Origin: an uncultured Methanosarcinales archaeon
Lineage (GTDB): Archaea; Nanobdellota; Nanobdellia; Woesearchaeales; CAYSVS01
Direction of reading: 5' to 3'
DNA length: 38,299 nucleotides
Assembly: GCA_964589485.1 (NCBI GenBank)
Contig: CAZPRK010000008.1
Coordinates: forward strand, 1-38,299
In this document: positions 1 to 38,299 of the stretch, one piece after another
Position numbering within the stretch: position 1 is the first letter of the stretch
Layout of the letters: every line of letters starts with the position of its first letter
Notes under the pieces: generated by a model
What the model was told of the DNA's origin: nothing
The model's database searches: none
Seen by the model: only the letters and a program-made list of their open reading frames with translations
Position numbers and translations under genes: made by a program

Positions 1-2330
1 CCTTGTTGACTCCAAAGTGTAAGTTGTTTTGAAATTTCAGAATCTTGATCAATTTTAGCTTCAATTTGTAATGGTCCATAAATTAATTTATCTTTTTGAA
101 ATTTATATACTATTAGTTTACCGTAATTATCTTCATCGGATCTTGCTGCCATCCATGCAATCATGTTATCTTTTTTTATTGGAGAAAAAGATGTCATTAA
201 AACAAATTCTTCTTTATTTTCATTTGGAAGTTTTATTATTATGTAATATGGTTCGACTTTAACTTTTTGTCCTACACCATAAACTTCATTTGGAATTTGC
301 CAAGCATCCTCTTTATTATAAAAAACTTTAACATCGTCCATATGATAGTTTCCATATATTTGAGTTTGTATTTTAAATAAGTCAACTGGATACCTAATGT
401 GTTTTTTTAAATTTTCAGGCATATCTTTAAAGTTTTTAAATTGTTTAGGAAATATTTTATTATAAGTTTCAATTATTGGATCTTTTATATCCATTATATA
501 ATATGTTACTGAACCATCGTAAGCATCAACCACAATTTTCATGGAATTTCTAATATAATTAATATCTCCATATTTTTCAGAATAAGGGAAATTTCCTGAA
601 TATGTATAAGCATCAACGACCCATACTAAACGTCCTCTATCTATTACTAAGTAAGGATCACTATCTAGCCCTATAAAGGGAGTAACTTTAGATACTCTTT
701 CTACAATATTTCTAGTAAACATAATTTTACTTTCTTTTGATACATCTCCTGATAATAATATTTTAATATCTGCAAATTTTATAGCCATTAATAATTTTTT
801 AAAGAAAGAATCTAATACGATTCCACCTTTTCCATCATAATTAATATATTCATTAGTGTTTCCTTTAGGATAATCAAATTCATTTGTTTTTGTATTTACT
901 AAAACAAAATTATTTTCTTTTTCACCGTAATATACTTGTGGTTGTGTAATCTTCAAGTTACTTTCATCAACTGTATATATCGGAGGAATATCTTTAATAA
1001 GATAATTCGGTAATCCTTGTTTAGTTATTTGATTTACTGGACTCATTACTACTCCAAAACCATGAGTATAAACCATGTGCAGATTAACCCATGTTTTTGC
1101 ATTTTCAGTAATTTGGTTTTGATCTAATTCTCTTGGAGATAACATTACTTGAGTGTACTTTCCATTAATATTATATCTATCGATATCAATTCCTCCTAGA
1201 TCATAATACAACCTAATTTCTTGAGTTTGTTTGTATGTTTTAGTTAATGGTCTCCAATCTAAAATTCTTACATTGTCAATTGTTTCTTTAGCTTTATCTA
1301 TACTTTCTGATGTTAATTTCATGTTAACATCAAACTTTTTTTCTTCAATTTCGTTTAAACCATATGCAATTCTTGTAAATTTAATATTATTTTCAATGTA
1401 ATTTTTTTCTAGGTTAATTTCATTAGGTGAAACCTTTAAACTTTGTACAACTCCGGGAATTACAGTTGGACCTATTATTCCAAATAATAAATATACTATT
1501 AAAGCATATACAAACAAATGTCTTTTTCTTAGTTTTGGTTCTTTGGAAATAAAAAATACCCAAATTAACATTCCAATAGCCATAATGATCGCTAAAAACA
1601 TCATAATTTTAATCATAGGTAAGTAAGCTACAACGTCTGAATATCCTGCTCCAACAACTATTCCTTGTTTTGAATACATTATAGAAAATCTAGATAAATA
1701 ATGTTTTACAGACAATAGTAAGAAAAAGATTGATATTAAAATTCCTGAATGAGTAATTGCTCTTCTTTTTGTAAATAAACTAGAATAATCAAATGATGGA
1801 GATATTAAATCATCCGGATCGTTTCTTTTGAAATCTAAATATGAACTTAAATAATCTAATATGATTAAAATAGTAGTTATGAAAAATGTATTCATTAAGA
1901 ATCCTAATATGAACTCATAGAAAGGTAGTGAAAAAATATAAAAAGATACATCTTTTGAAAAAATAGGATCAATTAAGTTAAATGAAGTTTGATTGAAAAA
2001 TTGTAAAAAGTTAAACCATTGTGAAGCAACAGTTATTCCTATAATAATAGATAATAGTCCTATTATTAATAATTTGAATTTGAAAGGAAATTTTGTTTTT
2101 CCTATTATTTTTGTTGAAAACCAAACATTAAATGAAGCAAACACGAAAAATATAATTGCGCCTATTAAAAATAATTTAATTTTTGTAAAAAGTGATATAA
2201 TTAGTATTTGTTCAAAGCCTAACGCATTAAACCATAAATAATCTATAACTAATCTAATTAATCCACTTAATGATAAAAATATTATAATTATAAGAAAAAT
2301 TAAAATATTTCTAACCCAGTCTATTATCAT
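1..2330 (-). CDS. UPF0182 family membrane protein (3' end runs off the window)
   Basis: Missing from the ORF track because no stop lies in the window. My translation from ATG 2330 gives MIIDWVRNILIFLIIIIFLSLSGLIRLVIDYLWFNALGFEQ, several TM segments, then NIKFTRIAYGL, TIDNVRILDWRPL, QEIRLYY, SPRELD, WVNLHMVYTHGFG, NYIRNSMKIVVDAYDG and DQDSEISKQLTLWSQQG, all UPF0182 motifs. Confidence 0.9.
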   Translation of the reverse strand, partial: MIIDWVRNILIFLIIIIFLSLSGLIRLVIDYLWFNALGFEQILIISLFTKIKLFLIGAIIFFVFASFNVWFSTKIIGKTKFPFKFKLLIIGLLSIIIGITVASQWFNFLQFFNQTSFNLIDPIFSKDVSFYIFSLPFYEFILGFLMNTFFITTILIILDYLSSYLDFKRNDPDDLISPSFDYSSLFTKRRAITHSGILISIFFLLLSVKHYLSRFSIMYSKQGIVVGAGYSDVVAYLPMIKIMMFLAIIMAIGMLIWVFFISKEPKLRKRHLFVYALIVYLLFGIIGPTVIPGVVQSLKVSPNEINLEKNYIENNIKFTRIAYGLNEIEEKKFDVNMKLTSESIDKAKETIDNVRILDWRPLTKTYKQTQEIRLYYDLGGIDIDRYNINGKYTQVMLSPRELDQNQITENAKTWVNLHMVYTHGFGVVMSPVNQITKQGLPNYLIKDIPPIYTVDESNLKITQPQVYYGEKENNFVLVNTKTNEFDYPKGNTNEYINYDGKGGIVLDSFFKKLLMAIKFADIKILLSGDVSKESKIMFTRNIVERVSKVTPFIGLDSDPYLVIDRGRLVWVVDAYTYSGNFPYSEKYGDINYIRNSMKIVVDAYDGSVTYYIMDIKDPIIETYNKIFPKQFKNFKDMPENLKKHIRYPVDLFKIQTQIYGNYHMDDVKVFYNKEDAWQIPNEVYGVGQKVKVEPYYIIIKLPNENKEEFVLMTSFSPIKKDNMIAWMAARSDEDNYGKLIVYKFQKDKLIYGPLQIEAKIDQDSEISKQLTLWSQQ

Positions 2331-2376
2331 AATATGTTGATATATGTAATTACTTTTAAATTATTAGGTTTTTCAG

Positions 2377-3108
2377 TCACATATTTACCCTATTATTTAA
2401 AAAAACACATTCAATATCAAATAAATCCATTAATGCTTTTACACCCATAGTTTCGGTTGCATAGTGGCCAGCAAGAATTATATTTTGTTTAGAATCTTTG
2501 GCTAAACTATAGTATTTATAAGTAGCTTCTCCTATAAGTAAACAATCAAACTTTAAAGATTCAGCAAACGCAAAACTTCCCCCTCCTGAAACAATTCCTA
2601 TAGTTTTTATTTTATTTTTTCCAAAATTAAGAACTTTACATTTAGTATCTAATTTATTATTAAGTTTTTTAACTAAATTTTGAATACTTGTTGCTTTTTT
2701 AAATTCTCCAGAATAACCTATATTTATTCTATTGTATTTTCCAAATTTATTTATTTTTTTAAGTTTTAGTAAATTACATAATTGAATATTATTTCCATAC
2801 TTCGGATGTAAATCTAATGGAAGGTGAGCAGCATAAAGGCTAATTTTATTTTCACGTAGGAATTTAACCCTTTTATAAAAAATGTTATCCCTTTTTTCTC
2901 CTTTCCATATAATTCCATGATGTACGACTAATAAATCTATTTTTTCCATTTTGGCTAACTTAAATATATCCATACATGCATCTACTGCAAAACCAATTTT
3001 ATTAATTTTAGTTGAAGCTTTGACTTGTAGCCCATTTTTAGAATAATCTTTATATTTCTTAATTTTTAATACAGTATTAAGTTTCTTACTTATTTTATTT
3101 ATGTGCAT
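2377..3108 (-). CDS. Nif3/YbgI-like dinuclear metal-centre protein
   Basis: DYSKNGLQV, VVHHG, YAAHLPLDLHP..GNN and AGHYATE motifs. Confidence 0.9.
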   Translation of the reverse strand: MHINKISKKLNTVLKIKKYKDYSKNGLQVKASTKINKIGFAVDACMDIFKLAKMEKIDLLVVHHGIIWKGEKRDNIFYKRVKFLRENKISLYAAHLPLDLHPKYGNNIQLCNLLKLKKINKFGKYNRINIGYSGEFKKATSIQNLVKKLNNKLDTKCKVLNFGKNKIKTIGIVSGGGSFAFAESLKFDCLLIGEATYKYYSLAKDSKQNIILAGHYATETMGVKALMDLFDIECVFLNNRVNM

Positions 3109-3180
3109 ATTATTATTTTTAATTTAATGATTTAAATACTTTAGTTTAATAATTTTTTTAAATGAATACTAATATAGTTA

Positions 3181-3573
3181 TTGATTATGAATATTAAAAG
3201 TTTATGTGACGTTACAGATAATTTGTATAAAAAAGAGATATTTGTAGAACCAGTACGTGTTTTACATGAAGTAGGAATGAATGAAAATTCACAGAATTTG
3301 AATAAATTCATAACTGAATATTATAAATTGTTAAGAGTTAAAGAGTATGCAAAATCACAAATCCTTTTACCAAAAGAAAGTGAATATTTTCCAATAATAG
3401 GGGGAATGATAGGCGCAACTGGCGGGGCTGATTTATCTTTGGCAGGGCTTTCAATTGGTTTAGGTTTAGAAGTAGCTTATAATTTTTTTTGTATTGGTGT
3501 TTCTAAGTTTGTAGAATTTAAATTTATTGAAGAAAAAAAAGAGTTAATCAAATATTATTCAAATAAAATTTAA
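3181..3573 (+). CDS. hypothetical protein with a Gly-rich hydrophobic segment
   Basis: 130-aa ORF filling the intergenic space; IIGGMIGATGG...LAGLSIGLGL looks like a membrane/glycine-zipper segment. Confidence 0.6.
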   Translation: MIMNIKSLCDVTDNLYKKEIFVEPVRVLHEVGMNENSQNLNKFITEYYKLLRVKEYAKSQILLPKESEYFPIIGGMIGATGGADLSLAGLSIGLGLEVAYNFFCIGVSKFVEFKFIEEKKELIKYYSNKI

Positions 3574-3574
3574 T

Positions 3575-3958
3575 CTATGAAGTCATATGAAATATTTTTT
3601 TTAAATATCTTCCAATTGTATTTTGAGAATATTGTTGTTCAATAAATATGGCAATTTGTTCATTATTTTCTCCTAATTCTAAAAATGTAGGATATTTCTT
3701 TATTAAACTTTTTACGGTTGGTTTAGAACAAATCCATCCATCTGTTTTTAATGTATTTTCTCCCTTAAACGGTTTAAAATTACTTAAGGTTCCTATTTTC
3801 TCATAGTTTTTGTCCCTTCTAACGGATGTATAGTTTGGGCGTATTGGGTTTAAATTTAAACCTAAAAGCTCAGATGTCTCACTTTGAGTCACTAAAAATA
3901 GAAGACCGTTGTGATCTTGAATTATAATAGATCCAGCCATATCTTCTAATTTTTTCAT
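3575..3958 (-). CDS. hypothetical protein
   Basis: 127-aa ORF whose start overlaps the stop of the upstream AAA gene (ATGA). Confidence 0.65.
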   Translation of the reverse strand: MKKLEDMAGSIIIQDHNGLLFLVTQSETSELLGLNLNPIRPNYTSVRRDKNYEKIGTLSNFKPFKGENTLKTDGWICSKPTVKSLIKKYPTFLELGENNEQIAIFIEQQYSQNTIGRYLKKIFHMTS

Positions 3959-4974
3959 GTTTCTACACTCTCATGTCTTAGTCTAGGTGATAAAACCCAA
4001 TTTTTATGCTTTCCTTCTTTATGAGAGAATATGATTGCATTATTTTTTCTAAGTGTATGAATTATTTTACTTGCATTTGATTTGTTAATTTTTAATGCAG
4101 TTGCTAATTTTAAAGTATCAAAACTTCCTAAATCTCTCATTACAACAATAGTTTCTTGCATTTTTTCTGAGCTTAATATTTCTTGGAATGGACTAATTTC
4201 TTGATCAATCATTTTAATTCCCATTGTTGATAATATATTAAATACTTGATTTTTGTTTATTTTATCTTCTCCAAATAATGGGTTTTCTTCAAATTTGTCT
4301 AAATAAAGAAAAACATGGCTTAACATATCTAATAAACTTCTAACGCTTCCTCCCGATGAACTAATAATTAAGTCAAGTGCATCATGTTCAAACCTTTTAG
4401 AATAATCTATTTCATTTATTGTAAGTCTATTGCTAATTACTTCTTTTAATTGTAACCTAGAGAGTTTTTTCATTCTTAATGATTTATTTCCAACTCTATC
4501 TTTAAAACTTCCAGAAAAATTTGTTTGTAATTTAGGTTGAATTTGGGATATTACTACACTATGTACACCATAATCATCATCACCTTTAGTATTCCATAAC
4601 CCTTTTACTGTTTCTGTAACATATCTACTTAATTCATGGCTTTCATCTAAAAGAATTACATAATTTCTTGGTTTTCTTCTTATTAATTTATCAAAAAAAT
4701 TTCTTCCACTATCTAAATCTTTTTCTAAGTCATGTTCAGGTTTTATTCTATCCCCGCTAATAAAAATAAATTTATATTCCTGTAAATCTTCTTTTTGTTT
4801 AACTCTTTCGAGCATACTAGTTTTACCGCTTCCTGTAAAACCATAAATCATACAAATTTGTCCAGATTTAATGTAATTGAATAAACTTTCTTCAATATCG
4901 TCTACTCCAACTAAATTAGAATTACTTCTTACATCTAATGGGTTTTCTGTAAACCCTAATTTCTCATACCACAT
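3955..4974 (-). CDS. AAA+ family ATPase with C-terminal winged HTH
   Basis: Walker A GFTGSGKT, Walker B ILLDESH, C-terminal TLKLATALKINKSNASKIIHTL. Likely start MWYEKLGF at 4974. Confidence 0.8.
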   Translation of the reverse strand: MWYEKLGFTENPLDVRSNSNLVGVDDIEESLFNYIKSGQICMIYGFTGSGKTSMLERVKQKEDLQEYKFIFISGDRIKPEHDLEKDLDSGRNFFDKLIRRKPRNYVILLDESHELSRYVTETVKGLWNTKGDDDYGVHSVVISQIQPKLQTNFSGSFKDRVGNKSLRMKKLSRLQLKEVISNRLTINEIDYSKRFEHDALDLIISSSGGSVRSLLDMLSHVFLYLDKFEENPLFGEDKINKNQVFNILSTMGIKMIDQEISPFQEILSSEKMQETIVVMRDLGSFDTLKLATALKINKSNASKIIHTLRKNNAIIFSHKEGKHKNWVLSPRLRHESVET

Positions 4975-5015
4975 AAAAAATAAGAAATACATAACTGGTT
5001 TTAATATTTTGTTAT

Positions 5016-7535
5016 TTATCCATAATAACTTGGTTTTTCAGAATCCATTTGTTTTGCTTTTGCACTTGAAAACTGGTTTTGTAAATTTTTATATGCTTCA
5101 TTAATTTCTTTAGTTAAACTAGGTGGTGTTTTTTCTATTGCATCTTCAAAATTTTCTAATGTAACTTCTTTAGCTTTAAGGTTTTTTCTCAATGCAAGCA
5201 TGGCAGCTTCTCTACATAATGATTGAATGTCTGCGCCAGAATATCCTTCAGCTTTTTGAGCTAATTTTTTTAAATTTACATCTTTTGCAAGAGGCATACC
5301 TTTTGTATGAACTTCAAAGACTCTTTCTCTTGTTTCTTTGCTAGGTGCTTCTACTAAAATAATTCTATCGAATCTTCCAGGTCTTAATAATGCTGTATCT
5401 AACATATCTGGTCTGTTTGTTGCTGCAATAACAACTACATCATTTAATTCTTCTAAACCGTCCATTTCTGTTAAAAGTTGATTTACAACTCTTTGAGTAA
5501 CATGACTATCTGTTGATAAAGATCTAGCTGGAGCAATACTATCGATTTCATCAAAGAATACTATTGTTGGAGCAGTTTGTCTAGCTTTTTTGAAAACTTC
5601 TCTAACTGCTTTTTCGCTTTCACCAACCCATTTTGATAATACTTCTGGACCTTTTACTAAAATAAAGTTAGCATTACTTTCATTTGCAACAGCTTTTGCA
5701 AGTAAAGTCTTTCCTGTTCCAGGTGCACCATATAATAATATTCCTCTTGGAGGTTGGATATTTAATCTTGTAAAAACTTCAGGTTGAAGTAATGGCCATT
5801 CTACGGCTTCTTTTAATTCTTGTTTAACTTCATTTAAGCCGCCAATGTCATCCCATTCGATTTCAGGAGCTTCTATGAATACTTCTCTCATTGCACTAGG
5901 TCTAACAACTTTAAGTGCTTCTTTAAAATCTAATTGATTAATTATAAGTTTTTCAAGAAATTCTTGTGGTAAACTATTTTCATTATCTTTAATTTTTAAT
6001 TCAGGCATTACTGTTCTTAACCTAACCATTGCAGCTTCTTTAGCTAAAGAACTTAAATCTGCTCCTACAAACCCATATGTAATCTCTGCTAGTTTATCTA
6101 ACATTGAATTTTTCATAAATGAAACTATTTGTTTTTGAGCTTCATCTGTGAAATCTTTAGCTGATTTGTTAAATTCTTTATCATTTTCTATTTTATTTAA
6201 TTTTGACTCTATTTCCAAATAGTTTATTTTTTTCTTCTCTAAATCTTCAGCTTCAATATTTCCTGATTTGATATAATTATCTAGTTCAGTTATAGATTGT
6301 TTTAACTCGTGTTTAACTTCAACTAATTCTAAATATGGTTTGATTGGCATATTTCTTGTGTGAATTTTTAATATGTTTAACCTTCCTTCTTTTCCAGGGG
6401 GACTAATTTCTAATTCTCTATCAAACCTTCCAGGTCTTCTTAATGCTGGGTCTATAGAGTTAGGAATATTTGTTGCAGCAATTACAACTACTTTTCCTCT
6501 TGATTTTAATCCATCCATTAAAGCAAGTAATTGAGCAACTACTCTTCTTTCAACTTCTCCCTTTAATTCTTCTCTCTTTGGTGCAATTGCATCTATTTCA
6601 TCTATAAAAATAATAGATGGTGAATTTTTTTCTGCTTCTTCGAATATTTTTCTTAAGTTAGCTTCACTTTCTCCATAGAATTTAGACATTATTTCAGGTC
6701 CATTTATGACTGTAAAGTTGGCATGAGTTTCATTAGCTACAGCTTTTGCAAGCAAGGTTTTTCCAGTTCCAGGGTGACCATGTAATAAAACACCTTTTGG
6801 AGGTTCAATTCCAAGAGTTTCAAATACTTCAGGATGTTTTAATGGAAGTTCAATCATCTCTCTTATTTTTTTAATTTCTTCGTCCAATCCTCCAATATCT
6901 TCATATGTAACTTCGAGAATTTTTTCATCATTAACTTCCATTGCTTCTGGGTTAATTACAATTTCAGTTAAACCCGTTATAGCTACAGCTTGTTTTGGAG
7001 AAACATCGGCTACAATGAATTTAATGTCACCAAATCCAAAACCAACCATACTTTCATCTAACATATCAAAAATTTCATTAAAAAAAGGACTATGACTCAT
7101 TGTAGATTTTCTTCTTTTTGTGCCACCTAAAGAAACAATATCTCCTTTAACAACAACTCTTCCTAATAATCCTTGTCTGAATGTTTCAGGTCTAGCTCTA
7201 ATTATAATTCCTTTTTGAGAAGGTGCAATAATGACTTTTTTAGCTTCTTTTACTTCTATTTTTCTAATCTTAACAATTTCTCCAATTCCTGATTTAGAGT
7301 TTCGTCTTACAATTCCATCCATTCTTATTAAATTTAAACCAATATCTCCAGGGTAAGCTCTATCTGCTATTGCAACAGTTTTTCTTTCGCCTTCTATTTC
7401 AACAAAATCACCTGGTCTGATATTAAGTTCATTCATGAAAGATGTATCTATTCTAACTATTCCTTTATTTACATCATCTTGTACAGCTTCATGAACTTTT
7501 AACTTAATTTCTTGATTATCTTCCAAGCACTTCAC
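5016..7535 (-). CDS. cdc48: CDC48/VCP-family AAA ATPase
   Basis: N-domain ([22 protein letters not shown]) plus two AAA cassettes ([20 protein letters not shown] and [20 protein letters not shown]). The true start may be TTG at 7526, after GGGTGA. Confidence 0.95.
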
Positions 7536-7975
7536 CCTATATAGCTTTGACTTTCTTTTTCTACATTAATTTTAGGAAGAGGAATAGGTGGAGGTAAGTT
7601 AAAATCTTGACTTATATTTAAAGCGTCGATATTACTTCTTGTTAAAATTACATTTAGAACTTCTTCCATTACAACTCTTGGTAATTTTTTATCTTTATTC
7701 CATTGTTTAAGGTAAGTTTTCATTTTAGTTGAATCATCATGGAAAATAATTTCACCTATAATTTTAATAAATGCATTAATTACATCTTTACTTTGAGAAT
7801 AATTAGTGCTAAACTCAAAAACAATTCTTAAAACATCTTGTTTTTCTTTACCCATTGTGACTTTAGCTTCATTAACTTCTTTGATTGAAACATTATTTGA
7901 AATATTAACTTTTCCGCTTAAAGCTTTAACCAATTCTACATGTTGTTTTATCTTATTAAATCCTAATATTGCCAT
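7532..7975 (-). CDS. uncharacterised archaeal protein directly upstream of cdc48
   Basis: 147-aa ORF overlapping the cdc48 start region, with C-terminal NLPPPIPLP and a GGTGA RBS upstream. Confidence 0.75.
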
Positions 7976-8074
7976 TTAAATTCACCAATTTTCGCAAAAG
8001 TTATTTAGTATATAAAGCTTTGTGGGCTATAAACACAAAATATTATAAACATTTCGTATATGTATATTTTTGAT

Positions 8075-8830
8075 ATGATTGTAGATGTACACGCTCATTT
8101 GGAACATGAATTATTTGAAAAAGATTTAGATTTAGTTATTGAAAGAGCAAAAGAAAAAGGAGTGAATGTAATTATAACAAATGGAACAAGTCCAAGTACA
8201 AATAAAGTTAGCCTTAAATTAAGTAAAAAATACGATATAGTAAAATGTTCCATGGGGCTTTATCCAATTGATGCTTCTGAAACGCAAGAATATAGTGAAA
8301 GTGATGTAGATAATGAAATTGATTTTATAAAAAATAATTCTAAACATGTATTTGCTATAGGTGAAGTTGGTTTAGATAAAAAATATGGTAAGGATTTAGA
8401 GTTACAAAAAAACATTTTTGAAAAAATGTGTATTTTAGCAAAAGAATTGGATGTTCCTATTATAGTTCATTCTAGAAATGCAGAACTTGAATGTATTGAA
8501 TTTCTTGAAAAGAATAAAATGGAAAAAGTAGTTATGCATTGTTTTGGTGGAAAGAAAGGATTAGTAAAACGGATTTTAGAAAATAATTGGTACATTAGTA
8601 TTCCTGTAAACTGTGTAAGAAGTAAACATTTTCAAAATATTATTTCTTTAGCCAATATAAGTCAATTATTAACTGAAACAGATGCACCTTATCTGGGAAA
8701 TGATCCTGAAAAAAGAAATGAACCTTCTAATATTACTTATACAATAAAAAAAATATCAGAAATTAAAGGCATAACTGAGCAAGAAGTCGAAAAATTAATT
8801 TATTTAAACTTTCAAAGATTATTTTTATAG
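8075..8830 (+). CDS. tatD: TatD family hydrolase/DNase
   Basis: DVHAH, AIGEVGLD, IVHSRNA, VMHCF and LTETDAPYL motifs. Start refined to MIVDVHAH. Confidence 0.93.
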   Translation: MIVDVHAHLEHELFEKDLDLVIERAKEKGVNVIITNGTSPSTNKVSLKLSKKYDIVKCSMGLYPIDASETQEYSESDVDNEIDFIKNNSKHVFAIGEVGLDKKYGKDLELQKNIFEKMCILAKELDVPIIVHSRNAELECIEFLEKNKMEKVVMHCFGGKKGLVKRILENNWYISIPVNCVRSKHFQNIISLANISQLLTETDAPYLGNDPEKRNEPSNITYTIKKISEIKGITEQEVEKLIYLNFQRLFL

Positions 8831-8831
8831 A

Positions 8832-8843
8832 AAACTTTATATA
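8832..8843 (+). promoter_or_regulatory. putative BRE/TATA promoter
   Basis: AAACTTTATATA ends ~23 nt before ATG 8866, consistent with a leaderless archaeal transcript. Confidence 0.45.
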
Positions 8844-8865
8844 TCATTCTTTTGATAATTATTTT

Positions 8866-9429
8866 ATGAAAAAATTGTTATTTTTATTTTTAACATTATT
8901 AATTCTGGGTTGTACTAACAATTATGTTGATGTAGATAAATTTGATCCACCTATTGAAGAAATTCAAAGTAAACAAATAACTATTAATGATTATTTTGGT
9001 AAAGAAATTAAAACATATACTCATAACATTATTGATCAGAATATAAATTGTATTTCTGGAGAATGTCCTGAAGCTGAAAAGGAAAGTGTTGGTTTACAAG
9101 AGGAAAGAGATTGTTATTTTTGTTCAAGCGTGAAAATTAAAGGTGATTTGTATAGTTTTTATGTTGATATTGCAGGTGGAAGTGTGAATTCATTGGCAGG
9201 GTGTACAATTAGAAGTGATGGACCTTTTATTAAAGGAATGGATATTAAATTAAAAGCACCTGATAAATTATTAATAGAAGGTGATATGACTTGGAAGAGA
9301 AGTCAAATTAGTAATTTATGTGATGAAGCGAAAGATCCAGAGTGTGATGATAATATTTATGGAACATGTTCAACTTTAGATTATGAGTTAGAGTATGTAG
9401 AAACAGTTCAATTTGAAATAAAGAGGTGA
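8866..9429 (+). CDS. Cys-containing lipoprotein, unknown function
   Basis: MKK-hydrophobic-LILGC lipobox and 8 further Cys. Confidence 0.7.
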   Translation: MKKLLFLFLTLLILGCTNNYVDVDKFDPPIEEIQSKQITINDYFGKEIKTYTHNIIDQNINCISGECPEAEKESVGLQEERDCYFCSSVKIKGDLYSFYVDIAGGSVNSLAGCTIRSDGPFIKGMDIKLKAPDKLLIEGDMTWKRSQISNLCDEAKDPECDDNIYGTCSTLDYELEYVETVQFEIKR

Positions 9430-9434
9430 TTTGT

Positions 9435-9665
9435 ATGAAAAGAATTTTAATTGTTTTATTTGCAATGCTGTTAATTATGGGATGTTCTGGTGATGTAGAT
9501 TCTTCTGAAATAGAATCAGATACAGGAAGTGAGTTTGAACCGCAAGACGATTCAGGTGAAGAACTACCTTTAGATGAAGAGTTTGAATTAGAAGAAGGTT
9601 TAGATGAAGATATACCTAATCCAGATGAAATTGAAGATGAATTAGGTCAATTAGAGGATGGTTAA
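9435..9665 (+). CDS. small, highly acidic lipoprotein
   Basis: GAGGTGA RBS, MKRILIVLFAMLLIMGC lipobox, D/E-rich tail. Confidence 0.7.
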   Translation: MKRILIVLFAMLLIMGCSGDVDSSEIESDTGSEFEPQDDSGEELPLDEEFELEEGLDEDIPNPDEIEDELGQLEDG

Positions 9666-9821
9666 ATGACTGATAGAAAACAACATGAAAAATTTATTGA
9701 AGAAATGTTAAAGAAAGCAGAAGAAACAGGTGAAGCAAAGCCTTCAACTAATTTAGATGTTGATGAAAAGGAAGTTCAGGAAAATATGAAAAAGATATTA
9801 GAAAAATTTCAGCAAGGTTGA
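9666..9821 (+). CDS. 51-aa hypothetical protein (below the ORF-track cut-off)
   Basis: ATG directly follows the previous TAA: MTDRKQHEKFIEEMLKKAEETGEAKPSTNLDVDEKEVQENMKKILEKFQQG*. Confidence 0.6.
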   Translation: MTDRKQHEKFIEEMLKKAEETGEAKPSTNLDVDEKEVQENMKKILEKFQQG

Positions 9822-10195
9822 ATACTTTCAGCTATTGCTTTTAATCCTTTTTTTAGTGTACTTTGATCTGCAATTTTAGAATGTATGTAAGGTTTAATAA
9901 TCCATTTTTGATCTGTTTCTGGATTAACAAAATAAATAATTATATTTTCATTTTTTTTTAATTGTGTCCATTTTTTAATTACTTGATCTAAATTATTTTT
10001 ATTATTCATAAAAACTATTCCGATGTTTTTATTTAAATCAAGGTTTTCTAAGTTTGGTTCAACTATGAATTCTTTTGAATAATTTCCATATTCTATAATT
10101 ATAGAATTATCTTTATCACTAATTTTTTTAATTTCATTATTAATCATATCTTTATTTTCTAAATATGTTTTTATCCAAAGTTTAAGTTTATCCAT
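9809..10195 (-). CDS. hypothetical protein
   Basis: 128-aa ORF overlapping the kinase gene end; YFVNP..QKWIIKPYIH..IAD...LKKGL motif. Confidence 0.7.
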   Translation of the reverse strand: MDKLKLWIKTYLENKDMINNEIKKISDKDNSIIIEYGNYSKEFIVEPNLENLDLNKNIGIVFMNNKNNLDQVIKKWTQLKKNENIIIYFVNPETDQKWIIKPYIHSKIADQSTLKKGLKAIAESIQPC

Positions 10196-10719
10196 TTTTC
10201 AACCTTTTTCTTTAAACTATCTAGAGAATTGTTATTATCAAACTTATAATCTGACATTTCAATACATTTTTTTAAATTTTGTTTACTTGGATCTTTATTA
10301 TTAAATTCTTTTTTTTCATCTTCTTTAAATTTATCAAAACTTATCTTATCAGTCTCACTACCTCTTTTGGTTATTCGTTCAAACCTAAGATGTTGTTCGG
10401 CATCAACTGCAATAAGTGTAAATTTTCCTTTTTGTTTTAAAGCTTCAATTTCTCCAGGAGTTCTTATACTTTCAATAATAATTTTATCTCCTTTTGCTTT
10501 GTTATATAAACTTTCTACTATGTAACTAGGTGACTTTGTTTTTCTTAAGTCATTGGCAACTATAACCATATTATCTCTGTTTATTTCTAAATCTCTTTTT
10601 TTTATTTCAGTAATAATAAAATCTCTTACAGAATAATCTTTAAAACCATGTTTAATTAAATGGTTGACTATTGTACTTTTGCCTGCTCCTAATGTTCCAG
10701 TAATTCCGATTACTTCCAT
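10171..10719 (-). CDS. P-loop kinase (dephospho-CoA/nucleoside-monophosphate kinase-like)
   Basis: IGITGTLGAGKST P-loop, IIIESIR...E and RFERITKRG lid. Confidence 0.8.
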   Translation of the reverse strand: MEVIGITGTLGAGKSTIVNHLIKHGFKDYSVRDFIITEIKKRDLEINRDNMVIVANDLRKTKSPSYIVESLYNKAKGDKIIIESIRTPGEIEALKQKGKFTLIAVDAEQHLRFERITKRGSETDKISFDKFKEDEKKEFNNKDPSKQNLKKCIEMSDYKFDNNNSLDSLKKKVEKWINLNFG

Positions 10720-10816
10720 ATTACATTGAATTTTGAAACCTATTTATAAATATTATCACAATGCAATATAAAACTATTTAAAGGATCAATAAATCTTATT
10801 TTTATTGGGGATTTAA

Positions 10817-11683
10817 TTGAAAACTTATTTAGATATTGTAAAAAAGGTTCTTAATGAAGGAAAAATACAGGCTACAAGACAAGGAATAGACGCTTATACT
10901 CTTCCTGCTGCTTATTTTGAACATGACATGGAAGATGGATATCCTTTATTAACTACAAAAAGTGTTCCTTTGAGGTTAGTTGCTTCAGAACTTGAATTTT
11001 TTATGAAAGGAATTACAGATAAAGAATGGCTTAAAGATAGAAATAATCATATTTGGGATGAATGGTGTAGCCCAGATAAGGTTCCTTATGCTCATGATGA
11101 AGAAACATATAAAAAAATGGCAGAAGAAAGAGAATTAGGTCCAATATATGGTTGGCAATGGAGAAATTATGGAGCAAAATATACTGAATATGATAAACCA
11201 CCTATTGGAAAAGGTGTTGACCAATTAAAAGAAATAATTAGACTAATAAAAGAAGATCCTCAAAGTAGAAGAATGATTTTATTGGCATGGAATCCTGTTG
11301 ATCTTCCAAGAATGGCATTGCCGCCTTGTCATTATTGTGTTCAATTTAATGTAGTTGATGGAAAGTTAAATTTAATGTGGAATCAAAGGAGTGTTGATGT
11401 TGCATTGGGTCTTCCATTTAATATTGCAAGTTATGCATTACTTCTTCACTTAATGGCAAAGGAAACTGGGTTAAAGGAAGGAAAGTTAATCGGGTTTTTA
11501 TCAAGTGTTCATATTTTTGTAAATCATGTTGAAGGTTTAAATGAACAATTATCTAGGGAACCTATGAAATTATCTGCTATTGTGACAAGTAACTTTACTT
11601 CAATATTTGATTGGAAATATGAAGATACTGAAGTATTAGAATATGAACATCATCCAAGAATTAAATTTGAGATTGCGATTTAA
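10817..11683 (+). CDS. thyA: thymidylate synthase (ThyA)
   Basis: PLLTTK, IWDEW, GPIYGWQWR, SRR, LPPCH (catalytic Cys), QRSVDVALGLPFN. TTG start after GGGG. Confidence 0.97.
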   Translation: MKTYLDIVKKVLNEGKIQATRQGIDAYTLPAAYFEHDMEDGYPLLTTKSVPLRLVASELEFFMKGITDKEWLKDRNNHIWDEWCSPDKVPYAHDEETYKKMAEERELGPIYGWQWRNYGAKYTEYDKPPIGKGVDQLKEIIRLIKEDPQSRRMILLAWNPVDLPRMALPPCHYCVQFNVVDGKLNLMWNQRSVDVALGLPFNIASYALLLHLMAKETGLKEGKLIGFLSSVHIFVNHVEGLNEQLSREPMKLSAIVTSNFTSIFDWKYEDTEVLEYEHHPRIKFEIAI

Positions 11684-11684
11684 A

Positions 11685-12146
11685 ATGGAAATAATAATGA
11701 TAGCTGCACTAACAAAAGATAGAGTTATTGGTAAGAATAATACTTTAATTTGGCATATTCCTGAAGATATGAAACTTTTTAAAAATTATACTCAAAATAA
11801 TACTGTTATTATGGGAAGAAAAACTTATGATTCTATGGGGAAGGCTTTGCCAAATAGAAATAATATTGTTTTAACTAAAAGTGATTTAAATTTAGAAGAT
11901 GCAGATGTGTGTCATTCAGTTGAAGAATCTTTAGAAAAAGCTAAATCTTATGGAAAAGATATTTTCGTAATTGGTGGTGGAAATATTTATTCTCAGTTTT
12001 TAGATAGATCTAATAAATTATATTTATCTTGGGTTAAACAAACTTATGATGGAGATGCTTACTTCCCAGAATTTAATCAAAATAATTGGAATATTGTTAG
12101 AAAAGAAGATTATGAACAATTTGAATTTATAGAATATGAAAGGTGA
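11685..12146 (+). CDS. folA: dihydrofolate reductase
   Basis: IAA...[40 protein letters not shown]. Start refined to ATG 11685. Confidence 0.96.
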
Positions 12147-13423
12147 TTAAAATAGAACAATTAAAAAATCAAGATCCAGAAGTTTATAATGCAATTGAAG
12201 GTGAATTGAAAAGGGCAAGGCAAGGGATAGAATTAATTGCAAGTGAAAACTTTGTTTCTTTGGCTGTATTACAAACTGCAGGAACAGTATTAACTAATAA
12301 ATATAGTGAAGGTTATCCTAGTAAACGTTATTATGGTGGGAATGAATTTGTAGATGTAACTGAAAATTTAGCAATTGAAAGAGCTAAAAAGTTATTTGGA
12401 GCAGAACATGTTAATGTACAAAGTCATGCAGGAAGTCAAGCTAATATGGCCGCATACTTTGCAATTCTTAATCCAGGTGATACAATATTAGGAATGAATT
12501 TAGCGCATGGTGGACATTTAACTCATGGAAGTCCAGTAAATTTTTCAGGTAAATTGTATAACATTGTTCCGTATGGTGTTGAAAAAGATAGTGGGATTAT
12601 TGATATGGATGAAGTTGAAAAAATTGCTTTAGAACATAAACCAAAATTAATTCTGGCGGGCTTTAGCGCATATCCAAGAAAATTAGATTTTAAAAGATTT
12701 AGAGAAATTGCAGATAAAGTTGGAGCTTACTTAATGGCTGATATTGCACATGTTGCGGGTTTAATTGCGGCAAAAATATATCCTGATCCAGTTCCTTATT
12801 GTGATATTGTTACAACAACAACTCATAAAACTTTACGAGGACCAAGAGGAGCAATAATCATGTGTAAGGAAGAAGATAGATTAAATCCAGATGATAAAAA
12901 AAATTTAGCTAGAAAAATTGATAGCGCAGTTTTTCCTGGGATGCAAGGTGGACCATTAGATCATATTATTGCAGCTAAAGCTGTTGCTTTTAAGGAGGCA
13001 TTACAACCTGAATTTGTTGAATACCAAAAACAAGTAGTAAAAAATGCTCAAGTATTGGCTGAAACATTGCAAGACAATAATATTAGAGTTGTAAGCGATG
13101 GAACTGATAATCATTTAATATTAATTGATCTTACAAATTTAGCATGTACTGGAAAGGAAGCTGAACTTGCTTTAGATAATGCTAACATATACACTAATAA
13201 AAACATGATTCCTTTTGATCCTGCTACTCCTTTTAATCCTTCCGGGATTAGGTTAGGAACGCCAGCATTAACAACAAGGGGAATGAAAGAAGAAGAAATG
13301 AGGTTAATTGGAACATGGATTTCAGATGTATTAAAGAATTTTGATAATGTAGATGTTATTACTAATATACAAAAAGAAGTCTTAGAATTATGTGAAAAAT
13401 TTCCACTTTACTCTGAGTTATAA
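12143..13423 (+). CDS. glyA: serine hydroxymethyltransferase (bacterial/THF type)
   Basis: [34 protein letters not shown] (PLP Lys), SGIRLGTPA. Confidence 0.97.
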
Positions 13424-13894
13424 TTTTATTACTTTTTTATTACTTTCAATATCATTTAACATTTGTTGTTGAGTTTTTTTAGTTACTGGGTGTATAAATT
13501 CAGAATCAATTTCTGTCATTGCAGTAAGAATATATTTTCTTTGATGTGCAACAAAATGTGGGATTATTACGGGAGGTTGTTCTATTGTTTTATCTCCATA
13601 ATATAATAAATCTAAATCAATTATTTTATCGTCATCTCTTTCAAAGTTAATTCTTCCACCTTGATATTCTATTTTTTTTACAGTTTCAAAAGTTTCTTTT
13701 GCAGTCATATCTGTTTCTACTTTTACTACTCCATTAAGAAAATTATTTGTTTGATTATTGTAAACAGGTTCACAATCGTAAAATGAAGAAATATCTATAA
13801 TTGTAAAATTATTTTTTATTAGAGTTAACACTTTCGCTATATTTCTAGATCTATCTCCTCTATTTGATCCAAATGAAATATAACAAATAACCAT
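13418..13894 (-). CDS. folK: HPPK (2-amino-4-hydroxy-6-hydroxymethyldihydropteridine pyrophosphokinase), divergent
   Basis: YISFGSN.G, SSFY..EP, FLNGV, IE...GR, IDLDLL, IPH....R. Confidence 0.85.
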
Positions 13895-13929
13895 TAGAAT
13901 AGTTTAATTTAGTCTTATTTAAATGTTAT

Positions 13930-14553
13930 CTAATACTCAATTCCTCTTCTTGCCATTACCCCATCATCAAAATAATGTTTAATTTGTTTCATTTCTGTAA
14001 CTAAATCAGCTAGTTTGATCATTTCAATATGAGCATTTCTACCTGTTATTATTAATTCAGTTGCTGGGTTTTTTGCTTTAACTACTTCTAATGCTTGCTG
14101 TATTTCTAACATTTTGAAACTAACTGCACAATTTAATTCATCTAGAACAACCATGTCATAATCTCCGCTAGAAACTACTTTCTTGGCATGGGCAACTGCA
14201 TCTTGAACAAAAACTTTATGTTCTTCATCGTTGGCAAAGCAATGTCGACATTCACCGCATTCAATATTTTCTCTATGCCATGTTTCGGGTTTTTCTTCAA
14301 ATTTACTGAAATCCATTAATTTTAATTGAGTGTTATCTTTAATACATCCTTTTCCAAATTGTACTATGTCTGCATTTGGAAGAAATTGTTTTATGCTAAT
14401 TAATTCTCCAGTATAAGATCCACCTTTCATGAATTGGATAATATAAACTTTAAAACCTTGACCAACTGCTCTCATAGCAAGCCCCATTGCAGCTGAAGTT
14501 TTACCTTTACCATGACCTGTGTAAACTTGAATAAGTCCTAGTTTTTTGGTCAT
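13930..14553 (-). CDS. btuR: BtuR/CobO-type ATP:cob(I)alamin adenosyltransferase with Cys-rich insert
   Basis: GLIQVYTGHGKGKTSAAMG, IQFMKG, VVLDE, ITGR.A, ADLVTEM..IKHYF..G..ARRGIEY. Confidence 0.93.
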   Translation of the reverse strand: MTKKLGLIQVYTGHGKGKTSAAMGLAMRAVGQGFKVYIIQFMKGGSYTGELISIKQFLPNADIVQFGKGCIKDNTQLKLMDFSKFEEKPETWHRENIECGECRHCFANDEEHKVFVQDAVAHAKKVVSSGDYDMVVLDELNCAVSFKMLEIQQALEVVKAKNPATELIITGRNAHIEMIKLADLVTEMKQIKHYFDDGVMARRGIEY

Positions 14554-17213
14554 TAGTATTCACATTTACTGAATCCGCATTCAACATTAACGCAAGCAAA
14601 ACATCCATTGTCAACTTTTAGTGTTGGTTTTTCACATGATGGACATTTTCTTAAGTTTTCATCAATAGCTTCTTCTTCTTGTTTTTCTGGTTCTTTTTCT
14701 TGCTTTATTTCGCTAAGGATTTCTTTTATTGGTGTACCATTATAGCTTAATGTTTCAAGCGCAATGTTTTCTTTAAGTGAATGGTAAACTGTAGATAATT
14801 TTCCATCTGGTTTTTCTACAATACTTGATCCATTTAAACTATGTATTTGATCATTTTCTAATTTAATGTTAAAAGTTTGTCCTTGCATTCTTTGAAATTC
14901 TGATTCTTTTCCTGAAACACTTAATATAGCATACCTTGATCCGTCTCTATATATAGTAACTCCTTTAAGTTTATTTTTCCATGCTAAAAAATAAATGTCT
15001 GAAATTATTTCAGGATGAATGTCTTCGGGTAAATTACAAGTACTTGAAATACTATGATCTATATATTGTTGACAAATTCCTTGTATTTTAACTCTCATTT
15101 CAGGTGTAACGTGATGTGCAGTTCTAAAGAAATAATCGGGTAAAATTCCTCTTAAATCTTCTTCTTCACTTACTGTTGCAATTTCATCTTTAATGTTTTT
15201 TACATCAATGTAAGCTTGGATTGTTCCATGGAATACTTTAAAAAAATGTTCACCAACAGTTTCGGTTCTTCTAGTGTAAAATAATGCAAATATTGGTTCT
15301 ATTCCAGAACTTACTCCTATGTAATGCTTATTATCTTTCTTAAATCCAAGTACGACATTAGATATGCTTCCAGTAGGCGCAATAGATAAAATTGCTACAT
15401 TTCTTATACCATTTGCTTTAATTTTTTCTTGTACGTCAGGAGATAACATTTCTTTGAAATAAGCTCCTTTAATGTAATCTTCAGTGTTCCATGCTTCAGG
15501 TGTACCTTTTTCACTTGCTAAATTTGCACTTTCATCGTAAGCACTATCTGAAATTTGTTTAGCAACTTTTTCCATAATTTCAATACCCTTATCACTATCG
15601 TACCCTAGCCCTAATTGGTTAAGCATGTCTGCAATTCCGATGTATCCTAAGCCTATTCTTCTTGTTGTTTTTGCAGAATTTCTTTGTTTTTCTAAAGGGT
15701 TTAAGTACGTATTCCACGTAATAACATTATCTAAAAATCTAGTTATTAATCTAGTAACTCTATCAATTTCGCTATAATCTATTTCAGCGTTTTCTTCATA
15801 TCCTTTTTTAACAACTCTTGATAGGTTTAAAGATGTTAAATTACAAGCTCCTCCATCTTCTAATGGAACTTCTCCGCATGGGTTAGTTGAAGCAATAGGT
15901 CTTCCAACATAATTAGATGGACTATATTTTGCCATTGTACTCCAAAAAATTAACCCTGGCTCGGCAGTTTCATAATTACTTTGAATGAATCTATGCCAAA
16001 TTTTGTCTGCTTTAACTAAATTTTTAATTTCACCGGCTTGTTCGGATGCAAAATATAACATAAAATCTCCGCTGAATTTAATTGCTATTTTTCTGTTATC
16101 TTTTTCTATAAGAAAGTCACCGTATTTATCTCTTTTATTTACATCATTTAAATCTTCTTTAGTTAAATTAACATTTAAGACTGAATTCAATTCTTCAATA
16201 GATTCAAAATTATGTGCCAGTTTATAATTTTCAATTTTTTTAGATGGAATTTCAAAAGAATAATGCCCTAAGTTATTTTCTTCAAAGTCAGTTTTATCAT
16301 AAACCAATATTTTTTCTTTTCCAAATTGCCTTGTTTCATCTACTGCTTGCATAAATTCATCATTTACTTTTAATGATATGTTTGCAAACCTTACTTGTGT
16401 ATTTTCTCTAACTTTTTGTCTTATTTGGTTAACTTGAAGTTCATCAAAATTTCCGCTCCATTTACATTGATCTGCAATATGTTTTGTTACCCAATTATCT
16501 TCTCTTTTAACATTTGTGAATTTAAATACATCTGGATGTTTAATGTCTAATGTAAGCATTAAAGCTCCTCTTCTTCCGCTTTGCCCAATTAATCCAGTAG
16601 TCATAGAATATAGTTCCATAAATGATACTGCTCCTGTGCTGGCATCTGCTGCATTATGCACAACGCTTCCCTGAGGTCTTAGGTTTGAAATATCAACTCC
16701 GATCCCGCCACCATATGAATAAGTTCTTGCACATTCTTTTGCAGCATTAAAAATACTTTCAATGCTATCATCTTCAATTAAACTTACAAAACAATTAGAT
16801 AAGGTTTTTACTCTGAATAAATCCCCTGCCCCTGCAATAACTCTTCCTCCAGGTATAAATAACCCTTCAAATAGTCCGTTGTAGAATTTAATTGCAAATT
16901 CCTCTCTTTTTTCTTTAGAAGTTTCTGCAGCAGCTACAAATGCAGCAACTCTAGCAAAAGTTTGTTCTGGCTTAGTTTCAATTAACTTAATATCTAGGTC
17001 TTTTAGAAAATATTTTTTCTGATAAATATTGGTAGCAAGTTCATTGCTATCAAGATAATCTTCATGAGTGGGAATTTCCTTTGATTTTTGTTTTTCAATC
17101 AAAAAAGTTAATAATTCTTTATAATTATTAATCATTTCTTTTGGAGCAACTTTACTTATTTTACTATCGTGTTCAAACATTGACTTTATTTTTTCTTCAT
17201 ACATATTTTCCAT
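14553..17213 (-). CDS. nrdJ: class II (adenosylcobalamin-dependent) ribonucleotide reductase
   Basis: PGGR, LSNCFV, GGGIG, RRGALM, EPG, TNPCGEVPL, CNL, RRIGLG, IAPTGSIS, DHSISSTCN, KGVTIYRDGSR and a C-terminal CPSC..C..C...C....C ribbon. Coupled to the adenosyltransferase gene; no nrdB in the window. Start refined to MENM after AGGTGA. Confidence 0.93.
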   Translation of the reverse strand: MENMYEEKIKSMFEHDSKISKVAPKEMINNYKELLTFLIEKQKSKEIPTHEDYLDSNELATNIYQKKYFLKDLDIKLIETKPEQTFARVAAFVAAAETSKEKREEFAIKFYNGLFEGLFIPGGRVIAGAGDLFRVKTLSNCFVSLIEDDSIESIFNAAKECARTYSYGGGIGVDISNLRPQGSVVHNAADASTGAVSFMELYSMTTGLIGQSGRRGALMLTLDIKHPDVFKFTNVKREDNWVTKHIADQCKWSGNFDELQVNQIRQKVRENTQVRFANISLKVNDEFMQAVDETRQFGKEKILVYDKTDFEENNLGHYSFEIPSKKIENYKLAHNFESIEELNSVLNVNLTKEDLNDVNKRDKYGDFLIEKDNRKIAIKFSGDFMLYFASEQAGEIKNLVKADKIWHRFIQSNYETAEPGLIFWSTMAKYSPSNYVGRPIASTNPCGEVPLEDGGACNLTSLNLSRVVKKGYEENAEIDYSEIDRVTRLITRFLDNVITWNTYLNPLEKQRNSAKTTRRIGLGYIGIADMLNQLGLGYDSDKGIEIMEKVAKQISDSAYDESANLASEKGTPEAWNTEDYIKGAYFKEMLSPDVQEKIKANGIRNVAILSIAPTGSISNVVLGFKKDNKHYIGVSSGIEPIFALFYTRRTETVGEHFFKVFHGTIQAYIDVKNIKDEIATVSEEEDLRGILPDYFFRTAHHVTPEMRVKIQGICQQYIDHSISSTCNLPEDIHPEIISDIYFLAWKNKLKGVTIYRDGSRYAILSVSGKESEFQRMQGQTFNIKLENDQIHSLNGSSIVEKPDGKLSTVYHSLKENIALETLSYNGTPIKEILSEIKQEKEPEKQEEEAIDENLRKCPSCEKPTLKVDNGCFACVNVECGFSKCEY

Positions 17214-17237
17214 AATATCACCTACTTTAAAATGAAA

Positions 17238-17284
17238 ACACAACATATTGTGATTTTCTTGAAATAAAACACAATATAAATTTT
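17238..17284. promoter_or_regulatory. tandem NrdR-box-like operators upstream of nrdJ
   Basis: ACACAACATATTGTGA (17238-17253) and ACACAATATAAATTTT (17269-17284) versus consensus acaCwAtATaTwGtgt; starts 31 bp apart. Confidence 0.7.
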
Positions 17285-17321
17285 AGGAATTTTTCCTTTT
17301 TAAATTTGTTGATTTTAGAAA

Positions 17322-18449
17322 TTATAGTTTCAAGTACTTAATATATTTAGTATATATTTCTTTCCGTGAATCACTTACAATAAAACAACTTCCCGTTATT
17401 AAACATTGTTGATTTAAATCATTGGCATATTTAATTGCTTTATTTACATTATTGAAAACAATGCATTTATCAAATTCTTTGGCAATTATTTCGGGATTTA
17501 AAGATCTTGAATTGTTAGCTTTTGTTATTATTATGTTTTCGACTTTTGGTAAATGCTTAATCATTTCTTTGTAATTTTTATCTTTCATACATCCAAAAAT
17601 TATAGTATTTGCTTTAACATTTTTTAAGGTTTTGATGGCTGCTTCATTATGCGCGCAATCTAGGATAAAATTACCAATTTTTTCTTGTCTTCCTGGAAAT
17701 TTTAAATGTTTTAAAGGAAAGTCTATATCTTGTTTTTTTATTTCAGGTAAGATTTCTTTCACTGTTGTAATTGCTATTTTTGCATTTTTTATTTGATGTT
17801 CGCCTTCTAAATTTAATTTAATATTAAGGTTTGTGTCATCATTAACGCAAACTAATATATTTCCAATATTGAAAATATCTTTTAATTTGTTATCTCCTCC
17901 ATATATAACAATAGACTTTGGTTTAATAATTCCGGCTTTTTCTTTTGCTATTTCTTCGATAGTATTTCCCAAAAATTCAGTATGTTCTAATGAAATGTTT
18001 GTTATTACGCAATAATCTGCATTAACTATATTGGTAGCATCTAACCTTCCGCCTAGTCCAGTTTCCCATACAACATAATCAACATTATTTTCATAGAAAT
18101 ATTGTAAAGCCATTGCAGTTGTAAATTCAAAGAACGATAAATTAACGTTCTTTTCTTTAATTAAATTAATTAATCTATCGACATCTTTATTGGAAATCCA
18201 TTTATCGTTAATAGTGATTCTTTCATTAAAATCTATTATATGGGGTGAATTATATCTTCCAACTTTATAGCCAGTTTGAGTTAATATTGTTTGTATCATT
18301 AAAGAAGTTGAACCTTTTCCATTAGTTCCTGCGATGTGTATGAAATTAAGTTTATTTTGAGGGTTATCTAGTTTTTCACAAATTTCTTTCATGGCATCTA
18401 GATTTAATTTGTCAGCCATTGGTTTAAGAGAGTAAAGCCATTGTTTCAT
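17322..18449 (-). CDS. folC: folylpolyglutamate synthase/dihydrofolate synthase
   Basis: IHIAGTNGKGST, YNSPH..DFNERI, ETGLGGRLDATN, ISLEHT..LG, EKAGI, PGRQE, LDCAHN, ITGS. Confidence 0.95.
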   Translation of the reverse strand: MKQWLYSLKPMADKLNLDAMKEICEKLDNPQNKLNFIHIAGTNGKGSTSLMIQTILTQTGYKVGRYNSPHIIDFNERITINDKWISNKDVDRLINLIKEKNVNLSFFEFTTAMALQYFYENNVDYVVWETGLGGRLDATNIVNADYCVITNISLEHTEFLGNTIEEIAKEKAGIIKPKSIVIYGGDNKLKDIFNIGNILVCVNDDTNLNIKLNLEGEHQIKNAKIAITTVKEILPEIKKQDIDFPLKHLKFPGRQEKIGNFILDCAHNEAAIKTLKNVKANTIIFGCMKDKNYKEMIKHLPKVENIIITKANNSRSLNPEIIAKEFDKCIVFNNVNKAIKYANDLNQQCLITGSCFIVSDSRKEIYTKYIKYLKL

Positions 18450-18502
18450 TAACTTTGGTTCCTACACAACCTTTATAAACATATATCTTTCAAAAGCTAT
18501 AT

Positions 18503-19648
18503 ATGAACATAGAAGTAATAGATCACGATAATATACAGAATAAAGATGTACTTAAATTAATCTACACCAAAAAAGATCTTCCTAAAACTCAATTATTTGG
18601 TTCTAATGATGTAATTATTGGTAATCAACTTTCTAATATTGCTGTTATTTTTATTTATTCTTGGAAAAGTAATATCCCTTCAAAGGAAATTAAAGAATTT
18701 TTTCAAAAAGTTTCTAATTATGCGGCAATTACTGGTTTTTGGCGAACTACTAATGGAGGAAAGTATGCTTTTGCAAACTTATTAGCCAATCCTAATATTA
18801 ATAAATTAGTTGCTGTTTGTTTTGATGAAGATAATAGTCATTATTTATTAGATTCTTTAAGATGTCTATGGAAACATGGAACTGATAAAAAAGGTGTGAT
18901 TAAAAAAAGTAAAGCATCAAATCCTAAGTTTGAACAAGTTCCAGTTGAAGCTTTACAAAGAGCTACTAAACAAATGGATTTAGTAATTTTAACTAATGCT
19001 GAAAAAAATAAAGTAGAAAATACTATTAGAGCTTGTTATCAAGAACCAAAAAATGCGGTTAACATTCCAAAATATGCTGAATTTTATTCAAAATTAAATT
19101 TAACTAAGTTATATGATGATGGTGCAAGATTTAAAGAACCTTATGTTGTAGATTTAAGTAAGGGTAGTATGAAATTTTTGGATATTAAATATTCTTTAGA
19201 TCCTTCTATTGGTTTTTCATTATATTCTGAAACTGAAAAAGAAGCTTTAGATCAAATGATTTCTTATATGTTTGACCATGGTTATTGTGTTAAGGAAACA
19301 AAGAAAATTAAAGAAATGGAATGTCGAAACTTAAGTATTACAATCTCTAACTCTAAAAATGAAACTTCTAAGGTTGATGTTAGTCAACTTATGATTGAAC
19401 TTAAAAAAAATAAATCTGCTAAATTTAATAATCTTAATTTTTTTATAAGGAATAATAAACTAGAATGTTACGCTTTATTTGATAATTATCTGTTAGCAGA
19501 AGTAAGTAAAGATATAAAATCTAATTTATTGAATGAAATTAAAAAAATATCTAGAATACATACAAGTTTAGCTAAGTCTTTGAAAATAAACAAAAGTATA
19601 TTGTCTCTTAATTTTTTAACAGCTAACATTATTTTTGATAAGGTTTAA
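18503..19648 (+). CDS. MtrA-like (corrinoid-binding) domain fused to a degenerate thymidylate-synthase-like domain
   Basis: N-half DVIIGN..SNIAV, AAITG..RTTNGG...ANLLANPNI..L, SHY, L..LWKHG.D..G.I, P..EQVP.EA..R..KQ.DLV follows the MtrA pattern. The C-half resembles an archaeal ThyA scaffold lacking PC and RSxD. Confidence 0.7.
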   Translation: MNIEVIDHDNIQNKDVLKLIYTKKDLPKTQLFGSNDVIIGNQLSNIAVIFIYSWKSNIPSKEIKEFFQKVSNYAAITGFWRTTNGGKYAFANLLANPNINKLVAVCFDEDNSHYLLDSLRCLWKHGTDKKGVIKKSKASNPKFEQVPVEALQRATKQMDLVILTNAEKNKVENTIRACYQEPKNAVNIPKYAEFYSKLNLTKLYDDGARFKEPYVVDLSKGSMKFLDIKYSLDPSIGFSLYSETEKEALDQMISYMFDHGYCVKETKKIKEMECRNLSITISNSKNETSKVDVSQLMIELKKNKSAKFNNLNFFIRNNKLECYALFDNYLLAEVSKDIKSNLLNEIKKISRIHTSLAKSLKINKSILSLNFLTANIIFDKV

Positions 19649-19673
19649 ATAACTCTTAATTTTTCACATTTTT

Positions 19674-20336
19674 ATGCAAGGTAAGTTAATAGTTATAGAA
19701 GGAACTGATGGAAGTGGGAAAGGAACTCAAACTAAGTTATTGTTTGAAAAGTTAAGTAAAGATCATAATGTTGAAATGATTGAATTTCCACGTTATGGTG
19801 AAAGAAGTGCTATGTTAGTTGAAGATTACCTAACTGGTAAGTTTGGTTCTGCTGAAGAAGTAACTGCTTATCAAAGTTCAGTTTTTTATGCCGTTGATAG
19901 ATTTGATGCAAGTTTTAAAATAAAAGAATGGTTAGCTCAAGGTAAAATTGTATTATGTAATAGATATGTTTCTGCTAGTATGGGTCATCAAGCTGGAAAA
20001 ATTAAGGATAAAGAAGAAAGACAAAAATTTATTGAATGGCTTGAAGGTTTAGAGTATAATATTTTTAACCTTCCTAAACCTGATGTAACTATTTTATTAA
20101 ATATGCCTCCTGCAATGGGTCAGAAGTTAGTTGATAAGAAAGGTCATAGGGATTATACTGAAGGAAGAGATATTCATGAAGCTGATTTCAGTCATTTGAA
20201 AAACGCTTACAATGCATTTTTAGAAGTTGGTAAAGAAAAAAATTGGATTAAGATTGATTGTGCACCAAATGATGAATTAAGAACAATTGAAGATATTAAT
20301 GAAGAATTGTTATCTAAACTTCAACCTTTAATTTAG
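19674..20336 (+). CDS. tmk: thymidylate kinase
   Basis: VIEGTDGSGKGTQ, EFPRY, YAVDRF, NRYVSAS, LPKPD. TTTAAATA promoter candidate at ~19644. Confidence 0.93.
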   Translation: MQGKLIVIEGTDGSGKGTQTKLLFEKLSKDHNVEMIEFPRYGERSAMLVEDYLTGKFGSAEEVTAYQSSVFYAVDRFDASFKIKEWLAQGKIVLCNRYVSASMGHQAGKIKDKEERQKFIEWLEGLEYNIFNLPKPDVTILLNMPPAMGQKLVDKKGHRDYTEGRDIHEADFSHLKNAYNAFLEVGKEKNWIKIDCAPNDELRTIEDINEELLSKLQPLI

Positions 20337-21003
20337 GATATTTTTGTAATATTATTTCTTTTATGTTTTCTAAGAATATCTCTGTAGGTGGATTAATTGC
20401 ATAATATTTTTTATCAAGACAAACTTCATTATTGAATTTATTTAATTTCCAAGTTACATCATATTCACTTACAAATTTAGCTATCTCAAGTAAATCTTCT
20501 TTTCTATACATTAATGAAGGAACAACCAAGGTTCTAAATTCAGCATATATGTTATTTTCTTTGATTAGTTTTAAAGATTCTGTGATGTCATTCATAATAC
20601 TGTGGCTTGGTTTAAAGAATGTTTGCGATTTTGTAACTTTTTCAAAAGTTTCGTTAAAGGGAGCTTTTATGTCAAATATTATTTTATCTACTAAATTTAA
20701 TTTGAACAAACTTAGTAAAGTATTTGGTTTACTTCCATTTGTATGAAGAATAATTCTTTTTCCAAGTTTCTTAGCATATTTTGCTAATTCTAACAATGCT
20801 GGTCTTTGTAAACATGGTTCACCTCCTGTAAAAAGAATTTCTTTAAAATTATTATTTTTAATTTCTTGTTTAATTTCTCTTATGTCTATTAAGAATTCTT
20901 CTTTAAAACTTAACATTTCTGGAGTGTTGCAAAATCCACAATTAAAATCACATCCTGAAAAGTAAATAGTATTACCTGAAAATTCAGCAATATATGCTTG
21001 CAT
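20314..21003 (-). CDS. radical SAM protein, NrdG/organic-radical activase-like
   Basis: GCDFNCGFC (CxxxCxxC), FTGGEPCLQ, HTNGS, DIKAP, EFRT..VP. Confidence 0.85.
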   Translation of the reverse strand: MQAYIAEFSGNTIYFSGCDFNCGFCNTPEMLSFKEEFLIDIREIKQEIKNNNFKEILFTGGEPCLQRPALLELAKYAKKLGKRIILHTNGSKPNTLLSLFKLNLVDKIIFDIKAPFNETFEKVTKSQTFFKPSHSIMNDITESLKLIKENNIYAEFRTLVVPSLMYRKEDLLEIAKFVSEYDVTWKLNKFNNEVCLDKKYYAINPPTEIFLENIKEIILQKYPKLKVEV

Positions 21004-21428
21004 TATTGATGCCCTGTGCTACCAAATCCACCTTCTCCTCTGGAAGTATCATTTAATTCATCTACAACAGTTAACTTTGCTTGAACAACTGGCATAATTA
21101 ACATTTGCGCAATTCTCATATTTCTTTCGATTTTGAAAATTTCATTACTATGGTTAATCATTACTACACCAATTTCCCCTCTATATCCTGCATCTATAAT
21201 TCCTGCCATAGTGTTAATTGAATTTTTAGCAGCTAAGCCACTTCTTCCTCTAATATTTCCAACAAATCCTGGTGGAATTTCAATTGCTAACCCAGTTGGA
21301 ACAATAACTTTTTCACCTGGTTGCATCTCAGTGTCAATTTTACTCCTTAAATCAAATGCTGCATCGTTTTCTGCTGCATATATTGGTGTATCTAAATCTT
21401 GATCTAATTTTTTAATTCTAACTTCCAT
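21003..21428 (-). CDS. dut: trimeric dUTPase
   Basis: AAFDL, VPTG, RSGLA, GIIDAGYRGE, RIAQ, RGEGGFGSTG. Confidence 0.97.
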   Translation of the reverse strand: MEVRIKKLDQDLDTPIYAAENDAAFDLRSKIDTEMQPGEKVIVPTGLAIEIPPGFVGNIRGRSGLAAKNSINTMAGIIDAGYRGEIGVVMINHSNEIFKIERNMRIAQMLIMPVVQAKLTVVDELNDTSRGEGGFGSTGHQ

Positions 21429-21430
21429 TT

Positions 21431-21925
21431 TTATATTTCCTCCTGAATTAAACTTTGTTTTTGATGTGAAATAACTTCTCCGTTAATAGCGTTTATTTTA
21501 ATATTGATTGTGCTAACGTCCATTGTTAAATATGTGATGTTCCACATATTTACATTATTAATACTTTGCAGTAAAATTAATGCTTTATTTGTGCTAGCTT
21601 TAGGATATTCTTGTAATGTTTCTTTTGCTTTTTCTATAGCTTCTTCGTATGTTACTCTAACTTTTTCTAAATCAAGAATTCCAACTTTATCTTCTGGTTT
21701 TTTAAATGGTTCTTGAAGAGGCTCAGGAATTATTTCTTTAGAATTAACCGTAAATTGGGCAACTAAGTTAGTACTTTCATTGTAAAACCCAATTTGCCAG
21801 TCTAGTTTAATATTATTCTCGGCCATAGTAAAGAAATGGCTTAATTTAGCATTAGGATTTTCTTTTAGATATTGTTTAAATTTAAAATCTTCAATTAATT
21901 TATCGTATGCTTCTTTATATTCCAT
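21431..21925 (-). CDS. hypothetical protein with PepSY-like C-terminus
   Basis: WQIGFY; VTYEEAIEKA...INIKINAINGEVI. First gene of the dut/radical SAM run. Confidence 0.65.
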   Translation of the reverse strand: MEYKEAYDKLIEDFKFKQYLKENPNAKLSHFFTMAENNIKLDWQIGFYNESTNLVAQFTVNSKEIIPEPLQEPFKKPEDKVGILDLEKVRVTYEEAIEKAKETLQEYPKASTNKALILLQSINNVNMWNITYLTMDVSTINIKINAINGEVISHQKQSLIQEEI

Positions 21926-21982
21926 ACTTTCAAGTTTTTTTATTGCGTTTAAATAAATTACTATTGTGGGTTATATTTATTA

Positions 21983-22519
21983 ATGTTTAAGAGTTTAAAG
22001 CAAAATATGAGTAATTTAGTAAATAAATTAATGTATGGCGTAATGGGAGTAGTATCAATTGGAAATAGTTTAAGTTATGTTCATAAACCAGAATTAACTT
22101 TTAGAACTCAAGAATATCGGTCTATTCCATCAAAAAAGGGTGTATGTGAGTTAAGAAGTTTACTTTCACAAGAATATGTTAAATTAAATCATAAACAGTT
22201 TATACCTGATTTAGAAAATGCAAAGAGCATTATTCAAGTAGGACTTTTTGAGTCAAAAGATAAAGATTTCCAATATCCTCATGCAGTTTATAATTTCCAA
22301 AAAAGCAAACATTCGATATTTGTAGATATAGTGGGTCCACATAGAAATTATCAAGCAATGGTTTATCAGCTTAAAAACGCAAACGCATTTATTGAGTTTG
22401 AGAGGAAAGGGTTTGATGAATCTGACCTTAAATTTGTCGTAGATGAATTAACTAAAGAATGTCCTTCTGGTGAAGATATTTTTATGAATGAATTCGAAGA
22501 TAAACAAATATTAGATTAA
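21983..22519 (+). CDS. hypothetical protein
   Basis: 178-aa ORF filling the gap; no motif recognised. Confidence 0.6.
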   Translation: MFKSLKQNMSNLVNKLMYGVMGVVSIGNSLSYVHKPELTFRTQEYRSIPSKKGVCELRSLLSQEYVKLNHKQFIPDLENAKSIIQVGLFESKDKDFQYPHAVYNFQKSKHSIFVDIVGPHRNYQAMVYQLKNANAFIEFERKGFDESDLKFVVDELTKECPSGEDIFMNEFEDKQILD

Positions 22520-22587
22520 ATTTCTAAGAATTTTCCTTTATAGCTTGGGTTAATAATAAGACTTTTCTCTATTTTATCTTGTTTGTT

Positions 22588-23508
22588 TTATATTACAAAT
22601 TCATATTGTTTTAAATATTCATCTAGACAAAATCTACATATTGCTTCTATTTTGCCTCTTCTACTGTTTTCTAATGCCGAGATATATTCGTTTCTTTTAT
22701 TTGGTTTTATTGCTAATGGCATTTTTCCTTTCATAATTAATAGCCAATTGATTAATAATCTACCAACTCTTCCATTTCCATCAATAAAAGGGTGTATGAT
22801 TTCAAATTGTGCGTGAGATTGGAATGTTACTTCGAAGTCATCTATTTTTGTAAACGCTTTTTTTATCCAATGCAGTAATTTAACTATTCTTTCTTCTGAA
22901 AATAAATATGATGTAGTGTGAACATCTCCTATGTAGTTTTGTACTTTTTTAAATTTACCTAATGTCTCATCTGATTCAATATTTTTGTTAATTCGATGAT
23001 GTAATTCAAATAAATCTTTTTTAGTAGGTAATTCTTTAACTTGTTTTTCGAGGTATTTCCAGGCATCTAATAAATTAGACGCCATAAATAATTCTTTTTT
23101 GCTATGGTTTTTTGGAACTATATCATTAAATAAAAAATCATAAGTTTCTTTAGGATTCATTGTGGAACCTTCTATTGCATTGCTACTGGCTATAAATGCG
23201 CTTAAAAATTTTTCATTCTCTTTTTCTCTAGACATATTATCTAAATTTTCAAGATATTTTCTGTATTTGGTAGATACATTGTTTAGTTTTTGATGATCTT
23301 TGTAAGATAATTCATCTTTAAATTCATTTAAGACCCAATCTTTATTATTTGCAGAAATTTTCATACATTCAAAATCTTCTTTTAATACTGGTTTTTTTGG
23401 TCCGATGTATTTAACTGTTTTCTGAATCACTTTTTTTCCATTTCTAATCGAAGTTACTAAATATAAATATTCTTTTCCTTTGATTTTTTTAGTTACTATT
23501 GAAACCAT
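22588..23508 (-). CDS. Fic family protein (AMPylase-like) with a basic N-terminal beta domain
   Basis: HPFIDGNGRVGR Fic motif, SNAIEGS inhibitory-type motif, N-terminus KKIKGKEYLYLVTSIR..KKVIQKTVKYIG. Confidence 0.92.
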   Translation of the reverse strand: MVSIVTKKIKGKEYLYLVTSIRNGKKVIQKTVKYIGPKKPVLKEDFECMKISANNKDWVLNEFKDELSYKDHQKLNNVSTKYRKYLENLDNMSREKENEKFLSAFIASSNAIEGSTMNPKETYDFLFNDIVPKNHSKKELFMASNLLDAWKYLEKQVKELPTKKDLFELHHRINKNIESDETLGKFKKVQNYIGDVHTTSYLFSEERIVKLLHWIKKAFTKIDDFEVTFQSHAQFEIIHPFIDGNGRVGRLLINWLLIMKGKMPLAIKPNKRNEYISALENSRRGKIEAICRFCLDEYLKQYEFVI

Positions 23509-23513
23509 TAACT

Positions 23514-23596
23514 TAGTTAACCACTACATATATTTAAAACTTCCCTATATATTCCATCCTTTCTATTCTTTTTTTAAATAGTTAACCACTACGTAT
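23514..23596. repeat. direct repeat pair upstream of the fic gene
   Basis: TAGTTAACCACTAC is exact at 23514-23527 and 23579-23592 (18 bp with one mismatch), 65 bp apart. Confidence 0.8.
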
Positions 23597-23631
23597 GGTT
23601 CATTAGTTAGAATTTTATTTTTTTATGTAAC

Positions 23632-24216
23632 TCAAACTTCTAAGAACTTTCCTTTATAACTTGGGTTAATAATTAAACTTTTCCCTATTTTATCTTGTTT
23701 GTTTGCATTTTCATGTAAATGTCCGCAAATAACTAAATTTGGTTGAACTCTTTTAATAAAATCTCTGTAACTTTTATTTCCTGCTCTTTGTCCGTGAATA
23801 ATGTCTACTGTAGTTTTATATGGTGGTTGATGTATCACTAAAACAACTTTTTCATATTGTTCTGCTAATTGTTCAAACCTTTTAGCTATACTATCAAATT
23901 CTTCACTTCTTGTTGTAAATCCTTCTCCTCCATGTCCTAGGAATAATATGTTGTCTATTACGATATGATTTTTGTGTATGTCAAAGATATGTTTATATTT
24001 GCTAGAAGCTTGTTTTACTTGTTTATCTTCTTCATGATTTCCTGGGATGACTAATGTTGTTTTTTTTAATTTTTCAATTTTAGAAAACACTTTATCTATT
24101 CCATTGCCAAAGATAGTCATATCTCCTGCGAAAATAGCTACATCAAATTCTTTATTTTTAATTTTATCTATTTCACCTACAGCACCATGTAAGTCAGCAT
24201 TAGCATATATTTTCAT
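23632..24216 (-). CDS. calcineurin-like metallophosphoesterase
   Basis: ADLHG, AGD, PGNHE, HQPP, CGHLHE, NP motifs. Confidence 0.92.
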   Translation of the reverse strand: MKIYANADLHGAVGEIDKIKNKEFDVAIFAGDMTIFGNGIDKVFSKIEKLKKTTLVIPGNHEEDKQVKQASSKYKHIFDIHKNHIVIDNILFLGHGGEGFTTRSEEFDSIAKRFEQLAEQYEKVVLVIHQPPYKTTVDIIHGQRAGNKSYRDFIKRVQPNLVICGHLHENANKQDKIGKSLIINPSYKGKFLEV

Positions 24217-24255
24217 TTAATAAATTAGAATTAGGATGTATTTAAAGATATTTAA

Positions 24256-24675
24256 TTAATCTTCTTTAAATTTTAATTTAGGTGGATCTGGAAAATCAAA
24301 TTCAGTATGTTTATGTGAGAATGATAAATGAAAATAACCTAGATGTTTATTTTCATTATAAACTGACATTGTGAAAACTCTTATTTGGTGATATTTTTCT
24401 TCTAACTCTATGCTATTTTCAAAATTTCCAGGAAAAATTTGTTCATAACAAAGTCCAAATTTTCTTGATTTAATCATAAATTGTTTACCAATATGTTGAG
24501 CTGCAAGTTGATATGCTGGGTGAGGAATACTTTTACGCAAATTACTATTATAAAAAAAAGATAACATGTTGTAAAATTTAGAATATTTGTTAAAAAGAGT
24601 ACTTTCTTTAAATTCTTCCCATCCTTCTTCTAAACTAATTTGAAGTTCATTTACGATCTTATCAATAGATTCCAT
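24256..24675 (-). CDS. hypothetical protein
   Basis: 139-aa ORF; no family recognised. Confidence 0.65.
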   Translation of the reverse strand: MESIDKIVNELQISLEEGWEEFKESTLFNKYSKFYNMLSFFYNSNLRKSIPHPAYQLAAQHIGKQFMIKSRKFGLCYEQIFPGNFENSIELEEKYHQIRVFTMSVYNENKHLGYFHLSFSHKHTEFDFPDPPKLKFKED

Positions 24676-24720
24676 ACAAACAATGTAATAGAATGGATAG
24701 TTATAAAATTAATTATATTA

Positions 24721-24740
24721 AAAAGAAAAAAAATAAAAAA
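24721..24740 (-). terminator. oligo-U tract, putative archaeal terminator
   Basis: The minus strand reads TTTTTTATTTTTTTTCTTTT just 3' of the nested-stem element. Confidence 0.35.
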
Positions 24741-24749
24741 TGGATTCAG

Positions 24750-25022
24750 AAGTTCAAAACTCAAACATTAGCACAGTCTTTGTTTCATAACTTAGACAAA
24801 AGGAAGTGCAAACTAGACGATTGCGTCTAGAAAAACATCGTAAGATACAAAATTGGTTTGTTTTGTTGCTTAAAAGATTAAAGATTAACCAGAATATTAT
24901 TGCTCTTTGATCCTAGATAAAAGATTATATGCACTTCCTTTTATTTTAAAAGTGTTACAATTTTTGTTACATTTTCTAAGGCTTGAAATAACGAATAAAA
25001 TAAGAAAAGACTATTTGAACCT
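24750..25022 (-). ncRNA. candidate structured non-coding RNA of unknown class (strand tentative)
   Basis: Five nested inverted repeats, including 13-bp AAAAGGAAGTGCA/TGCACTTCCTTTT, plus an internal 7-bp hairpin. Stem-end mismatches become G.U on the minus strand, and a U-rich tract follows. Confidence 0.4.
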
Positions 25023-25040
25023 ACTTATAGTAAAAATACC

Positions 25041-25057
25041 ATTTTGATAATCAAAAT
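25041..25057. promoter_or_regulatory. 17-bp palindrome, possible operator
   Basis: ATTTTGAT-A-ATCAAAAT, next to a TATA-like AATATATA upstream of the glycosyltransferase. Confidence 0.3.
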
Positions 25058-25114
25058 AATATATACTGTAGAAGAATAATGCTTAATATAAGAGTATCGA
25101 TTACTTATGTCAAA

Positions 25115-27085
25115 ATGAGGATATACTATGCAAGCCAGTCATTCTACCCTTTTATAGGCGGAGTACCTACATACTTGCTCAACTTAGCAAAAGAAATGGT
25201 CAACCTTGGAAATGAAGTCGTAGAAGTACATCTAAGAAGTTCTCATGCTGACGCTGATGATGAAATAAAGGGTGTCAAAGTACATAGAGTTCCAAGGGAA
25301 CCAATTAACTTCGACATCATGAAGATGTATAGTAAATTCAAGGAATCTGTTTATAAGGAATGTCATGAAAATAAAAATATCTTTGTTAATACTGCAGATA
25401 AAATGCCAGGATTCTTTGAATTTAATCAAGTAAATGAATACTTTGGAGAACAAATCAAAGATTTGTTTGAAAAAGAAAGCCCAGACATTGTACATATTCA
25501 TGACTTTCAATTACTTTTCGCATATAAATATGTACCCAGAGGAACTCCATTAATTCTTACTTGGCATATTCCAATAATTAAAAATATTTCTAAACACCTT
25601 TCTAATTTTTTAATAAAACATTTGAAACAGTACGATAAAGTAGTATTCTCAAGCCAAGAATATATTGACGCAATAGTTGAACTAGGATTTCCAAGAGAAA
25701 AAACTGAACTTATATACCCTATTGCGAACACGGATTTGTTTAAAATAATTGAATATGATAAAGAAAATGTATTAACTAAATATAACTTAAATAAGAACGA
25801 TAACAATATCTTATCAGTTCAAAGAGTTGATCCAAAGTCAGGGCATGAACAATTAGTAAGAGCATTACCAAGAATATTAGAAAAAGTTCCAAATGCTAAA
25901 TTAGTTTTTGTTGGAGGAGAATCATTAAGCAATCAACTTTCTGAAGAAAGAAAATTAATGCTAGAAGATCTAAAAAATTTAATTAAAGAATTAAACATTG
26001 AAGATAAAGTTATTTTCACAGGTAATATCGAATATCATATACTTCCGGAATTGTATAACTGTATCGATGTAGTTGCTCTATGTTCTAAAAATGAAGGATT
26101 TGGACTTTCTGTTACAGAAGGGATGGCTTGCGGAAATCCAATAGTAGCTACAAGAGTTGGTGGTTTACCTTTACAAGTTCAAGATGGAATAAACGGTTTC
26201 TTGGTTGAAGTAAATGACATTGCCGATACAGCCGCTAAAATCATCAAAATTCTTACAGATAAAGAATTGAAAAATAAAATGAAAGATAACTCTATTAATA
26301 TAGTTGAAAATAATTTCAAAAAAGAAATTGGAATTAAAAATCATCTTTCAATGTATAATTATCTAATAGGAGTAAAAGATGAATTTCATAAGATTGAATA
26401 TCTTAAAACTAAAGAAATAAAAGGAATTATATGTGACTTAGATAGAACTTTAATAGATGTTCCAGCAAAAAGAAAGTTTGACCCTGAAGATTTTAAAACA
26501 GCTCCGTTTAAAGAACTTGAATCACTAGGAATTGATCTTTTCCTAAGCACCGGAAGAAACATTGAATTTGTTAAAAAGTTATGCGAAACTTTTCCAATCT
26601 GGAGAGCAGTTATTGCAGAGAATGGAGCTATAATATATTTTCCTAAAACTAAGAAAACTTTACTTATAAACACAGATTATATGAAAGAAGTTAAGGAAAA
26701 AGTTAAAGAATTAAACTTACCCAATACAACCATAGGGAGAGTTATAACAAGCAACAGATGGGAAGATAAAGAATTGATACATGAAAAATTAGGTGACCTA
26801 TTTCATCAAGTTAACTGTGTGAAAAATGTTGATGAAATGATGTTAATCCCTGAAGGTGTTGAAAAAGGCCTTGCTACAAGAATAACTATGCAATATTTAA
26901 ATATTGACATAGAGAAAACAATCGTAATAGGCGATGGTGAAAATGATATTGACTTATTCCAAAATCCTGGGTTTAAAATTGCTGTTTCAAATTCTAGTGA
27001 AAAATTAAAAGTTTTAGCTAACCAAGTAACTTCTCTGCCAGCATCTTCTGGAGTTAAGGAAGTAATTCAAAAGTTAAAGGAATAA
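25115..27085 (+). CDS. GT-B (GT4-like) glycosyltransferase fused to a HAD-IIB phosphatase
   Basis: FYPFIGG, HIHDFQ, TWHIP, QRVDPKSG, EGFGLSVTEGMACG, then DLDRTL, STGR, AENGA, KG, GDGEND. Start refined to MRIYY. Confidence 0.88.
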   Translation: MRIYYASQSFYPFIGGVPTYLLNLAKEMVNLGNEVVEVHLRSSHADADDEIKGVKVHRVPREPINFDIMKMYSKFKESVYKECHENKNIFVNTADKMPGFFEFNQVNEYFGEQIKDLFEKESPDIVHIHDFQLLFAYKYVPRGTPLILTWHIPIIKNISKHLSNFLIKHLKQYDKVVFSSQEYIDAIVELGFPREKTELIYPIANTDLFKIIEYDKENVLTKYNLNKNDNNILSVQRVDPKSGHEQLVRALPRILEKVPNAKLVFVGGESLSNQLSEERKLMLEDLKNLIKELNIEDKVIFTGNIEYHILPELYNCIDVVALCSKNEGFGLSVTEGMACGNPIVATRVGGLPLQVQDGINGFLVEVNDIADTAAKIIKILTDKELKNKMKDNSINIVENNFKKEIGIKNHLSMYNYLIGVKDEFHKIEYLKTKEIKGIICDLDRTLIDVPAKRKFDPEDFKTAPFKELESLGIDLFLSTGRNIEFVKKLCETFPIWRAVIAENGAIIYFPKTKKTLLINTDYMKEVKEKVKELNLPNTTIGRVITSNRWEDKELIHEKLGDLFHQVNCVKNVDEMMLIPEGVEKGLATRITMQYLNIDIEKTIVIGDGENDIDLFQNPGFKIAVSNSSEKLKVLANQVTSLPASSGVKEVIQKLKE

Positions 27086-27139
27086 AAAGCAAACCTTTAT
27101 AATTCTAAGATTCATATATTTAATAAAAGAGGTTTCACT

Positions 27140-27949
27140 ATGGAAATTACTGTTATTGGAGATACAACTTTAGATTTAGTTGCAGAACAAGTTTCTAAGC
27201 TTCCAAAAGAAGATACTGAATTATTAACTACTTTTACACCAAAGTTAGGTGGCCAGGCTGCGCATTGTGCATTAGCTTTAGCTGAACTAGGTGTTAAAGT
27301 TACTTTTATTACATGTATTGCTGAAGGTAATGAAAAAATTATAAAAAAATTAAATAAATGTAAGTTAAAATTACAAAAAGAAAAAAAATCAGCTATATCT
27401 GTAATTATACCAACACCTAGTAAAAGAACAATTATTAATCAAAGAGGAGCTAATGAAGAATTAGTTTACAAAGATAAAATTAAAACTAAATATGTTTTTA
27501 TAGGTGGGTTCTGGCATATTCCTAAATTTAATGTTGAAAAATGTTTAAAGGATGCAAAAAACCCTATTGTATTCATGGATGTAGGATATAATGAAAAAGC
27601 AAATGTATCTAAATTAAAAAAAACTTTGAAATATGTTGATTATTTCTTTGCAGATGAAAAAGAATTAATGTTATATCATAATGCTCAAAGTCTAGAACAT
27701 GTGTTTCAAAAAGTAGATTGTGTATTAGGAATTCACATGGGAAAACGAGGAAGTGCAGTATATGACCATGGAAAATTAGAAGTTTCTAAAATTACGTCAA
27801 AATACTCAGGAGAAACTACAGGAGCAGGAGATTATTGGAACGCTGGATTTATTTATGGAACTATGAAAAAATGGCCTGATAAGAAAAAATTAGAATTTGC
27901 AAATAAATTTACAATAAAAATGTTAAAAAAAAACATACATAAATTATAA
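27140..27949 (+). CDS. PfkB/ribokinase-family carbohydrate kinase (paralog 1)
   Basis: GGQAA.CA.ALAELG and TTGAGDYWNAGF. GAGG RBS and AAACCTTTATAA promoter candidate at 27091-27102. Confidence 0.88.
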   Translation: MEITVIGDTTLDLVAEQVSKLPKEDTELLTTFTPKLGGQAAHCALALAELGVKVTFITCIAEGNEKIIKKLNKCKLKLQKEKKSAISVIIPTPSKRTIINQRGANEELVYKDKIKTKYVFIGGFWHIPKFNVEKCLKDAKNPIVFMDVGYNEKANVSKLKKTLKYVDYFFADEKELMLYHNAQSLEHVFQKVDCVLGIHMGKRGSAVYDHGKLEVSKITSKYSGETTGAGDYWNAGFIYGTMKKWPDKKKLEFANKFTIKMLKKNIHKL

Positions 27950-27950
27950 A

Positions 27951-29750
27951 ATGTTAGACTATGGACTTATTGGGAACTGTAACACTTCAGCGTTAGTTAA
28001 AAAAAACGCTTCAATAGGTTGGATGTGTTTCCCTACTTTTTCTTCTCCTAGTATTTTTGGTAAATTGCTTGATAAAAAGAAAGGAGGGTCTATGGAAGTT
28101 ATTCCTATTGGAAAATATAATATAAATCAGAAATATATTCCTAATACAGCTGTTTTAGAAACTACTTTTTCAAACAAAAATAATGCTTTTATAGTTATAG
28201 ACTTTTTCCCTAGATATAAATCATTATTATATAAAAAACATGCCAGATTACTGAAACAAAATACTTTAATTAGAATTATTAAACCATTAAGTGGTGAACC
28301 TAAGATCAAAATTAAATATGATCCGAAGCCTAATTATGCATTATCTAAGTGTAATATTATTAGCCATACAGATATAGTAACTTGTTCATTAGAAAGTTTT
28401 AATCTTCATTCTAATATTGACCACCACTTAATCACAAATTCTGAAGAATTTATTTTACATAAAACTAAATACATTTCAGTAGGTAAATCTATTGACAAAA
28501 TGTCAATAAAAAGAGCTAATGACATTATGAAAAGAACTATAGCTTATTGGAAAGAGTGGACAGGGACTTTAACTGTTCCAAATACACATAAAGAAGTTAT
28601 CATTAGGTCAGCAATCACTTTAAAGCTTTTAACTTATAGCCCAACTGGAGCTATAATAGCAGCACCAACAACATCTATTCCTGAAGAAATTAAAACAAAT
28701 AGAACATGGGATTATAGATATTGTTGGGTTAGAGACTCGGCATTATGCGTTGATGCTCTAAAAAAATTAGGAAGAGATCATGAAGCTAAAAAGTTAATTT
28801 CTTTTATCATTAATAGAGTTATGGAAGATGATTATGTTCCTATACTTTATGGAATCAATGGAGAAACAAAATTAACTGAGATTACTTTAAAGCATTTATC
28901 TGGATATAAAAATTCAAAACCAGTCAGAATTGGTAATGCAGCATACAAACAATTACAACATGACATTTATGGAGAAATTCTAGATATCATGTATCTGTAT
29001 TTTGTATATTATGAATATGAAAAAAAAATAAGTAGAAAATATTGGAGATTTATTAGATTTATTGTAAACCAAATTAAATTTTGCTGGGAACGACCTGACT
29101 CAGGAATTTGGGAATTTAGAGGAGAATACAAACATTATACTCACTCCAAATTCATGTGTTATACTGGTTTAGACAGAGCTATTAAAATTGCTAAGCATTA
29201 TAAAAAAGATCAATTCGTGGAAGAATGGACTAAATTAGCTGAAGAAATTAAACAAAATATAATTCAAAATGGATATAATAAAAAAATAAAATCATTTACA
29301 ATGTATTATGGGGGGAAAGAATTAGACGCTGCATTATTGCATATGACATATCATGAATTTTTAGAAAAAGATAATCCTATGATAGTTAATACCGTTAAAA
29401 CAATTGACAAAGAACTTAGAACTGGAAATTTTGTTCAAAGATATAAAATTCAAGATGACTTCGGAAAAAGTAAAAGTACTTTTACTATTTGCGCTTTTTG
29501 GCTAATAGAAGCACTGCATTATATTGGTAAAGAAAAAAAAGCTCAAAATATGTTTCGTAAATTAACTAAAAATGCAAACCATTTAGGTTTATTCTCCGAA
29601 GATATAGATATTAAAACAAAAGAATTAACTGGGAATTTTCCTCAAGCTTACACCCACATTGCATTAATCAATGCTGCAATATTATTAAGCGAATGGTCTG
29701 TTAAAAGAAAAAAAATTGAATTAATCGAAAGAAAAAAGCAGTTATTCTAA
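27951..29750 (+). CDS. glycoside hydrolase family 15 (trehalase/glucoamylase-like)
   Basis: DYGLIGN, AAPTTSIPE, WDYRYCWVRD, VRIGNAA..QLQHDIYGE, PDSGIWE.R, GLFSED, GNFPQAYTH. Confidence 0.93.
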   Translation: MLDYGLIGNCNTSALVKKNASIGWMCFPTFSSPSIFGKLLDKKKGGSMEVIPIGKYNINQKYIPNTAVLETTFSNKNNAFIVIDFFPRYKSLLYKKHARLLKQNTLIRIIKPLSGEPKIKIKYDPKPNYALSKCNIISHTDIVTCSLESFNLHSNIDHHLITNSEEFILHKTKYISVGKSIDKMSIKRANDIMKRTIAYWKEWTGTLTVPNTHKEVIIRSAITLKLLTYSPTGAIIAAPTTSIPEEIKTNRTWDYRYCWVRDSALCVDALKKLGRDHEAKKLISFIINRVMEDDYVPILYGINGETKLTEITLKHLSGYKNSKPVRIGNAAYKQLQHDIYGEILDIMYLYFVYYEYEKKISRKYWRFIRFIVNQIKFCWERPDSGIWEFRGEYKHYTHSKFMCYTGLDRAIKIAKHYKKDQFVEEWTKLAEEIKQNIIQNGYNKKIKSFTMYYGGKELDAALLHMTYHEFLEKDNPMIVNTVKTIDKELRTGNFVQRYKIQDDFGKSKSTFTICAFWLIEALHYIGKEKKAQNMFRKLTKNANHLGLFSEDIDIKTKELTGNFPQAYTHIALINAAILLSEWSVKRKKIELIERKKQLF

Positions 29751-29752
29751 AA

Positions 29753-30460
29753 TTATATAATTGACCAAATCATATACGAACCTAATGCTAGTAAAAACAA
29801 ACCAATCCCTAACCTCATTAATCCACGATGTTCCTTTCTCCATTTTTCAAGTGATTTTGATGTTTTGCCAAAATATACTAACCCAACTAAAACAAATAAA
29901 GGTAAAATAAATATTAAATTATATAATAACAATAATGGAACTCCGGAAGCATATTGTCCTGATGTAAGTAACCCTATTACTGCTAAATATGGTGCACCCG
30001 TGCATGGCAATTCTACAAAAACTACAAACACCCCAAGTAAAGCTGCAATAGCTAAACTAAGAATTGGATGTTTTGTTTCCATCTTTTTCATCGCTTTCAA
30101 ATATTTTTTTATTCGTTGCGCTCCACCTGAAAACATTTGTAATGTAAATCCTTTCCCATACCAAAAAAAATCTTTTATTTCTATAATTCCAGCTACTATC
30201 GCTACAATGGCAGCAAACCAGTAAAAAGGTGTAGAAAGTCCAGCCGTATAAGTTGCTGCAAATATACCCATCCCTATCAAAAAGTATGTTATATACACAG
30301 CAGCTATATAGATCAAACCTGCAATCAACATTTTAGTTTTATTCTTAAAAACTTTAGTCATATAAGCCATCAAGAATATTAAAACTCCAAAAACACAAGG
30401 GTTTATACTATCAAGTAACGCAGCAGTTACCAATATCCCTATTGTTAATTGTTCAGCCAT
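29753..30460 (-). CDS. CcdA/DsbD-like transmembrane disulfide transporter
   Basis: About six TM helices with DSINPC and VELPCTGAPY Cys motifs. Start refined to MAEQL. Confidence 0.8.
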   Translation of the reverse strand: MAEQLTIGILVTAALLDSINPCVFGVLIFLMAYMTKVFKNKTKMLIAGLIYIAAVYITYFLIGMGIFAATYTAGLSTPFYWFAAIVAIVAGIIEIKDFFWYGKGFTLQMFSGGAQRIKKYLKAMKKMETKHPILSLAIAALLGVFVVFVELPCTGAPYLAVIGLLTSGQYASGVPLLLLYNLIFILPLFVLVGLVYFGKTSKSLEKWRKEHRGLMRLGIGLFLLALGSYMIWSII

Positions 30461-30468
30461 ATTTATCC

Positions 30469-30561
30469 CTAACAAAATTCACAAACATTCTTTGGTTTTT
30501 TTTTTTTAACAACTTTTTTAACTTTAGTTATCTTCTTTTTTACAACTTTTTTCTTTACCAT
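30469..30561 (-). CDS. 30-aa Lys-rich microprotein with C-terminal CxxC
   Basis: ATG overlaps the upstream TAA (TAATG). MVKKKVVKKKITKVKKVVKKKKPKNVCEFC* fills the operon gap. Confidence 0.6.
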   Translation of the reverse strand: MVKKKVVKKKITKVKKVVKKKKPKNVCEFC

Positions 30562-30938
30562 TATACTTTCTCCATTGAACATCCAGATAATTCTGATAAA
30601 ATTTCTAAAGTTTGATATCCTATTAACCTTTTAGTTTCAATCCCATCTTTTTCTAAAATCCATGTTGGCGTCTTTTGAATATCTTTTTGTAAACAAAGAT
30701 CTGTTTGAGGATTTTTTCCCCTTGGATGACACTCAACTTCACCAATATACTGAAAAGATTCTCCAAATAATGTTTTTTGTTTTGCGCATATTGAACAAGT
30801 CATAGAACCATACATTTTCAAACCTTCATCTTTCAAACATTGCGCAAAAGAATCTAGCTCTGTTACTTCTTTTTGTGAACATCCACTTAAAAGGATTAAT
30901 AACGTTAATGTACTTATTATCAATATGTTTATTTTCAT
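30561..30938 (-). CDS. thioredoxin-fold lipoprotein (type seen with VKOR)
   Basis: LLSGC lipobox; FAQCL....KMYG..TCSIC..QK.LFG, VEC, TPTW, GYQTLE.LSELSGC. Confidence 0.82.
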   Translation of the reverse strand: MKINILIISTLTLLILLSGCSQKEVTELDSFAQCLKDEGLKMYGSMTCSICAKQKTLFGESFQYIGEVECHPRGKNPQTDLCLQKDIQKTPTWILEKDGIETKRLIGYQTLEILSELSGCSMEKV

Positions 30939-31577
30939 TTAACAACCCAAACTTCCTTCAATTGGACATCCTTCACCAGTAAAATCTTTTTTAATTTCTC
31001 CAGGGTTAGGTCCACTTGAAATATAATCTTCTACTTTTGTGTTGTTCCATTCATGTGGATGATTCCATAAAGTCCAAAAGTATCTCCACTCATTCCATCC
31101 TACGCCTAAATGCTTTACATATATTCCATTATCTGCAAGCATTTTCCCAACTTTTCTCCCAGTCATACACGGAATACTATAACAATAAACAATAAATTCT
31201 GCATTTTGGTTTTGTTCTTTCATTTCCTTAAACTGAGAAACTATTCTATCTACTGCGCCATAATCAGAATGATCTCTATCTTTATATGCAGGAACATTTA
31301 CAGCGGTAATAATATGTTCTTCTTCATACTCTTCTTGACTTCTTAAATCAACAATTATAGTATTAGGATCTTCTCCAAGATGTTTTCTTAATCCATGGGG
31401 ACTTACATGAGTAGCTGTTTCTACATCATAGAATTCTTTAATAAGGTTATTTGTTGTTGGTTGTTTATATTCAATTACAAAATAAGCTCCTAATGCTCCA
31501 GATAACAATCCAAAAAATATTGAGATAAGTATTATATTATTAATCAATTTTTTATCTTTCTTAACCAATGTAAACAC
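30939..31577 (-). CDS. membrane-anchored rhodanese-like protein
   Basis: N-terminal TM; IVDLRS.EEY..EHI..AVNVP, IVYCYSIPC, LGVGWNEW. Start may be TTG at 31568 after GAGGTG. Confidence 0.82.
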   Translation of the reverse strand: MFTLVKKDKKLINNIILISIFFGLLSGALGAYFVIEYKQPTTNNLIKEFYDVETATHVSPHGLRKHLGEDPNTIIVDLRSQEEYEEEHIITAVNVPAYKDRDHSDYGAVDRIVSQFKEMKEQNQNAEFIVYCYSIPCMTGRKVGKMLADNGIYVKHLGVGWNEWRYFWTLWNHPHEWNNTKVEDYISSGPNPGEIKKDFTGEGCPIEGSLGC

Positions 31578-31645
31578 CTCTTAAATCTTTAAATAGTTGT
31601 TTTAATATTTAAATTATGCGATTATATTCTTAGTAGATGGTAGTT

Positions 31646-31793
31646 TTATTTTTTAAATTCTTTTGCTATTTGATTAGCTACTTCTTCTCTAGTTTCTTTC
31701 TTTTGTAATCTGAGCAGAATCCTTAAATGTTCTCGGTTTAAGCCTTCTAAAACCATTAAGTAAATTATCAGTAATCGTTTCTAATTGTGCCAT
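31646..31793 (-). other. two overlapping short ORFs (34 aa and 36 aa), possibly one frameshifted gene
   Basis: AGGTGA RBS then MAQLETITDNLLNG... (31793-31689). The +1 frame gives MVLEGLNREHLRILLRLQKKETREEVANQIAKEFKK* (31756-31646). Confidence 0.35.
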
Positions 31794-32058
31794 GTTATCT
31801 CACCTTATAAGTTTAATTTGATTCATAAAAGTAAGATACATATAAGTTTTTAAGTGTTAATTTATTACTTAAAGCTAATTTCATTATTTCCAATATTGAA
31901 AATATATCTAAAAGAATAATTTAAATTCATTTCCACTTCACGAAACACTCTTAAATTAGCTTTTTTTATAAAAAAAGTGTAAAAATAGTTAATTTAATGC
32001 TTTTTTATATAAACAAGATAATAATAAAAAAATAAAGTTGATCGAAAGGAAAAAACAA

Positions 32059-33303
32059 TTATTTTAAAACCAACATCAAATCTCCAACATTAGTTCCTGT
32101 TTTTCCTGTCTTGATAATACTATTAGTTTTTGTTAAAAAAGTATAAGCGTCGTTGTTTTTAAGATATTCTTTATAATTTAAATTTTTTTTATCTGCTAGT
32201 TTATTAGTTTCATTATCAACCACCCCTCCAGCTGCTTCTTCAATGAAATCAACACCATCACTACCACAACTTAAAACTAAACTTTCTTTATTGCTTAACA
32301 TAGAAGATAAAGCTAATTCTTGATTTCTCCCACCTTTGCCATTTCCTTTAACTTTAACTGTAGTTTCACCAGTTGCAATGTAACAAATTCCTTTCTTAGC
32401 TTTTTTAGATAACATTTTTCCAATTGTTTTAGCTTCACCTGTTAAATTAGTTCTCAATACCTTAGCTCTATATCCTAGCTTAATTGCCTTCTGTTTCATT
32501 GCATTTGCAGCTAAAGTATTCGTAATTAATAAAATATTTGTTACATTAGTTAGTTTATTTTTAGGGGTTTCTACAAAATTTTGTTTAGGTATATTATATT
32601 TTTTTAATATTTTATTTGCTTTATTGATTGTTGTTTTATCCAACACTGTAGGTCCTGATGCAATAACATCTAAATTATTTCCCATGACATCACTTACTAT
32701 TAAAGTTATTACTTCTGCTGGATTTGCTAATTTAGCTAATTGCCCCCCCTTAATAAAAGATAAATGTTTTCTTACAATATTAATTTCATGTATTGTAGCT
32801 CCTGAAGATAATAGATTTTTGTTTAGTTCTTTTAATTCACTTAATTTAATCCTAGGATAAGCCAATAAAGCAGAACCACCACCACTAATTAAAGCTATTA
32901 CCAAATCATCTTTTTTTGCATTATTTAATATTGAAACAATCTCTTTTGTAGCTTTAATATTATCTTGACTTGGTAAAGGATGAGTTCCTTTCCTTACTAT
33001 TATTTTTTTTAATTTTTTTGTTCTTGTATCTACAACTAAGCCTTTTGTAATCCTATTACCTAATATTTTTTCCAATGAAGAAGCTAAATCTATAGAAGCT
33101 TTGCCTGCACCAACAACAAATATGTTATTATATTTACTTAAATCCCACTTTTTACCTTGTATTGTTAAAATGTCTTTTTCTAATTTAACTTGATTTTGCA
33201 TAGACTTTTCAATTAATACAGCTTCAATTCCAGAATTAAGAATGTTTAAAGCATCTTTTCTTTGTTTTGAAATTGCTAGTTGTTTATAATTTTTAATTAT
33301 CAT
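32059..33303 (-). CDS. glycerate 2-kinase (MOFRL/TtuD family)
   Basis: VGAGKAS, HPLP, LISGGGSAL, RKHLS.IKGGQL, SDV.G...IASGPT, GETTV...G.G.GGRNQE, SDGVD, TGTNVGD. Confidence 0.93.
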   Translation of the reverse strand: MIIKNYKQLAISKQRKDALNILNSGIEAVLIEKSMQNQVKLEKDILTIQGKKWDLSKYNNIFVVGAGKASIDLASSLEKILGNRITKGLVVDTRTKKLKKIIVRKGTHPLPSQDNIKATKEIVSILNNAKKDDLVIALISGGGSALLAYPRIKLSELKELNKNLLSSGATIHEINIVRKHLSFIKGGQLAKLANPAEVITLIVSDVMGNNLDVIASGPTVLDKTTINKANKILKKYNIPKQNFVETPKNKLTNVTNILLITNTLAANAMKQKAIKLGYRAKVLRTNLTGEAKTIGKMLSKKAKKGICYIATGETTVKVKGNGKGGRNQELALSSMLSNKESLVLSCGSDGVDFIEEAAGGVVDNETNKLADKKNLNYKEYLKNNDAYTFLTKTNSIIKTGKTGTNVGDLMLVLK

Positions 33304-34918
33304 TTTTAATATGAGACATGGCGTATTCTAAATCTCCATGAACTTTTTTTCCTGGATTGAATATATCATTAGGATCAAAGATATCCTTAACTTTTTCAAA
33401 TAATTTCACAACTTTTCTTCCATATTGCTTTTCAACAAAAGGTGTTCGTATCATTCCATCGTTATGTTCAGCCGTTATTGTTCCATTATATTTTATAACT
33501 AAATCAGTAAACTTATCCAAAACTATTGGAATTTTCTTTCTTACATTTTCATCTTTTAAATCCATTAAAGGAATTATATGAAAATTTCCATCTCCTGCAT
33601 GTCCAGCTAAAGTTGGTTTAATATCATATCTTTTGAGTAAGGCATAAAGTTTTGGAAGAAACTTTCCTAAATACTCTGGTTTAACACAAAAATCATCTAC
33701 AAAAGGTGTAGCTTGTTTATCTTTTACTTTACTTCTAAGTAATGCAAAAGACTCCCTTCTCATTATCCAATATTTTTCTCCTTCTTCTTCACTTCTCATA
33801 ACTAAATTAGAAATATTTTTTTTGTTTAATTCTTTACTTAATTCTTCTGCTTTTTCAGTTACTTCTTTTTTAGTATCTCCAGTTAATTCAACCAATACTA
33901 TAAAAACAGGCAAACCTTTAGTTAATGTTAAAATTCCCTCTCTTCTAAATCCCCAGAGAAATGAAAATGAATTTTTCTTAACCTTTTTTGCAATCTCTGG
34001 CATAAATCTTAGCCCCAACATTAAAGTATTTTTATCAAAACTTTCTAAAGATTCTGGCTTGTACTTTAATACAATATTTACAACTTCAGTCATTTTTTTT
34101 AAATCTTTCAGATATACTGTAACTAATCTAGTATACTTATGTTTCTTAACAACATTAACATTACCTTCAACCCATAATCCCAAAGTTCCTTGACTACCTA
34201 CAAAAATTTTACTTAAATCAAAATATTCTCTATCCCAAACACGCCATAATAAGTAACCACAAGAATTTTTATGTACATTTGGCTTAGCTTTTTTTATCAA
34301 ATTATAATTATCTTCACATAATTTATACATATCTCTATATACTTTTCCTTCAAAATTTTTTAACTTCATTTTAGCTTTAAGTTGAGTCTTATTTAGTCTG
34401 CCAAATTCATATAACTTTCCATCAGCTAAAACTACTTTTAACTTATTTACATGATCAACAGTTTGTCCATAATTTAAAGTTTTTTCACTACCTGCATTAT
34501 TGGCAATCATTCCACCTAAAGCACAAATGCTTTTACTTGCTGGATAACTCGGAAAGAAAACTTTAATCTTATTCATTTGTTTTTCTAAATCTCGATAATA
34601 TAATCCTGGCTGGACTACTGCATTTTTTATATTTAATTTTTTAATCTTATTAAGATGTTTAAAATTAACAACAATTGACTCAGTTAATGGCCCACCAGTC
34701 ATATCAGTTCCTGCAGCCCTCCCAGTTAAGGTTGCAGATATGTCTTTTCTGTTGACAAAAGTAACTAATGATTTTACTTGATCATAAGTTTTTGGAAATA
34801 CAACAACACTTGGCTTAACTTCAAAAATAGATGCATCTCTGCTATTTTCTTGTAATATTTTTTGGTTAGTAGAAACATCTCCACTAAATTCTTTTTTTAA
34901 TTTTTGAATCCAAGACAT
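33293..34918 (-). CDS. FAD-linked oxidoreductase (GlcD/D-lactate dehydrogenase family)
   Basis: RAAGT..TGG, VQPG, CALGGMIANNAG, VGSQGTLG, GHAGDGNFH, TAEH.DG..R, FDP..IFNPGK. Confidence 0.9.
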   Translation of the reverse strand: MSWIQKLKKEFSGDVSTNQKILQENSRDASIFEVKPSVVVFPKTYDQVKSLVTFVNRKDISATLTGRAAGTDMTGGPLTESIVVNFKHLNKIKKLNIKNAVVQPGLYYRDLEKQMNKIKVFFPSYPASKSICALGGMIANNAGSEKTLNYGQTVDHVNKLKVVLADGKLYEFGRLNKTQLKAKMKLKNFEGKVYRDMYKLCEDNYNLIKKAKPNVHKNSCGYLLWRVWDREYFDLSKIFVGSQGTLGLWVEGNVNVVKKHKYTRLVTVYLKDLKKMTEVVNIVLKYKPESLESFDKNTLMLGLRFMPEIAKKVKKNSFSFLWGFRREGILTLTKGLPVFIVLVELTGDTKKEVTEKAEELSKELNKKNISNLVMRSEEEGEKYWIMRRESFALLRSKVKDKQATPFVDDFCVKPEYLGKFLPKLYALLKRYDIKPTLAGHAGDGNFHIIPLMDLKDENVRKKIPIVLDKFTDLVIKYNGTITAEHNDGMIRTPFVEKQYGRKVVKLFEKVKDIFDPNDIFNPGKKVHGDLEYAMSHIKNDN

Positions 34919-34920
34919 AA

Positions 34921-35871
34921 CTAATCCCTTTTTAAAACTTTTTTAACAGAATTAATAATATCATTAGATGTTAACCCATATTTTTTCATTAACTCATCGC
35001 CACTTCCAGATTCACCAAAAGTATCTTTAACTCCAACCATTTCAATTTTAATTGGATAGTGTTTAGATAAAACTTCAGCAACTGCACTTCCAAGGCCTCC
35101 ATTAACTTGATGTTCTTCAACTGTTACTATTGCTTTTACTTTTTTTGCCGCACTAACTATAGTTTTAACATCCATTGGTTTTATTGTATGATTATTAATT
35201 ACCATTGCACTTACTCCTTTCTTCTTTAATTTTTCAGCAGCAACTAAAGCTTCATACACCATACTTCCACATGCTATAATACAAACATCCTTTCCTTGTT
35301 TGTATACATCAGCTTTACCTATCTTGAAAGGAGTTTTTTTATCTGTAACAACAGGAGTTTTTTCTCTTCCAAATCTTAAATATACTGGACCTTTAATTTT
35401 TGTACTCGCCATAGTAGCTTTTTCACTTTGTTCACTATCACAAGGAACAACAACTGTCATATTTGGCAAAACTCTTGTAATAGCAATATCTTCCAATGCT
35501 TGATGCGTTGCACCATCTGGACCTACGCTTAATCCAGCATGGGCTCCTTGAATTTTCACATTCAAATTATTATAACAAATGCTTACACGAATCTGATCCC
35601 AATTTCTTCCTGGAGAAAAAACAGCATAGGAACTTATAAAAGGAATTTTTCCAGCTATTGCTAAGCCTGCAGCCAACCCAGCCATATTTTGTTCTTGAAT
35701 TCCACATTCAATAAATCTTTCAGGGTATTTTTCTTTAAACCATCCAACTCTAGTTGAATCTGTTAAATCACAACATAATGCAACAACATTTTTATTCTTG
35801 CCTAACTTAAGCAAACCTTTTCCATATCCATCCCTGGATGCAGCTTTTTTTGGATTATCTATTCCAAACAT
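34921..35871 (-). CDS. transketolase, C-terminal (pyrimidine-binding) subunit
   Basis: GIQEQNM, HAG..VGPDGATHQ, GPVYLR, TIKPMD, VEEH...GGLG. Confidence 0.94.
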   Translation of the reverse strand: MFGIDNPKKAASRDGYGKGLLKLGKNKNVVALCCDLTDSTRVGWFKEKYPERFIECGIQEQNMAGLAAGLAIAGKIPFISSYAVFSPGRNWDQIRVSICYNNLNVKIQGAHAGLSVGPDGATHQALEDIAITRVLPNMTVVVPCDSEQSEKATMASTKIKGPVYLRFGREKTPVVTDKKTPFKIGKADVYKQGKDVCIIACGSMVYEALVAAEKLKKKGVSAMVINNHTIKPMDVKTIVSAAKKVKAIVTVEEHQVNGGLGSAVAEVLSKHYPIKIEMVGVKDTFGESGSGDELMKKYGLTSNDIINSVKKVLKRD

Positions 35872-36743
35872 TTTTCCATAAACTCTTTTGATTTTTCTTG
35901 ATTTAAACCAAGTAAATTTGATTCATGCTGACAAATTTGATGTAACGCAATATTAGCTTCATCTTTATTAGGTGGTTTGCCATGCCATTCATATTTTTTT
36001 TCCATAAACTTAACTCCCTTCCCAGGGATAGTATTAGAAATAATTACAGTTGGTTTTGATTTATGTTGTTTAACAAAAGCTTTCAGAACTTGTTTCATAT
36101 TATTTCCATCAATGCTTATTACATTCCAATTGAAAGCTTTAAACTTATTTTCTAAATTTTCTAATGGCATTACATCATCTGTCCTACCATCTATTTGTAT
36201 ATGATTTCTGTCTACAAAACCTATTAAATTATTCAATTTATTCTTTGCAGCAAACATAAAAGCTTCCCAACATTGACCCTCATTTAACTCTCCATCACCC
36301 ATTGAAAGAAAAACTTTATACTTTTTTTTATCCATCTTTGCAGCGTATGCAATTCCAGCAGCAATTGAAGTTCCTTGCCCCAATGGTCCACCAGAAGCTT
36401 CAATTCCAAGTTTAGGATTTCTATGAGGATGTCCTTGTAAAGAAGATCCTAATTTTCTTAAAGTTTTTAATTTAGATATTGGAAAGTATTTTGAATGAGC
36501 TAAAACCGTATATAATAAAGGACAAATATGTCCATTAGATAAAATTAACCTATCTCTATCTTTCCATAAAGGTTTTTTTGGATTGTGTTTCATTACATTG
36601 AAATACAATGCAGTAAAAACATCGGCCATTCCTAATGGACCAGCACTATGACCAGAGCCAGCCAAAGTTAAACTTTTGATAATATCTTCTCTAACTTTAT
36701 CTGCAAGGATTTCTAACTTCTTAACATCAGTAATTTTACGCAT
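35859..36743 (-). CDS. transketolase, N-terminal (TPP-binding) subunit
   Basis: AGSGH, DRLILSNGH, LQGHP, GDGELNEGQCWEA, N..QIDG, GKGV.FME...WHG. GAGGTG RBS. Confidence 0.94.
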   Translation of the reverse strand: MRKITDVKKLEILADKVREDIIKSLTLAGSGHSAGPLGMADVFTALYFNVMKHNPKKPLWKDRDRLILSNGHICPLLYTVLAHSKYFPISKLKTLRKLGSSLQGHPHRNPKLGIEASGGPLGQGTSIAAGIAYAAKMDKKKYKVFLSMGDGELNEGQCWEAFMFAAKNKLNNLIGFVDRNHIQIDGRTDDVMPLENLENKFKAFNWNVISIDGNNMKQVLKAFVKQHKSKPTVIISNTIPGKGVKFMEKKYEWHGKPPNKDEANIALHQICQHESNLLGLNQEKSKEFMEKCLE

Positions 36744-36853
36744 GATACACCTCTTTAATTAATTTATAAGATTATAATATAAAAAGGTTAGTATTTTCAA
36801 AAACAAAAAGTTTATATTTAATAAAATATAATATATATAATAAGGGGTGAAAA

Positions 36854-37660
36854 ATGGAAATTACTGTAATAGGTGATACTTTTTTAAATTTTGTAGTTAA
36901 AGAAAATAAAAGTTTATCTAATAAAAACATTAATCCTACTAATTTTAATATGACTTTAGGAGGGCAAGCTGCCAATTGCGCCTATGCTTTAGCTGAACTA
37001 GGTGTTAAAGTTACTTTTATTACTTGCATAGGTAAAGATTCTCTTAATGATAAGATTTTGAAAAAATTAAAAAAAGTTAACTTGAAGTTACAAAAAAGTA
37101 AAGAAAATGCAATTTCTTTCATTCTACAAAATCATAAAAAAAATAAGTATTTTAACAGCGGAGCAAATGCTAACCTTAAATTTAAAAATAAAATAAAAAC
37201 AGATTATGTATTTCTTGGCGGATTATGGCACATCCCCAACTTTGATGTTACAAAATGTTTTAAAGATTTAAATGCGACTATTTTCATAGACCCAGGATAT
37301 AACGATAAACCTAACTTTAAAAGATTACATTCTACTTTGAAATACGCAGACTATTTCTTAGCAGATAAAGAAGAATTAACACTTTTTAGTAAAAGTGAAT
37401 CTTTTCAACAAGCTCTAAAAAAAGTATCTTCTACATGCAAATTAGGAATTCACATGGGAAGTGAAGGAAGCGCGTTATTTGAAAAAGGAAAATTAATTAA
37501 AGCTAAATCTGTTAAATATAAAGGAAATGTTCATAATGCAGGAGATTACTGGAATGCTGGCTTTATTTATGCTACCATGAGAGAGTTTACTACAAAAAAA
37601 AGATTAAGTTTTGCAAACAAATTTGCAATAGAAATGATAAAAAAACAAGAGGAACTGTAA
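36854..37660 (+). CDS. PfkB/ribokinase-family carbohydrate kinase (paralog 2)
   Basis: GGQAAN.A.ALAELG and NAGDYWNAGF. GGGGTGA RBS. Collinear with the protein at 27140-27949. Confidence 0.86.
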   Translation: MEITVIGDTFLNFVVKENKSLSNKNINPTNFNMTLGGQAANCAYALAELGVKVTFITCIGKDSLNDKILKKLKKVNLKLQKSKENAISFILQNHKKNKYFNSGANANLKFKNKIKTDYVFLGGLWHIPNFDVTKCFKDLNATIFIDPGYNDKPNFKRLHSTLKYADYFLADKEELTLFSKSESFQQALKKVSSTCKLGIHMGSEGSALFEKGKLIKAKSVKYKGNVHNAGDYWNAGFIYATMREFTTKKRLSFANKFAIEMIKKQEEL

Positions 37661-37662
37661 AA

Positions 37663-38064
37663 ATGTATCAATTAAATTTTGCGAGATGCCTTGACCATGG
37701 GCTAATTGTAACTATTCAAAAAAACAATAAACAATTGGAAACTATGATAAAAACCATAGACAAAAAAATAAAATATTGGCTTAATAATAAAGCGCCATTT
37801 GAAATTAAAATTGAAAATTATTGTGACATCATTGAAAGCATTATTATCGCTGACCTATATAATAGAAATTATAGATGTACAAACAATATGGCAATAAGTG
37901 GGTGCGCAAAAGAAAATTATAAATCTAATTTTAAAATCATTAAAGCTTTGTTAACCACAAAAGAAAATATCAAAATGAAAGGTAAAGTGAATGAAGATTT
38001 TTTAAAAAAAAATGAAAGTCAAATTAAAATAGCTATCAAAAATATGAGAAATTCAATAAAATAA
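37663..38064 (+). CDS. hypothetical helical protein (possibly a degenerate HEPN-like domain)
   Basis: 133-aa ORF 2 nt after pfkB. It loosely resembles archaeal HEPN proteins but has no RxxxxH. Confidence 0.55.
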   Translation: MYQLNFARCLDHGLIVTIQKNNKQLETMIKTIDKKIKYWLNNKAPFEIKIENYCDIIESIIIADLYNRNYRCTNNMAISGCAKENYKSNFKIIKALLTTKENIKMKGKVNEDFLKKNESQIKIAIKNMRNSIK

Positions 38065-38091
38065 GTTTACACATCAAAAAAAAAGGGGATT

Positions 38092-38299
38092 ATGATTACA
38101 GCTAAAATTTCAGAAGATAATCTTGATTTTATCAAGCAACTACTAGAACATTCTACTGAAAGTATTTATATTATAAACGCTAAAAGTCTAAAGATACTCT
38201 ATGCGAATTCTAAAGCATGTAAAAGCATAAAATATTCAAGAAATGATTTAATTAAAAAATAATATCAGTTGTAGGATCTAAGCCATGGCCTATTAATAA
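38092..38299 (+). pseudogene. PAS-domain protein fragment, stop at 38260-38262 after an A6 run
   Basis: GGGG RBS. MITAKISEDNLDFIKQLLEHSTESIYIINAKSLKILYANSKACKSIKYSRNDLIKK* matches the first half of a PAS fold; one extra A would open the frame to the window end. Confidence 0.5.

Follow-up and report, generated by a model that had tools for sequence, protein, structure and literature searches.

A DPANN archaeal fusion of an MtrA-like corrinoid-type module and a ThyA-derived half predicted to be catalytically inactive

In a 38,299-nucleotide stretch of archaeal DNA (contig CAZPRK010000008.1; “the window” hereafter), a gene lying between folC and tmk encodes a protein that joins an MtrA-like N-terminal module to a degenerate half derived from thymidylate synthase (ThyA). 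The locus raises the question of what a domain bearing MtrA's cobalamin site might do when it is attached to a synthase that appears to have lost its chemistry. Of the two known routes to thymidylate, ThyA and ThyX, neither uses B12, and a search of the openly accessible literature found no paper describing an MtrA-ThyA fusion or DUF4346. The explanation that we favour, with a probability of about one half, is that the protein is a maintained, derived DPANN MtrA-like/ThyA fusion, in which the synthase half has been inactivated and the corrinoid module has been kept on a ThyA-derived scaffold.

The fusion gene and its genomic setting

No overlapping ORF of at least 60 aa occurs in the other frames along the fusion gene (Table 1), whose product is modelled by AF2 with a pLDDT of 88. 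The 53-bp divergent spacer between folC and the fusion ORF contains the TATA-box-like element TTTATAAA, which would fit a promoter belonging to the fusion gene itself and a short or absent leader. The thyA-folA-glyA genes (10817..13423) likely represent the organism's working dTMP cycle. The first-pass annotation of this DNA had placed an intact thyA 7 kb away and had seen no other mtr gene, and both observations hold: among the 38 scanned ORFs of the window there is no further mtr gene, mtrB-H being absent. Neither Rfam models nor a tRNA scan gave a match in the window, and therefore no B12 riboswitch was detected.

Table 1. Coordinates of the fusion gene, its parts and its neighbours in the window.
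Feature	Position	Strand	Remarks
thyA, canonical	10817-11683	+	PF00303, 300.9 bits
folA	11643-12146	+	overlaps thyA and glyA
glyA	12143-13423	+	overlaps folA
folK/HPPK	13418-13894	-	
btuR/cobA adenosyltransferase	13930-14553	-	
nrdJ	14553-17246	-	TIGR02504, 499.6 bits
folC	17322..18449	-	TIGR01499, 319 bits; divergent to fusion ORF
TATA-box-like element TTTATAAA	18472..18479	+	24 nt 5' of ATG; sequence reading
Fusion ORF, 381 aa	18503..19648	+	MtrA-like N-module and degenerate ThyA-derived C-half
N-terminal beta-hairpin extension, aa 1-35	18503..18607	+	strands 2-9 and 14-20 in model; family-conserved
MtrA-like Rossmann-type domain, aa 36-186	18608..19060	+	Pfam, PDB 5laa, Foldseek
TTNG, aa 82-85	18746..18757	+	aligned to MtrA loop K52-T53-E54-N55
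H113 codon	18839..18841	+	aligned to cobalt-ligating His84 of MtrA (5laa)
NPKFEQ, aa 140-145	18920..18937	+	counterpart of MtrA meander motif
N-module tail, aa 187-235	19061..19207	+	invariant Y204-D205-x-G207-x-R209
Stripped methanogen-type ThyA core, aa 236-381	19208..19645	+	
tmk (thymidylate kinase)	19674..20336	+	25 nt 3' of fusion ORF
NrdG-like radical-SAM activase	20314-21003	-	116 bits, below cut-off 131
dut	21003-21428	-	

The surroundings of relatives were surveyed at 16 related loci, the P0002 locus (see below) not being among them. At 10 of these, the neighbours include tmk, thyA, folA, glyA, folC, dut or nrdD, and the gene order fusion-tmk is repeated in four (L001, L009, L013 and L016), but btuR and nrdJ were found near none of the 16 (tblastn, E<=1e-5). 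The “B12/dTTP cluster” of the first-pass annotation is thus a conserved setting as regards its dTMP, folate and dNTP genes, but not as regards its B12-related members, which are seen as neighbours in this window only. These observations bear on a narrower form of the favoured explanation, according to which the protein is a dedicated B12 carrier or chaperone for BtuR and NrdJ, or a B12 sensor tying cobalamin supply to dTTP synthesis. The location of btuR and nrdJ between glyA and folC, less than 4 kb from the fusion gene, and the retention of the corrinoid-site residues would agree with such a role. However, we grant it only a small chance: the carrier role that had been put forward earlier is drawn solely from the arrangement of this window, and the conserved context does not support a B12-related role, because btuR and nrdJ adjoin the family in 0 of 16 related loci and one relative (L008) adjoins nrdR-nrdD-nrdG, NrdD being B12-independent. 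In addition, we know of no B12 chaperone with an MtrA-like fold.

Nor is the intact thyA nearby, to which the first-pass annotation had pointed, a feature that sets the dead form apart, as canonical thyA-folA adjoins an intact fusion in all four loci L002-L005. For the same reason, the arrival of a canonical thyA was considered as the origin of the dead form and rejected as insufficient.

The fusion family and its MtrA-like module

The statement in the first-pass annotation that MtrA-ThyA fusions exist in other lineages was accurate: both PF04208 and PF00303 are present in 88 of 108 relatives, and PF00303 in 19 of the 39 distant MtrA-like representatives that were scanned. The family comprises a large number of ~450-aa (about 445-455 aa) fusions from DPANN archaea, and the source names on more distant MtrA-ThyA fusions are Thermoprotei, Nanohaloarchaea and Aenigmarchaeota. 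The in-frame degenerate ThyA form is confined to two of the 108 relatives, the window protein itself (P0001) and P0002, which is 77% identical to it. In a quick tree rooted on the distant rows P0117 and P0113, these two form one clade (SH-aLRT 100) that branches among the full-length members; going by these sequences, the dead-ThyA form is a rare, derived variant within the family. When stand-alone ThyA proteins related to the C-module were sought, 14 short matches were obtained, among which no stand-alone form was seen; most of them apparently are end-of-contig fragments, as their contigs are mostly short.

The assignment of the N-half to MtrA, which had been made from motifs, is confirmed by several searches. 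Pfam PF04208 (MtrA) matches aa 37-186 at E 1.9e-12 (47.6 bits; gathering score 25), a sequence search of solved structures aligned MtrA (PDB 5laa) to the N-half at E 3.1e-13, and Foldseek with the AF2 model retrieved 5laa at E 1.5e-8 with a target-normalised TM of 0.75. The NCBIfam equivalog models for MtrA score far under their cut-offs (TIGR01111, 44.2 versus 249; NF002126, 64 versus 161). Beyond the end of the MtrA match (aa 186), the chain continues into the ThyA-derived domain, without a C-terminal membrane anchor. The intervening aa 187-235 aligned tentatively to the part of an MtrA+DUF4346 protein where PterinBD-DUF4346 begins, and aa 221-236 form a low-confidence linker in the model.

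For MtrA, the structural report describes His84 as the lower axial cobalt ligand, Glu54 as hydrogen-bonded to His84, Tyr18 as stacking on the cobalamin base, and a “meander” with the consensus GAIPF(Y/F)XEN (PMC4915002). When the cobalamin contacts given there are transferred through the 5laa alignment, D17, T53, N55, N64, residue 82 and H84 correspond to D36, T82, N84, N92, N111 and H113 of the window protein, and G57 corresponds to G86 (PMC4915002). The former six residues are all invariant across the 60 aligned relatives, and the motifs DNxH and TTNG each occur in 108 of 108 relatives. H113, whose codon lies where the first-pass annotation had put it (18503 + 112 x 3), would therefore occupy the cobalt-ligand position of His84, as that annotation had proposed. 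The TTNG loop retains Thr and Asn of MtrA and has T83, which is invariant in the clade, in place of Glu54, the corresponding residue of distant MtrA-ThyA fusions being Ala; Tyr18 is replaced by Val, and in the meander stretch ASNPKFEQ, Pro and Glu alone match the MtrA consensus. The alignments thus show that the N-module has kept all family-invariant residues (D36, TTNG, NPNxN, DNxH, NP, Q157/D159 and YDxGxR) as well as most of the MtrA cobalamin-contact positions.

Alternatively, the N-module might be MtrA-like in fold only, binding a pterin, a nucleotide or a partner protein and acting as a regulatory or scaffolding subunit, e.g., of Tmk, FolC or ThyA. The replacement of Glu54 by Thr in the clade and by Ala in distant fusions, together with that of Tyr18 by Val, is in line with this view, and so are the conserved dTMP/folate/dNTP neighbours and the absence of B12 genes from the 16 related loci. 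The MtrA-like domain also changes partners: it recurs with PterinBD-DUF4346 (in two of the 39 distant representatives scanned, and in many rows of another listing), MtrA+DUF4346 proteins are the nearest Atlas clusters (scores 0.87-0.88, a lead only), and in one sub-clade the C-terminal partner is exchanged for a MafI2-like domain. The low NCBIfam equivalog scores count against the favoured explanation, as does the N-module stem branch in the quick tree, which is long (0.64 changes per column versus a median end branch of 0.19); N-module function may have been altered along it. However, the residues invariant in the family are exactly those of the loops by which MtrA holds cobalamin, the ligand His being present in 108 of 108 relatives, and we know of no alternative ligand site in the MtrA fold. 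We therefore consider a fold-only N-module unlikely, though it is to be taken seriously.

The ThyA-derived half and the constraint on it

The ancestry of the C-half is less readily recognized. Neither PF00303 nor TIGR03283, the prototype of which is presumably MJ0757, matches the window protein at E<=1 in Pfam and NCBIfam, and BLASTP of the protein against the window's own ThyA gives an E of 4.0. By hhalign, however, 141 of the 146 residues of the C-half align to a profile built from 53 full-length fusions (probability 96.9%, E 1.3e-10). Descent from the methanogen-type ThyA module of the family is thereby shown at the level of profile comparison, the relationship being detected against the family profile and not against library models. 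In structural comparison, Foldseek relates the window protein to the ThyA/dCMP-hydroxymethylase superfamily weakly (E 8e-5 to 1e-3, target TM <=0.46), whereas a full-length relative matches the ThyA fold at E ~1e-10 with a target TM of up to 0.75. The two-domain reading of the first-pass annotation is hence upheld, and its expectation that each half would match by profile and fold is borne out for MtrA; for ThyA it is borne out by the family profile and weakly by fold, but not by Pfam or NCBIfam. A weak NCBIfam 6PTHBS match (E 0.22, aa 246-302) had suggested a folate enzyme of the FolB/FolP type; this candidate was dropped, the region being a ThyA homologue by hhalign.

According to the model and the alignments, the C-half retains the beta-sheet and three helices of ThyA. 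It has lost the catalytic Cys loop, the helical segment that lies between the first strands of the sheet and the RR loop, and all five catalytic motifs. There are internal deletions of ~40, ~20 and 5 alignment columns, ~66 residues are missing, and the segment with the nucleophilic Cys (LWDP...PPCLDFIW) is deleted. The positions of the phosphate-binding arginines, which we take to be R21, R126', R127' and R166 in E. coli ThyA numbering, are replaced (DQR to ETK, NTRR to KSAK, RSHH to FDNY), as are VPN with the base-specifying Asn (LNE) and SGHLY with the His/Tyr pair (TANII). These losses, read from the alignments and by mapping onto the window's own ThyA, agree with the first-pass annotation, which had described the C-half as apparently internally deleted and as lacking the catalytic PC and RSxD motifs, and whose quoted MtrA and ThyA motif strings are all found in the ORF. 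Because the Cys, the phosphate arginines, RSxH, VPN and GHxY are all lost, the ThyA half is shown, as far as conserved residues can tell, to be catalytically dead, and dTMP synthesis by ThyA chemistry would be impossible. A predicted homodimer of the C-half (two copies of aa 236-381) scored 0.01 against a mark of 0.42, a value that speaks neither for nor against a dimer. Could the protein have remained an enzyme for dUMP or dCMP, with its nucleophile relocated? Some cysteines are left in the C-half, and its closest fold matches include small ThyA-fold enzymes of other chemistry, such as the dCMP hydroxylase 9iqu. Yet the phosphate-binding Arg positions, the base-specifying Asn and the His/Tyr pair have all been lost together with ~66 residues of the active-site region, and we regard such an activity as very improbable.

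The two halves have diverged at different rates. Between P0001 and P0002, identity is 86.8% in the MtrA domain and 64.4% in the C-half, whereas in 52 of 55 pairs of full-length members it is the C-module that is better conserved. The enrichment of FYMINK residues in the C-half relative to the N-half is +0.063 in the window protein and negative in every one of 86 full-length members. The relaxed constraint on the C-half also fits slow decay, i.e., a gene without selected function in which the redundant ThyA half erodes and the N-half has so far diverged little. Besides the ~2.7 times faster divergence of the C-half and its shift towards AT-coded residues, broken forms elsewhere in the family point in this direction, namely P0060 (363 aa, on a 17,260-bp contig), the fragment P0300 (likewise on a contig of 17,260 bp) and the truncated P0103. 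However, both copies of the dead form, which is known from these two sequences only, share the same in-frame deletions and keep the C-half frame open over 146 and 145 codons at 64% identity, as happened in 38 of 2000 runs of a neutral simulation to that identity, which was substitution-only, ignored indels and treated all divergence as neutral. The N-module invariants are all intact, the model is confident, and the gene retains its usual position directly 5' of tmk and a TATA-like element upstream. Nor is redundancy alone a cause of decay, because L002-L005 pair a full-length fusion with canonical thyA. On balance, decay without any selected function appears quite unlikely.

That the MtrA-like module stays constrained where synthase chemistry is gone suggests that the module has its own function. 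In the favoured explanation, a maintained fusion with an inactivated synthase half, the N-module would still bind a corrinoid in the base-off/His-on mode, the beta-sheet core of the ThyA remnant would give it structural support, and the remaining role would be that of the corrinoid module itself, i.e., holding, handing over or sensing the corrinoid, in this lineage beside tmk, folC, nrdJ and btuR. dTMP would be supplied by the canonical thyA-folA-glyA operon. A more far-reaching idea, which we find rather doubtful, is that the fusions at large make or control thymidylate in archaea by a cobamide-dependent mechanism that has yet to be described: a protein-bound methyl-corrinoid might methylate Cys-activated dUMP, or the corrinoid might provide the reducing step without release of dihydropterin. 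In that case, the window protein would represent a natural separation-of-function mutant, its corrinoid module being kept for a second job such as B12 handover to the adjacent BtuR and NrdJ.

Comparison with known systems

Fusions of ThyA to a domain with the MtrA cobalamin site occur in many archaeal lineages and lie among dTMP genes, and the dead-ThyA form offers a simple protein for a test of cobalamin binding. Its closest counterparts are the DPANN fusions (e.g., P0004), labelled [quoted passage not shown] by source pipelines, which are 58-64% identical in the MtrA domain and share the invariants, the domain order and the genomic place beside tmk, folC, thyA and dut. Unlike the window protein, they have an intact ThyA module (NTRR, PPC, RSHH, VPN and SGHLY; TIGR03283, 131 bits). 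With methanogen-type ThyA (TIGR03283), the biochemistry of which is described as poorly known (PMC9012536), the C-half has a common ancestry that is traced via the family profile, but neither a direct match nor any catalytic residue.

The bifunctional DHFR-TS of protists is analogous in layout, with a Rossmann-like cofactor domain at the N-terminus and TS at the C-terminus, and provides the top whole-chain Foldseek rows for a full-length relative. However, the TS half alone superposes (TM ~0.3, rmsd ~20 A), and the N-domain of the relative is MtrA-like, not DHFR. Bacteria and archaea also have MtrA + PterinBD-DUF4346 proteins (PF04208 + PF14251), in which a short beta-rich tail follows the MtrA-like domain, and one of them (P0174) aligns to the family by hhalign at E 9e-11, the match extending into the YDDGARF region. 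They lack a ThyA-derived half, and DUF4346 is undetected by Pfam in the window protein.

Compared with the MtrA soluble domain and a cytoplasmic MtrA homologue (5laa, 5l8x; PMC4915002), the N-module has the Rossmann-type fold in common and shares the ligand His together with the Asp, Thr and Asn contacts to the nucleotide tail and propionamides. It is ~29% identical to MtrA, from which it differs by the exchanges Glu54 to Thr and Tyr18 to Val and by the altered meander, and the window protein additionally has the N-terminal hairpin, a C-terminal YDDGxR tail and the ThyA-derived fusion partner. Unlike MtrA of the Mtr complex, it is encoded without mtrB-H nearby and in a host that is no methanogen. 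Like the cytoplasmic MtrA homologues of methanogens, it is soluble; the function of these homologues was left open by Wagner, Ermler & Shima (2016, PMC4915002), and the outcome of a cobalamin-binding test on the dead-ThyA protein would bear on them as well.

A ThyA-derived C-terminal half without catalytic residues

The start codon of the target ORF agrees with those of its relatives in the alignment, and no rival ORF in the other frames reaches 60 aa. The C-terminal half of its product (aa 236-381), described by the first-pass annotation as a catalytically dead thymidylate synthase (ThyA) scaffold, matches no Pfam or NCBIfam library model and hits the window's own ThyA at E 4.0 (BLASTP); its last 72 residues match one relative at E 1e-5 (BLASTP). 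However, an hhalign comparison with a profile built from 53 full-length relatives reveals homology (probability 96.9%, E 1.3e-10, 141 of 146 residues); the ThyA module of these relatives is of the methanogen type (TIGR03283, 131 bits over positions 2-194 of 201, below the cut-off of 174.55; 37.5 bits on PF00303). In fold searches of the PDB with an E-value limit of 1e-3, a full-length relative returns 403 matches, and its thymidylate synthase matches reach E values of about 1e-10 and target TM values as high as 0.75; the window's protein returns 13, and its ThyA-superfamily matches get no further than 8e-5 and TM 0.46. These weaker matches reflect a reduced ThyA core: the region linking the first sheet strands to the central sheet comprises three helices plus the Cys-loop strand in the model of the full-length relative, but a single helix in that of the window's protein. 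The scaffold claim therefore stands on homology to the family profile, but not on a direct library match, and the fold match is weak.

When the window's canonical ThyA is aligned with the fusion-family profile (hhalign), five motif pairs emerge: SRR, PPCH, RSVD, PFN and VHIF correspond to NTRR, PPCL, RSHH, VPN and GHLY in the family. In the window's protein, the second is deleted, PC included, and the others read KSAK, FDNY, LNE and TANII, respectively; three deletions (about 40, about 20 and 5 alignment columns) explain its 66-residue shortfall. The lost motifs and internal deletions noted at first reading are thereby borne out. The C-half is ThyA-derived and lacks any catalytic residue, which rules the protein out as a ThyA-type thymidylate synthase; the remnant presumably acts as a scaffold.

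Descent of the dead form and constraint on its halves

Among 108 relatives (E<=1e-3), 88 carry both MtrA (PF04208) and ThyA (PF00303) domains and mostly measure 440-475 aa, nine combine PF04208 with PF26541, ten have PF04208 alone (including the fragments P0054 and P0076 and the truncated P0060 and P0103), and one has an unrelated second domain. The in-frame degenerate form is limited to the window's protein (P0001) and P0002 (380 aa, 77% identical). P0060 (363 aa) and a 115-aa ThyA fragment, P0300, each lie on a contig of 17,260 bp; this pair and P0103 look broken by frameshift or truncation; misassembly or independent decay may account for this.

In a quick maximum-likelihood tree of the N-module (105 rows: 102 of 107 family proteins, selected by a length and motif filter, plus three distant rows; a length rule mislabelled one fragment, P0054), P0001 and P0002 group together in a single clade (SH-aLRT 100). 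When the distant rows P0117 and P0113 serve as outgroup, this clade emerges among the full-length members and has a long stem (0.64 changes per column), and the dead form is therefore derived from an intact fusion. The MafI2-type clade (nine rows, support 100) likewise falls among full-length members. In this sub-clade (P0091-P0102, 330-354 aa), a domain of some 110 aa, listed as PF26541 and named MafI2 immunity protein by Atlas look-up (score 0.78, a lead only), takes the place of the ThyA half.

The two dead-form proteins share 86.8% identity in the MtrA domain and 64.4% in the C-half; in full-length members the C-module is the better-conserved half in 52 of 55 pairs. Moreover, the FYMINK fraction in the window's protein is 0.459 in the C-half versus 0.396 in the N-half, a difference reversed in all 86 of 86 full-length members. 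Both findings point to a loosened constraint on the dead half, and the N-module is conserved more strongly. The C-half is nonetheless open, at equal length, in both lineages; 38 of 2000 runs of a crude, substitution-only neutral simulation (window 19208-19645, to 64% identity) remained without a stop codon, and the open frame fits a retained structural role.

Gene neighbourhood

Features of the window and of one related locus, with recurrence of the window's proteins in 16 related loci
Feature	Position	Strand	Loci (of 16; tblastn)	Remarks
AAA_18/AAA_17 P-loop kinase, small	10171-10719	-	6	L001, L002, L003, L007, L009, L010
thyA-folA-glyA	10817-13423	+	thyA 4, folA 4, glyA 5	tight operon; overlaps thyA/folA 41 nt, folA/glyA 4 nt
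NrdJ	14553-17246	-	0	897 aa; Cys-rich tail CPSC...C..C..C...C after barrel domain
folC, dut			3 each	
TTTATAAA element	24 nt upstream of target ORF			in 53-bp spacer to divergent folC
Target ORF	18503-19648	+		single ORF, 381 aa
tmk	start 25 nt past target stop codon		5	downstream
NrdG-like radical-SAM activase	20314-21003	-	2	TIGR02495 116 bits, below 131 cut-off
PepSY-domain protein	21431-21925	-	6	L001, L003, L007, L013, L014, L016
GT4 glycosyltransferase-HAD phosphatase fusion (668 aa), PfkB kinase, GH15/trehalase-like hydrolase	25079-29750	+		
MafI2-type member	L012:10001-11008			103-kb contig titled Desulfobacteraceae; neighbours bacterial-type (GntR, SBP_bac_5, BPD_transp)

Nineteen window proteins were compared by tblastn with 16 related loci from genome_contigs, several of them short contigs, and 62 of 71 extracted neighbouring ORFs, from ten loci, were scanned with Pfam. 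Ten of the 16 loci have one or more dTMP, folate or dNTP genes near the fusion; the placement among dTMP genes is conserved, as is the family's link to deoxynucleotide and folate metabolism. However, btuR, nrdJ and folK are each found in none of the 16 by tblastn, several short contigs included. Of the proposed "B12/dTTP cluster" and its expected co-occurrence with nrdJ, btuR and tmk, the dTMP side thus recurs in the family (tmk in 5 of the 16 loci), while the association with B12 genes is confined to the window. In L008 (491-5352), an intact fusion is directly followed by nrdR, nrdD and an nrdG-like activase (Pfam scan), so that the family sits there with a B12-independent ribonucleotide reductase. 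No nrdD is seen in the window, where the only reductase is the B12-dependent NrdJ, despite the NrdG-like activase; the Cys-rich NrdJ tail resembles a zinc ribbon.

The window's thyA-folA-glyA operon presumably makes dTMP. Its ThyA is 60-70% identical to those of L002-L005, where canonical thyA-folA adjoins an intact fusion. Since both coexist there, canonical thyA alone cannot explain the loss of the ThyA half in the window, and was rejected as a sufficient cause. The small kinase, which adjoins the fusion or thyA in six of the 16 loci, may be a (d)NMP kinase of the cluster; over residues 67-182 it aligns with a portion of the NCBIfam "anti-phage dCTP deaminase" model (E 9.5e-14). For the PepSY-domain neighbour, a link to nucleotide metabolism is not obvious. 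The window (28% G+C) also includes CDC48 and UPF0182 genes, and the genes at its GT4-PfkB-GH15 stretch could form a compatible-solute or storage-sugar cluster.

MAGs yielding relatives bear the names Woesearchaeota, Nanoarchaeota or Nanobdellota, and by these names the window most likely comes from a DPANN archaeon. L001, L005, L006, L007 and L013 are titled "uncultured Methanosarcinales archaeon"; their fusions and several neighbours resemble those of Woesearchaeota MAGs, so these labels may be unreliable. The context of the MafI2-type member in L012 is bacterial-looking (Pfam scan).

Breadth of the fusion and the MtrA-like module

An exhaustive phmmer search with the N-module against 1.84 billion representatives returned 77 proteins at E<=1e-3. 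Pfam was run on 39 of these, chosen for their greater length from outside the close family; PF00303 accompanies a strong PF04208 match in 19, and the rest include PterinBD-DUF4346 (two), TusA (one), ferredoxin domains (one) and a spurious lipase (one). With the distant fusion P0139 as seed, 42 of the first 43 rows among the 120 of 413 matches listed carry both domains, and the source names listed include Thermoprotei, Nanohaloarchaea, Aenigmarchaeota and "DPANN group". The initial remark on MtrA-ThyA fusions in other lineages was thus correct; among archaea, the fusion is either ancient or has arisen repeatedly. A literature search covering few subscription journals found nothing on this architecture, which does not prove that none is published. 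The MtrA-like domain is also paired with PterinBD-DUF4346 (PF14251), with or without ThyA, and the reported sources of MtrA-DUF4346 clusters are mainly bacterial (Pseudomonadota, Chloroflexota). A search for "DUF4346" yielded no paper.

Searches with the N-half return MtrA, as the two-domain reading had proposed: Pfam (aa 37-186, E 1.9e-12, 47.6 bits, gathering score 25), solved structures (5laa at E 3.1e-13, 8q3v at 1e-8, 5l8x at 8e-8) and a fold search with an AF2 model built on 60 aligned sequences (mean pLDDT 88.0, pTM 0.59; 5laa at E 1.5e-8, target TM 0.75). In its solved structure, MtrA holds cobalamin base-off/His-on via His84, with Glu54 and Ile111 as hydrogen-bond linkage, Asn55 and residue 82 contacting propionamides, Asp17, Lys52, Thr53, Gly57 and Asn64 holding the nucleotide tail, and the base sandwiched between Tyr18 and Val61 (Wagner et al., 2016; PMC4915002). 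In the HMMER alignment with 5laa, Asp17, Tyr18, Lys52, Thr53, Glu54, Asn55, Gly57, Val61, Asn64, residue 82 and His84 map to D36, V37, R81, T82, T83, N84, G86, A89, N92, N111 and H113, respectively. None of D36, T82, T83, N84, N92, N111 and H113 varies among the 60 aligned relatives, and all 108 relatives have TTNG and DNxH; the family's best-conserved residues are therefore those of MtrA's cobalamin-holding loops. The alignment accordingly places H113 at the putative cobalt-ligand position, as suggested initially.

The N-module has the MtrA fold and retains the ligand His along with the majority of positions that contact cobalamin, and it is reasonable to expect from these residues that it would bind a corrinoid (cobalamin). 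The role of this module is speculative, as is any direct part that it might play in making thymidylate within the intact fusions. Compared with MtrA, the window's protein shows two clear departures, Glu54 to Thr and Tyr18 to Val. More distant MtrA-ThyA fusions have Ala in place of Glu54, and MtrA-like proteins without ThyA mostly retain TEN. The meander motif is altered as well, reading ASNPKFEQ in the window's protein for GAIPF(Y/F)XEN in MtrA.
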